Positions 1-53,283 of a DNA stretch of 53,283 nucleotides are shown one piece after another. The notes under the pieces were generated by a model. It made no database searches. It had not been told where the DNA came from and saw only the letters and a list, made by a program, of their open reading frames with translations. The position numbers and the translations under genes are program-made. Position 1 is the first letter of the stretch. Every line of letters starts with the position of its first letter. Origin of the DNA: an uncultured Methanosarcinales archaeon (lineage in GTDB: Archaea; Nanobdellota; Nanobdellia; Woesearchaeales; B54-G15). The stretch covers positions 1 to 53,283 of the forward strand of contig CAZFJK010000005.1 in the NCBI GenBank assembly GCA_964519225.1, read 5' to 3'.

Positions 1-346
1 AAAATCTTAAGCGAAGAGTTGCATACTTTGCTTCTAACCACCTAATACAATTTACGCCTATTGTCCTAACAGAAAAAAGTTCTCTTTGCTTTACTAGCCT
101 TTTGTAAATGATTGCTATTTCCTGCAGCAAACTCACTTGCCTTAAATCATATTCATAATCCCTTTTCTGAACAAAAACTATTTTTGTAACAGTACCAACC
201 TTAGCAAGCAATTCGATCGTTCTTGCCATAACAACAGGATTATCCTCAATAGAAGGAACATAGGGCAGAGCCTTACAATCGACTCTTAGAATTATTTCCT
301 CACCTGCTCGAATTACTTCATATGAAAATGCTTCTTCTCCAGCCAT
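1..346 (-). CDS. 5' part of a gene running off the window edge; probably the N-terminus of a type II/IV secretion (type IV pilus) ATPase of the DPANN type
   Basis: Not in the ORF track. Open frame from ATG at 346 (MAGEEAFSYEVIRAGEEIILRVDCKALPYVPSIEDNPVVMARTIELL...QKRDYEYD...) to base 1, with a GAGGT SD just upstream. The family call is from recalled similarity of this N-terminus; the ATPase motifs lie outside the window. Confidence 0.6.
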   Translation of the reverse strand, partial: MAGEEAFSYEVIRAGEEIILRVDCKALPYVPSIEDNPVVMARTIELLAKVGTVTKIVFVQKRDYEYDLRQVSLLQEIAIIYKRLVKQRELFSVRTIGVNCIRWLEAKYATLRLRF

Positions 347-493
347 GGGCTTACCTCTTTTTTGACAATCTTTTTCAGCAAGAGCTATTTCTATTCTTAA
401 TTAAACTCCTTTATTATTAAAATCTTCGTTTCTTCAGCTTACTACTCAAACATGCTCACATAAATTAATATAAAAAGTAAAGAAAAATAATTT

Positions 494-853
494 ATGCCAG
501 AGCAAGATATTCGGCGTTTAGCTTCAATGCTTTCAACACTCGAAGACCGTTATGCAAACCTAAACAGAAAAGTAGAAGTGATAGAAAGCAACATGCTCAA
601 AACAGACAAGCGCCTTATCCAAGAAACAAAACTGCTCACATCTGAAATAGCTGAGTTAAAGCAGGAGCTTACAGAGTTAAAGGACAAGCTCACGCTCGTA
701 GCAAAAGAGCTCAAGAATTTTGCACCAAAAACAGAACTCGAAACGCTAAAAAAAACAGTTGAATTTTTTGACCCAATGCAATTCGTGACACGAAAAGAGG
801 TTGAACGCATTGTCAAAGAAAAAATAGAAGAAGAAAAGCTCGGTTCGAAGTAA
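494..853 (+). CDS. small coiled-coil hypothetical protein
   Basis: 119 aa with heptad pattern; TATA-like TAATATAAAA about 20-25 bp upstream. Confidence 0.75.
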   Translation: MPEQDIRRLASMLSTLEDRYANLNRKVEVIESNMLKTDKRLIQETKLLTSEIAELKQELTELKDKLTLVAKELKNFAPKTELETLKKTVEFFDPMQFVTRKEVERIVKEKIEEEKLGSK

Positions 854-854
854 C

Positions 855-895
855 TTTTATAAAAACAAAAGATTTTACTCTTGAAAAAGAGGTGA
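855..895 (+). promoter_or_regulatory. TATA box plus Shine-Dalgarno for 903..1535
   Basis: TTTTATAAAA at 855-864; GAGGTGA at 889-895, 7 nt before ATG. Confidence 0.6.
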
Positions 896-902
896 AATAC
901 AA

Positions 903-1535
903 ATGGCCTTATTCGGCTTCGGAAAGAAAAAGCCTTCTAAGGGCGTTCCTATAGAACTTGTCATTCAGCTTAAAAATCAAGGCTTATCTAATGATCAAAT
1001 TATTGCAGAACTCCAAAGAAGAGGATATTCTTCTGCACAAATCTTTGATGCATTATCAGAAGCACAACTCAGACTAGGTATGCCTGAAAAAGCACCAGCT
1101 CCACCAATAGCGCCAGTGCCAATAGCACCACAAACAAAAGCTCCACCTGAATTACCGCCAATGCCAGCACCGAAGCCAGAAATCACAAAAGAGACCATAG
1201 AAGAAATAGCAGAAGCCATAATCAATGAAAAATGGGATGAATTAATGAAAGCAGTTGATGTAATTATCGACTGGAAAGACAAAGCAGAAGGCAGGCTTTC
1301 AAAAGTCGAGCAGGCAATAGCAGACTTAAAATCAGATATTGCAACGCTAAAGCAAACAATAATAGGAAGGATTGAAGAATATGACCAAAGCATAAAAGAA
1401 ATCGGAACAGAAATAAAGGCAATGAGTGAGGTATTCAAAAAAGTTATTCCAACACTCACAGAAAATGTGAAAGAGTTATCGGCAATAACCGAGGAGCTGA
1501 AAAAGAAAAAACCAAAATCAACCAAAGAAAGCTAA
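903..1535 (+). CDS. hypothetical protein: small helical N-domain, Pro-rich linker, C-terminal coiled coil
   Basis: Strong SD; APAPPIAPVP linker; heptad-rich C-terminal half. Confidence 0.8.
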   Translation: MALFGFGKKKPSKGVPIELVIQLKNQGLSNDQIIAELQRRGYSSAQIFDALSEAQLRLGMPEKAPAPPIAPVPIAPQTKAPPELPPMPAPKPEITKETIEEIAEAIINEKWDELMKAVDVIIDWKDKAEGRLSKVEQAIADLKSDIATLKQTIIGRIEEYDQSIKEIGTEIKAMSEVFKKVIPTLTENVKELSAITEELKKKKPKSTKES

Positions 1536-1554
1536 AAAAGTCTAACTAAAAAGT

Positions 1555-2121
1555 CTAAATCTTTTCTCTCGTCAATAAAACTATAGCAAATATAGCAACG
1601 ATAAGAATAAATAATGCGCCAAGAACCTTTGTGTTAAAAATAACCTTAAACACATTTTCTTTAAACGTTCCTGCTTCACCTGGCTGAGGCTGGACTTGAG
1701 CTTCGGTGATTGCTTTAGCTTCAACCGGCGCCTTTTCAGCAGTTATCGGTAAAAGCCTTTCGCCATAGACATAGCCAAGTGCTGCAAAAAATATTATCAG
1801 TGCAATAGCTATAATCAGCATCTGAAAGCCTTTATTCTTGCTAACAAATTCAGCTATCATCTCTTCTTTTACGCCGAGAATCATCAACAGAACAAGAAGC
1901 AGAACAAGAAAAATAAAGATAACAACAAACCAAGGAGCCATGAAATTGATAACGACTAGAACATCCTTAAATAAAATCCCAAGAAAAGCAGCTATTATTG
2001 CAACAGCAGCTGCAAAAGCTTTATTCTTACCAAGGAGTTCGGTTTTGCTCAGCAAAGCATAAACAACTACAAAAATCAATAATGCAGGTAATAAAACAGC
2101 AAGATAGTTCGATATCATCAT
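1555..2121 (-). CDS. multi-pass membrane protein, paralog 3 of a tandem triplet
   Basis: About 5 hydrophobic helices; LLPALLIFVVVYALLSKTELLG motif shared with the next two genes. Confidence 0.8.
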   Translation of the reverse strand: MMISNYLAVLLPALLIFVVVYALLSKTELLGKNKAFAAAVAIIAAFLGILFKDVLVVINFMAPWFVVIFIFLVLLLVLLMILGVKEEMIAEFVSKNKGFQMLIIAIALIIFFAALGYVYGERLLPITAEKAPVEAKAITEAQVQPQPGEAGTFKENVFKVIFNTKVLGALFILIVAIFAIVLLTREKI

Positions 2122-2654
2122 CGTGGAATCTTAATTTCTGCGGCTTCTTCCTTGCCACCTCCAACAATTCCAAATATTGCGAGTGCGAAAACAAGCATTA
2201 CAATAAGAAAGGTTACTGCTTCACTGCCAAAAAAATCATATAACCAACTTATATCATAAAAATAACCGATCGTTCCAAAGAAAATAAACAATATTAGCAA
2301 TAATGCAACAATAACACCAATCATTTTGCCAGCCCCACCACCAGGTGCTGCTATAAGTCCGCTTATCAACAAGAATAAAAGTATTGCAAGTATAACTAAG
2401 GAAATCTGCGGCAAGATAGCGTTAATTATAACAACAACATCAAACCCGCTCGGATAGCTTCCAGTAACATGCGGAATAACAATAGCAAGAGCAATAACTA
2501 ATGCAATCATTACATCTACATTCTTTTTCCCTGTAATCTTTGTTTTTTGAAAAACAGCGAAGGTTATTGAAAATATCAACAAAAACGGCAAAAGAACATC
2601 CATTATTCCCATTTCCTCAAGCAAGGTCATAACAGTTCTGAAATCAAAAGGCAT
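2118..2654 (-). CDS. multi-pass membrane protein, paralog 2
   Basis: DVLLPFLLIFSITFAVFQKTKITG motif; 4-nt overlap with the downstream gene. Confidence 0.8.
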   Translation of the reverse strand: MPFDFRTVMTLLEEMGIMDVLLPFLLIFSITFAVFQKTKITGKKNVDVMIALVIALAIVIPHVTGSYPSGFDVVVIINAILPQISLVILAILLFLLISGLIAAPGGGAGKMIGVIVALLLILFIFFGTIGYFYDISWLYDFFGSEAVTFLIVMLVFALAIFGIVGGGKEEAAEIKIPR

Positions 2655-2657
2655 TTT

Positions 2658-3203
2658 TTATCCCTCCTTTTTGGTGCTTGGTGCTTCTTTTGTTATAAAG
2701 TATATTGCAATCACGATAAAAGCAAACAAGGCAAGTGTTCCAACGATCTGCATGCTTAGTCTGAATTGAAGTACCTGCCATAGCGGCACTAGCCAGCCGA
2801 GAGCATGTAGGAATATCAAAACAATACCTAAAAACATAATCACCATAAAAAGCACTTTCCAGCCGCCCTGTAAAAAAATACCTTCTCCCTCTGTTTTTAC
2901 AAAAATACCGACCAATGCTAAAAACAGCACTGCCAACAAAACGAGCAGAACAGTACTTGCAAGAACTTGATTTATCACGCTAACGATTTTTGTTGATGCA
3001 ACGACTAGAAAAGCTGCAACAAACGCAACAATCGCATTCAAATTCTTTTTGGTTATCTTCTTTCCCTCAACTTCCTGAACACCAAGAACTTTTGTCTTTT
3101 CAAGTATTGCAAAAACTATAGTAAAGACAAGCAGGAAAGGCAGAACAACATCGTATAAGCCAACTTTATCTAAAAAAATAATCACCTCTTTTAGTCCGCT
3201 CAT
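2658..3203 (-). CDS. multi-pass membrane protein, paralog 1
   Basis: DVVLPFLLVFTIVFAILEKTKVLG motif; about 5 TM helices. Confidence 0.8.
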   Translation of the reverse strand: MSGLKEVIIFLDKVGLYDVVLPFLLVFTIVFAILEKTKVLGVQEVEGKKITKKNLNAIVAFVAAFLVVASTKIVSVINQVLASTVLLVLLAVLFLALVGIFVKTEGEGIFLQGGWKVLFMVIMFLGIVLIFLHALGWLVPLWQVLQFRLSMQIVGTLALFAFIVIAIYFITKEAPSTKKEG

Positions 3204-3345
3204 TTCTTATAGAGAGAATTATTTAAACTATATAAAGGTTTTTCTGATTTGTTCTTTGTTCTTCCTAACTTCAAGCCGCGAAAAAACAAGAAACAGAAAC
3301 AAAAACAAAACTTTAAAATAATTTTCAGTAATCCAACCTTAAAAA

Positions 3346-3876
3346 ATGCCAAAAAAAGCATTGCTTGTTGTTGCTCAGAATGGATATCAGCCAGTAGAAT
3401 ATGCAAATACACGCGCTGAGCTTGAAAAAGCAGGAATTTCTGTTTCAGTAGCTTCTCCTAATGGCGGAACTGCAACAGCATCAGACGGCTCAAGCATAGA
3501 AACAGACCTAACAATCAAAGATGCAAATATAGATGACTTTGATGCACTTGTTATTATCGGCGGACCAGGAGCAAGAGAAAGCCTATCAGCTCTGCCAGAA
3601 CTGAATGAGCTTATAAAATTAGCCAATGAAAAGGGAAAAATCGTTGCAGCAATCTGCATATCTCCAACAATACTTGCAGAAGCAGGCATACTTAAAGGAA
3701 AAAAAGCAACTGTCTGGTCCGCGCCAGGAAATGAATTCGGCATAGAAATCCTCAAACAGCACGGTGCAGAATATACCGCTAAACCAGTAGAAGTTGATGA
3801 CAGCATAATTACAGCAAACGGTCCTGCAGCAGCAACCGATTTTGGAAAAAAGATAGCAGAACTGCTACTGGCCTAA
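3346..3876 (+). CDS. DJ-1/PfpI (ThiJ) family protein
   Basis: GYQPVE, DALVIIGGPG, nucleophile elbow AAICISP, IITANGP. Confidence 0.93.
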   Translation: MPKKALLVVAQNGYQPVEYANTRAELEKAGISVSVASPNGGTATASDGSSIETDLTIKDANIDDFDALVIIGGPGARESLSALPELNELIKLANEKGKIVAAICISPTILAEAGILKGKKATVWSAPGNEFGIEILKQHGAEYTAKPVEVDDSIITANGPAAATDFGKKIAELLLA

Positions 3877-3879
3877 AAA

Positions 3880-4500
3880 ATGTTCGAATTCAATCACATA
3901 AAGATCGCTTGGCTAGGACATGCATCATTCAGGATAGAAAAAGAAATAACTATTTACATTGATCCATTTCGGTTAAAGCCGCATCAACCAAAAGCTGATA
4001 TTGTGCTGGTTACGCACGACCATTATGACCATTGTAGTGAAACAGACATTAAAGCAATATCAAAAGAAGACACTGTTATAATTGGACCAGAAAAAGCAAT
4101 GAAAAAGCTTACTGGAAATACAAAAATAATCAAACCTGGTGAAACAATTAAGATAAAAGGCATTGCAGTAAAAGCAGTTCATGCCTATAACACAAACAAA
4201 CCTTTCCATCCAAAAGGCACTGGCGTTGGATTTATCATAACAATAAACGGCACAAAAATCTATCACGCTGGCGACACAGACTTAATACCTGAAATGGACG
4301 TAATAACAGCAGACATAGCCCTGCTGCCAGTTGGCGGAACATACACAATGAATGCTTTAGAAGCAGCAGAAGCCGCAAATAAAATCAAACCATCTGTTGC
4401 AATACCAATGCATTATGGAAAAATCGTCGGCACAAAAGAAGATGCTATCTTATTCAGCAGAAAAGCAGAATGCGAGGTGAAAATCCTTGAGCCAGAATAA
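3880..4500 (+). CDS. metallo-beta-lactamase-fold hydrolase (UPF0173/UlaG-like)
   Basis: WLGHASF, IDP, THDHYDH, YHAGDT, PMHYG. Confidence 0.92.
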   Translation: MFEFNHIKIAWLGHASFRIEKEITIYIDPFRLKPHQPKADIVLVTHDHYDHCSETDIKAISKEDTVIIGPEKAMKKLTGNTKIIKPGETIKIKGIAVKAVHAYNTNKPFHPKGTGVGFIITINGTKIYHAGDTDLIPEMDVITADIALLPVGGTYTMNALEAAEAANKIKPSVAIPMHYGKIVGTKEDAILFSRKAECEVKILEPE

Positions 4501-5815
4501 GCTAAAGAGAACAAGTGCAGCCAGCATAACACCCGAAAAAGCAGAAAAAAAAGTTCTTGTTGCTGGCTATGTCCATGAAACACGCATTCTCGGAAAAATC
4601 GCATTCATTGTGCTGCGTGATTTCAGCGGAACTGTTCAGCTTACTGCAGTAAAAAATCAAACTCCCGAAGAGACTTTCAGCAGAATAAAACAACTCACTC
4701 ACGAAACAGTAATCCAAGCAGCAGGAACAGTAAAAGCAAATCCGCAGGCCCCTCGCGGCGTTGAGGTTCTTCTTGAATCAATCGCAATACTGTCAAAAGC
4801 AGAGCCTTTACCAATAACAGTTACAGAAAAAGGAATAAAAATCGGTTTGGACAAGCGGCTTGATTATCGCTGCATCGATTTGAGAAAACCAGAAAACAAA
4901 GCCATTTTTATTATTCAAAATGCCATAGTCGATGGATTTATTGAATGGTTTAGAAAAAACGGCTTTGTCAGAGTATTTACTCCATGCATCATAGGAAGCT
5001 CGTCTGAAAGCGGAGCGAATGTCTTTGAAATAAAATATTTCGATAGAAAAGCATATCTTCGCCAAGACCCTCAATTACACAGACAGCTAACTATAGCTGG
5101 CGGCTTTGAAAAAATCTACGACATAGGCCCAAGCTGGCGTGCTGAGTTAAGCCATACAACAAAGCATCTTTGCGAACACAGAAGCTGTGCTGCAGAAATA
5201 GCATACATCAAAGATGAAACAGATACTATGCGTATTGAAGAACAGCTCGTCATTTCAGCTCTAAAATACATAAAAAAAGAATGCAAGAATGAACTTAAAC
5301 TACTCAACGCCAAGATAAAAATTCCAGAAACACCATTTCCAGAATTAAGATTTCCAAAGATATACGAAATCCTAAAATCGCTTGGAAAAGAACTTCCTGA
5401 AGGCAGTGATTTAGACACAGAAAGCGAAAAGCTTTTAGCGGATTACGTCAAAAAGAAATATCATACAGAATTCTTTTTCATAAATCGTTTTCCATTTGCG
5501 ATAAAACCATTCTATGTAATGCGCGTTGATGATCAACCGTTATATGCAAGAAGCGTTGATTTTTACTTCGGTGAAATCGAATTAAGCAGCGGAGGCCAAA
5601 GAGAACATCGCTATGAAAAGATCATGGAGCAGATCAAAATAAAAGGAATGAATCCAGAGCGACTTGAATGGTTTACAAGATTTTTCAAATGGGGTGTTCC
5701 ACCACATGGCGGCTTTAGCATAGGCATAGAACGATTCACAGAAGCATTACTAAAGCTCGACAATATAAAAAAAGCAGTTCTCTTTCCAAGAGACCCAGAA
5801 AGGGTTTTGCCATAA
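4487..5815 (+). CDS. aspS: archaeal-type aspartyl-tRNA synthetase, probably non-discriminating
   Basis: OB-fold N-terminus (FIVLRDFSGTVQ), motif 2 (WRAE...HL), ELSSGGQR, motif 3 PPHGGFSIGIER, LFPRDP. His in GYVH and Pro in QAPRG are the ND-type anticodon-domain residues. TTG start is supported by GAGGTGA at 4474-4480. Confidence 0.9.
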   Translation: MSQNKLKRTSAASITPEKAEKKVLVAGYVHETRILGKIAFIVLRDFSGTVQLTAVKNQTPEETFSRIKQLTHETVIQAAGTVKANPQAPRGVEVLLESIAILSKAEPLPITVTEKGIKIGLDKRLDYRCIDLRKPENKAIFIIQNAIVDGFIEWFRKNGFVRVFTPCIIGSSSESGANVFEIKYFDRKAYLRQDPQLHRQLTIAGGFEKIYDIGPSWRAELSHTTKHLCEHRSCAAEIAYIKDETDTMRIEEQLVISALKYIKKECKNELKLLNAKIKIPETPFPELRFPKIYEILKSLGKELPEGSDLDTESEKLLADYVKKKYHTEFFFINRFPFAIKPFYVMRVDDQPLYARSVDFYFGEIELSSGGQREHRYEKIMEQIKIKGMNPERLEWFTRFFKWGVPPHGGFSIGIERFTEALLKLDNIKKAVLFPRDPERVLP

Positions 5816-6895
5816 TTGATCAAAAAAATGAAAAATTTCTTTGAAAAAGAGGAAGTAAGGAAACTAATTAACAAAATAAAAAAAGAGCTGAACTCTGCTT
5901 TCAGGCCATTGTTCTTCTTTCACGATGACTGCGATGGCATATGCTCATTTTTAATACTCTACAAGTATCTTCCACAAGCCGAAAAACCATACGTCGTTGT
6001 AAAAAGCGATCCTTACGTTGATAAGAGATTTATTGGAAAGTTACGCTATGCAAATCCAGACAAGGTTGTTGTTCTTGATCTCGCAGACATCAAACAAAGT
6101 TTTTTGGAACGCTCAAATCAGCACATTATCTGGCTTGACCATCATGGTCCAGCTGAAAAGAAAAATAGCAGAATCACTTATCTCAACCCGCGGCTATACG
6201 ACTGTAACTATCCCGTCTCAGCTTTATGCTATGAAATTGCTGGCAAACCAGAAAACTTACTATGGATAGCTACTGTCGGCTGCATAGCTGATTGGCACAT
6301 TCCTGATTTTTTCCCTTTTTTCCTAAAGAAGTATCCTGACCTAGCTGAACGAAAATCTATCGGTGACATAATTTACAAAACAAAATTAGGAAAAGTAATC
6401 AGGATTCTCTCTTTCGCACTAATGGGCAGGTCAAAAGAAGCATATCCATATATCGAGCATATCAAAAAACTTCAATCACCTTACGAGCTATTAAATGCAG
6501 AAACAAGCAATGCAAGGATAATACTAAAAAAATACGAAAAGATCAACAAAGAGTATCAATCCTTGTTTGCTAAAACGTTGGAAAATATAAAAAAGCAAAA
6601 AGACAGACCTCTTTTTCTGTTCACTTATTCAAATGCAAAATATAGTTTAACAAAAGAACTAGCCAACGAACTAATCTACTTATTCCCAGATAAAGTTATC
6701 ATTATAGGAAGAGAAAAAAACAACGAAATAAGCTTGTCTCTTCGCGCAAGAAAACTAAACCTGAGAAAAGCCATACCATATGCTCTTAAAGGTCTTTGGG
6801 GCTACGGCGGTGGTCATGAATGTGCCGCAGGAGCAACAATAAAAAAACAAGACCTCAAACTTTTCATCCAGAGGTTAACATCATTAATAAAATAA
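5816..6895 (+). CDS. DHH/DHHA1 phosphoesterase (RecJ/NrnA-like)
   Basis: FHDDCDG, VLDLA, WLDHH, IADW, GGGHECAAG; true start may be the ATG at 5828. Confidence 0.88.
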   Translation: MIKKMKNFFEKEEVRKLINKIKKELNSAFRPLFFFHDDCDGICSFLILYKYLPQAEKPYVVVKSDPYVDKRFIGKLRYANPDKVVVLDLADIKQSFLERSNQHIIWLDHHGPAEKKNSRITYLNPRLYDCNYPVSALCYEIAGKPENLLWIATVGCIADWHIPDFFPFFLKKYPDLAERKSIGDIIYKTKLGKVIRILSFALMGRSKEAYPYIEHIKKLQSPYELLNAETSNARIILKKYEKINKEYQSLFAKTLENIKKQKDRPLFLFTYSNAKYSLTKELANELIYLFPDKVIIIGREKNNEISLSLRARKLNLRKAIPYALKGLWGYGGGHECAAGATIKKQDLKLFIQRLTSLIK

Positions 6896-6896
6896 T

Positions 6897-9800
6897 CTAC
6901 AGAAATTCCTCTTTATAAAGCTCTGCTCGTCGTTTTGTTTTCTCAAATTCGAGTTGTAAGCTTTTATACAATTTAGCAAACCTTATTTTTCTCTTAAGCA
7001 AAGAAGCAATTTCCCTTTCACGCATCTTCAGTTCAGTCTCTGCTTCATTTAAAAGCCCGAGTAGCATTTTTTTCTTCGCATCGATTTCTTCCATCTGTCG
7101 CTTACAACGCTCCAGTGCTTGCTCTTTAAGTTTTATTTTCCTACGTCTGCTAACAATGGCTGCTTTCAAATCCGACTTTCTCTTCAAAAGCTCTTTATCT
7201 ACATGCTTCAATCCGTACTTCTCTCTTAGCCTGCGCTGCTTATCCTCGAATGATTTTATTTCTGTAAGAACCTTCTGCCGCTCGGCAAGTTCTCGTTTTG
7301 CGGCTGAGAGTTCAAACTTCAATTTTTCAGCCTTCGCTGCAAGATTAGCATGCTCCTTCTCCAATTTAGACATCTCTTCATTCAACTTCTGTAACTGCTT
7401 CTCAACTTTTGCCTTTTGTTCTTCAAGCGCAGAAATGTTTTTTTCCAAACTTGCAACTAAATTTTTGTATTGAAGCAATTTTCCTTCGAGTGCTATACTC
7501 TTCAAAGAAAATCGCTCAAACCGCCTCTTTATTCCAGTCACGGTTCGTGTATAAAGAGTATAATATCCGCCGGCAACAAGCAAAATAACAATAATGACTA
7601 ATAATAAAGCAATATTTTCTTTCAACAAATTATAAAATGCTTTAAACAATTCAACCAGACCTTTTCGTTCCATCACAGCTGGAACACCAGGAATCACTTC
7701 CTTTCTCCCAGCTTTTTCAACAACAGTCAACTCGAATATCGCATTGCCGTTTTTAACGGCTTTCAATCGCAAAGAAACATCGATTTCACCATCTCCATTA
7801 AGATCTACTTTTGCTTCATCGCCAACAAACAACTTGTATTCCTTATCATTCAAAGTAAGCTTAGCATAAGTTAATGTTAATTTCATCAGCTCAATCGAAT
7901 AAGTGCTTCCTTCAAAAACAAAATCACCGATTTCTCCTTCTGCTAAAGAAAAGGTGCCTACTTCAGAAGCAGGTCCAAGTTCGTATCTTTTCTTCTCTTC
8001 TCTCTCTTCTTCAACCGCAGCTACATGTTTTTCAGAAACACCCACAGCAGCTTCGGCACCGGCACCGCCCGCGCCTCTTTCTTCACTAACTTCTTCTTCG
8101 GCTGGTTGTTCAACAAGTGCTCCTCTAAAGTAAATAACCATCTTATCGACTGACGCGCCCTCGCCTAAAATTCTTGCCTTAAACCTAATCTTCCCTGATG
8201 AAGTATTTGCGTCGGATAAATCAGTATTTTTCTCAATGGAAATCCAGTTGTTCCCAGAATCAACAGAATAAGCATATTCAACATAGCTATCGCTTCCATA
8301 AACAGCAAATTCAATAATATGAAATCCAGAGTTCGCTGTATTCTCCAATCCTTCAACGCGCACATATCTCAACGGAGTGAATGAGCTAAAGTTATACCAT
8401 TGGACGCTTTGTGCATGCTTATTATTTACGAGCCTTGTCCAATTGCTGCCATCGGTTGAAATATATAAACTATAATTATACCATCTTCCATCGTAATCCC
8501 ACAATCTAAAATATATCTTATCGACGTAAATTAACTTCGAAAGCTCAACAGTCATATTGCAAGGCCAGGTACAATAGGCAAAGTTAGTTGACGACTCAAT
8601 ATCATCAATCAATTGTCCTGGCATGTTGTCCGCATAAGCCGTGGCTCCATGGCTTGATGATGCCCAATCATAGCTCGCGTTATAAAAAGTTTCATCGCTC
8701 GCATTAAAGCTAAGCCATCCTATCAAAATATCCGGTTCCAAGTCTTTTGTCTGAATTTCTGCGTAATCGCTTACTGTCGTGTAATTTATCTCAATCTCAT
8801 TTACTCTCGGCCTTGTCGTGTTATCACTGCTGTTCATAAAAACTTTGAATCTTAAGAATCTTTTTCCATCGTGCTCTGTGGCTATATCATCACCGTCGGC
8901 GTAATAACTTGAATTAGTGCCATCCGGACCGACGAAATTCCAACTTGCATTATCATTATTCGTGGCTATCTGCACCCCAATAAAAGTTCCGGGTGGCGTA
9001 TTAGCATCGATAGATATTTTTCCGAATTTTACATTCGTGCCAAGATCATACGTTTTACTAATATAGTTACCACTCACAGAATTTACTATATCGGACGTCC
9101 ACACACTCGTACCGCCATTCGCTAAATATATTCTTCTTCCTTTATGAGCAAGTTGGTTTATATTTGTTGTTTGCGATGCAAAACTCCAACTGTTCAACAG
9201 CTGCGGAGAACTCCAGTTACTTACATCAACAACATGAACAGTATCGCCGTTTTCATCGCCAACATAGAGATAATCACCAATTTTCGTTATGCCTTCTCCA
9301 TAGAAGCAATCGCTTGTGCTTCCGCATTCAAGGTAATCCATATCAAGGGTTCCTGCAGGAGAACCGTTTTTTAGATATCTGTAAACTGATGTATGCATCA
9401 ACGAAGGCAAGTTCCGCGTATTTGCATAGATGTAGTTCTCATCAACGCAAATTCCGATAGCAGAAACAGCTGTGAAATTAAATCCTGTATAGACCCAATT
9501 ATTACCTTCATCTGTGACAAGCCATTTTCTAATCAAATTGTCATAAGTCCAGTATTGGCTCCAAAACACAGCGGTTCCATTTCCGCTCAAATAAGGATCA
9601 AACTCCAGACCTGTATATACACCGACCATTCCTGTATTATCACCCTCGTGTCCAAAACTCGAGTTAAATCGCCTTACCTCATCCAAGTTTGCTGAGAAGA
9701 AATGATCATTGCTCCAGCCAGCAATACTTCCATTTACAAAAGTCAGATCCCACTTATCTACCGACTCTGTTGCTGTTTGAACTCCTGCATAAATGGGATC

Positions 9801-12800
9801 AGCAGCATGGTTCAAAGCGAGGGTTAAACTACTCTCTTTACTTGTATTTTCAAACATTCCTTCTGTGAAGTTTTCTTCGACTATCTTGCCATGGCTTCGC
9901 TTCAATCTCGCGGTTCCGTTCACAAGCTCAATTAAGCTTGCATTAAATATGTAATCGTTTGCGTTACTGAAATCCCAAGTGTAGTTAACTATACTTATTT
10001 CGCTTGGCGTCCTCCATAGTTCAACATAACTGCAAACAGCATTAGCACCGCCGATTCTTTGAATTTTAAGTTCGACAACTCCATCGCTTATCGCACTTGC
10101 TGGAACATCATATGTTCGTACTTCAGGATTGTACTCAGGAACAGAATAATCATCATCAACAGTATCATTATCTATGTAAACGTCAACGATTCGTCCTTCT
10201 CCTGTAGGTTGCAGGAACCAAACCTTGAACTGATAATCGTATAACGGACTTACATTATACCGCAAGATCACAGCATCGGGATGATAACTCACAGTTCTAT
10301 AACGCTTATCGATGCTTGAATTGACTCCGCTGCCAAACTCAAAATCAGTTCCCTGCATTAAATGAGGTTCATTGCTCGCATTACCACAGTCATCTTCTAA
10401 ATATGGAATAAATGCGCACGGCGGGCATGGACCGCCACAATCGATCCAATCCTCACCTTGATTCTGTATGCCATCGTTACAGCTTACGCACGTTCCTCTC
10501 TCATAAGACCAAGTAACAGAAACATTATCAAAATAGCTCCCATTGTTTCCCCAGGAATAAAGAGCAATTGTTCCTTTGCTCAGGTCAGTATCATTAACGT
10601 CGAAATAAAGAGTATTATTGATATAGCACTTTATGTTAGAACCATTAACAATTATCCTGTAATGATACCATTCTCCCAAAATTGGAGAAAACAGAGAAGA
10701 ATTGCCCAACTCTGTTCTGGTTCCGTTCACGAATTTCTCTAACTTTACAAAAGAACCGCCATCCCCCATGTTCATTCTAAACCTGTAATAACTCTCATTA
10801 TCGAGATATCTGAACATTACTCCAAGAGAATCATCATCCAGACTCATCATATCAACTTCAAACACATAGTTATTCCATTCAAAAGCATCAGAACTGTTCC
10901 AAAAAGAATATGTTCCCGGCGCATCAGTAGCAAGGTCACCACTATAAATATTGCTATCCTGAACGTAATGACCACTATCCACATACCAATTCGAAGGCGC
11001 AGAGGTTGTTCCCTGATCCACAACAGCCCATCCATCGGCATTTCCATCATCAAAATCGTCTCTGAAATCGATATCATAAACAGTTTGCAATTCGCAACTG
11101 TTCGATTGACAATCGCTATTTTGCAAACAGGTTTTTCCATCAGCGCAGCCAGCGCAATAAGGTCCTCCGCAGTCAACATCGGTTTCGTTATTGTTCTTTA
11201 TTCCGTCATTACAGCTAACGCAAATTCCAGCTTCGCAATGCCCACTTGCGCAATCATCGTTACTATTACACTGCTTTCCATCAGCACAATTAGCACCGCA
11301 TATGCCGCCGCAATCAATATCGCTTTCATCCTGATCTTTTATTCCGTTTGAGCAGCTTGGAGGTACTGTAATATTCAAACTAACATTGAATAGGCGAAGC
11401 GTTGAGTTTTCAGCATCTGCATATTGCCAAATATACGAAGCATATTGAAAATATCTGTTTTTGGGAAGATTCAAACTTGAAGGTTGTGCAATAAAAGAGG
11501 AAAAACTTTCACCACTACAAGCAAGATCATCACAACTTCTAACCTTAAATTTCAATTCAGATGCTGTATAAACATAAAGCTGTTTCACTTCGCTTGCACT
11601 TAATGCTCTTGAAAAGGCCATGACTTCATCGAATTCTCCAAAGTTTTGTCCGCCGCCAACATAGTTTCCAATATACACCAAGTCGTTAGTTTCTTGCGCA
11701 GAAGATTGACATTTATATTTTCCATCAATGTAAAACTTTGTAGTTCCTCCGCTACCAATTGCAACTAAATGATGCCATCCTGCTGAAAGAACATCCACAT
11801 CAAATCCGCATGAATAGAACCCGCTTACGTAAACACCTAACAATCCAGAACTATCTACTAAAACATGATGATGTCCTCCTCCCTGCTGGAATAATGTTCT
11901 CCATCCGCCTGTTGTGGTTGGCAACGGAAACAACACCCAAGCTGATAGCGTCCAACTGCTTCCTAAACTTATTGGTGAAACCTGAAGCATATGGTCCGAA
12001 GCAGAACAGTTAACACCATAATCCCTAAAACCATCAATCCATCCAACACCGTTTATCAAAGTAGCATTGTTTCCGTTTCCGCTGCTGTCATAAGCAGTCG
12101 TACCGCTACCTTCATCTAAATGCAATTCCAAAACAATATCAGATAGATTAAGCTCAGCATTTGTTTTCCAGCTTATGTATGTCCAATTAACCTCCTCATC
12201 GTTGATATTAATGATTGGACTGAGATATATCCCGCTATTTCCTAAGAAAGAATCAGTCACAACAGCGTCATAATCGTCATCAAAAGTGGTATTATCAAAA
12301 CTTCCGTTCAAAAAAGAATATTTTCTCGAAGCCAAAGAAATAAAAGTTCCTGAAGATGAACTTTCATTCACAGGATATAAAACCTTGAATGTTTTGTTTG
12401 AGGAAGCAAATCCACAGGCTCCATCAACATCACAACATCTTGCATTCCAATGATACCACCCTTTATCAACATTGCTCAAATCCCACGACTTCGTATCGCT
12501 CGTTCCACTAAATTGTTTTGTTTCAACCGCTTGCCAGCTTCCGCCGATATCGCTCCATAAAGTACAATTGCCCAATCCATCATCTAAATCAGTAGCGGTT
12601 ACTGTTAATGTAATATCATTTGTAAAAAAGAACTGCGTCTTGTCATCAGGACTAACCAGCGAAACATCGGGCGGAGTAGGAGTAATATTGTAATTAACAG
12701 TTGCATTATAAAGGATGGGTGTATAATTCACATTCTCAGTACTAAAATATGCTTTATACTGAAAATATCTGTTAGGCGAAACATTCAAAGAAGAGGGACT

Positions 12801-15800
12801 GTTTAAATAATAACTTGAACTTGAACCATCAGGCCCAACAAAATCTTCTCCACTACAAGCAGAATTATCGCAACTTCTCACTTGAAACTTTAAATCGAGT
12901 GCACCTCTAAGATAATGTTCCTTGATCGTGCTGGCAGAAAGCACAGAGTTGTGAACAACGAATTCATCGATATAACCATCAAAGTAATAAGTCGGACCAC
13001 CACTAACGTCTCCTGTATGCATCTTACTGCTGTCGACCATACAACCAATACTGTCATCACCTGAATGACTGTTCATAGTTACTGAAATAGATGTAGAACC
13101 AACAAGCTCACCATTCACATAAAACCTTAGTTCATCATTTCCGTCAAAAACTAAAGCAACATGATACCACTCACCGGCATCTATTGATGCTGAAAACCAG
13201 TTCCCATCCCAGCCATTTGATTCAACCCATGCTCCGCCGTAGACATATCCATTGTAGATGTAAATGCACATCCCATTCGTGCTACCTCCCTCTTCAAACA
13301 GAAAGTGTGTTCCGCTCACAGAATCTGCCTTAAACCAAAGCTCAATCGTTCTGTCTGTAAAATCGTTGTCAAATACAGCATTAGAACTCGTACTTGGGTC
13401 ATCCAAATAAACATAATCATCGATTCCATCGAAGCTTCCCCCTCTACCGAATCTTCCATCAGCACTTGTATTCGCTCCATTTCTACTTGTGAAATTAATG
13501 TTTCCTGCCCCGCAACTGTCCTTCACGTCATAATCGCTTCCACTCCACGATTGTTCATTCATATGAACCAAATATTCGCAGTCAGGAACTTCAGAACTTG
13601 TTAATTCATCACTATACCTTAATCCTTCACTCCACTCGAGTATTGTCCAGTTAACAATTCTGCCTGCGTCTTTAACTTCACTTGCATAGGTTCCATCACT
13701 ATAATAACTCGTATTACCCGAATCGCTCCAGTCAAGCACAATGCCGCTGCCATTCCATCGCGTATGATAAAAATTTCCTGAGAACGTCGTCTCGTTCTTT
13801 TCTATAAAAGCAGGATCACTGCCATTAATCAAAATAGAATATTCTTTTCCTGGAAAAACCTTTTTTAGAAAAATCCATTTCCCTAAACAGACATTATTCT
13901 TGGAATCCCAATCCGCACATTTATATAACCTATCCCCAGAAGCAACTACTTTAAACTCCATAGGCTCGTCTATTTTAGGTTCTATAACAAACAAATTATC
14001 TTTAACTAATTGAATATCGCATAGATCAGAAAGTTCCTCGCCGAGATAAAGATCATTTATCCTTAAAGATTTTATCTTCTTATCTTCAAACAACAATTCA
14101 ACATCATACAAACCTTCTGTTACACTATCGGATTGAAGTTCTTCAACAGAAAATCCGGTAAGTTTATTAAGAACTTTTACTCTTTTCAAAGATACCCCAC
14201 TCGCCCTAGGATTGAATTTCACCTTCTTAGGAACACCGAATTTTAAAATCTCAGTATGTTTTCCAACGATAATACTAAAAAACCGCCCTTTCCAATCAAA
14301 TACCTTCAAGAGCACAACCTTATTACCCTCAGCTTTTGATTTACTTAACTCATATTTCACATTTCCAACAATTTTAATTGGCAAAACCTTATCATAAGTA
14401 TGGTAAAATCGTACAATCAGTGTGCCATTCAAAATTTCAGTTGAATTGACTATAACATCGAACAGAGGATCGTCTTTCAATTTTTGATAGCTCACATTAA
14501 CTTCACTTGTATTCGTCTTGCTTTCATTTTTGAACAACAGCCAAAAAGGTTCAAAATCAGGTTTAACCGATATTTCCCCCTTTCCAACAAATATCAGATC
14601 GTCATCGCATTCAGAACAAAAATAAACATTACTATTTGAGTCAAGCAGCACATTAATATTCGAAGTTTCTGCTTCAAACTCAAAAAAGATTCCTTTATCT
14701 TTTTCCTTTACAACTCCAAGTCTCTTCAAATCAGAATCCACTTTGAAATCGAATTTTATTTTCTTCAGTCTTTTCATGTTTAAGGAAAACTCAATAGTAT
14801 GAGTTCCTTTGTTGATTTCATGTTCGTCTCCATAAGAAACTTCCTTTCCATCAAGCTCCACCTTTGCAACATCTTTTTCTGAGATCCCCTTAAACTTTAA
14901 ACTAACAGAAGGCAGTTTTTCTTTCGATTTTTTTATGTAGTAATTTATCCGCTCAAGCCAAAGTTTACCATCGACTTTAACAACAACCTTCAACTTCTTC
15001 TTACCTCTAATGTTCAAAGCGCATGTTTCAACACATTCCCCATCCAAAACAATCGCGTTTTTCTTAGGAAGCTCTTTGTCTTTTGTCGCATTTACTGCTG
15101 TTTCGTTAATTTTTTCTATTTCTTCAACTTTTTCAATCTCTTCTCTTCTTTCTTCCATTTCTTCTGAGATATTTTCTTCTTTTTTAATGACAACAGCGCT
15201 CTTAGTTTCATTAATCCGAATCTCCTTTCTAGACTCATTAATTTCAAAGGTGTCTTTTGTCGCATTTACTGTCTTCGCTTCTTCTTTTTCCTCATTTTCT
15301 TCTTTTGTTCCCTCCTCAACAATAGAAGCATCTTCCACCTGTTTTTCTTCTGTTCCTTCCTCCTTTGTAGTTTCTTCTTTGCTTTCGCTGACTTTCTCGA
15401 CGTTCTTATCTTCTTTTTCTACTTGAGGTTCTTCTACAGTTTCTTTGCCTTCTTCAGTTTCCTCGGTTTTCTCTGTTTCTTTTTCATCAAGTTGTTGTTC
15501 GGTTTTCTCAGGTTTTTCTGACGTTTCTTTTTCTTGCTTAGATTCCTCTTCTTCACCTAGCTCATTTATCTCTTCTTCTTCTACCTTCTCTCTATCATCA
15601 ATTTTTTCTTTCTCAACCACAGGCTTAGCTTTTTTAATCCTCTCAATCACTATCTTTCCTGCCTCTTGTTCCTTTTTTTCAATAGCATTACTGATCACAT
15701 CTTTTGCAATATGATAACCAATCAAGGATTGCTCAAGTTCTTCAGGAAAGGCGTAAACAATGTATTCTTTTCCAGAATCGTCTTCGAGGTATATTTCAAA

Positions 15801-16076
15801 AGAATCGCCAGAAAAATTACCGTAAACAGTTAAACCAATCAAAGTTTCATTTTCCTCAAGCTCGAGTTGAAAAGAACGATCAGTTATTATGTAAGAATCG
15901 ACTTGAATAAATTTCTCCTCTAAATTCTCATATAGAAACATTCCTGAAATCGGGTAATTACATCCATACAAACCAATAAGTAGTACAATAAAAACCAGTC
16001 CAGCAACTATTAAAACCTCTTTTTTCATACTTCTAAAACTCAGAAAACTTTTTGGTTTATAAAATTTGTTTTTCAC
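6897..16076 (-). CDS. giant membrane-anchored surface protein: 2 LamG domains, 3 CxDG...DCGG Cys repeats, ConA/DUF1080-like, CBM-like, propeller-like and F5/8-like domains, C-terminal TM and coiled-coil tail
   Basis: 9.2-kb open frame; N-terminal hydrophobic signal (likely start MKKEVLIVAG at 16028); LamG motifs (TIELWFK, WYHVALVFD, FYVNG, FDGYIDEF; WHHLVA, FYIDG, GEFDEV); many NxS/T sequons; TM IALLLVIIVILLVAGGYY. Confidence 0.9.
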   Translation of the reverse strand: MKNKFYKPKSFLSFRSMKKEVLIVAGLVFIVLLIGLYGCNYPISGMFLYENLEEKFIQVDSYIITDRSFQLELEENETLIGLTVYGNFSGDSFEIYLEDDSGKEYIVYAFPEELEQSLIGYHIAKDVISNAIEKKEQEAGKIVIERIKKAKPVVEKEKIDDREKVEEEEINELGEEEESKQEKETSEKPEKTEQQLDEKETEKTEETEEGKETVEEPQVEKEDKNVEKVSESKEETTKEEGTEEKQVEDASIVEEGTKEENEEKEEAKTVNATKDTFEINESRKEIRINETKSAVVIKKEENISEEMEERREEIEKVEEIEKINETAVNATKDKELPKKNAIVLDGECVETCALNIRGKKKLKVVVKVDGKLWLERINYYIKKSKEKLPSVSLKFKGISEKDVAKVELDGKEVSYGDEHEINKGTHTIEFSLNMKRLKKIKFDFKVDSDLKRLGVVKEKDKGIFFEFEAETSNINVLLDSNSNVYFCSECDDDLIFVGKGEISVKPDFEPFWLLFKNESKTNTSEVNVSYQKLKDDPLFDVIVNSTEILNGTLIVRFYHTYDKVLPIKIVGNVKYELSKSKAEGNKVVLLKVFDWKGRFFSIIVGKHTEILKFGVPKKVKFNPRASGVSLKRVKVLNKLTGFSVEELQSDSVTEGLYDVELLFEDKKIKSLRINDLYLGEELSDLCDIQLVKDNLFVIEPKIDEPMEFKVVASGDRLYKCADWDSKNNVCLGKWIFLKKVFPGKEYSILINGSDPAFIEKNETTFSGNFYHTRWNGSGIVLDWSDSGNTSYYSDGTYASEVKDAGRIVNWTILEWSEGLRYSDELTSSEVPDCEYLVHMNEQSWSGSDYDVKDSCGAGNINFTSRNGANTSADGRFGRGGSFDGIDDYVYLDDPSTSSNAVFDNDFTDRTIELWFKADSVSGTHFLFEEGGSTNGMCIYIYNGYVYGGAWVESNGWDGNWFSASIDAGEWYHVALVFDGNDELRFYVNGELVGSTSISVTMNSHSGDDSIGCMVDSSKMHTGDVSGGPTYYFDGYIDEFVVHNSVLSASTIKEHYLRGALDLKFQVRSCDNSACSGEDFVGPDGSSSSYYLNSPSSLNVSPNRYFQYKAYFSTENVNYTPILYNATVNYNITPTPPDVSLVSPDDKTQFFFTNDITLTVTATDLDDGLGNCTLWSDIGGSWQAVETKQFSGTSDTKSWDLSNVDKGWYHWNARCCDVDGACGFASSNKTFKVLYPVNESSSSGTFISLASRKYSFLNGSFDNTTFDDDYDAVVTDSFLGNSGIYLSPIININDEEVNWTYISWKTNAELNLSDIVLELHLDEGSGTTAYDSSGNGNNATLINGVGWIDGFRDYGVNCSASDHMLQVSPISLGSSWTLSAWVLFPLPTTTGGWRTLFQQGGGHHHVLVDSSGLLGVYVSGFYSCGFDVDVLSAGWHHLVAIGSGGTTKFYIDGKYKCQSSAQETNDLVYIGNYVGGGQNFGEFDEVMAFSRALSASEVKQLYVYTASELKFKVRSCDDLACSGESFSSFIAQPSSLNLPKNRYFQYASYIWQYADAENSTLRLFNVSLNITVPPSCSNGIKDQDESDIDCGGICGANCADGKQCNSNDDCASGHCEAGICVSCNDGIKNNNETDVDCGGPYCAGCADGKTCLQNSDCQSNSCELQTVYDIDFRDDFDDGNADGWAVVDQGTTSAPSNWYVDSGHYVQDSNIYSGDLATDAPGTYSFWNSSDAFEWNNYVFEVDMMSLDDDSLGVMFRYLDNESYYRFRMNMGDGGSFVKLEKFVNGTRTELGNSSLFSPILGEWYHYRIIVNGSNIKCYINNTLYFDVNDTDLSKGTIALYSWGNNGSYFDNVSVTWSYERGTCVSCNDGIQNQGEDWIDCGGPCPPCAFIPYLEDDCGNASNEPHLMQGTDFEFGSGVNSSIDKRYRTVSYHPDAVILRYNVSPLYDYQFKVWFLQPTGEGRIVDVYIDNDTVDDDYSVPEYNPEVRTYDVPASAISDGVVELKIQRIGGANAVCSYVELWRTPSEISIVNYTWDFSNANDYIFNASLIELVNGTARLKRSHGKIVEENFTEGMFENTSKESSLTLALNHAADPIYAGVQTATESVDKWDLTFVNGSIAGWSNDHFFSANLDEVRRFNSSFGHEGDNTGMVGVYTGLEFDPYLSGNGTAVFWSQYWTYDNLIRKWLVTDEGNNWVYTGFNFTAVSAIGICVDENYIYANTRNLPSLMHTSVYRYLKNGSPAGTLDMDYLECGSTSDCFYGEGITKIGDYLYVGDENGDTVHVVDVSNWSSPQLLNSWSFASQTTNINQLAHKGRRIYLANGGTSVWTSDIVNSVSGNYISKTYDLGTNVKFGKISIDANTPPGTFIGVQIATNNDNASWNFVGPDGTNSSYYADGDDIATEHDGKRFLRFKVFMNSSDNTTRPRVNEIEINYTTVSDYAEIQTKDLEPDILIGWLSFNASDETFYNASYDWASSSHGATAYADNMPGQLIDDIESSTNFAYCTWPCNMTVELSKLIYVDKIYFRLWDYDGRWYNYSLYISTDGSNWTRLVNNKHAQSVQWYNFSSFTPLRYVRVEGLENTANSGFHIIEFAVYGSDSYVEYAYSVDSGNNWISIEKNTDLSDANTSSGKIRFKARILGEGASVDKMVIYFRGALVEQPAEEEVSEERGAGGAGAEAAVGVSEKHVAAVEEEREEKKRYELGPASEVGTFSLAEGEIGDFVFEGSTYSIELMKLTLTYAKLTLNDKEYKLFVGDEAKVDLNGDGEIDVSLRLKAVKNGNAIFELTVVEKAGRKEVIPGVPAVMERKGLVELFKAFYNLLKENIALLLVIIVILLVAGGYYTLYTRTVTGIKRRFERFSLKSIALEGKLLQYKNLVASLEKNISALEEQKAKVEKQLQKLNEEMSKLEKEHANLAAKAEKLKFELSAAKRELAERQKVLTEIKSFEDKQRRLREKYGLKHVDKELLKRKSDLKAAIVSRRRKIKLKEQALERCKRQMEEIDAKKKMLLGLLNEAETELKMREREIASLLKRKIRFAKLYKSLQLEFEKTKRRAELYKEEFL
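15077..15271. repeat. exact 21-bp direct repeat TGTCTTTTGTCGCATTTACTG at 15077-15097 and 15251-15271
   Basis: Read directly; encodes VNATKD twice in the Glu/Lys-rich tract. Confidence 0.85.
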
Positions 16077-16148
16077 AAACCAAAGAAATTTTCACTTTGA
16101 AGTAAGAATACATCTTTTTAAATAAATTTTGTTTTCAAACTTGCTAAA

Positions 16149-16871
16149 TTGTCACCGCCAATAATCGAAATAAAATCAGATAATGAACGCTTTTGGCACG
16201 GACATAAGTTTAATCTAATAGGCTCTCCATACCAAGCCAAAATTCTAAGAGAACTGATCTGTTCAGTCAGACAATCAAAGATTTTTTATCTAATATGCAG
16301 CTCAGGAAAAACTCCAACAGAATTGGCCAAGATACTAAAAATTTCAAGAACTGCAGTAACACTTACTCTAAATAAATGGCTCATCCTTGGCGTTATCAAA
16401 AAGCAAAGAAAAGGTAGGAGTGTTGTGTACAGCGTTGAAAAAGAGAAATTCTACGACATGATATTTGATATTATCCATCACGGCGTGGATCAAAGACACG
16501 AAGACTTCTTTTGCAAAGACAACCATGATAAGAAAAAAATTACCAGACTTTTCAGAAATAAAAAATTCAGAGATTTTCTCGATTTTTGCCTTTTCAGGTT
16601 AGCGAAGCAACAAAACAGGCCATTAATAAAATTAGTAGATGACCTATTAAATGTGCTTCAACTAGTTTACATTTCAGCCATTCTTAAAAAGCCTATTGAA
16701 CTAAACGGAATCCTTGCATTAGAAAGCCGAGAGCTCTTAAAAAATGTCGATCAAGAAATAAGAGACGGAATAAAAGCATTAATGAAATATTTTTTGGCAA
16801 ATCCTCCTCACTACTACACCCATCACCTAAGCTTTTTAACCAAATGGGTAGAGAGAAAAAATAATAATTAA
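16149..16871 (+). CDS. winged-HTH (ArsR-like) DNA-binding protein with an unknown C-terminal helical domain
   Basis: KTPTELAKILKISRTAVTLTLNKW...GVIKKQRKGRSVVYSV; start uncertain (TTG). Confidence 0.75.
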   Translation: MSPPIIEIKSDNERFWHGHKFNLIGSPYQAKILRELICSVRQSKIFYLICSSGKTPTELAKILKISRTAVTLTLNKWLILGVIKKQRKGRSVVYSVEKEKFYDMIFDIIHHGVDQRHEDFFCKDNHDKKKITRLFRNKKFRDFLDFCLFRLAKQQNRPLIKLVDDLLNVLQLVYISAILKKPIELNGILALESRELLKNVDQEIRDGIKALMKYFLANPPHYYTHHLSFLTKWVERKNNN

Positions 16872-17509
16872 TCCCTAGCAAACAACTCAATCATTTCTAA
16901 ATTCAGCATTGTTCTTTCCTTACACTTACCATCACAGGCAACTATCTCTTGCCAAGCTTGTTTTATCTCAGCGCTTTTTTCTTGCACAGCATCATTGACA
17001 TACTTTACTGCTTTACTGAACTCAACAACATTATCAGTTCCCCAATATTTATCTGCTGTTAACAGTTGAACAATAAGCTTTCCATTTTCAAATCCGTGCT
17101 TTTCACCTTCTAATGAAACAGTTGCAATCATATCAAAAAACTTGTCTGCCTTGCAATCAAAATCAGCAAGACAGAGCGTAAGTGTTTCCCAGCGTTCGCT
17201 AAAGGCATCTATTCTACCCTTAGCAACAAGCTTTTCAATATCAGTAATTAGAGCAGCTGCCTTAACTTTATCCCTCTGGCTCCTGTATAACTCAATCAGT
17301 TTCAGAACGAGCTCTTTAAAATAGCTCGCGTTGTCATTGCTCTGGATGTTTTCAGCTTTTTCATCCAACCTTTCTTTTAAAACAAGCTCATTGTTGGGTG
17401 CGCCAATAAAAGCTCCAACAGGAGTTGAGTTTTTTCCTAGTTTCCCAATAACGAAAATACCAAGCAAAAGTAAACAAACAATCAAAACGAAATATTTTAA
17501 CTTACGCAT
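16868..17509 (-). CDS. membrane-anchored or secreted helical hypothetical protein
   Basis: N-terminal basic plus hydrophobic segment, PVGAFIG, two Cys pairs. Confidence 0.75.
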   Translation of the reverse strand: MRKLKYFVLIVCLLLLGIFVIGKLGKNSTPVGAFIGAPNNELVLKERLDEKAENIQSNDNASYFKELVLKLIELYRSQRDKVKAAALITDIEKLVAKGRIDAFSERWETLTLCLADFDCKADKFFDMIATVSLEGEKHGFENGKLIVQLLTADKYWGTDNVVEFSKAVKYVNDAVQEKSAEIKQAWQEIVACDGKCKERTMLNLEMIELFARD

Positions 17510-17566
17510 AAAATATCACCAATGAAACAAATATATATTTTTTTCTATCTAAAATTATCTATTCAA

Positions 17567-18391
17567 TTATCCAAAAAGTAATGGCGTAAGAAAAACCTCA
17601 ATCAAACCAGCAACCAAAAGCAAAGCTATTGCAATGAAAATCAGATCAAGAGCATCCCTCATTATTCTATTAAACTTCTCACCTTTAAATTCGTGCCTTA
17701 TTATTGCTATGCTTATTATTCCTCCAGCAAGGGCGCCAATAAAATAAGCAATAATCTCTGGCAATCCATGTAGCAAGTATCTCATAAACCCGCTTGCTGT
17801 AACTTGTAAAGCATGGGCGTGCTTTAACCCATTTGAAATAAAACTCCCAATTGCTACAGCCATTACGCTAGCGTTCCATGTCAAAATAAATATCGCTCCA
17901 GCACCATAAAAGAACGAAAAAAGAACACAGAAAAGAAGAATCTTAACGTTGTTGAAAAAAATCACGCTTAGCATGTTCATGCTTGAAAAGAAATTTCCAG
18001 TTGCAGCACCTCTAACTGCCATTACTGTGTTTATTTGCGTACTAAATATCTTCACCGCAACCTCGCCTGGCAAAAGAACATATGAAACAACATAACCGAC
18101 CAAAAACCCTAAAAAAAGAAAAGCAAACATCTCAACGCTTTTCATATGCGCTTTTAATACTTTTTTCTCATCTTCTATCGTAATATCCTTTCTTTCCTCC
18201 TTACTAATTAAATTATGCATAAAAGGAACACTTGCAATTACTGCCAAAACAACCATAACAAGGCTAACATAGCTACGAAAGATAACATAACCAATAATTA
18301 GTCCAAGAATACTGTAAGCAAACCCTAAAAAGAAAAGTTCCCACGGCCTGCCTTCTGCTTTTTTAGGATTGATCAATAATTCAAATACCAT
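17567..18391 (-). CDS. SpoIIM (DUF95) family membrane protein
   Basis: IFFNNVK, WNASV, HGLPEIIAY, AGLIEVFLTP. Confidence 0.88.
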   Translation of the reverse strand: MVFELLINPKKAEGRPWELFFLGFAYSILGLIIGYVIFRSYVSLVMVVLAVIASVPFMHNLISKEERKDITIEDEKKVLKAHMKSVEMFAFLFLGFLVGYVVSYVLLPGEVAVKIFSTQINTVMAVRGAATGNFFSSMNMLSVIFFNNVKILLFCVLFSFFYGAGAIFILTWNASVMAVAIGSFISNGLKHAHALQVTASGFMRYLLHGLPEIIAYFIGALAGGIISIAIIRHEFKGEKFNRIMRDALDLIFIAIALLLVAGLIEVFLTPLLFG

Positions 18392-18456
18392 TACTTTGTT
18401 GGAGATAACATGTTAATTTAAAATTTTCTGAACTGAACAAAACAGACCTCATTTTA

Positions 18457-18506
18457 TCGGTATTCTAAATACCGAAAAATATAAAATATCGGTATTCAAA
18501 ATACCG
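18457..18506. promoter_or_regulatory. tandem operator-like dyads CGGTATT-N3-AATACCG (32-bp period) flanking a BRE/TATA-like core
   Basis: CGGTATTctaAATACCG 18458-18474 and CGGTATTcaaAATACCG 18490-18506; CCGAAAAATATAAAA overlaps the first and runs toward the second. Confidence 0.7.
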
Positions 18507-18619
18507 CTAAGTGTTTTTCTTGCATTGCTGGATGTTTGAGTTTTTGCTTCGGTAACAACAACATTTTTAAACTGAACAATAGCTTCTTATTTTATAAGCG
18601 AATATTCGTAATAGCCAAT

Positions 18620-18694
18620 AGCGGGGTAGAGCAGCCAGGAGTGCTCGGTGGGCTCATAACCCACAGGTCGGAGGTTCAAATCCTCCCCCCGCTA
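18620..18694 (+). tRNA. initiator tRNA-Met (CAT), intronless, CCA not encoded
   Basis: Acceptor AGCGGGG/CCCCGCT with A1:U72; anticodon stem GTGGG/CCCAC with three G:C pairs, loop CTCATAA; T arm GGAGG-TTCAAAT-CCTCC; TTTATAA about 25 bp upstream; T run downstream. Confidence 0.96.
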
Positions 18695-18736
18695 TTTTTC
18701 TAAAAGTTTTTAAACCGTGCTTTCTTTTCCTGAAAA

Positions 18737-20566
18737 ATGCCAAAGTCAGCTCAAGCCCAACCAGAGTACATAGAAAGAATCGTACCAGACACATCAATCA
18801 TAATAGACGGCGTTCTCTCAGAACAGATCGAAAAAAAGCAGATCAGAACCGACGAAATCATAATCCACGAAGCTGTTTTAGCAGAGCTTGAGCATCAGGC
18901 AAATCTCGGCAAAGCAAGCGGATTTCTCGGCTTGGATGAAATAAAAAAACTAAGAGAACTTGCTTCTAAACAGGAATTCAAAATCTCGTTCCTCGGCACA
19001 AGGCCTTCGGCAGGAGCAATCCGCTATGCAAAACTCGGTGAAATCGACGCTATGATAAGAAATCTTGCATGGGAGCTTGGAGCAACCCTAATCACAGCAG
19101 ATAAAACCCAAGCAAGGGTTGCAGATGCAAGGAGCATAGCCGTAAAGCTGGTCATCAAGGAAAAAGCAGAACCAAGAATAAAACTCGAACAATTCTTCGA
19201 TGAACAAACAATGTCCATTCACCTAAGGGAAAACTTACAGCCTTATGCTAAAAAAGGAAAACCAGGAAAATGGCGATTTGTTCAGATCAAAAAAGAAATA
19301 CTAACCCAAAAGGACATGCGTGAGATAGCAAAAGAAATCATTGAAGAAGCACGCCTTAGGGAAGACGGCTTTATAGAAATAGAACGAGAAGGAAGCACCA
19401 TAATTCAGCTCGGAACATTGCGGATTGTTATCACAAAGCCACCATTTGCAGATGGCTGGGAAATAACAGCTGTAAGACCAATTAAACAGCTCAGACTAAA
19501 GGACTACAAATTAAGCAAAAAACTCACAGAACGCCTTGAAAGAGCAGAAGGAATTCTTATTGCTGGTGCTCCAGGACACGGTAAAACAACATTTGCTCAA
19601 GCACTTGCAACCTTTTATGCAAAAACGGACAAAGTAGTTAAAACTGTCGAAGCGCCTCGCGATTTACAGCTAGGCCCGAAAATAACTCAATACGCTGTCT
19701 CGCATGGCAGCCTAGAAGAAATCCATGATATTCTTCTACTTTCAAGACCAGATTACACAATTTTTGATGAAATAAGAAACACAAAAGATTTCAGGTTATT
19801 TGCAGATATGCGTCTAACAGGTATAGGAATGGTCGGCGTTGTCCATGCAACACAGCCAATCGATGCAATACAGCGCTTCATCGGCAGAATAGAACTCGGA
19901 ATGATTCCTCACATCATCGACACAGTCATTTTTATCAAAGATGGAAAAGTAGACAAAGTTTATTCCCTCACTATGACAGTCAAAGTTCCGAGTGGAATGA
20001 CAGAAGCTGATTTAGCAAGGCCTGTTGTACTTGTAAGCGACTTTGAAACAGGAAAACCAGAATATGAAATCTACACCTATGGCGAAGAAACAGTCATTGT
20101 TCCTATGCAGGAAACAAAAACAAGCATGCAACAACTAGCTGCAAAAGCCATCGAAGATTATTTCAAAAAATATTCACCAAAGATAAAAGCTGAACTTATT
20201 GGCTCGAACAGAGCAATAGTTTATGTTCCAGAAAAGATAATACCGCGTGTAATAGGAAAAAAAGGAAAAGAGATAGAACGCATAGAAAAAGAGCTCGGCA
20301 TAAAAATAGATATCCAAGAGTTAGTACAGCCAAAGAGGATTCTAAAATCAATAAAATTCGAAGTCGATTTTTCAAAAACAGATATCATTTTTTACCTTGA
20401 AAAATCCATGCGTAATAAAGAAATAGCTATATACTCTGGTGATGAACTAATTACCTCGGTCTTTGCAAGCAAAAAAGCGACGATAAGAATAAAGCGAGAA
20501 AGCCAAATAGGAAAAGAAATCGAATCCGCAATAAACAAAGGAAAGATAAGGCTCGTCCAAAAATAA
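18737..20566 (+). CDS. PIN-domain ATPase with KH domain (PINA / PINc-VapC ATPase)
   Basis: PIN VPDTS...ELE...D...TAD; Walker A GAPGHGKTT; IFDEIR; GVVHA; KH VIGKKGKEI. Confidence 0.93.
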   Translation: MPKSAQAQPEYIERIVPDTSIIIDGVLSEQIEKKQIRTDEIIIHEAVLAELEHQANLGKASGFLGLDEIKKLRELASKQEFKISFLGTRPSAGAIRYAKLGEIDAMIRNLAWELGATLITADKTQARVADARSIAVKLVIKEKAEPRIKLEQFFDEQTMSIHLRENLQPYAKKGKPGKWRFVQIKKEILTQKDMREIAKEIIEEARLREDGFIEIEREGSTIIQLGTLRIVITKPPFADGWEITAVRPIKQLRLKDYKLSKKLTERLERAEGILIAGAPGHGKTTFAQALATFYAKTDKVVKTVEAPRDLQLGPKITQYAVSHGSLEEIHDILLLSRPDYTIFDEIRNTKDFRLFADMRLTGIGMVGVVHATQPIDAIQRFIGRIELGMIPHIIDTVIFIKDGKVDKVYSLTMTVKVPSGMTEADLARPVVLVSDFETGKPEYEIYTYGEETVIVPMQETKTSMQQLAAKAIEDYFKKYSPKIKAELIGSNRAIVYVPEKIIPRVIGKKGKEIERIEKELGIKIDIQELVQPKRILKSIKFEVDFSKTDIIFYLEKSMRNKEIAIYSGDELITSVFASKKATIRIKRESQIGKEIESAINKGKIRLVQK

Positions 20567-20577
20567 GCAAAAGCAAA

Positions 20578-21840
20578 ATGCTAGACATAAAATTCATAAG
20601 GCAATATCCTGCTGAAGTACAACGCTGCTGCGACAGACGAGGATATAAAATCTCAATAAAAAACGTCCTTAAACTCGATGAACAATACAGAAAACTGCTC
20701 AAAGAACTTGAATCCTTAAGGCACGAAAGGAACAAGATAAGCAATGAAATAAGAAAATTAACTGTTGCAGGAAAAAAGAAAGAAGCATCAAAACTTATTG
20801 AAAAAGCAAAAACACTTCCAGAAAAGATAAAACAATTAGAAAAGAAAATCAAGAATGTTAAAGATAAGCTTGATTCAGAATTGCTTCTTATCCCAAATAT
20901 TCTTGCTGGTGATGTTCCTGACGGCTTGGACGAATCAAAGAACATAATCGTAAAAGAACACGGCAAAATCCCGAAATTCGATTTTGAACCAAAACCCCAT
21001 TGGGAACTCGCATCAAATCTTGACATCATCGACTTTGAAGCAAGTTCAAGGCTTGCAGGAAACGGCTTCTATGTGCTTAAAGGCAATGGCGCCAAGCTTG
21101 CAAGAGCACTGATCAACTTCATGCTCGATTTCCACGAAAAAGAAGGTTTGCTTGAAATAAGTCCGCCGCTGCTTGTAAAACGCGAAGTGATGATCGGAAC
21201 AGCACAACTTCCAAAATTCGAAGAAGACGTCTATAAAACAACAGAAGGCCTTTATCTTATTCCGACAGCAGAAGTTCCTCTTGCAAATCTTTACAGAAAT
21301 AAAATACTTGATGTAAAAGAACTTCCGAAAAGGTTCTGTGCATACACACCATGCTTTAGAACAGAAGCAGGAAAGCACGGCACAGAAACACGGGGAATGT
21401 ACCGACTGCATCAATTCGATAAGGTAGAAATGGTAACTATCTGTCATCCTCAGCACAGCTGGAACGAACTCGAAACAATGCGAAACAGAGCAGAGCGTTT
21501 ACTCGAACTTCTCGAACTGCCATACCAGACGCAGCTCCTTTGTGCGGGCGAAACCAGTTTTGCATCAGCAAAAACATATGATATATGCTGCTGGAGTCCG
21601 TTCCATAAAAAATATTTAGAAACAAGCAGTTGCTCAAATTGTCTTGACTTCCAAGCAAGAAGAATGAACACCCGCTTCAGAGAAAAAGGAAATCTCTATT
21701 TTGTACATACACTTAATGCCAGCGGACTTGCACTGCCAAGACTGCTTATAAGCTTGCTTGAATGCAATCAGCAAAAAGATGGCAGCATTCTTATTCCAAA
21801 AGTTCTCAAAAAATATTTCGGAAAAGACAGAATAGCATAA
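20578..21840 (+). CDS. serS: seryl-tRNA synthetase (bacterial/common type)
   Basis: MLDIKFIR, coiled-coil arm, LIPTAEV, CFRTEAG, RLHQFDKVE, ETSSCSNC.DFQARR, HTLNAS. Confidence 0.97.
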   Translation: MLDIKFIRQYPAEVQRCCDRRGYKISIKNVLKLDEQYRKLLKELESLRHERNKISNEIRKLTVAGKKKEASKLIEKAKTLPEKIKQLEKKIKNVKDKLDSELLLIPNILAGDVPDGLDESKNIIVKEHGKIPKFDFEPKPHWELASNLDIIDFEASSRLAGNGFYVLKGNGAKLARALINFMLDFHEKEGLLEISPPLLVKREVMIGTAQLPKFEEDVYKTTEGLYLIPTAEVPLANLYRNKILDVKELPKRFCAYTPCFRTEAGKHGTETRGMYRLHQFDKVEMVTICHPQHSWNELETMRNRAERLLELLELPYQTQLLCAGETSFASAKTYDICCWSPFHKKYLETSSCSNCLDFQARRMNTRFREKGNLYFVHTLNASGLALPRLLISLLECNQQKDGSILIPKVLKKYFGKDRIA

Positions 21841-21841
21841 A

Positions 21842-22462
21842 ATGACAAACATAAATCTCGAACAAAGGATAACCCCCTACTTTGGATACGAATATTGCGT
21901 AAGCTCTTCTGATAAAAAATTTTCAATTATTTACAACCCGGAAACAGGAAGGAATTATTTCAGATATGGTAGGACCATGCCTATCGAAGCCGAAATAAAA
22001 ATACCTATATTAATGATTTATTTAACAGACAACGACGACGAAACCGCAGAAAAAATACAGAAACATCTTCGAAGAATCCTGCCAAACGAAACCACTTCTT
22101 TAAAATATGACAAAAAGAAAGGAGAAATCCTTATCCTCAGAAATCCTACTCTATCAGAATTAGAAAACAAAATTTCTTTTTGCGACGAAGCATCTGCTTG
22201 CTTCAATGCGCTGAAAGAGGAAATTAAAAAGTATAATTCAAGTTATGATAAAAAGAAAGCAGCAATAGTCGAAAGAATTGTACAATCGAAAATACTAAAA
22301 GACCATTGCCTCAAGCATCTTGAAAAGAAAGCAGCAATAAGAATTTATCAGTTAAACGGGCAGGTGCAAAAACTACGAACAAATATTTCATCCCTTTTCA
22401 AATCCTGGTATCATAAAATCATTTCTTGGTTAAGGGAAAGATTATTCTGGGATGCCCTATAA
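21842..22462 (+). CDS. hypothetical protein
   Basis: 206-aa ORF starting 1 nt after the serS stop; no motif recognised. Confidence 0.6.
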   Translation: MTNINLEQRITPYFGYEYCVSSSDKKFSIIYNPETGRNYFRYGRTMPIEAEIKIPILMIYLTDNDDETAEKIQKHLRRILPNETTSLKYDKKKGEILILRNPTLSELENKISFCDEASACFNALKEEIKKYNSSYDKKKAAIVERIVQSKILKDHCLKHLEKKAAIRIYQLNGQVQKLRTNISSLFKSWYHKIISWLRERLFWDAL

Positions 22463-22473
22463 ATTCAAAATCT

Positions 22474-23202
22474 TCATTTGAAATATCTTTCTATCGTTTT
22501 AGCGTTCCCAACGGCGTAGCAATTTACATCATTGTTGAAATAAATAAAATATTCTTTTGCCTTGAGTTTTTTCAGCTTATCTGCCCAATCTTTTAGCTCA
22601 TTTCTGCTGTAATCATAATTATACCATCTGTCAGCTCCGTGGAACCTGACATAAACAAATTTTGCTGTTTTCTCGCAGTCATCAGGAAGTTTTGGCGCAG
22701 AGACAATGCAAAATCCAATATCTCCCTTCCTTAGCACATCATAGCTTTCTGCATTAAACCAGCTCTTATGCCTGAACTCGATTACATTTCTAAAATTTTT
22801 ATCAAGGGCTTCAACAAAGTCTTTTAGCAATTTTTTATTAAATTTTAATGAAGGAGGAAACTGGAAAAGAATGCATCCGAGTTTATCATCGAGTACTTCT
22901 GCCAAAGAATAAAATGCTTTCAAATCCTTCTTAACACCCTTCAATTTTTTATCGTGTGTAATCCTTCTATTTGCTTTCAAGCTAAATTTGAACCCAGATG
23001 GGGTTCTTTTAAGCCAGCCTTTCAGCATGCTTTCCTTTGGAATCCTATAAAAAGTAGCATTAACTTCAACAGTATTAAACCGTTTGGCATAATATTCAAG
23101 CCATCGATATGGTTTCAGCTCATCAGGATAAAAAACACCTTTCCAATGCCAGTAAAACCATCCGCTGCAACCTATAAAGATCTTTGCTTTCACACTCACC
23201 AA
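22474..23202 (-). CDS. DUF72 (YecE/UPF0759) family protein
   Basis: IGCSGW.Y.HW, VEVNATFY, KANRRITH, LFQFPPS, EFRHKSW, YVRFHG, YFNND. Confidence 0.95.
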   Translation of the reverse strand: MVSVKAKIFIGCSGWFYWHWKGVFYPDELKPYRWLEYYAKRFNTVEVNATFYRIPKESMLKGWLKRTPSGFKFSLKANRRITHDKKLKGVKKDLKAFYSLAEVLDDKLGCILFQFPPSLKFNKKLLKDFVEALDKNFRNVIEFRHKSWFNAESYDVLRKGDIGFCIVSAPKLPDDCEKTAKFVYVRFHGADRWYNYDYSRNELKDWADKLKKLKAKEYFIYFNNDVNCYAVGNAKTIERYFK

Positions 23203-23993
23203 TAAACATATCTCGTTAATAAAATTTGTGCGGATTTTCTTCTCTCCACATCTCTTGTTTCATAAATAATCAGTTTTAAATCACGTTTAAAACGATCAAC
23301 GTCAAAGTATTTGTTCAGATGTAACTTAAAAGTATCTGCATCAAAACCACCGATTATAAAGTAATTCGGAATCCATCCTTCTTTTTTATCAAACGCAATC
23401 GCTGTGTTGAACAAAACCTCCGCCATAATACTATGACGATACCACCTCTCTGGCCACACAAGAAAGATAGTTTCCTTAGTGGTTCCTTTAAAAGGCGTAA
23501 AAACATAATCAAAAAAAGAATAAAAATTTTCTTCATATCTGGTAAGTGAAGTTACTCTTGAAAAGATAGTTTCCCATACCAAAATTCCATGTTTAAAAGG
23601 ATGCTGCATGCCATCTAAATGCCTGCCACAAAGCATAAACCCTTTAGGAACTTTTGACAGGATTAATTCATAAAAGTACATAAAACGCTTGATCCACGCC
23701 TCTACTTGCCTCCTTATCCACCTAGCATACTTATCGTTCCATTTACCTTTCTCTGCTAATTCCTTCAATTTAGAAACAACCCTTCTCATCTTAGCAAAAC
23801 CACCATAAAAGTAATTTTCTAGAAAATAATCGCAAAGAAGAATCCTTTCTTCTCGAGTTCTATTTTCATTAATAAATTTAGCAAATAATTCAAGCGATCG
23901 AACATAATTTTGATAACACTCAACAAAACTCCTCTTTATCTGAAACATCCTTTCAAGGATAGCTTTTAGTTTGGATTCTGATCCTGCGTTCAA
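23196..23993 (-). CDS. hypothetical protein
   Basis: 265-aa ORF abutting both neighbours; aromatic-rich; no family recognised. Confidence 0.65.
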   Translation of the reverse strand: MNAGSESKLKAILERMFQIKRSFVECYQNYVRSLELFAKFINENRTREERILLCDYFLENYFYGGFAKMRRVVSKLKELAEKGKWNDKYARWIRRQVEAWIKRFMYFYELILSKVPKGFMLCGRHLDGMQHPFKHGILVWETIFSRVTSLTRYEENFYSFFDYVFTPFKGTTKETIFLVWPERWYRHSIMAEVLFNTAIAFDKKEGWIPNYFIIGGFDADTFKLHLNKYFDVDRFKRDLKLIIYETRDVERRKSAQILLTRYVYW

Positions 23994-25001
23994 TCAAACC
24001 ACCTCACAACAACAATCCTTAACTTTTTTATCCAATCTTATCCTGACTAACGCAGGAGCCCTCAGCTGATTATCCTCTGTTAGTTCTAAAAATTTTACTT
24101 CTGCAACAAACTCGGGCCTAATCCAGTGAATTTCCTTGCTTCCTCTGTACGCAACAACTGGTTGCTTTTTCTCGAGACGCTTAAATCTTGGATAAAGCCA
24201 ATTTATTAATTCATCGCTCAAACCAGCAGCAACCCTGCCTAAATACATCCATCCTTTTTCAGAAGGATTCCAGCATGCAAGAACAAGTGCGCTTATTCTT
24301 CTTATTTCACTCGTATAGCCAACAATCGCGCAATCAATTGTTTTCAGATTCTTTATCTTCACCCAATCCCAGCTTCTAACGCCTGGCTGATAACTGCTCT
24401 TAGGATTCTTTGCAACCATTCCTTCTGCTTTCTTTTTCTGCAATTCTTTCCAAAGCTTTTTTCCTGCTTTTGTGAAAAAAATCACTTCGATATTCTCAGC
24501 TTTGTTCTCATCTATCAACCTGGCAAGAACTTTCTTTCTCTCAGCTAAAGGCTTTTCAATTATCCGTTTTCTATCAACCTCAAGAACATCAAACACAACA
24601 TATGTTGCAGGCATCTCCTCTGCTCTTGCCTTAATCATTAACCTGCTTTCAAGCTGCTCTCTCGTCTGCAACAAATGAAAATCAGGTATTCCTTTTTCAT
24701 TATACACAACGATCTCTCCATCAAGAACGCAGCTTTTTGCCATTATGCATTTTTTAAAATCAAATTCAGGATATCTGTAAGTTATATTTCTATCTCTTCT
24801 ATTGATTAATCTAAGATTAGAATCAACATAGCATATAGCCCTTGTACCATCAAGCTTTGGCTCAAAGAAATAATCTTTTTTCATAAGCTCATCGATCATT
24901 CGCTTATCGCCAAGCTTACATAACATTGGCTTATAGCGCATAGAATAAGGAAGGAGCTCATCATTAAAAACCCTTCGTTTAAGACAATTCACTATAGTCA
25001 A
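23994..25001 (-). CDS. compact ATP-dependent DNA ligase (LigC/LigD ligase-domain type)
   Basis: Motif I EPKLDG, III LDGEIV, IIIa VFDVL, IV EGMVAK, V WVKIK, OB domain EVKF...LRAP...RLDK; likely start MRYKPML at 24941. Confidence 0.93.
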
Positions 25002-26514
25002 GCTTTATTTTCCTAATCTCCTTCCTCGTTTCTTTTTTATAAAAATCTTCAATCTTAACAGGAATAGCAAACCTTGCAAAATTGCTGCTGACAATAGCCT
25101 CTCCAACATCAAGGCTCGAAATGGTTTTTTCATCTGCGCTTAAATCCTGCGAAGCGCTTTCAATTACAGCATTCCTTTCTGCTTTCATCTCAAGCCCGAG
25201 AATTATCTTTGTATTCATATTAGCCAAAATTTCTTTTGGAATCAAACTTGGCAACTGGGTTATCGCAATCAAACCAACCTTAAACTTTCTTCCCTCCCTT
25301 GCAATAGTCGAAAAAATATTCCCTCCTTTTTCAAGCACTTCTTTTCCGAGAACTCTGGGAGCTTCTTCAAGCACTATCGAAACAACCGGCTTGCTTCGCA
25401 ACACACCATTTAACTTATATTTTCTATATCTCAAAAACAACTCGTGAGCTATCATGCTTCCAATAAGCAATTCAACAGAACCAGAAAAATTCGACGTATC
25501 CACTATAACTGATTTCCCATTCTCGAGCGCATCACATATGTCAACTATAGTACTTTCACCAGCAACAGGATCAAAAATGCCATTAGCTTTAATGCCGTCA
25601 GCAGTAGGATAAACATCTAAAACGTTTATCAGTTTTCTTTCTATAACCGCAAGAGTATCCTGCTTGAAATAATCTTTTTCTCCCATGGAAATCTTAACTC
25701 CCTTTAAAATATACTCAATCCAGTTTTCTTTAAAATTCTTATAATAAAGCTGTATCGCCTGTCTTTGTGCATCGCTGAAATCAACAACACCAAGAAAGTG
25801 ATGCGGCTTTATCAAGCGCAGATTTATCTTCAGCGTCCTCGTTCCAGGAAGAGGATTTACTGAGTAATATACTATCTTCTCGCTGTTTGGATGGTCTTTC
25901 AATCCAAAACCATTTCTGCCAAAATACTCATCGTGCGGATCAAAAACAAGAAAGCTGCCATAGTCATGCTCTAAAGCATGCCAAAGAAGATTTTTCATCA
26001 AAACACTTTTCCCTTTTCCTGTTGTTCCGCTTATTAAGATATGATGTGTTAAAGCTTTTATGCCATCAAGTGCAACATCAACATCAACAATTTTACTACC
26101 GCTTCTCAACTTGCCGATATAAAAAGTATTTCTTGGCTTTTCAAGAAATGCAACATCTTCTTTTGTTATTGCTCTTACCGATGAAAAAAACTTCGGTAAT
26201 TCTTTACATGCTGCAGCTGATTTTCCGCAAATCATTAGGACAGGTTTCAGCAAAAGTAAGTTGTAATTCCTCAAATGCCTATCAAACAAGTAAATCTCTT
26301 CATCTTCTTCAAGTTTCAGCCCGCTTATCAATTCAAGGTTCTGCTGCGTTATCTGGCTTCCGTATTTAATATCAGCCACCTTTAAAAGAACTTTTCTATC
26401 ACGGGATAAATCAGCTACTAGCAGTTCTCCAATCTCAACATCAACATCATTCTTCTGTCTGGCAATAATCTTATCGAACTCACCACCCAAAATAATGCCT
26501 TTTATCATTTCCAT
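24979..26514 (-). CDS. herA: HerA/FtsK-family ATPase (DUF87) with N-terminal HAS-barrel-like region
   Basis: [34 protein letters not shown]...ITQ.P, LDVGEA. Confidence 0.88.
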
Positions 26515-26530
26515 ACGATTTTCACTCTAC

Positions 26531-26944
26531 TTACTTTGCCGTGTTCCTCAACAATCCTTTCAAGCAAACTATACTCAACACCGGGTTTAAAAGGAATATC
26601 TTCTTTTTTATGATAAACCTATAGTTCACTTGCTTTTTAGTTCTTCCTACGGCATCTTTTCCGACCCGTTTCAGCGCATTTACACACAAACCCACAATAC
26701 TTTCATCGTTTTCAAAATCCTTTGTAACACTGAATCTTCCACGAAAAATTCTTGCTCTTTGTTCTGCATAAACAACACAATCAGTATCAACCCCTTCTTT
26801 TAAATACAGCACTCTTGACCCGATAGCTGTTTTAAGCTCTTCAGACATTAAAATAAGATTCTGAAATTTTTCCTTTCGCTTTCGTCTACGCTTGATAACT
26901 ACGCCATATATTCTACCATATTCGGCAGGACGGAACGCTTTCAT
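26531..26944 (-). CDS. basic hypothetical protein (possibly a remnant)
   Basis: 137-aa ORF co-oriented with its neighbours, TATA-like sequence upstream; no motif. Confidence 0.4.
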   Translation of the reverse strand: MKAFRPAEYGRIYGVVIKRRRKRKEKFQNLILMSEELKTAIGSRVLYLKEGVDTDCVVYAEQRARIFRGRFSVTKDFENDESIVGLCVNALKRVGKDAVGRTKKQVNYRFIIKKKIFLLNPVLSIVCLKGLLRNTAK

Positions 26945-27015
26945 TTTGAAATGATTTCTCTATATAGCTATAAAAATATATTTATACTCAATTAAACAAC
27001 AAAAGCAAAAAAGAA

Positions 27016-27783
27016 CTAAACCTTCACAATCAAGCCATCGTATGCAGGTATTGCATTATCAAAAACATACTTGCAAAGATTTTCAAGCTTATCCTGCGGT
27101 AGATTTCTGTGTCCTATATGCGTAAACAAAATTTTCCTAACTTTAAGCTGCTTTCCAATCCTGTAGGCATCAAGCATACTCATATGCCCGAATTCCCTTT
27201 TATCAAAACAGCACCCATCTATTATAAGCAAGTCAATTCCACGAAGAAAACTATGCATTTTCAGATCAAGCACATCAGGAACATAAGCAAAACATCTTTT
27301 TCTTTGGCAAAAAACATATCCAACAGTCTCGACTTTTCCGCGTAATGCATGCTTAACCTTGAATGCTCTAAAATTTATTCCAAATAAATCATACCATCTA
27401 TTCAGCTTCAGTTCAATTGGCTTGATCAACCCAGAATGAAATGAATATTTTTTCAAAACATATCCAAGCAAGTTCCTCCTTGCAAAAAGCAGAACTTTCC
27501 TTTTAACAAACCTATCCAAAAAAGCAAGCCCATTCGTATGGTCGAAATGCCTGTGCGTCAGCAAAATGGCATCAACATACTTAATTCCAGCCCTCTTCAA
27601 TTGTATCGAAACATCAGGTGAGCAATCAACTAAAATCTTTTTCGTTGCAACCTTAACGATAATACTGCTTCTTGTCCTTTTGTTCCTTCCTCCCTTCTTT
27701 CTTATATATCTACAAACCTCACACCCGCATCCTTTTCTAGGTAAAGGATACATACTTCCTGTACCAAGAAAGATGATTCTCAT
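27016..27783 (-). CDS. PhnP-like MBL-fold phosphodiesterase
   Basis: FLGTG...P...CGCEVC, RTRSS, LVDCSPD, THRHFDH, GHMS, FTHIGH, AYDG. Confidence 0.9.
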   Translation of the reverse strand: MRIIFLGTGSMYPLPRKGCGCEVCRYIRKKGGRNKRTRSSIIVKVATKKILVDCSPDVSIQLKRAGIKYVDAILLTHRHFDHTNGLAFLDRFVKRKVLLFARRNLLGYVLKKYSFHSGLIKPIELKLNRWYDLFGINFRAFKVKHALRGKVETVGYVFCQRKRCFAYVPDVLDLKMHSFLRGIDLLIIDGCCFDKREFGHMSMLDAYRIGKQLKVRKILFTHIGHRNLPQDKLENLCKYVFDNAIPAYDGLIVKV

Positions 27784-27853
27784 TTAACCCTTCCTCGCAT
27801 GATTCGTGCCAGGCCTATAAATTTTTGTTTATCGTAAATATAATCTCGCACAA

Positions 27854-28810
27854 TTATTTAGATAACGCTTTACGAATCTTTGCTTTTTCTCTTGCCTTCT
27901 CTCTGGCCCGCCTTATTATCTTATTCAAATAGCTCCAATCAAAGCGCTGCCAATTCTTCCACCTAGTCGGCCCGTGCTTTTCATAACCTTCAATAACCTT
28001 TGGTTTTTTTCCAAGCATTTCAGCCGCAGTTAAAACCTTCTTTCCAACTTCATCAGCATATCTGTAAACCTCATAGTAAATCTCTCTATAACGATAATCC
28101 CTCAGCAAATGATGGTCAATTATATACCATTTGCATTCTGTTTTCTTCAAAAGATCAATCGTATTCTTGAGAACTTTTTTCAGATTGGCAAAACTCGCAA
28201 TAAAACCAAGCAAATAACTTGGAAATCCGTCTATAATTAAATAATCCGGATCATAATCAGCTATCAGTTCAACGTATTTTTTTATATAAGGGCCGTCAAG
28301 GTCTGATGTAAATAGCAGCCTTTCCTTTCCATCATCAATACAGCACATAACAACCTTTCCAAGCTTTGTTCCAACCATGCCATGCCAAAGCGCTTTTGAA
28401 AAGCAAACTTTCGTCTTTCCGAACCTGAACTCATTTCCATCAGCTATTCGAACATCTGCTTTTTCTCCGATCAAATCAAGCAAATAAGCCGCGCGCTCTT
28501 TCTGGCTTTTGTTTATATTTCTCTCAGGATCCTTAATCAAAAGGATTTTTCCTTTATACATCCTGCCTTCAGGAATATGGTGATCATAATGATAATGCGT
28601 TATTACAATAACATCGCTTTGCCGGCACGCCTTTTTGATTGCTCTTCTATACTTTAAATCAAGCCAAACCCTTTCTTTATAACTTAAAGGAAAACTTTCC
28701 TCTTCCCATGCAATGCCGGGATCAATAACTATAGAACAATCTTTTGTTAAAACCCTGGTGCACATACTTTTAACACCAAAACTATCAAAAGCAACAAGTT
28801 CAGTCTTCAT
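27854..28810 (-). CDS. UPF0282 family MBL-fold metallo-hydrolase
   Basis: AFDSFGVKSM, IDPG, THYHYDHH, WHG...KLG, FTSD, DHHLLRD, TAAE. Confidence 0.88.
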   Translation of the reverse strand: MKTELVAFDSFGVKSMCTRVLTKDCSIVIDPGIAWEEESFPLSYKERVWLDLKYRRAIKKACRQSDVIVITHYHYDHHIPEGRMYKGKILLIKDPERNINKSQKERAAYLLDLIGEKADVRIADGNEFRFGKTKVCFSKALWHGMVGTKLGKVVMCCIDDGKERLLFTSDLDGPYIKKYVELIADYDPDYLIIDGFPSYLLGFIASFANLKKVLKNTIDLLKKTECKWYIIDHHLLRDYRYREIYYEVYRYADEVGKKVLTAAEMLGKKPKVIEGYEKHGPTRWKNWQRFDWSYLNKIIRRAREKAREKAKIRKALSK

Positions 28811-28890
28811 TTTAATTTGTGTTTAACCTATGCTTTCCTTTGTAAGTATATTTTGACATTCCACATTTAAACTAATTCGTTCATGAATTT

Positions 28891-29724
28891 CTATACCATA
28901 TCATTCTTCATCAAGTTCAATATAAAGTTCCTACCAGCAGCAGAGTTAAATAAAACCGGATTCCAATTAACAAAAACCCTTCGCCTCTCAACAACAACAT
29001 CCTTCTTTTGAATGGGATCGTAACCTTTTTTCTTATATTTCTTCCAATAAAGCAAAACACCTTTCTCATGCCACGGTTTTATCTTGTCAAGCAATCCTTC
29101 CTTCTTAATCAGCCTCTTCAGAGCAGGAAGCTTCCTTCCAGAAAGTCTCCTTGAAAGCTCTTCTCCGCAAAACCCTTTTTTCTCAAGGGCAAGTTGAGCA
29201 AAAGCGTTATAGCAATTCCTTTTACATTCAGCCTGTCGCCATACCAAATAACGCAAAACATCTTTTCTATCAACAGGAATTACTCTGCAATCAAATCCGA
29301 GTACAAAATCAAACTTCCTCAGCTTTCTTAATTCAATTGTAGCCCTGCTTGCCGCAACAGAGGCAAAAACAGAATCGATCTTTTCTATGCGCTCAAAACC
29401 TGGCTTTCTTAGAAAAAGCAGATTTATTTCATCTGAAAAAGAGTATGCAAGAGAACAATTGAAAATGTTAAAGAATTCTTCTGCGCATTTGCAGAGCACA
29501 GTCGCAAGAAATCGATCAAACGGCTTCTTAAGTTTCAACCCTTTGCATATCCTATGAAAACACCAGCCATCGAGCCTCACAAAACAATAACATCCTTCTG
29601 GCACAACAACACCACTATATATTTCATTATCCACAAGCGATAGCTCTCCTTTACTTGCTTCACTTTTCGGCTTTGGAAAACCAAGTTTTTTCCAGAGTTT
29701 CATTCTAACATAGAAAGAAAGCAA
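28891..29724 (-). CDS. thg1: tRNA(His) guanylyltransferase / Thg1-like 3'-5' polymerase
   Basis: VRLDGWCFH, SDEINLLF, RIEKIDS, FDCR, YLVWRQ; likely start at the ATG at 29703. Confidence 0.92.
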   Translation of the reverse strand: MLSFYVRMKLWKKLGFPKPKSEASKGELSLVDNEIYSGVVVPEGCYCFVRLDGWCFHRICKGLKLKKPFDRFLATVLCKCAEEFFNIFNCSLAYSFSDEINLLFLRKPGFERIEKIDSVFASVAASRATIELRKLRKFDFVLGFDCRVIPVDRKDVLRYLVWRQAECKRNCYNAFAQLALEKKGFCGEELSRRLSGRKLPALKRLIKKEGLLDKIKPWHEKGVLLYWKKYKKKGYDPIQKKDVVVERRRVFVNWNPVLFNSAAGRNFILNLMKNDMV

Positions 29725-29755
29725 AAATTAAAAAAGTTCCTACTTTACTGCTTAC

Positions 29756-30877
29756 ATGCAATTTGAAATTGTAGCTCAGGATGAAAAAACCAAAGCCAGA
29801 ATTCTAAAATTCAAAACAAAATCAGGCACAATTAAAACTCCTTTCTTTATGCCTGTCGCAACAAAGGCAACAGGAAAATTCTATGACAGCATCGACATGC
29901 AAAAAATCAAAGTCAAAGCAATCATTGCAAATGCATTGCTTCTTAGCTTAGAACCGTCTGCTGCTGTAATAAAATCTCTCGGCGGAATCCATCGCTTTAT
30001 GAACTTTAAAGGCATCATTTTCACAGATAGCGGTGGCTTTCAGATGTATTCAGAACATCTCTTTCTTGGCGTAAATGAAAACGGAATTCGTTTCAGAAAT
30101 CCGTTCACAGGACAGCGCATACTTTGCACACCAGAAAAAGATATGCAGATCCAGCTCGACATCGCCAGTGATGTAGCAATGTGCTTGGACGATATGCCTC
30201 TCTATCCAGCTAAAAAAGAAAGGCTTGTTCAATCAGTTAAGCGAACACTCGCATGGGCAGAACGCTGCAAAAAATATCACGATAAGCACAACGATATCAA
30301 TCAGCTGCTCTTTGGTATCATTCAGGGTGGCACTGACAACAGCTTAAGAAAGATCTGTGCAAAAAAACTTTCAACATTAAGATTTCCAGGCTATGCTATT
30401 GGCGGATTAGCTATCGGTGAACCAGAAAACCTGATGTGGCAAGCAACCAAAGTAGCATTAAAGCATATTCCTGAAAAAGCTCCAAAATATCTGATGGGGT
30501 TGGGTAAGCCATATCAGCTGCTCAAAGCAATATCTCTCGGCCTTGACATCTTTGATTCAAGATATCCAACAAAAACAGCAAGGCACAATCAGGTATTCAC
30601 TTTTTCAGATGGCATACTAAAACTACAAAGAAAAATCTATAAGGATGATAAAAAGCCGATAGATAAAAACTGTAACTGTCCTGTCTGCCAAAATTTCAGC
30701 AGAGCTTATCTGCACCATCTTATCAAAATAAAAGAACCGAATGTAAAAAGACTTCTCACATTACATAATCTTTTCTTTTATCAACGCTTAATGGAAAAAG
30801 CACAGGAAAGTATTGAAGAAAATAAACTCTATAAACTGCTTGAAGAATCAAAGCAATGGAATCAGAAGTTAGATTAA
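29756..30877 (+). CDS. tgt: tRNA-guanine transglycosylase of bacterial (position 34, queuosine-type) architecture
   Basis: TPFFMPVAT, TDSGGFQ, FGIIQGG, GGLAIGE, YLMGLG, DIFDS, Zn site CNCPVC...HN; 373 aa with no archaeosine-TGT C-terminal PUA domains. Confidence 0.9.
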   Translation: MQFEIVAQDEKTKARILKFKTKSGTIKTPFFMPVATKATGKFYDSIDMQKIKVKAIIANALLLSLEPSAAVIKSLGGIHRFMNFKGIIFTDSGGFQMYSEHLFLGVNENGIRFRNPFTGQRILCTPEKDMQIQLDIASDVAMCLDDMPLYPAKKERLVQSVKRTLAWAERCKKYHDKHNDINQLLFGIIQGGTDNSLRKICAKKLSTLRFPGYAIGGLAIGEPENLMWQATKVALKHIPEKAPKYLMGLGKPYQLLKAISLGLDIFDSRYPTKTARHNQVFTFSDGILKLQRKIYKDDKKPIDKNCNCPVCQNFSRAYLHHLIKIKEPNVKRLLTLHNLFFYQRLMEKAQESIEENKLYKLLEESKQWNQKLD

Positions 30878-30880
30878 TCA

Positions 30881-30937
30881 AAATTTAACGCAATTTAACG
30901 TTAAACTAATGTAAATTTAACGCAAGTTTGCGCAAAG
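30881..30937. repeat. 13-bp direct repeat AAATTTAACGCAA at 32-bp period, each copy part of a dyad
   Basis: Copies at 30881 and 30913; dyads TTTAACG-N8-CGTTAAA (centre 30894.5) and CGCAA-gt-TTGCG (centre 30926.5). Confidence 0.65.
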
Positions 30938-32424
30938 TTTACTCGCTTCCCAAGCCAGTCGGCTAAATCCTTAATCTTTACCCTAACCTGCTTTGTTGTG
31001 TCCCTATCCCTTACTGTAACATCATTCTGTTTTAAACTATCAAAATCTATTGTTACACAAAAAGGTGTTCCGATTTCGTCTTGCCTTGCGTAGCGCCTTC
31101 CGATGCTACCGCTTTGATCGTAAAAACAATTAAAATGGCTTTTTAGCATTGCATAAACTTCTCTTGCTTTTTTAACCAATTCAGGCTTGTTCGAAAGTAA
31201 AGGAAAAACAGCGACCTTTATCGGCGCAAGCCTTGGATGCAGCTCCAGCACAACATTTCCCCGCTTCTTATCATAAGAATAAGCATCAAAAAGAAAGGCA
31301 AGAAAAGTCCTGTCAACACCTTGACTAGGCTCGGCAGCAACATAAGGAACAACTTTCTGCTTCGTTGCTTGATCATACAAACTCAATTCTTCTTTAGAGT
31401 ATTTGCTATGCTGCTGTAGATCAAACTGCTTTCTATCAGCATTTCCGTAGATTTCTTTCCAGCCAAAGGGAAATCTGTATTCAATATCGATGCAAGCTCC
31501 TGCATAGTGAGCAAGTTCGCTATGCAAATGTTCTCTTAACCTTAAATTTTCAGGATTTATGCCCAAATCGACAAACCACTTATAAGCTAAAGCAATCCAA
31601 TAAGCATGCCATTTCGTTGCAATTTGTTCTGTTACTAAATCATCTACCTTCATCTTCTTAGCTTCCTTTACGTTAGCTTCCTGCATTTTTGCTGTGAGAA
31701 CATTTACTTCCATATCCTTGACTTCATCAAAATATGGACATTCATCTAATCTATCAGGATGAACAAAATACTCTATCTCCATCTGTTCGAATTCTCTTGC
31801 CCTGAAAAGAAAATCTCTTGGTGAAATTTCATTTCTAAAAGCTTTACCGACCTGAGCAATACCAAAAGGAAGTTTTACTCTGCTTGTTTCAACCACATTC
31901 CTAAAATTAATAAAAATAAGCTGGGCAGTCTCTGGCCTGAGATAAGACTTAATGCCATCCACAGGTCCAACGCTTGTCTCAAACATCAACTGCAGAAACC
32001 TTGCTTTTTTGAATTCGCCCTTACACTTCGGACATCTTATCTTGTTCTCTTTTATCAACTTGTCAAAATCTTCTGGCTTTAAGCCATCAGCCCTAATACC
32101 GAGAAAATCCTCAATAAGATTTTCAGCTTTTATCCTATAATTGCATTTTCCGCACTCAACCAACACATCAAGAAAATGATCAACATGACCGCTTGCTTCC
32201 CATACCTTCGGATTTGTAATGATCGCACCATCTATTCCAACAATGTCCTCCCTTTCATGAACAAATCGCCGCCACCATTCAGCAATTATGTTTCTCTTCA
32301 GTTCAACACCTAAAGGCCCATAATCCCAGAAGCCTGCAAGTCCGCCATAGATTTCGCTATCAGGAAAAACAAATCCTTTTTTCTTGCAAAAAACAAACAT
32401 ATCTTGAATTGAAAGCATACTCAA
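30901..32424 (-). CDS. glyS: glycyl-tRNA synthetase (alpha2, archaeal/eukaryal type)
   Basis: IYGGLAG.WDYGPLG, ASGHVDHF, LRPETAQ, GKAFRNEISP, REFEQME, anticodon domain SIGRRYARQDEIGTP. Confidence 0.97.
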   Translation of the reverse strand: MSMLSIQDMFVFCKKKGFVFPDSEIYGGLAGFWDYGPLGVELKRNIIAEWWRRFVHEREDIVGIDGAIITNPKVWEASGHVDHFLDVLVECGKCNYRIKAENLIEDFLGIRADGLKPEDFDKLIKENKIRCPKCKGEFKKARFLQLMFETSVGPVDGIKSYLRPETAQLIFINFRNVVETSRVKLPFGIAQVGKAFRNEISPRDFLFRAREFEQMEIEYFVHPDRLDECPYFDEVKDMEVNVLTAKMQEANVKEAKKMKVDDLVTEQIATKWHAYWIALAYKWFVDLGINPENLRLREHLHSELAHYAGACIDIEYRFPFGWKEIYGNADRKQFDLQQHSKYSKEELSLYDQATKQKVVPYVAAEPSQGVDRTFLAFLFDAYSYDKKRGNVVLELHPRLAPIKVAVFPLLSNKPELVKKAREVYAMLKSHFNCFYDQSGSIGRRYARQDEIGTPFCVTIDFDSLKQNDVTVRDRDTTKQVRVKIKDLADWLGKRVNFAQTCVKFTLV

Positions 32425-32436
32425 AATATCTAATAA

Positions 32437-33795
32437 CTAGTTTAAATTATTTACTATATTTTTATTTCGTGTTCTTCTCTTATCTATTTTTTCTAAAAAT
32501 CTCAAATAAGCTCTGTGATCACACCACCATTTCAATCCCTTTTTGATGATGCTTATACACGTTTTAAAATTCTGAAACAAAAATGCAAACCCTCTTTTCG
32601 TGAGCCAATAGTTCTTTTTTATGGCTTCAACAACTTTCATCTGCAAATCATAAGCACTCATCATTTTAGGTCTAAAAACAACATGGTTTAAATCATACAA
32701 ATCCCAATTTTTTGTAAATATTCTCCCTTCAGCATCCAATTTATAATAAAGATCACTTCCAGGTAGAGGGGTTAATATAGAAAATTGTGGACTATCAATG
32801 TTCATCTCATCACAAAACTCAATCGTTTTATCGATAACTTTTTTATCATCATTATCTGCTCCGAAAACAAACATGCCGTGAATCTTAATCCCATAATCAT
32901 GCAACTTTCTAATTGCTTTCTTAATCAAACCAATATCTTGATGTTTATTATACTCTTTAAGGCTTTTTGGATTGATTGATTCTATGCCAACACAAAGATA
33001 ATTGCAATTCGTTTTTGAAAGAAGATTCATCAGCTCATTATCATAAGCAACGTCCAATCTTGCTTGTGCAGCCCAGGGAACAGTAATGCGATACTCAAGC
33101 ATTCCTTTAAGGATCTTCTTTGTCCTCTCCTTAGAAGCTGTAAAGTTATCATCATAAAAAAAGATTCGTTTGTTCTTCCTGCTTAAGATTTCTTCAACAA
33201 CATTCTCAGGATTTCTAAACCTGTATTTTCTTCCAAACATCTTTGTAACAGAACAAAAACTGCAATTAAAAGGACATCCCCGCGAGGTAGATATCGGTGT
33301 TCTTGGTAAAGGCAGTTTTATATTTTGTATCAAAGAAAAATCTGGAAATGGCAAACTATCTAAATCTTCGCATGGTTTACCATTAATTAACTCTGAGTTC
33401 AATTTTTTGTTTTTTATGCGCGATATCACTGTATCGATGATAGAATCTGCTTCTCCTACAACGACACAATCAGCATGTCTTATTGCTTCATTAGGAAAAA
33501 AAGTAGCATGCACTCCCCCAATCAAAACCTTTCTCTCAGGATATCTTTGCTTGAACGCATCTGCTATCGCATACCCTCTCTTGGCTGTACTCGTCATGCT
33601 TGAAATGCAAAGGACATCGCAATCAAGCTGTTCTGAATCAATTTTCTTACCATCATCTTTAATTATCCTAACGTCATGTCCTTTGTTTTTTAAGATGGTG
33701 CCAAGATAAAGCGTTCCAAGCAGAGGAAGCTTGCTCAACCACCCAAAAGAAAATCCTTCAAATATGCTACTTGGTTCAACAAAGGTAATTTTCAT
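32437..33795 (-). CDS. B12-binding-domain radical SAM protein
   Basis: PLLGTLYL, IGGVHAT, VVGEA, SRGCPFNCSFC, FYDDNF, GIES, TPLPGS. Confidence 0.93.
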   Translation of the reverse strand: MKITFVEPSSIFEGFSFGWLSKLPLLGTLYLGTILKNKGHDVRIIKDDGKKIDSEQLDCDVLCISSMTSTAKRGYAIADAFKQRYPERKVLIGGVHATFFPNEAIRHADCVVVGEADSIIDTVISRIKNKKLNSELINGKPCEDLDSLPFPDFSLIQNIKLPLPRTPISTSRGCPFNCSFCSVTKMFGRKYRFRNPENVVEEILSRKNKRIFFYDDNFTASKERTKKILKGMLEYRITVPWAAQARLDVAYDNELMNLLSKTNCNYLCVGIESINPKSLKEYNKHQDIGLIKKAIRKLHDYGIKIHGMFVFGADNDDKKVIDKTIEFCDEMNIDSPQFSILTPLPGSDLYYKLDAEGRIFTKNWDLYDLNHVVFRPKMMSAYDLQMKVVEAIKKNYWLTKRGFAFLFQNFKTCISIIKKGLKWWCDHRAYLRFLEKIDKRRTRNKNIVNNLN

Positions 33796-34970
33796 TTTTT
33801 AACAATATTTTGAATTTCCTCACCTAGACCAAGCCATTCAGCAACGGCTGTGTCCCTTAAAATTGTTAAATAAAATCTAAAGTCCCTTCTTACTTTATTA
33901 ATACTCGAGTGTGTTTTTTTAGCTATCTTTCGCAAAATCTCTTCAAGCTTAGAATTCGCTCTTCGTGCTATCCACATTTTCAAAATCCTATCATTTCTTT
34001 GGTATTTCACATAACCAACCAGCTTTTGCTTTTTGCTCAGAGCAACACCAGCTGTTGCAAGATTATACATATAACCTAAAAACCTCCAATGCTGTCTTCT
34101 CAAAATCCTGCCTCTCAAAACATCTACTTTGCTCAAAATATCATATGCTTTAGCTAAACTTTCTGCATCTTTGTATTCTCTCGGAAGATTTTCATCAAGC
34201 CAGAGAATACACTCATCAAAATCAACATCAATCCTGTCAAATGCTTTTAAAGCAACATCAACATCAACAGTTTTAAGCACTTTCATCAAAGCCTTTAATA
34301 TGCTTTCTTTTTTATCTCTCATGTCATCCACTAAACCAACTTCATTAGAAAAAGAATGAATATCATTTATTGCAGCTCTTGCATCACCTTCGCTGAACCT
34401 AGCTATCTTCATCAGCACGAAATCGCTAATATCAAGTCCTTCTTCCCGAACAATTCTTTTTATTATCTTGTAAACTTCTAATGTAGTTAATTCATTAAAT
34501 TGAATCAACTTACACAATCTTCTTAGTTCAATCAGTTTGCGCATATAAGCATCATTTGCGGTCATAATTACAGGAAACTTGCTTTGAGCGATAACTTCTC
34601 GCAAGGCACTTAAACCACCTTTATCTTCATTTCCTGACATGCCATCGACCTCTTCAATTAAAAGCAGTTTTCCTTTTGCAAAAGAAAACAAACTTCTCTG
34701 CTTGCTTGCTTCGCCAACAACATTGTTTATTACCTCTTTGTTCCTGAAATCAGAAGCATTCAGCTCAAGAACTTCTAGCTGCATATCATTGGCAAGAGCA
34801 TAAACAGCAGCAGTCTTTCCACAACCAGGCGGCCCAAAGAGAAGACATGCTTTTTTTGCCTTTTTCCTTGAGAAATCTTCAATAAATTGTTTTAACTCAT
34901 TGACTCCCTTTTTCTGTCCAACAAATTCATTCAAACTCTTTGGAGCATACTTCACGAAAAGAGGTAACAT
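33792..34970 (-). CDS. rfcL: replication factor C large subunit
   Basis: KYAPKS, GPPGCGKT, ELNASD.R, GDARAAIND, WLDENLP.EY, RRQHWRF. Confidence 0.93.
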   Translation of the reverse strand: MLPLFVKYAPKSLNEFVGQKKGVNELKQFIEDFSRKKAKKACLLFGPPGCGKTAAVYALANDMQLEVLELNASDFRNKEVINNVVGEASKQRSLFSFAKGKLLLIEEVDGMSGNEDKGGLSALREVIAQSKFPVIMTANDAYMRKLIELRRLCKLIQFNELTTLEVYKIIKRIVREEGLDISDFVLMKIARFSEGDARAAINDIHSFSNEVGLVDDMRDKKESILKALMKVLKTVDVDVALKAFDRIDVDFDECILWLDENLPREYKDAESLAKAYDILSKVDVLRGRILRRQHWRFLGYMYNLATAGVALSKKQKLVGYVKYQRNDRILKMWIARRANSKLEEILRKIAKKTHSSINKVRRDFRFYLTILRDTAVAEWLGLGEEIQNIVKK

Positions 34971-35065
34971 AGAGATAACATAGCAAAGAACAATTTAAAA
35001 TTTATTGTTGTTGAAATATTTGAAATCATAAATTTTTTAAAGTTAGAAAAGGTCGGAAAAAAACT

Positions 35066-35917
35066 ATGGTAGGAATTATATTCGCAGCATTATCTGCCTT
35101 ATCAAAAGGTTTTGAGAAAGTTTTGCATAGATTCATCTTGATAAGAGAAGACAGCTTGAGCTATGCTTTTGTTTGGCATATTTTAACAGCCATCTTTTTT
35201 CTTCCTCTCTTTATAATTGAGTTCAATTTACCAAAACAATCTTTTGCTTGGTTGCTTATCATCATATCTTCAGCCTTGTGGAGCATAATTGCTTACGTAG
35301 GATTCAAAGCATATTCATACTTAGAAGTATCTATAAAAACCCCTATCGGAAAATCTAGAATGTTATTCGTATTATTGCTTTCTGTAATCTTTCTGAAAGA
35401 AACACTCACACTTAAAAAAATACTAGGCACATTCCTCATATTTACAGGCATCGTAATATTAACGTACAAACGAGGAAAAAGGTTTGGAAGTCTAAAAGAA
35501 AAAGGCGTTCAACTCACCTTTTTATCAGCGTTTTTAACATCTGTAGTCTGGTTAGTTGACAAATACGCAACCAACTTCTTTAATCCAGGAATGTACTCAT
35601 TCCTCGTGTATTTTGTCCCATCGACAATGCTTTTTCCATTTGTATTACGTAAAAAACAAGAATTAAAATCATTATTAAAGTTTAGATCAAGTGCAATAAT
35701 TTTTACTGTAATATTAGGAGCAGCGCATTATTATTTGATACTGCGGGCATTTAAATTAACAGAAGCAAGCATTGTAGTTCCAATAGTGGAACTAAGCACT
35801 CTGATAGCGGTGTTCAGTGGAATAAAATTCCTTAAAGAAAGCAAAGAAGTATCTAAGAAAATAATTGCAGCGATAATTGTTATTTTAGGGGCAGTATTAT
35901 TAGCTGGAGTTGCCTAA
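35066..35917 (+). CDS. EamA/DMT family transporter
   Basis: About 10 TM helices in two repeats (EVSIKTPI...FLKE / EASIVVPI...FLKE). Confidence 0.92.
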   Translation: MVGIIFAALSALSKGFEKVLHRFILIREDSLSYAFVWHILTAIFFLPLFIIEFNLPKQSFAWLLIIISSALWSIIAYVGFKAYSYLEVSIKTPIGKSRMLFVLLLSVIFLKETLTLKKILGTFLIFTGIVILTYKRGKRFGSLKEKGVQLTFLSAFLTSVVWLVDKYATNFFNPGMYSFLVYFVPSTMLFPFVLRKKQELKSLLKFRSSAIIFTVILGAAHYYLILRAFKLTEASIVVPIVELSTLIAVFSGIKFLKESKEVSKKIIAAIIVILGAVLLAGVA

Positions 35918-36007
35918 CCCTTTTTTGTTAAGCCAAAGAAAAGGCGTTTCTTTTTCATTCAGGAACCTTAGAATTTAATTTCTACATTCAACCAAGAGAC
36001 TGATTTT

Positions 36008-36067
36008 TACATATTCGTTAAATATACTTAACGAAAAAGTACATATTCGTTAATTGCTCTTAACGAA
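36008..36067. promoter_or_regulatory. tandem operator-like dyads TTCGTTAA-N6-TTAACGAA (32-bp period)
   Basis: 36014-36035 and 36046-36067, both with perfect 8-bp arms; 14-bp direct repeat TACATATTCGTTAA at 36008 and 36040. Confidence 0.72.
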
Positions 36068-36084
36068 TGTGAAATTTCAAAAAA

Positions 36085-36156
36085 AGCCCCGGGAGGGATT
36101 CGAACCCTCGACCTGCTGCTTACGAGGCAGCCGCTCTACCGCTAAGCTACCGGGGC
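36085..36156 (-). tRNA. tRNA-Thr (CGT), intronless
   Basis: GCCCCGG...CCGGGGC-T with U73; anticodon arm GCTGC-CTCGTAA-GCAGC; T arm GAGGG-TTCGAAT-CCCTC; T run downstream, TTTAAA upstream. Confidence 0.96.
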
Positions 36157-36200
36157 AATGAAAAAAAGAAAAACCTTTGATTTAAAAAATTCACTATAAA

Positions 36201-36881
36201 CTACCAAGGCAAAGAAACACTTGCAACAGACAGAACTTTCTTAACTTCATCTCTGCTCTGAACATATCTCTTAACAACCTTTTCTAAACCTTCTTTTGAA
36301 TGTATATCATCAACGCCATGAAAAATTCTTTCTGCAAGTTTAATCAAACTCGCAACATTGCCGCCACTAATCTGCTCTTTTGAACGAGCAACCCTTCTCA
36401 AACAAGAATCAACAGAACTAACAACTGCACCAATATCATCATTTGGACCAACTTTCAAAAAATAAGCACACTGAAATGCAGGAAAGAAATGCATTCCGCC
36501 GAACCTTGCATTATAATCTCCGAAAGGTTGCCTGGTATCGCTTCTCAAACCAACAACTTGCTTTCCTAATAATCTCGCATAGCATATCTCAACTATAACT
36601 CCTGGATCAAGAGGTTCATTAAGCACAGCAAGAACAGCATCCGAAGAAGGCAAAAAACAACCCATATCCAAAAGATAGATAAGCTCTTGAACTGCATTGC
36701 TAATGTCCTCTTCTTTTCCGAAATGCTGTGAAAGCAATCCTGTAAGATTCTGAAACTCAAAACCATCCCGTTGCGGAAGAATTACTTTATAGCCCCTTTC
36801 TTCAAGCTCCTTAGTTATTTCAGCATTATACCGCGTTTCAGCTTGATTAAACAAAGGCGCAGCAAAATAAACAGTAACCAT
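36201..36881 (-). CDS. nucleoside 2-deoxyribosyltransferase / NMP N-glycosidase family protein with C-terminal extension
   Basis: VYFAAPLFNQAE, ILPQRD, SDAVLAVL, DPGVIVEICYA (catalytic Glu), GKQVVGLRSD.R. Confidence 0.88.
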   Translation of the reverse strand: MVTVYFAAPLFNQAETRYNAEITKELEERGYKVILPQRDGFEFQNLTGLLSQHFGKEEDISNAVQELIYLLDMGCFLPSSDAVLAVLNEPLDPGVIVEICYARLLGKQVVGLRSDTRQPFGDYNARFGGMHFFPAFQCAYFLKVGPNDDIGAVVSSVDSCLRRVARSKEQISGGNVASLIKLAERIFHGVDDIHSKEGLEKVVKRYVQSRDEVKKVLSVASVSLPW

Positions 36882-37013
36882 ATTAAGTTTCCTAAACCGA
36901 TTCTTTATAAATTTATATCAACAGAAAAACAAACTTTCAAAAATATTCAACAGAACAGAACAAAAAAAGAAAATTAAGAGAACCTTTTTAAAACATCTCC
37001 CCATCAACAAAAT

Positions 37014-38780
37014 ATGCGCATAGCAGTCATAGAAAAGGAACGTTGCATAAACGGAAAAGGCTGCAATTTCCTCTGCGGAAAGCTTTGCCCTGTAAACAGA
37101 CAGGGAAAAGAATGTATCAAACTCGATGAAAAAAACAAACCAATAATAGATGAATCCCTCTGCATCGGCTGTGGAATCTGCATAAAACGATGTCCTACGC
37201 AATGTATTCATATTGTTAATTTACCAGAACAGTTAAAAGAAAAACCAATCCACCGCTATGGCATCAACGGCTTTGAATTGTTCAGTCTTCCAACACCAAT
37301 ATTCAATTCAATAGTTGGCATAATAGGCAGAAACGGCATTGGAAAATCAACCGCACTGCAGATAATCGCTGGTCTGCTAAAACCAAATCTCGGCATCCAA
37401 GGAAAAAAAGCAACTTTCGATGAATTGATCCAGCATTTCAAAGGAACAGAAGCGCAAACCTTTTTTGAAAATCTAAAGGAAGGAAAAATAAAATCAAGCT
37501 TCAAACCGCAACAGGTTGATCTAATTCCAGCCATTGAAAAAGGCAAGGTTAGAGACTTGCTCAAAAAAGTGGATGCATCAAATCGCTTAACTGAAATAGC
37601 AAAAGCGCTTGAAATAGAAAAATTACTCGAAAGCGACATCAAGCATCTAAGCGGAGGCGAACTACAGCGAGTTGCAATAGCAGCTGCATTCCTCAAAGAT
37701 GCAAATCTAATTATTCTTGATGAACCAACTTCTTTTCTTGATATAAAACAAAGGCTGAAAGCAGCAAGGTTCATTAGACAAGAACGCTCAGCAGAAAAAT
37801 CAATCATCCTTGTTGAGCACGACTTAATCGTCTTAGATTATCTTACTGATTATATCCATATCGCTTATGGAAAACCTTCTGTATTTGGTGTAATATCTAT
37901 GCTAAAATCAGCTAGGGCAGGCATAAACACTTATCTCGAAGGTTATCTAAAAGAAGAAAACATCCGCTTCAGAGATTATCCAATCCAATTCCAGGAAAGA
38001 GCACCACCAAAAGAAGAGCCAACAGCTATCTTAACTAAATGGACAGAACTCAAATTTGCTTATGAAAGATTCAATCTAACTGCAACTGAAGGATGCATCT
38101 ACAAGAATGATGTCATTGGCGTTCTTGGCGAAAACGGCATAGGAAAAACAACATTCATAAAACTTCTTGCAGGTGAACTCAAACCAGTTGAAGGTGAAAT
38201 TGAAAAAAATATAACAATAAGCTATAAACCACAATTTCTAAGAGAATTTGCAGAACAAAACAAGGACGTTACAGTTAAAGATATTTTAAAAGAAGCAATC
38301 ACAAAATACAAGCATCAGCTAATTGCGCCACTCGAACTCGAAAGGTTATATGATAGAAAACTATCAGAGCTCAGCGGCGGTGAACTTCAAAGAGTTGCTA
38401 TAGCCCAATGCCTTGCCAAGAAAGCAGACCTCTATCTATTAGACGAACCATCAGCATATCTTGACATTGAACAAAGACTTGCCCTTGCAAAAATAATCAA
38501 TGAAATTCTTTTCCATTTAAATGCATCAGCTATTATTGTTGACCACGATTTGCTTTTTATCGACTCAATAGCAAAGCGGATTCTTGTTTTTCAAGGCGTT
38601 CCAGCAGAGCATGGCATAGCAAAAGGTCCTTTTGACATGGAAACAGGAATGAATCTCTTTCTCAAAGACCTTGGCATTACTTTCAGACGCGATCCCGAAA
38701 CAAAAAGGCCGCGCGCCAATAAGCCTGGAAGCGTAAAAGACCGCGAACAAAAGGAATTAGGAAAGTATTATTATGTATAA
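37014..38780 (+). CDS. rli1: ABCE1/Rli1 ribosome recycling ATPase
   Basis: N-terminal 2x[4Fe-4S] Cys motifs, two ABC domains (GRNGIGKS, LSGGELQR, DEP), TFRRD...RPRANK. Confidence 0.97.
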   Translation: MRIAVIEKERCINGKGCNFLCGKLCPVNRQGKECIKLDEKNKPIIDESLCIGCGICIKRCPTQCIHIVNLPEQLKEKPIHRYGINGFELFSLPTPIFNSIVGIIGRNGIGKSTALQIIAGLLKPNLGIQGKKATFDELIQHFKGTEAQTFFENLKEGKIKSSFKPQQVDLIPAIEKGKVRDLLKKVDASNRLTEIAKALEIEKLLESDIKHLSGGELQRVAIAAAFLKDANLIILDEPTSFLDIKQRLKAARFIRQERSAEKSIILVEHDLIVLDYLTDYIHIAYGKPSVFGVISMLKSARAGINTYLEGYLKEENIRFRDYPIQFQERAPPKEEPTAILTKWTELKFAYERFNLTATEGCIYKNDVIGVLGENGIGKTTFIKLLAGELKPVEGEIEKNITISYKPQFLREFAEQNKDVTVKDILKEAITKYKHQLIAPLELERLYDRKLSELSGGELQRVAIAQCLAKKADLYLLDEPSAYLDIEQRLALAKIINEILFHLNASAIIVDHDLLFIDSIAKRILVFQGVPAEHGIAKGPFDMETGMNLFLKDLGITFRRDPETKRPRANKPGSVKDREQKELGKYYYV

Positions 38781-38797
38781 AGCTCAAAAACTTAGCC

Positions 38798-39370
38798 TCA
38801 AGCCCCGCCTCTGCTTTCTCCCAAAACTATGCCGCTTGCAATAATATGCGCTACCCTAATCGGTTCTGGAATTATACTCCTCTTACAACAAAACTTTAGA
38901 ATTTCATTAATCTGCTCTTTCTTTAAACCTTTACTCTGAACATACAAACGTCCAAATCTTTCTGGCTCTCCAGCTTTTTCGATCAACTTCTTTTTCCAGC
39001 CCATCCCAAGCTTGTCCAAGGCGCGGAACATCTCAGCAAAATCAGGATATTTCCTTATCACAACCATCACTGGAATACCTGTCGCATTCCATAGTTTTTC
39101 TATATCAACAACATTAAACCCACCAAGAGCAATACCGTCAAGCATAACGACGCGTAATTGCGGTTTAAATTTACTCTTGTTTATCATTTTTATTAATTTC
39201 CTCGTTGCGTTCCTACCATCAATTCTAACCTTTGTTGAAATCAATCCATCCAAGAACTCTCCGCCCCTAAAAATTGTTCCAACAACCAAAACATTCTTCC
39301 CTTTATCTTTAAACTTATTAAAAGGTGCATCATCAATCCCAAGGATCCGCATGTAACGCTTTACTTTCAT
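38798..39370 (-). CDS. DUF99 family protein (endonuclease V-like fold)
   Basis: RILGIDD, VMLDGIALGGFNVVD, PEPIRVAHIIASG. Confidence 0.92.
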   Translation of the reverse strand: MKVKRYMRILGIDDAPFNKFKDKGKNVLVVGTIFRGGEFLDGLISTKVRIDGRNATRKLIKMINKSKFKPQLRVVMLDGIALGGFNVVDIEKLWNATGIPVMVVIRKYPDFAEMFRALDKLGMGWKKKLIEKAGEPERFGRLYVQSKGLKKEQINEILKFCCKRSIIPEPIRVAHIIASGIVLGESRGGA

Positions 39371-40287
39371 TCTAAAAACATAACATCATCAACTATGCCA
39401 TCAGCATCCTTATCAATACCTTCAACAACTCTTGCCATCACACTAGCATCATGTTTATTTCCTTTTCCAAGCTCGTCAAAATACCTCATGAAAGCAATAA
39501 TCGCTGCCCTTGTTCCACCATATCTCTTTCCTGCAATAACAAGCACCTTCTTTCTTTTATTAAAAGGATTCTTTATCAACTCAATAACACCAGATTCTTC
39601 AGCATAATAACGTTTTCCGCTAATTTTGCTTTCAACTATCCAACCATCGCTTCTAACAAATCTTATCGGCAATCGTTTATTCACTTTGGCAGTAATCATA
39701 TTCACCACAGGACCACCTATCAAAATAAGATTATTCTCAAGTTCATTGTCTCTTATTTCTGTATCAAGCCTAACATTTAACCGGTTTACATGATTTAAAA
39801 AAGTTCCAAGAAAAAGAGCAAAATCAATCCCATAATAACCATCTCTGCTTCTTGCCATTTCTGGACCATGCGGATCAGGACTGCCAACAACAAGATAGGC
39901 ATTTAAAATGCCATCCTGAATAAAATGCTCAAAGAATCCATGCTTGGCTGTATTTTCAACAGGAACATTACCAAGTTCAAATTCTTTAAATCTTATCAAA
40001 AAAGCAGGTTTAACAATAGCATAAACATTTGCTTGTGCTCCGCCTATTTGCTTTTGCTTAACAACATCAATAATGCCGGCCTGTTCTAATCGTCGCACAT
40101 AATAATATATCTTTTGTTCATCCTCATGAAGCCTTCTTGCAAGCTCTCTTGGATAAGCCGGCTTTTCTGCAAGCAACCTCAATAGCTTTTCAGCAATCCT
40201 TGAAGAAAGAGTTTTTGCAAATTTCGGCTTTACCTCTTTAACCGGAAGCGACACAACTTTCCCAGCAACTTGTTTTACAACGAACAT
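39367..40287 (-). CDS. winged-HTH regulator fused to an S-layer-C-like alpha/beta domain
   Basis: YPRELARRL..EQKIYYYVRRLEQAG; VVGSPDPHGP; NLILIGGPVVN; IAGKRYGGT. Confidence 0.82.
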   Translation of the reverse strand: MFVVKQVAGKVVSLPVKEVKPKFAKTLSSRIAEKLLRLLAEKPAYPRELARRLHEDEQKIYYYVRRLEQAGIIDVVKQKQIGGAQANVYAIVKPAFLIRFKEFELGNVPVENTAKHGFFEHFIQDGILNAYLVVGSPDPHGPEMARSRDGYYGIDFALFLGTFLNHVNRLNVRLDTEIRDNELENNLILIGGPVVNMITAKVNKRLPIRFVRSDGWIVESKISGKRYYAEESGVIELIKNPFNKRKKVLVIAGKRYGGTRAAIIAFMRYFDELGKGNKHDASVMARVVEGIDKDADGIVDDVMFLE

Positions 40288-40375
40288 TTCAATTTTAATT
40301 GGTATTTTTCCTATATTATAAATTTTTTCTTAATGACATAAAAAAAATTTTAATAATGTTTATAAAAGAAAAACT

Positions 40376-41656
40376 TTGCTGCTTAGCAGTATGAAAAAGA
40401 GGTTGTTCGGCACTGACGGCATTAGAGGATTGCTCGGCATTGATCTCCACAGGAAAGAAATCACAAAGATTTCTTATCTTTACGCCAAACACATTAAAGC
40501 ATCCAGCATTCTTATTGGAATGGATAGCAGAAATGGAAACAGCAAACTCCTCGACTGGATAGCAACAGGCATCAGTAATGCAAAAGCAATAATACATTTC
40601 TGCGGCATTCTTCCGACACCAGCAATATCATATCTTGCAAAACTAAAGCATTATGACGGTGCAATATCAATAACAGCATCGCACAATCTACCTAAATACA
40701 ACGGAATAAAATTCTTCAAAGAAAACGGTGTCAAGCTCAGTGAAGAAGAGGAACAAGCAATAGAATCTCAAATGAACAAACATCTTCAACTAGAAAGCAA
40801 AAAGCCAAAAATAGAAAAGCTCAATCTCGACCATCTCTACCTAAATCTGCTTAAAAAAATATCTCCGAAAAAACATTTTAATGCGATACTGGATTTCTCA
40901 AACGGCGCATGTTCCAAATTCGCAGAATTTTTCAAAGAACGCTTTGGCATAAAAGCAATAAATACGCGTCCAAATGGAAACAACATAAACATCGCTGATG
41001 CAGAAATAGAAGATGAAATTAGAAAAGAAAAAGCTGCTTTGGGATTTGCATTTGACGGCGATGGCGACAGATGTATTGTTTATGACGCTTCTGGCAAAAA
41101 GATAGACGGCGACAAGATTATCATTGCATTAGCATCAAATATGCGCATAAAAAAAGGTATTGTCGTCACTGATTACAGCAACCATGCCTTGGATGAAATT
41201 CTTAAGAAAAAAGGCATTCAAGTATTTAGAGTAAAAAATGGTGATAAATACGTAATAAATGCAATCTACAAAAATAAATACGAATTCGGTGGCGAAAAAT
41301 CAGGACATCTCGTTTTTTCACAACATTCCTTCTGTGATGATGGAATGCTCGCCGCCATTAAACTATTAACTTTACTGAACAAAACAAACAAATCGATTGA
41401 AGAACTCACAGCATACCAGCTTAAACCAAACATCCTAATCAACGTTCCGATAAGAAAGAAAAAAGATTTCTTTGCAGTACCAACGCTAGCAAAAGCCATA
41501 GAATCCACACGAAGAAAACTTGCACAAAAAGGCAGACTTCTAATCAGATACAGTGGAACAGAGCCAGTTTGCAGAATCATGATCGAAGCAAATGAAAGAA
41601 AATTGCTCAAACTTGGCTGGAAGCTTGCAAAAGCTGTATCAGCAGAACTGAGCTAA
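40376..41656 (+). CDS. glmM: phosphohexomutase, phosphoglucosamine mutase-like
   Basis: FGTDGIRG, ITASHN, FDGDGDR, GGEKSGH, RYSGTEP; likely start at the ATG at 40391. Confidence 0.8.
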   Translation: MLLSSMKKRLFGTDGIRGLLGIDLHRKEITKISYLYAKHIKASSILIGMDSRNGNSKLLDWIATGISNAKAIIHFCGILPTPAISYLAKLKHYDGAISITASHNLPKYNGIKFFKENGVKLSEEEEQAIESQMNKHLQLESKKPKIEKLNLDHLYLNLLKKISPKKHFNAILDFSNGACSKFAEFFKERFGIKAINTRPNGNNINIADAEIEDEIRKEKAALGFAFDGDGDRCIVYDASGKKIDGDKIIIALASNMRIKKGIVVTDYSNHALDEILKKKGIQVFRVKNGDKYVINAIYKNKYEFGGEKSGHLVFSQHSFCDDGMLAAIKLLTLLNKTNKSIEELTAYQLKPNILINVPIRKKKDFFAVPTLAKAIESTRRKLAQKGRLLIRYSGTEPVCRIMIEANERKLLKLGWKLAKAVSAELS

Positions 41657-41666
41657 AAATATTCGA

Positions 41667-42602
41667 CTAAGGTATTCTTCTATATCTTGTATTGATAAAG
41701 CCCCACTCAATAACTACAAGCAAAAATGCCAAGAATAATGCATAAAGCCCAAGTTTAAATGGAACTTTTCCTTCAACTTTTTTAAGCACGGATTCAAAGC
41801 TATTCTTTAACTCATTCACATCACTAACTTGAAAGAATCTTCCATCAGTTTCATCAGCAAGTTTCTTCATAGCCTCAACATCAAGTTTTGTTACAACAGG
41901 AACTTCAGCAAAATATGCTCCTTTTTCAGTCGCTATGCCTATCGAATAGACCACAACACCATTCTTATTTAAATAATAAATAGCATCATCAATAGTTGTC
42001 CCAACAGTATTTTGCCCATCAGTAAGCAATATAACAATCCGAGATTTATCCGTTTCATGAAATAGATTCATAGAAGCAATAAGCGCATCTCCAATTGCTG
42101 TACCGCTCATCGGCTCAACGTTTAGCTGCTCAATTGCTTTGAACACCTTTACTTTATCATCAGTCAAACCTTGTTTAACAAGAGGAACTCCAGAAAATGC
42201 AACAACTCCTATCAAACTATCAGCAGGAATCAGACTTAATACAGATGTTGCTGCTTGCTTTGCAGCTTCAAGTCTGTTCGGCTCAAAATCAGTGGCAAGC
42301 ATACTCCCACTTATATCGATCGCAAAAACACAATCAAAATTTCCAACTTTTCCTTTATACCAAAGCGTAGGACCACATAATGCAAGTACGAGCAAGATAA
42401 TAGCACTAATCCTAAGCACCAAAATCAAAATTCCTTTTGAAATTTTGGGCACAGAACCAAGCGCCCTCTTAAGCGCCTCTACATTTGCAAACCGCAATGC
42501 CCGTTTTCTCACAAACTTGTACCCATAAAACTGCAACAAAATCACAGCAGGTATAACAAGCAAAAGCCATAGATACTCAGGATGATTTAACGTCACTTGC
42601 AT
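41667..42602 (-). CDS. BatA-like membrane vWA protein
   Basis: PEYLWLLL BatA N-terminus, MIDAS DISGS, GTAIGDA, LLTDG, C-terminal TM. Confidence 0.93.
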   Translation of the reverse strand: MQVTLNHPEYLWLLLVIPAVILLQFYGYKFVRKRALRFANVEALKRALGSVPKISKGILILVLRISAIILLVLALCGPTLWYKGKVGNFDCVFAIDISGSMLATDFEPNRLEAAKQAATSVLSLIPADSLIGVVAFSGVPLVKQGLTDDKVKVFKAIEQLNVEPMSGTAIGDALIASMNLFHETDKSRIVILLTDGQNTVGTTIDDAIYYLNKNGVVVYSIGIATEKGAYFAEVPVVTKLDVEAMKKLADETDGRFFQVSDVNELKNSFESVLKKVEGKVPFKLGLYALFLAFLLVVIEWGFINTRYRRIP

Positions 42603-42607
42603 TTTTC

Positions 42608-43513
42608 TTAAATAAATCTCGCAGCCCTCTTTGAAAACAGGTCAAGTACAGGTTTTACAAAATCTTCATCTGTTTTAAGCAAAAGAAAATCTCCCCTGTT
42701 TTCTTTGACAAAAGATTCAAGTTCCCTAATAAAACGCTCATTCTCCTCTTTATAGGCGCGCCCAACCAAACCAGGATCAACAGCAAGCCGTTTTCCACTT
42801 AATGCATCTTCAAAAACAACTTCTCCACCAGGAGGAACAGAAGGCAACTCCATATCAACAGGATCCCTAATACATACAACAATAGTATCAAATTTGTTGC
42901 ATGCTATTCTAAGGTATCTCTTCCACAAACCTTTGGCCCCAATAAAGTCAGAAACAACAAATAGAACAGACACCATTTTCATTCTTGGTAATGCCAAAAC
43001 ATCCCTAAGTGCTTTGCTAAGATCACATTTACCTCCATAGTTGGCAGTATTCTTAAGTAAAAGTTTGATAATAGCATAGTGTTGAACACCTCTTCCAGGA
43101 GATATCCAAGTTCTCAGCCGATCATTAAAAAAGCCGAGTCCGACGCTATCCTCAGCTGAAAGAATCCCATAAGAAAGTGCAGCTATGAATTCAGCAGCAT
43201 ATTCACACTTCAATTTCTCAATCGAAGAAAAGAGCATACTTTCGCTCACATCAAAAAGGAAAAAAATTTCAAGATTTCTTTCCTCAACAAGCTCCCTAAC
43301 AAGTAATTTATTTGCCCTTAAGCTTGCCTTCCAATCAATCAGTTTCGCGTCATCTGTTAGTTCATCGTATTCTCTAAAACCGGCAAACTCCAAACCCCTT
43401 CCCTTAAATACACTAGCATACTTGCTTGCAAATATACCCTTAGCTGGATGCCACAGCGGACTTATCTCGAGTTTTTTTATGGGTGTTGTAAAATCAAACC
43501 GAAGTTCTCTCAT
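42608..43513 (-). CDS. DUF58 family protein
   Basis: GRGLEFAGFREY...DDAKLIDWKAS, EER, DVSESM, VVSDF. Confidence 0.94.
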   Translation of the reverse strand: MRELRFDFTTPIKKLEISPLWHPAKGIFASKYASVFKGRGLEFAGFREYDELTDDAKLIDWKASLRANKLLVRELVEERNLEIFFLFDVSESMLFSSIEKLKCEYAAEFIAALSYGILSAEDSVGLGFFNDRLRTWISPGRGVQHYAIIKLLLKNTANYGGKCDLSKALRDVLALPRMKMVSVLFVVSDFIGAKGLWKRYLRIACNKFDTIVVCIRDPVDMELPSVPPGGEVVFEDALSGKRLAVDPGLVGRAYKEENERFIRELESFVKENRGDFLLLKTDEDFVKPVLDLFSKRAARFI

Positions 43514-43514
43514 T

Positions 43515-44534
43515 TTAAGGAACAGGTACCTTCTTTAGAATTTCATTAATCACATCATCAGAAGTAATCTCTTCTGCAATAGCTTCATATTTCAATATTA
43601 CTCTATGCCTCATAACCTGCAAAGCGATATTTCTTATGAAGTGCGGTGTTACATAGGTTTTGCCATTCATTAAAGCTTCTGCTCTCGCACCCAAAAGAAG
43701 ATAAATCGACATCCTCGGGCTTCCACCGTATTTTATATACTTGCCGAGCTTTATATTATACTTTTCTGGGTTTCTAGTGGCATCAGTCAACCTAACAATA
43801 TATTTTTTTAATATAGGATCGATGTATATCTTTCTTACATCCTCTTGCATGACCCCAACATTACTAAGCTCTAAAATCCTTTTCAATTTAAACTCATTAA
43901 ACTTCTTAACGTCTATATTATTTTCAAGTATAATAACTTCCTCATTAAACTTAGGATACCTAACCAACACTTTAAACATAAACCTATCGACCTGCGCTTC
44001 TGGCAAAGGATACGTTCCCAAAGTCTCAATGGGGTTCTGTGTAGCTAAAACAAAAAAAGGATGTGGCACAGGCATAGTTTTCCCTGCAATTGTTACCTGC
44101 TTTTCTTGCATGCACTCAAGTAAAGCAGACTGCACTTTCGGAGATGCCCTGTTTATTTCATCTGCAAGAACGAAATTGCTGAATACAGGTCCCTTAACAA
44201 TCTCGAACCTCTTTGTTTGCGGCCTGTAAACACTCATACCAACCAGATCAGAAGGAAGCAAATCAGGAGTAAACTGAATTCTTACAAACTTGCCTCCACT
44301 AACACGTGAAATAGTCCTAACAAGCAAAGTTTTAGCCAATCCAGGAACACCCTCAAGCAGAACATGGCCACCAGCAATAATCGCCCTAAGAACATCGTTA
44401 ATCATCTCATCCTGCCCTATAATCACTTTTTTAATTTCATTTCTTGTTCTTTCAATAAGCTTTGCATGCTTCTTGATCCTATCTTTAAATCCTCTTCCTT
44501 GCTCGTATTCGTACTTTGGGTCATTTCCTTTCAT
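43515..44534 (-). CDS. moxR: MoxR-proper AAA+ ATPase
   Basis: EGVPGLAKT, RIQFTPDLLPSD, DEINRA.PKVQSALLE, ATQNPIE.GTYPLPEAQ.DRF. Confidence 0.95.
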   Translation of the reverse strand: MKGNDPKYEYEQGRGFKDRIKKHAKLIERTRNEIKKVIIGQDEMINDVLRAIIAGGHVLLEGVPGLAKTLLVRTISRVSGGKFVRIQFTPDLLPSDLVGMSVYRPQTKRFEIVKGPVFSNFVLADEINRASPKVQSALLECMQEKQVTIAGKTMPVPHPFFVLATQNPIETLGTYPLPEAQVDRFMFKVLVRYPKFNEEVIILENNIDVKKFNEFKLKRILELSNVGVMQEDVRKIYIDPILKKYIVRLTDATRNPEKYNIKLGKYIKYGGSPRMSIYLLLGARAEALMNGKTYVTPHFIRNIALQVMRHRVILKYEAIAEEITSDDVINEILKKVPVP

Positions 44535-44627
44535 TAACGTAAAGAAAACAGCAGCATTTTATATTTTTATGTTTCAACTCATAAAGAGTAAATAAATCTT
44601 TTATAAAGCCCCAAAGTATTTAACACA

Positions 44628-46928
44628 ATGAAAAAATCAGAAAAAGAAGCAAGAAAAGAACAGCTTCTTGAAGAAGAGCGTCTTCGTATCCTGAATGTAT
44701 GTGCAATTCACAGGCATCATATTAATGCTTTGCACAACATTCTTGAAAAAGCACGGGCAAAAAGAAAAGTAAACATAAAGCATCATGCCGAAAAAACGTT
44801 TTCAACAATAACAGCATTCCTGAAAGAGCTGTTCAATTTACCCAAAGGCGCAGAGCTATTTGACTTAATCCCCCATCTAAAGCAGCTGAAACAAAAAGAA
44901 AAAATAAACAACATGATCGCTATTCTTCTGAGAATATATCAATCCAGATATAGCGAAACAAAGAAATACAATATTACTATAAATGAACTTAGCGCGGCAT
45001 GTTCAACAGCGGAACGGATCTTGCACGAATTCGAAGAGAAATTCTCAAGAAAAAAAATTAAAAAGGGCCTATCAGAATTCATCAAACGTATCCTGAAGCT
45101 AAAAAAATACAAAAAACCAAAATCCGTTATAGAAGAACTTGATAGAGAAATAGAAAAAGCATTCGTCTTTCTTGCAAGAAAAAAAATTGCAAAAGCAGAA
45201 ACCCAGTACAACAAAATACTCATCGAGTATGAAAAGCTGACCCCTCGCGATAGAAGAAAGCTTTTTCCGAAGATAGATAAGCTGTTTTCTGAAATCCAGG
45301 AATATAGAAAACGACGGAAAGAAAAAAGCATTTTTCAGCTCATTTCAACAGCACTTGAAAAAAAAAGAGAAGAAAGAAAAGCAATTCATGAAATCCTTGA
45401 TGTCCTGCATGCAGCAAAACTATCTGCTAAAAATCTCCAAGTACAAAGAGCAAAAAAATTGCTCAGAAAAGCTAAAGCAGGATATAAAAGAATAAAACCC
45501 CAACTGAGAGCAAAACTCGATAAACATCTCTCAGCCGTTCAATCAAGGATTGCAAAAGCAGAGAATATTCTCAAAGAAAAGGAACATGCCAAAAAAATAT
45601 TCGAAGTAAAAAGCCTGATTTCAGAAGCTCGTTACGCATACAAATCCAATCTACTAGACAAAGCAAAACAATTTTGTTCAAAAGCACTTAAACAACTAAA
45701 TCAACTCGAAGAAACTAGGCAGGTTCTCAAATTAAAAGAAGAAACGACAAATATTCTCATCGATATCGAACGTGAAATTTTGAAAAAGAGAAGGAAAGAA
45801 GCTCAGATGCTTGAAGCAACTCAGCAAAAAATAGCAACCGAACTCATTAATGAAATAGAGGAACATCTCAAACAAAAGGATTTGCCTACAGCTAAAAAAT
45901 TAATGAAAAAACTCGAAAATTTCCTCAAGAAAGCAAGGAAAAAGGTCAAGCTTGAAATCTTGCCAAAGACCATTGAACTTGAGCACAGGATACACGACAT
46001 AGAAAAAATCATCAAAGAAGAGCAAAAGAAACAGGAAGAGATAGAAAAACTAGAGAGGCAAAAATTCCTGTTTGAAAGCTTTCTTGAAGCTTTTAAATCA
46101 GCAATATCTAAAAAGGACGTTCCAGAAGCAAAGGCTGTGCTTGAAAGGATCATAAATCTAAAGAACAGAGCGGTTGCTGAAATCGCGACAAAGATTGAAA
46201 AGGAAATAAAAAGTTTGAATGATCAATTAGAAAAACTCATTGATGGGTTAAAAGCTGAAAAAATCAAAGAAGAAGAAAACAAAATAAAACTTGCCTTCGA
46301 TGAGATAGACAAGTTAATAGATAAAAAAGAGCTTAACGAACTTAGAAGAGCAAAAAAGAAATTAACACTTCTTACTAAAAAGATCAAGCGCAATAAACAG
46401 CTAAAAGAAAAATTCAATTCTCGTATTCAAAAATCGTTTCAAACAATAGCTAAATTAGAAAAGACCTTGATGGAAAAAATAAGAAAGCAAAAGGAAAAAG
46501 AAAAGGCAAAGAAAGCGCGGGAAAGAGAAAAAGAACAACTAAAAAGACTTAAAGAAAAATTACGAAAAGAAAAGGAGGAGCAAAAGAAGTTAAGGAAAAA
46601 ACGGTTAGAAGAAAGAAAAAAAGCAGAAGAAAAAGCAAAAATAAAACAGAAGCGCAAAAAAGAAAGGAAAAAAGAAAAAGAAACAATAAAACTTCCGATC
46701 AAAAAAAGCAAGCCCCAAAAGGAACCAGTGATAAAGAAACCCAAACCAAAGAAAAGAAAGCGAAAAATCACGAAAAAGAAAAGAAAGGCCAAGAAAAAGA
46801 AAATAAAAGCTGTAAAAAAAGAAGAAAGAATCAAAACGAAGAAAAGAAGAAAGAAGAAAGAAACACCAGTTCAGAAGATAAACGAACAAATCAAAGAAAT
46901 AGAATCAATTCTCAAAACTCTAAAATAA
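44628..46928 (+). CDS. large, very basic all-helical/coiled-coil protein with a Lys/Arg-rich tail
   Basis: 766-aa ORF, no TM; recurrent helical-hairpin units; tail KKPKPKKRKRKITKKKRKAKKKK; TATA box at about 44598. Confidence 0.8.
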   Translation: MKKSEKEARKEQLLEEERLRILNVCAIHRHHINALHNILEKARAKRKVNIKHHAEKTFSTITAFLKELFNLPKGAELFDLIPHLKQLKQKEKINNMIAILLRIYQSRYSETKKYNITINELSAACSTAERILHEFEEKFSRKKIKKGLSEFIKRILKLKKYKKPKSVIEELDREIEKAFVFLARKKIAKAETQYNKILIEYEKLTPRDRRKLFPKIDKLFSEIQEYRKRRKEKSIFQLISTALEKKREERKAIHEILDVLHAAKLSAKNLQVQRAKKLLRKAKAGYKRIKPQLRAKLDKHLSAVQSRIAKAENILKEKEHAKKIFEVKSLISEARYAYKSNLLDKAKQFCSKALKQLNQLEETRQVLKLKEETTNILIDIEREILKKRRKEAQMLEATQQKIATELINEIEEHLKQKDLPTAKKLMKKLENFLKKARKKVKLEILPKTIELEHRIHDIEKIIKEEQKKQEEIEKLERQKFLFESFLEAFKSAISKKDVPEAKAVLERIINLKNRAVAEIATKIEKEIKSLNDQLEKLIDGLKAEKIKEEENKIKLAFDEIDKLIDKKELNELRRAKKKLTLLTKKIKRNKQLKEKFNSRIQKSFQTIAKLEKTLMEKIRKQKEKEKAKKAREREKEQLKRLKEKLRKEKEEQKKLRKKRLEERKKAEEKAKIKQKRKKERKKEKETIKLPIKKSKPQKEPVIKKPKPKKRKRKITKKKRKAKKKKIKAVKKEERIKTKKRRKKKETPVQKINEQIKEIESILKTLK

Positions 46929-46934
46929 ACTTCC

Positions 46935-49900
46935 CTAAGCTTTTCTATAGGCTAGATAGAATAAGCCTAACAGAAATGCAAACAGCCCAGCAGCAACAGC
47001 AATCATCACAATATTCCTTTCAATCCATGTTCTACTTACAGTAATCACAGCCGGTTTTTCAGTGATCTTCTCTTTCTGAGCTATCAAATACCTACAGCTT
47101 TCAATAACGTCATTCAAAATTCTTTGCCCTTCTTCAACCCGACCTTCAGCTATTGCTTTTATAGCATCCTCAACCATCTCATTAAGCTCCAAGCATTCTG
47201 GGTTTGCTGAAAGCAGATCTCTAACATATTGAACGCTTCTATTTATTTGTAAAGCTGTTAGTGACACAACGATCTCGTCCTCTGCTTGCGGACTCGTTGC
47301 TTTCGCTTTCACTTTAACATCAAACTCAACATCCATTCTTGGGGGTCTTACTGTAAGCGTAACAGGAACTTCACTGCCAGGCGCAATTGCAGGGAAATAA
47401 CTTTGCGAAAAAGAAAATGAAACTCCCAGTAATGTAGTACTTGCTTCTAAACTGATACCGGCAAGCGATTCATTTAAAGTATTCTTAACAAGCAAAGGGA
47501 TCTCAAAATATCCCTCCTTAGCAACGATAGGCTTTGCTTCCAACATAGCAACATGTTCAAGCCGCGTGATATTTTTAGTTATGGTCTGTGTTCTGGTCCT
47601 TGTTCTCGTTCTTGTCCGCGTAACAGTACGCTGCTGTGCTTGAACTGGAGATATATTAATGATAATTTGATTGCTATAAACGATATCATAGCCGTCATAA
47701 AGCGAAAAATTAATTTCTTTTTCACCAGAAGTGTTAATATTTGGGAGCAAGTCAACAACATTGTTGCTATCTATTGAAATATTAATGTCGCTCGGAGCGC
47801 TATAATTAAACGTCAGATTATCATCAATATCATAGTCCCAGAAGAAATAATCGAGGTCTATCCAATCATATATATAGTTTCCTTGCGTAAGATTAACATC
47901 ATTTATCCCGTAATGTATTGTTACAGAATCGAGTTCAGGCGTAGCCGAACAACTGGTCGTATTCATAACAATCTTGTACTGAAAATACCTGCCAGCAGGA
48001 GAAACAATCACAGAGCCATTACTATTAATATAGTTAGTACTCCAATTTGTAAAATTAGTACCGTTAGTACTCGTTCTCGTTTGTAAAACCAAGCTTGTTC
48101 CGCTAGGCAAAGTGGCATTCCAGCTTATATTAATCCACTTTATGCAGTCGCCGCACATATCAACATCCTTAGTAGGACTTCCAGGATCAATTACTTTTGA
48201 AATATAAGTTCCATTAGAAACGTAGCATGTTCCATTAGAAGCTAGGATAATCTTGCCCGACATTGCCATTAAATCCGTACCATTTGTCGTTCCACCACTA
48301 AAATCAGTCAATGTATCATGTATTATTAATCCAAATATTGGTGGCCTATTTTTGTTCAGCACAGTTATCATCCAAGTAAAGCTATCCTCCCATCCATTCT
48401 GGTTTCCTATTCCAGAACCATCACTTACATAAAGTGTAATGTTTTCGCTTCCTGCATCATACCAACCATAAGTCCTTGTCAATGAATTACTCGTTGAGAT
48501 CTGGCTTCCATTTCTGTACCAATAATAATATACAGTATCATTATCAGGCTCGTCAATCGTAACATTGATAACATAGCTCGCATTTTCACTCAAATTCACC
48601 CACGTTATATTATTTGGAAAGTTCATCCTTGGAGCAAAATCTATTTTCGTTGTGTTTGAATAAGGCAAACCATATGGAGTAATATTAGTTATTCCAAGAG
48701 GAGCATTCGGCAAAACAGTAATATTGAATATGCTTGTATCGCACAAACCTTCATCATCGCAAACAGTGAAATTAATCCATTCTGTTCCATTAAAGCTCAA
48801 ATCAGGAAAGAAATCAATTATGCCATAGCAGATATATTGCTGGCATGATTTTGTAATATTGAAAAGTGTACTATTGTCATAAAAGGTAAGATTTTCTCCG
48901 TACTTTGTGTACATATCCAAATCAGTAACATTTATCTCGTAATGAAACTTAAATCCTTGTTCAGCGGTTAGATTTACAGGATCTGTAATATTCGGCCTTG
49001 AATTTATGTTAAAAACAGTAAAATTAATTACTCTACTATCGCAAAGTCCACCAGGATCGCAAGCACTTATATTTATCGTCCAGTTTCCAACGGCTTCTTT
49101 TCCAGGAGTAAAATTAGCGAGTGCCTCAAATCTCGACCCATAGCTATTATCGATCAAAAACCAGCTTTCATTTGCGCTGAAAGTAAGCGTATCATTTTCC
49201 CTGTCTGTTGCATTCATATAACAATTAAAAGGCACAGAGTATGTAGCATTAGTCGCATTATCACAAACAAAATCAAGATGGGGTTTTGTATTTAGCGGCG
49301 TAACATTGAAAACAACATTTTTTGAGCCGGTCGCATTTCTAGCATCCATACAAGTAATTAAAACATTATACACGCCCCAATCTTCAAATCTCGGAGTAAA
49401 GTTAATGATTCCGTCATTAGAGATGTTAAACAAATCTGTGTTATCAGTATAATTCCAGTAGGGCTTATCATCTTCCTCGTCGCTCGTGTACTGCGAAACA
49501 TTCACGTAGCACGTATTATTTTCAACGCAATGTACATAGTTCAAACTTATAATCGGTTCATCATTCCTCGGCGTAAGATTAAAAGGTTTACTTCCGACAC
49601 CTTTCTGTTGATCCCTCGTGTCAGTTGCTATCAAACCAACTATCCAATAGCCTGCTCCAGAATCGTTGTTAAAATAAATAGTTATCATTCCTGTATTTGA
49701 ATTTAGGCTAAATCCTGTAGGTAAAGGCACACCAGCTTCGTACGAATAAACAAAATATTGCTTATCAGAAGGATCATTTAATACATCTGCACTAAAATCG
49801 TAGTGACACACGCTGTCTTCAACACATACTGTTTCTGATAAATTTCCATCATTAGCTATAATAGGCTTTACCTGAATTGTATAAACAAGTAGCCCGCCGA

Positions 49901-51425
49901 ACAATGGTTTAAAAACATACATAGAAGCAAAGAACATCGCAAAGAATAAACCTACAATTATAAAGCTAACAATCAAGATTTTTTTAGAGAGTAACTTAGT
50001 TAACAGCATCTTTAATCCTTTCTTTTTCTTCTCTAATTCGACTTCTTTTTTCTTATATTCATTCACAAGTTTAATAACCTTTCTCGCCTGACGATAAATT
50101 TTCTTAAACTCTGTTTTCCTAATTTTCACGCCTTTAAACAAAAGCTCTTCGCACTGTTTGAAGAACTGCGTGATAGAAACATACAAAGATCGTTCGAGTT
50201 TCTTTTTCCTTAATATTTTACACAACGATTCATAATCAAATTCCCTTGGTATCTTTAAAGTAGCGATCAAATATTCCTTCACAACTCGTGATACTGCTTC
50301 CACACCCTCTTTTACAGTCAGTTTTCTCTTGTCCACTTTTGAGGAAATTTCCTTGAGTTTCTTGTCTGCTTCTACACCAAGCAATTTCAATTTCTTCATT
50401 TTCCTCGCTATTGCAAGCAATCTCTTTTTGCGCCATTCCGCAATCTTCGGAGCTATGAACTTACGATACAATCTTTCGGCAAACACAGCAGCAATAATCA
50501 GTAGTAAAATCCATAGGAAATATTTCGCAAAAAGTAAGAAAGGAGATGGCTTTCTCGGAACAGCGGGCCTTGGCTTCGGAAGCTCTACTTTAGGTCTTGG
50601 CCTTAATGCGCATCTTTTTGTTTTCGGATCACAGTAGCCGCTCATACAATCCTCATCAACCTTGCATCGCTTACCCAAAGGACATTTCGGACAGATCTTT
50701 CCGCCGCAATCAATATCAGTTTCGTCTTGATTTTGTATTCCGTCATAGCATGTTGGAATATAAGTACAGTTCCTAACGGTCGGCGGCTTGTTCTTCTCAG
50801 TTCCGCAATGATTTAAGTCAACACATACTCTATATTGCTTTCCGCTCGGCAAGCAAGGACCCCACGGATAGCACGTCCAATTTTCAATACACGGCGGGAC
50901 TTCAGGAGCTCTTGCCCTTGGAGCTGCTCTTGGCGCAGCTGGTGGCGGAGACGGCGGAAGCTGTTTGATAGTTAGTTTTACTATATTACTATCAGTACTG
51001 TAATAACCATCGCTTGCAGTAAAAACCACATAATCAGTTCCATACCACCAAGGAATATGTGCTGTGGAAAAACTTACTCTGTTTAAAGAATCTATCGTAA
51101 CCTTAACATTTCTTACAAGAGAATAAGTATATGCAAGTGTATCATTATCCGGATCATAAAAATAATCATCTAAGTCAAATGCGTTAGTTATTCCTCCGCC
51201 TTGATACCAAGTCCAATTAGGAATCGGCTTGATCAAAACAGGCGGGTTTCTACTTATTACAAGCAAATAAACAGTTCCCTCAGCCGTGCTTTTTCCAATC
51301 ACTTCAGCTCTTTCAAGTATTTTCTTAGCTGTATGTGCCGCATAGAAAATATGAGCATAAATAGAACAAACAAAAAGTAAAACAAATACAACTATTAAAA
51401 TCTCACCTCTTTTCATATAGACCAT
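46935..51425 (-). CDS. 1496-aa surface protein with 4 hydrophobic segments, Cys-rich repeat, cadherin/Ig-like repeats and an internal cytoplasmic helical domain
   Basis: Signal; DLDDYFYDPD.D; CxENWxC.PW..C and CYDGIQNQDETDIDCGG; N..P...D.D.D cadherin-like repeats; many sequons; C-terminal TM. Confidence 0.88.
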   Translation of the reverse strand: MVYMKRGEILIVVFVLLFVCSIYAHIFYAAHTAKKILERAEVIGKSTAEGTVYLLVISRNPPVLIKPIPNWTWYQGGGITNAFDLDDYFYDPDNDTLAYTYSLVRNVKVTIDSLNRVSFSTAHIPWWYGTDYVVFTASDGYYSTDSNIVKLTIKQLPPSPPPAAPRAAPRARAPEVPPCIENWTCYPWGPCLPSGKQYRVCVDLNHCGTEKNKPPTVRNCTYIPTCYDGIQNQDETDIDCGGKICPKCPLGKRCKVDEDCMSGYCDPKTKRCALRPRPKVELPKPRPAVPRKPSPFLLFAKYFLWILLLIIAAVFAERLYRKFIAPKIAEWRKKRLLAIARKMKKLKLLGVEADKKLKEISSKVDKRKLTVKEGVEAVSRVVKEYLIATLKIPREFDYESLCKILRKKKLERSLYVSITQFFKQCEELLFKGVKIRKTEFKKIYRQARKVIKLVNEYKKKEVELEKKKKGLKMLLTKLLSKKILIVSFIIVGLFFAMFFASMYVFKPLFGGLLVYTIQVKPIIANDGNLSETVCVEDSVCHYDFSADVLNDPSDKQYFVYSYEAGVPLPTGFSLNSNTGMITIYFNNDSGAGYWIVGLIATDTRDQQKGVGSKPFNLTPRNDEPIISLNYVHCVENNTCYVNVSQYTSDEEDDKPYWNYTDNTDLFNISNDGIINFTPRFEDWGVYNVLITCMDARNATGSKNVVFNVTPLNTKPHLDFVCDNATNATYSVPFNCYMNATDRENDTLTFSANESWFLIDNSYGSRFEALANFTPGKEAVGNWTINISACDPGGLCDSRVINFTVFNINSRPNITDPVNLTAEQGFKFHYEINVTDLDMYTKYGENLTFYDNSTLFNITKSCQQYICYGIIDFFPDLSFNGTEWINFTVCDDEGLCDTSIFNITVLPNAPLGITNITPYGLPYSNTTKIDFAPRMNFPNNITWVNLSENASYVINVTIDEPDNDTVYYYWYRNGSQISTSNSLTRTYGWYDAGSENITLYVSDGSGIGNQNGWEDSFTWMITVLNKNRPPIFGLIIHDTLTDFSGGTTNGTDLMAMSGKIILASNGTCYVSNGTYISKVIDPGSPTKDVDMCGDCIKWINISWNATLPSGTSLVLQTRTSTNGTNFTNWSTNYINSNGSVIVSPAGRYFQYKIVMNTTSCSATPELDSVTIHYGINDVNLTQGNYIYDWIDLDYFFWDYDIDDNLTFNYSAPSDINISIDSNNVVDLLPNINTSGEKEINFSLYDGYDIVYSNQIIINISPVQAQQRTVTRTRTRTRTRTQTITKNITRLEHVAMLEAKPIVAKEGYFEIPLLVKNTLNESLAGISLEASTTLLGVSFSFSQSYFPAIAPGSEVPVTLTVRPPRMDVEFDVKVKAKATSPQAEDEIVVSLTALQINRSVQYVRDLLSANPECLELNEMVEDAIKAIAEGRVEEGQRILNDVIESCRYLIAQKEKITEKPAVITVSRTWIERNIVMIAVAAGLFAFLLGLFYLAYRKA

Positions 51426-51514
51426 CTAAACCAAAGAAGCCCACCTATTTAAATTTTTGCGACTAATCAGAAATCGAACGAAGAAAAAATAGAAACTTTT
51501 AAATAGAATTTTAC

Positions 51515-51546
51515 TATCACTAATAGTGATAATATTATCAAGATAA
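51515..51546. promoter_or_regulatory. three overlapping TATC/GATA palindromes
   Basis: TATCACTA-a-TAGTGATA 51515-51531, TGATAATATTATCA 51527-51540, TTATC-aa-GATAA 51535-51546. Confidence 0.55.
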
Positions 51547-51662
51547 ACTAGAGCTAATTAGATTAGAAGAAAAATATATTAATTATCTGTGGAAAGTTAA
51601 AAGAAGTAGAGAAACAGTACAGTATGGAATAACTAGCGAACGTTCCTAAAGCATAAACCAAT

Positions 51663-52391
51663 TTAAACTTTTCTTGCAAATGAAATAAATCCTGTGTGAC
51701 TCAATGCATGATGTTCCGGTCGCGCGATCTTTTCTTTAATTATCCATTCCCGCCTGAAAACTTCAAGTGTTTTCAAATACACAAAACCCTTTTCTTTCAG
51801 AGAATTTACAAATTTTATGACTTGGGTTATGTTCGGCAAGTATGTACTTAAGAATCCTCCCCTCTTTAAGGCACTTTTACAAGCATCCAAGCATTCATGA
51901 GGATATGGCAAGTCCAATATGATCAAGTCAGCATTTTTTTCATCAAAACCTTTTCTTGCATCACCTTCTTTAATTACCCAATTCTTAAGCTTTAAAAAAT
52001 CCCTATTCTGCTTTGCTACCCTTATGAACGATTTTCTAACATCATAGCTAACAACTTTTTTGCAATGATGAGCAAAAAAAGCCCCAAGCATGCCGCTGCC
52101 AACACCAGCTTCAATAACAAGGGCGTTTCTGCCTGGCATTGCTTCTGCAAGAATCAAAGCAGCATCCTTCGGCAATACAACTTGCGCTGCCCGCTTAATG
52201 CGCCAGAAAAGATCAACAAAACTAGGCTTCAATGCATAGCAAATGCATCCCTTAGACGTTTTAAGCTTACCAAGTTTTAATTCAGAACTTTTTATTGAAC
52301 CAAAATGTGAATGGAAATCTTTTTTTTTGCTCACTAAAAAACTTGTTCCATCTTCAAAAATCAAAATCAGATCGTTAGCATCGTTTCTCAT
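51663..52391 (-). CDS. trmI: tRNA (adenine57/58-N1)-methyltransferase
   Basis: FHSHFG, KRAAQVVLPKDAA, EAGVGSG, LDLP, YLPNITQV, RP.H...HTGFI. Confidence 0.93.
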   Translation of the reverse strand: MRNDANDLILIFEDGTSFLVSKKKDFHSHFGSIKSSELKLGKLKTSKGCICYALKPSFVDLFWRIKRAAQVVLPKDAALILAEAMPGRNALVIEAGVGSGMLGAFFAHHCKKVVSYDVRKSFIRVAKQNRDFLKLKNWVIKEGDARKGFDEKNADLIILDLPYPHECLDACKSALKRGGFLSTYLPNITQVIKFVNSLKEKGFVYLKTLEVFRREWIIKEKIARPEHHALSHTGFISFARKV

Positions 52392-52822
52392 ATTCTTTTC
52401 AGAAGTATAAGAATTACTCCTTTAAATTTCTTACCAGCGTAATCTTCTTCATTTATTTCTTTGGGAACCTCGCAATACAAGGTGATCTTCTTACTTTCTC
52501 CAGGCTGCAGAACAAAGTTATTATCGCTAGGATAAACCCATTCATCAGCTTTATCACCGCTTATCTTTATCACAACAAGAACAGGCACCTCAAAGGTATT
52601 ATTGACATGAACGTCTCTTTTTCCGAGACCGCCTGCAGGAAGTCTTCCAAAATGTATAGCATCTGGATCAAGATTAAACCCTACTGTTTTTCCAATTTCA
52701 AAATCGTACCTGAATTTCATCGAACCTAGGATTTTATATTTTGAATATACCAACGATACTGCACCAAAGCATATCAAAAGCAAGCTCATAAATATAACAA
52801 TAAGCTTTGTTGATGATTTCAT
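52388..52822 (-). CDS. membrane-anchored Ig-like hypothetical protein
   Basis: N-terminal TM; GFNLDPDAIHFG; NNFVLQPGESK. Confidence 0.78.
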   Translation of the reverse strand: MKSSTKLIVIFMSLLLICFGAVSLVYSKYKILGSMKFRYDFEIGKTVGFNLDPDAIHFGRLPAGGLGKRDVHVNNTFEVPVLVVIKISGDKADEWVYPSDNNFVLQPGESKKITLYCEVPKEINEEDYAGKKFKGVILILLKRI

Positions 52823-53283
52823 TTTCTTCTCCGTGAACGTTTTGGCTTTTTAGATTTTTCTCTTCTCATGAAATAAATCACAATAAAAACATTCAGTGCA
52901 ATTAGTGCTATTACTGCTATAAGCAGTCCAACAAACACACCCATGCTCAGTCCAAGCACAGTAGGCGCTGGCACTGGTGCTTCTACAACCTCCTTGCTCG
53001 TAACATCAACTTTTATATTCTTTTCTTTTGATTTTCCGTCAAAATGCACTATCACTTTTCCTTCGTATCTTCCAGCTATTGCTTCTGTTAAATCAACATA
53101 CCCTTTAAGTGTTAACTCCTTCCAAGGATCTAATGTATAAGTAGGTGTTTTTGTGGAAAATTGCTTTCCATCAGGACTTTCAAGTTTAATCTCAGCATAA
53201 ACATCTTCCATAGGATTATTCCACAAACTTTCAACTACAATCTCAAACGGATTTATCTCGCCTGCTTTCAGTTCTTTTGTATA
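52819..53283 (-). CDS. C-terminal part of a membrane-anchored Ig-like protein (5' end outside the window)
   Basis: Frame stays open to the window edge (YTKELKAGEINPFEIVVESLWNNP...); beta-rich domain, TM, basic tail. Confidence 0.8.
   Translation of the reverse strand, partial: YTKELKAGEINPFEIVVESLWNNPMEDVYAEIKLESPDGKQFSTKTPTYTLDPWKELTLKGYVDLTEAIAGRYEGKVIVHFDGKSKEKNIKVDVTSKEVVEAPVPAPTVLGLSMGVFVGLLIAVIALIALNVFIVIYFMRREKSKKPKRSRRRK

Follow-up and report, generated by a model that had tools for sequence, protein, structure and literature searches.

We find that a protein of 3,059 aa, encoded in the window (the whole 53,283-nucleotide stretch of DNA that was analyzed), is probably an adhesin with three copies of an unnamed beta-sandwich, in which copies 1 and 2 each hold a LamG domain inside the sandwich and copy 3 stands behind the remnant of a propeller. 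From its sequence, the protein appears to be a giant surface protein that a small-genome archaeon anchors in its membrane; a hydrophobicity scan placed a hydrophobic signal/anchor at the N terminus (aa 16-43) and a transmembrane helix near the C terminus (aa 2813-2843), with a long ectodomain between them and a coiled-coil tail behind (aa 2844-3059, with a weak SMC-like coiled-coil match at aa 2854-3055). All of the pieces named in a preliminary description of this DNA lie where it had placed them, within this single ORF (Table 1).

Table 1. Positions of the sandwich copies, their inserts and the related features in the window.
Feature	Residues (aa)	Window position	Strand	Evidence
Whole ORF, 3,059 aa		6897..16076	minus	ORF list and translation
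Copy 1 N-half, N-strands and strands b3-b4	756-817	13626..13811	minus	family profile, AF2
Copy 1 insert, conserved linker and LamG domain	818-1060	12897..13625	minus	Pfam, VIA
Copy 1 C-half, strands b5-b7	1061-1130	12687..12896	minus	family profile
Copy 2 N-half	1249-1308	12153..12332	minus	family profile, N-strand profile, motif
Copy 2 insert, LamG domain	1309-1505	11562..12152	minus	Pfam
Copy 2 C-half	1506-1571	11364..11561	minus	match to copy 1 C-half, rejoined-unit score
Claimed copy 4 N piece, recurrent motif	2030-2059	9900..9989	minus	phmmer/jackhmmer matches
Copy 3 upstream N-motif, EENFTEGMFENTS...LTLAL	2066-2087	9816..9881	minus	motif search, MAFFT
Copy 3 passenger, divergent LVIVD-type propeller-like region	2088-2329	9090..9815	minus	Pfam LVIVD repeat
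Copy 3 core, contiguous canonical sandwich form	2330-2434	8775..9089	minus	family profile, AF2
Claimed copy 4 middle piece	2435-2462	8691..8774	minus	no significant match
F5/8 type C (discoidin/CBM32-like) domain	2463-2596	8289..8690	minus	Pfam PF00754, VIA
Claimed copy 4 C piece, directly after F5/8 domain	2597-2650	8127..8288	minus	scores at null level
Unsplit unit with N-motif strands and core		47907..48314

Results

Three copies of an unnamed sandwich family

The sandwich comprises ~110-135 aa and its core bears the signature G.Y.S..D....W..ISW / KFQ(I/V).. / GPDG(T/S)..YY / RY.(Q/R)YK / P.L..V.(I/V).Y. The core is widespread (1,383 clusters at 50% identity, E ≤ 1e-3), and it had no match in Pfam, NCBIfam or PDB sequences. 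We scored the copies against a family profile made from 143 unsplit domains, all from other proteins. A match spanning the core (profile positions ~56-163) was obtained with copy 3 in place (139.4 bits) and with copies 1 and 2 once their inserts were excised in silico; after excision the scores of copies 1, 2 and 3 were 88.1, 15.9 and 147.1 bits. Comparisons within the protein (phmmer, Z=1) likewise linked copies 1 and 2 through their C-halves (40.4-40.7 bits, iE 1.6e-14) and the C-half of copy 1 with copy 3 (16.6 bits, iE 5.7e-7), although each N-half scored weakly when taken alone (0.6 bits in copy 1 and 0.2 bits in copy 2). Thus, judged by the family profile, copies 1, 2 and 3 are homologous. 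The preliminary description had counted four occurrences of the unit; the fourth, rejoined from its pieces, reached only 2.2 bits, which is at chance level (see below).

The copy 3 core also matched, weakly, genes for tails or tail fibres in three records from two Geobacillus phages (24-25% identity over 88% of the domain, E 2e-4 to 6e-4), such that these phage proteins appear to share the same core, and the ESM Atlas clusters nearest to the core include phage clusters without a Pfam family.

LamG domains lie inside copies 1 and 2

The family profile matched copy 1 in two complementary parts, with positions 52-87 at aa 779-817 (14.2 bits) and positions 94-163 at aa 1061-1130 (63.1 bits), and excision of the intervening residues merged these into one match over profile positions 54-163. 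In copy 2, the N-half matched profile positions 31-90 (5.1 bits, iE 0.0016), the motif F..G.F.NT begins at aa 1255, and the rejoined unit matched positions 61-156. What lies between the halves is in each case a LamG domain: Laminin_G_3 (PF13385, gathering cut-off 27.6 bits) scored 78.9 bits at aa 884-1051 and 63.8 bits at aa 1364-1498. In both copies the insertion point, as read from the profile alignment, falls in the b4-b5 loop (profile positions ~87-94), and the claim that a whole LamG domain is enclosed at one fixed loop of copies 1 and 2 is thus borne out.

The AF2 model of the copy 1 module (aa 745-1135; mean pLDDT 85.0, pTM 0.86) agrees with this arrangement. Its LamG domain aligned by VIA with 5hon_B over 191 residues (Z 22.4, rmsd 2.3; model residues 86-312), and since the LamG fold matches in this model begin at model residue 76 or later (at least 76), the N-half of copy 1, which has a pLDDT of 90-98 over most of its length, lies outside of the LamG fold. 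The strands outside LamG (50-54, 58-73 and, after the insert, 316-325, 358-369 and 378-387) mirror those of the unsplit copy 3 core in its AF2 model (315-320, 324-340, 345-354, 386-397 and 405-415). By homology and these confidence scores, the two halves of the split unit would close into one sandwich.

The same composite is found in other proteins. Among the 198 proteins (222 cores) of our survey set, a split at profile positions ~87-95 recurs in 19 others, with inserts of 219-254 aa that are LamG by Pfam in the 18 proteins from the LamG-module query, and an archaeal relative (L015) has the same split with a 226-aa insert (Laminin_G_3, 64.4 bits). The whole module (aa 745-1135) has 47 homologues, 24 of which cover at least 85% of it, and the composite extends to proteins of CPR bacteria, several with pilin-type N-terminal signals. 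Conservation of the module across proteins is therefore evident in these alignments, and since every clear split at this later loop among the 198 proteins has an insert of 219-254 aa, LamG-in-sandwich is a fixed composite module, and probably an old one.

Copy 3 and the order of N-motif, passenger and core

Copy 3 differs from the other two copies. Its core is uninterrupted, with a pLDDT of 94-98 over most of its length in an AF2 model whose surroundings are all disordered, and only a 22-aa motif stands apart upstream; to say that the unit is always split was thus an overstatement. The protein contains the motif F..G.[FYW].[ND]T at only two places (from aa 2070 in copy 3, and in copy 2), compared to 0.009 occurrences expected, and MAFFT placed the copy 3 motif in register with the N-motif of the family, its F and G falling in nearly invariant columns of alignment A4. 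The N-motif profile of the family, however, matched no N-piece of the 3,059-aa protein, and a second N-strand profile did not match the copy 3 motif and was weak on copies 1 (1.6 bits at aa 756-780) and 2 (6.1 bits at aa 1253-1267). Between motif and core, the passenger contains one LVIVD repeat (PF08309; 28.9 bits, cut-off 20.2) and resembles, weakly and at several sites, the LVIVD regions of two other proteins, P0076 (2.3e-5) and P0153 (1.6e-4); its AF2 pLDDT is below 50. The preliminary description had copy 3 enclose a ~240-aa propeller-like region, and the order of upstream motif, LVIVD repeat and core holds, but the core itself is not interrupted. We suggest that copy 3 is an intact core behind a remnant of an LVIVD-type propeller, with its N-terminal strand motif ~240 aa upstream.

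This order matches a layout found throughout the family, with P0124 and P0073 as example members. In the survey set, which was chosen for the core or the LamG module and in which the count of N-motif followed by core is therefore biased, 72 of the 222 cores have an upstream N-motif with no other core between; four of these are contiguous (27-41 aa from N-motif to core), and in the other 68 the gap is 67-683 aa and falls into size classes. A fully contiguous unit of N-motif and core is also encoded in the second large ORF of the window. Passengers could be named by Pfam in six of the 10 proteins scanned (Lcl_C, FG-GAP, Kelch, LVIVD in two proteins, and Laminin_G_3), and in the other four no family was found between N-motif and core. 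Thus, the passengers at this position are diverse, as far as domain matches tell. The heads described beforehand as swappable do vary between N-motif and core, but for the later loop the word goes too far: its clear splits among the 198 proteins all have inserts of 219-254 aa, and an F5/8-like domain was seen there once, in a relative.

We considered that the C-terminal part of the protein might instead be a simple string of domains, in which the motifs are linker or cap strands of neighboring domains and the two LamG units are the only true insertions. Indeed, the core is confidently folded by AF2 without any N-strand, the N-motif is undetectable in 150 of the 222 cores, and cores also stand in pure tandem, up to six in a row, with no such motif; thus the core must be able to fold when N-strands are absent, and the motif might be an element of its own. 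Furthermore, many cores directly follow Kelch, YVTN-like, FG-GAP, RCC1-like repeats or LamG (labels assigned by eye) with no recognized upstream motif, and the copy 3 motif was detected by neither N-strand profile. In contrast, the same N-motif accompanies at least five passenger families, and also none, which links it with the core and not with the passengers. The equivalent strands in the LamG composite are moreover conserved and adjoin b3 with a pLDDT of 90-96, and all of the named passengers belong to folds (LamG, discoidin, C-type-lectin-like domains and propellers) whose N and C termini lie close together, the geometry that an inserted domain needs. We therefore regard the simple string as possible but doubtful, and prefer the reading in which copy 3 is a sandwich behind a propeller remnant; from the sequences, we infer that the N-motif strands pack onto the core, in which case propellers and lectin folds would hang from an earlier loop.

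A fourth, nested copy is at chance level

The preliminary description also proposed a divergent fourth sandwich, in three pieces, whose early loop would enclose the whole of copy 3 and whose late loop would enclose an F5/8-like domain. The F5/8 domain itself stands: scanned alone, it matched PF00754 at 33.8 bits (E 4.3e-8, profile positions 5-125 of 127), above the gathering cut-off of 28.2 bits (25.5 bits in the whole-protein scan), and VIA aligned it with CBM32-type chains (Z 8.0-8.8, from a model of middling confidence). The middle piece of the claimed copy ends directly before this self-complete domain and the C piece begins directly after it, and hhalign aligned the rejoined pieces over 108 columns in the register that had been proposed. 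A precedent exists in a relative, L012, where a unit with statistical support carries an F5/8-like domain (PF00754 at 22.5 bits, E 1.4e-4, below the cut-off) in the late loop, between N- and C-halves that score 8.9 and 80.0 bits, as well as an N-motif ~170 aa upstream, such that both loops appear occupied in this one relative. Three proteins have N-motifs in tandem ahead of at least two cores.

The sequence scores, however, do not distinguish the fourth copy from noise. The rejoined pieces (2.2 bits) fell below the 95th percentile of 500 shuffles (3.6 bits; maximum 10.0), and their hhalign score (12.19) was reached by 18 of 60 shuffles and by 17 of 60 random triplets. For the C piece, the profile score was in the range of the shuffles and the hhalign score (12.1) in that of the null. 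The middle piece had no significant match and an AF2 pLDDT of ~25-33, in a model (aa 2020-2660) that was poor overall (pLDDT 46.4, pTM 0.32), and BLASTP found no similarity between copy 4 and the L012 unit. The N piece did match elsewhere (phmmer/jackhmmer), at two sites in P0177 and in P0145, but P0177 has a single core, so the motif does not pair one-to-one with cores; moreover, the order N, core, core (10 proteins) is more common than N, N, core, core (three proteins). Thus, we consider the nested fourth copy quite improbable. We note separately that its C piece follows the F5/8 domain in a position analogous to that of the L012 C-half after its F5/8-like insert.

The broader proposal, of a display chassis with two permissive loops, fares unevenly. 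A fixed loop for LamG and diverse passengers upstream of the core both agree with it, but nesting by way of copy 4 is at chance. We give little credence to the full version, in which the sandwich would be a general chassis of CPR bacteria, small-genome archaea and phages, with propellers or lectin folds in the early loop, LamG or discoidin in the late loop, and nesting two deep in this protein.

Discussion

In the reading that we prefer, the b4-b5 loop of copies 1 and 2 contains an entire LamG lectin-like domain together with its linker, so that the small sandwich would hold the larger lectin domain by both ends. We infer that such heads, as carbohydrate- or protein-binding domains, could be presented rigidly and sideways in order to attach to another cell or to a surface; the protein as a whole probably acts as an adhesin, and one may speculate that it has a role in host recognition.

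A known structural parallel differs in how the lectin is mounted, since the lectin module of Streptococcus sanguinis PilC is appended to a pilin fold, whereas here the lectin domain would lie inside a small sandwich. PilC (PDB 7oa8/7oa7) resembles our protein in having a LamG/ConA-like module on a surface-exposed carrier for adhesion, and that module is a fold neighbor of LamG-1 by VIA (Z 15.8, rmsd 3.0, 195 aligned). The pilin methylation motif (PF07963, N_methyl), which seven of the composite's 47 homologues share with modular type IV pilins, gave no match (E ≤ 0.1) anywhere in our protein, which would be anchored, unlike PilC, by its signal/anchor and C-terminal transmembrane helix.

As in other domain-insertion architectures, a complete guest domain interrupts its host in sequence. 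A recent survey covers both simple (A1-B-A2) and nested (A1-B1-C-B2-A2) insertions and, in its available text, documents multi-level nesting in other proteins and describes inserts as consistently smaller than their hosts (Protein Sci 2026, PMC13114784). Contrary to that general trend, as the available text gives it, the guest here (~240 aa with linker) is about twice the size of its host (~110-135 aa). Giant LamG-rich surface proteins of DPANN archaea, for example of nanohaloarchaea, have been proposed to act in host attachment, and they share with this protein a small-genome archaeal source, a very large membrane-anchored ectoprotein and several LamG domains; compared by description only, they are presented as a linear series of domains, with no host sandwich mentioned in the available text (PMC10266531).

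If the reading is correct, this protein carries its lectin heads within a small host sandwich, not one after another along the chain, and interruption of the sandwich by a whole lectin-like domain appears, from the sequences compared, to be a recurring way to mount binding heads. In ultra-small symbiotic microbes, the usual annotation of an adhesin is a string of LamG, Ig-like and "unknown" regions, and an abundant unnamed domain would account for a large part of the "unknown" sequence that surrounds LamG domains. A profile with two interruption points would give better domain boundaries for structure prediction and for expression of single heads, and would permit a census of the heads displayed by CPR and DPANN organisms and by phages.

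Distribution of the core domain

Among 1.84 billion representative proteins, 1,383 match the contiguous core of copy 3 of the sandwich unit (aa 2330-2435 of the surface protein) at E<=1e-3, of which 276 reach E<=1e-10; in nearly all of the 150 matches listed, a single stretch spans query positions ~6-104. By these matches, the unit is a common domain that normally carries no split. Of 60 genomes from the same order, 16 contain it at E<=1e-3. Within the window's own genome (868,879 bases in 53 contigs; completeness estimate 97%), the domain occurs three times, and a search there for paralogues found none. One occurrence belongs to another large protein of surface type in the window (ORF 46935-51425; 1,496 aa), which has a Big_9 match; here an N-terminal strand motif (N-motif; aa 1038-1064, 13.2 bits) directly precedes the core (aa 1045-1173, 64.4 bits). 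In two Geobacillus phages (three records), genes for tail or tail-fibre proteins matched the core weakly.

The domain is without a name in the collections searched: Pfam gave no match to four pieces at E<=10, NCBIfam gave none to the window's core (other results were single-member only, with E at least 0.0013), among PDB sequences a profile search brought up no relative of the core (the best, ribosomal protein L9 at E 1, is chance), and the core's nearest ESM Atlas clusters are unnamed or "hypothetical." In a VIA fold search, 7z47_G was the only match restricted to the core (Z 6.8, rmsd 5.2), which is not evidence for a new fold.

LamG interrupts the sandwich in copies 1 and 2

The preliminary description assigned nine pieces to four split copies of the unit, and their translation agrees with the sequences it reported, both SCD..ACSGE strings included. 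When the protein was searched against itself, the C-half of copy 1 matched that of copy 2 (40.7 bits, iE 1.6e-14) and also copy 3 (16.6 bits, iE 5.7e-7); scores between the N-halves of the first two copies were only 0.6 and 0.2 bits. We then used a family profile for which other proteins supplied 143 unsplit domains. Copy 1 matched it twice, at profile positions 52-87 (aa 779-817, 14.2 bits) and 94-163 (aa 1061-1130, 63.1 bits); since these ranges are complementary, copy 1 reads as one domain split by LamG. The N-half of copy 2 matched positions 31-90 (aa 1249-1308, 5.1 bits, iE 0.0016) and its C-half in place reached only -2.0 bits, while copy 3 matched as a single piece (139.4 bits). When inserts were excised in silico, rejoined copy 1 gave one match of 88.1 bits (positions 54-163), copy 2 gave 15.9 bits and copy 3 147.1 bits. 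The inserts are Laminin_G_3 domains in Pfam, at aa 884-1051 (78.9 bits) and aa 1364-1498 (63.8 bits), respectively. At the level of sequence, the splicing of LamG into copies 1 and 2 is thereby shown, as had been proposed.

The same arrangement recurs in other proteins. With aa 745-1135 as query, a set of 2,931 candidates 215-685 aa long yielded 47 proteins at E<=1e-3, with source names that include Nomurabacteria, Roizmanbacteria and Harrisonbacteria; coverage of the query reaches 85% or more in 24 of the 47, the PF07963 motif for pilin methylation is present in seven, and both flanks and the linker are conserved in their alignment. Applied to all 198 proteins of the homologue set, the profile detected 218 unsplit domains of full length, along with 22 candidates for a split. 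In 19 proteins, not counting the protein of the window itself and two weak candidates whose gaps are short, the split falls at profile positions ~87-95 and is filled by 219-254 aa. A relative's locus, L015, has the same split, with a 226-aa insert that contains Laminin_G_3 (64.4 bits). Judged from these alignments, the LamG-split unit is conserved as a composite and is no local accident.

Structure models argue for a single sandwich

We modeled aa 745-1135 with AF2 (29-row alignment; pLDDT 85.0, pTM 0.86). In VIA searches with this model, LamG fold neighbors span model residues 76 or later to ~316; for the LamG of copy 1 they include 5hon_B (Z 22.4) and the PilC pilin module 7oa8_A (Z 15.8). 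Because these neighbors begin at residue 76 or later, the N-half of copy 1 is predicted to lie outside the LamG fold. The composite has strands outside LamG at 50-54 and 58-73 and, after the insert, at 316-325, 358-369 and 378-387; the unsplit core of copy 3, in a model of aa 2020-2660, has strands at 315-320, 324-340, 345-354, 386-397 and 405-415. The five-strand pattern is thus common to both and is broken only between strands two and three, from which we infer that the split halves would form one sandwich.

The model of aa 2020-2660 (18-row alignment) was poor overall (pLDDT 46.4, pTM 0.32) and gives no verdict on nesting; it is confident only in the copy 3 core, at pLDDT 94-98 despite disorder all around, and in part of the F5/8 domain. 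Its Foldseek matches to viral structures, at TM ~0.1 and rmsd 16-47 Å, are meaningless.

An early loop may accept passengers

The preliminary description held that the unit is always split. For copy 3, an upstream piece (aa 2066-2087) with the motif F..G.F.NT is indeed present, but the core itself is contiguous. This motif occurs in the protein only in that piece and in copy 2, compared to 0.009 occurrences expected; the window's six-frame translation (106,562 aa) contains it three times. MAFFT places the copy 3 motif in register with the family N-motif, whose consensus among homologues, WTQTT..DF..G...NT.....G.V.L, has 82 instances in 196 proteins. An N-motif lies 27-41 aa upstream of the core in 4 of 222 cores and 67-683 aa upstream, with no intervening core, in 68; a further 63 cores lack it with <45 aa of room and 87 lack it despite room. 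The distances in those 68 fall into size classes near 180-200, 280-385, 430, 545 and 620-683 aa. In 6 of 10 separated cases scanned, the passenger between N-motif and core is a named Pfam family (see table), and in the other four no Pfam family was found there. The passenger of the window's copy 3 has one LVIVD repeat above cut-off (28.9 bits) and weak similarity to the LVIVD regions of two homologues, P0076 and P0153.

Several observations count against an early-loop reading: neither of two N-strand profiles reported the copy 3 motif, most cores have no N-motif, motif-free core arrays exist, and the proteins counted had been chosen because they contain a core or the LamG module. Complex prediction of the copy 3 N-motif (aa 2060-2099) with the copy 3 core (aa 2325-2436), run on the family alignment without controls, gave 0.18 and 0.13 (mark 0.32) and weighs on neither side. 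At E<=1e-3, neither aa 2433-2660 nor aa 2060-2335 had a homologue among proteins of near length, and a search of sixty related genomes with aa 2020-2660 matched the core alone, in four genomes. We infer that passengers may be spliced into the sandwich at an early loop. We also considered that each core might own an N-motif in nested order, like balanced brackets. The order "N, core, core" occurs in 10 proteins versus 3 with "N, N, core, core...," and since core arrays without N-motifs exist, this idea is unsupported.

The proposed fourth copy

A divergent copy 4 (aa 2030-2059, 2435-2462 and 2597-2650) had been proposed to enclose copy 3 and the F5/8 domain. By sequence it does not rise above chance: the rejoined unit scored 2.2 bits against the family profile, compared to a mean of 1.0, a 95th percentile of 3.6 and a maximum of 10.0 in 500 shuffles, and its hhalign score in the proposed register (12.19) was matched by 18 of 60 shuffles and, when three pieces of this ectodomain were picked at random and joined, by 17 of 60 such joins. 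Searched within the protein, its pieces match only themselves. Its N piece does recur as a genuine motif, with matches in homologues P0177 (two sites) and P0145; P0177 has a single core, and thus the motif is no marker of an outer sandwich. In the window this motif, Y.W.F....DY.F....IE...G.A.L, lies at 9900-9989 (-), and its counterparts at the two P0177 sites and in P0145, as well as one in P0179 identified by eye, stand next to N-motifs.

The layout claimed for copy 4 does find some support. An entire F5/8 domain occupies aa 2463-2596 (33.8 bits), with the middle and C pieces directly adjoining. Moreover, a statistically supported unit at L012, a locus in a relative of the same order (G042:C41:32323-35610, within a 15,809-aa open frame), runs from N-motif through ~150-165 aa without an assignment to an N-half, an F5/8-like insert and a C-half. 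BLASTP found no similarity between the window's F5/8 unit and this one (best E 0.22), and a search of 61 genomes with the L012 unit matched elsewhere the C-half alone.

The whole protein and its surroundings

Across the whole protein, Pfam recognizes Laminin_G_3 in three stretches, Big_7, a jelly roll of the 3-keto-disaccharide-hydrolase type, F5/8 type C and a single LVIVD repeat. On both sides of the jelly roll stand short repeats rich in cysteine, C..C.DG..N..E..(I/V)DCGG.C..C.... The coiled-coil tail would be intracellular on the inferred topology, which is unusual for an adhesin. Two neighboring genes, for an RLI/ABCE1-type ATPase and a PIN-ATPase-KH protein, are what we take to be archaeal markers, and fit an archaeal genome. 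Its size suggests that the organism may be DPANN-like.

Features of the surface protein, its surroundings and related units
Feature	Location	Residues	Strand	Basis
ORF of whole protein	window 6897-16076	3,059 aa	-	
Hydrophobic signal/anchor, N-terminal		aa 16-43	-	hydrophobicity scan
Long Glu/Lys-rich low-complexity stretch after signal/anchor	window ~15060-15690	aa ~130-340	-	sequence
Cysteine-rich repeats	window ~11090-11363 and ~10420-10500	aa ~1572-1662 and 1858-1885	-	translation only
Transmembrane helix		aa 2813-2843	-	hydrophobicity scan
Coiled-coil tail, ~215 aa, after transmembrane helix	window 6900-7547	aa 2844-3059	-	weak SMC-like match at aa 2854-3055
PIN + T2SSE-type ATPase + KH protein	window 18737-20566		+	neighboring gene
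RLI/ABCE1-type ABC ATPase with 4Fe-4S domains	window 37014-38780		+	neighboring gene
Unsplit reference unit, N-motif directly before core	window 47907-48314		-	inside ORF 46935-51425
N-motif	L012	aa 131-150		11.6 bits
N-half	L012	aa 303-344		8.9 bits, iE 1e-4
F5/8-like insert, late loop	L012	156 aa		E 1.4e-4, 22.5 bits, below Pfam's cut-off
C-half	L012	aa 501-574		80.0 bits
Passenger Lcl_C	P0073, between N-motif and core			Pfam
Passenger FG-GAP	P0112, between N-motif and core			Pfam
Passenger Kelch	P0181, between N-motif and core			Pfam
Passenger LVIVD propeller	P0124, P0076, between N-motif and core			Pfam
Passenger Laminin_G_3	P0125, between N-motif and core			Pfam

A possible display socket

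Domain insertion and nesting are already well documented; one survey reports an inserted domain in 20% of multidomain proteins, the insert being usually smaller than its host (PMC13114784). Openly accessible full-text literature yielded no account of this host sandwich or of a LamG domain inside it. The host sandwich family and its role appear undescribed in the literature searched and in Pfam, NCBIfam and PDB sequences.

Most probably, the small sandwich would act as a socket that takes up a binding domain in one of its surface loops. In LamG, discoidin, C-type-lectin-like and propeller folds, the two termini lie near each other. Because both ends of the spliced domain would lie close together in a surface loop, it would be held by both and project sideways from the stalk. 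The domain types, together with the attachment role that one report proposes for LamG-rich DPANN surface proteins (PMC10266531), suggest that the protein may serve in attachment to another cell or to glycans.
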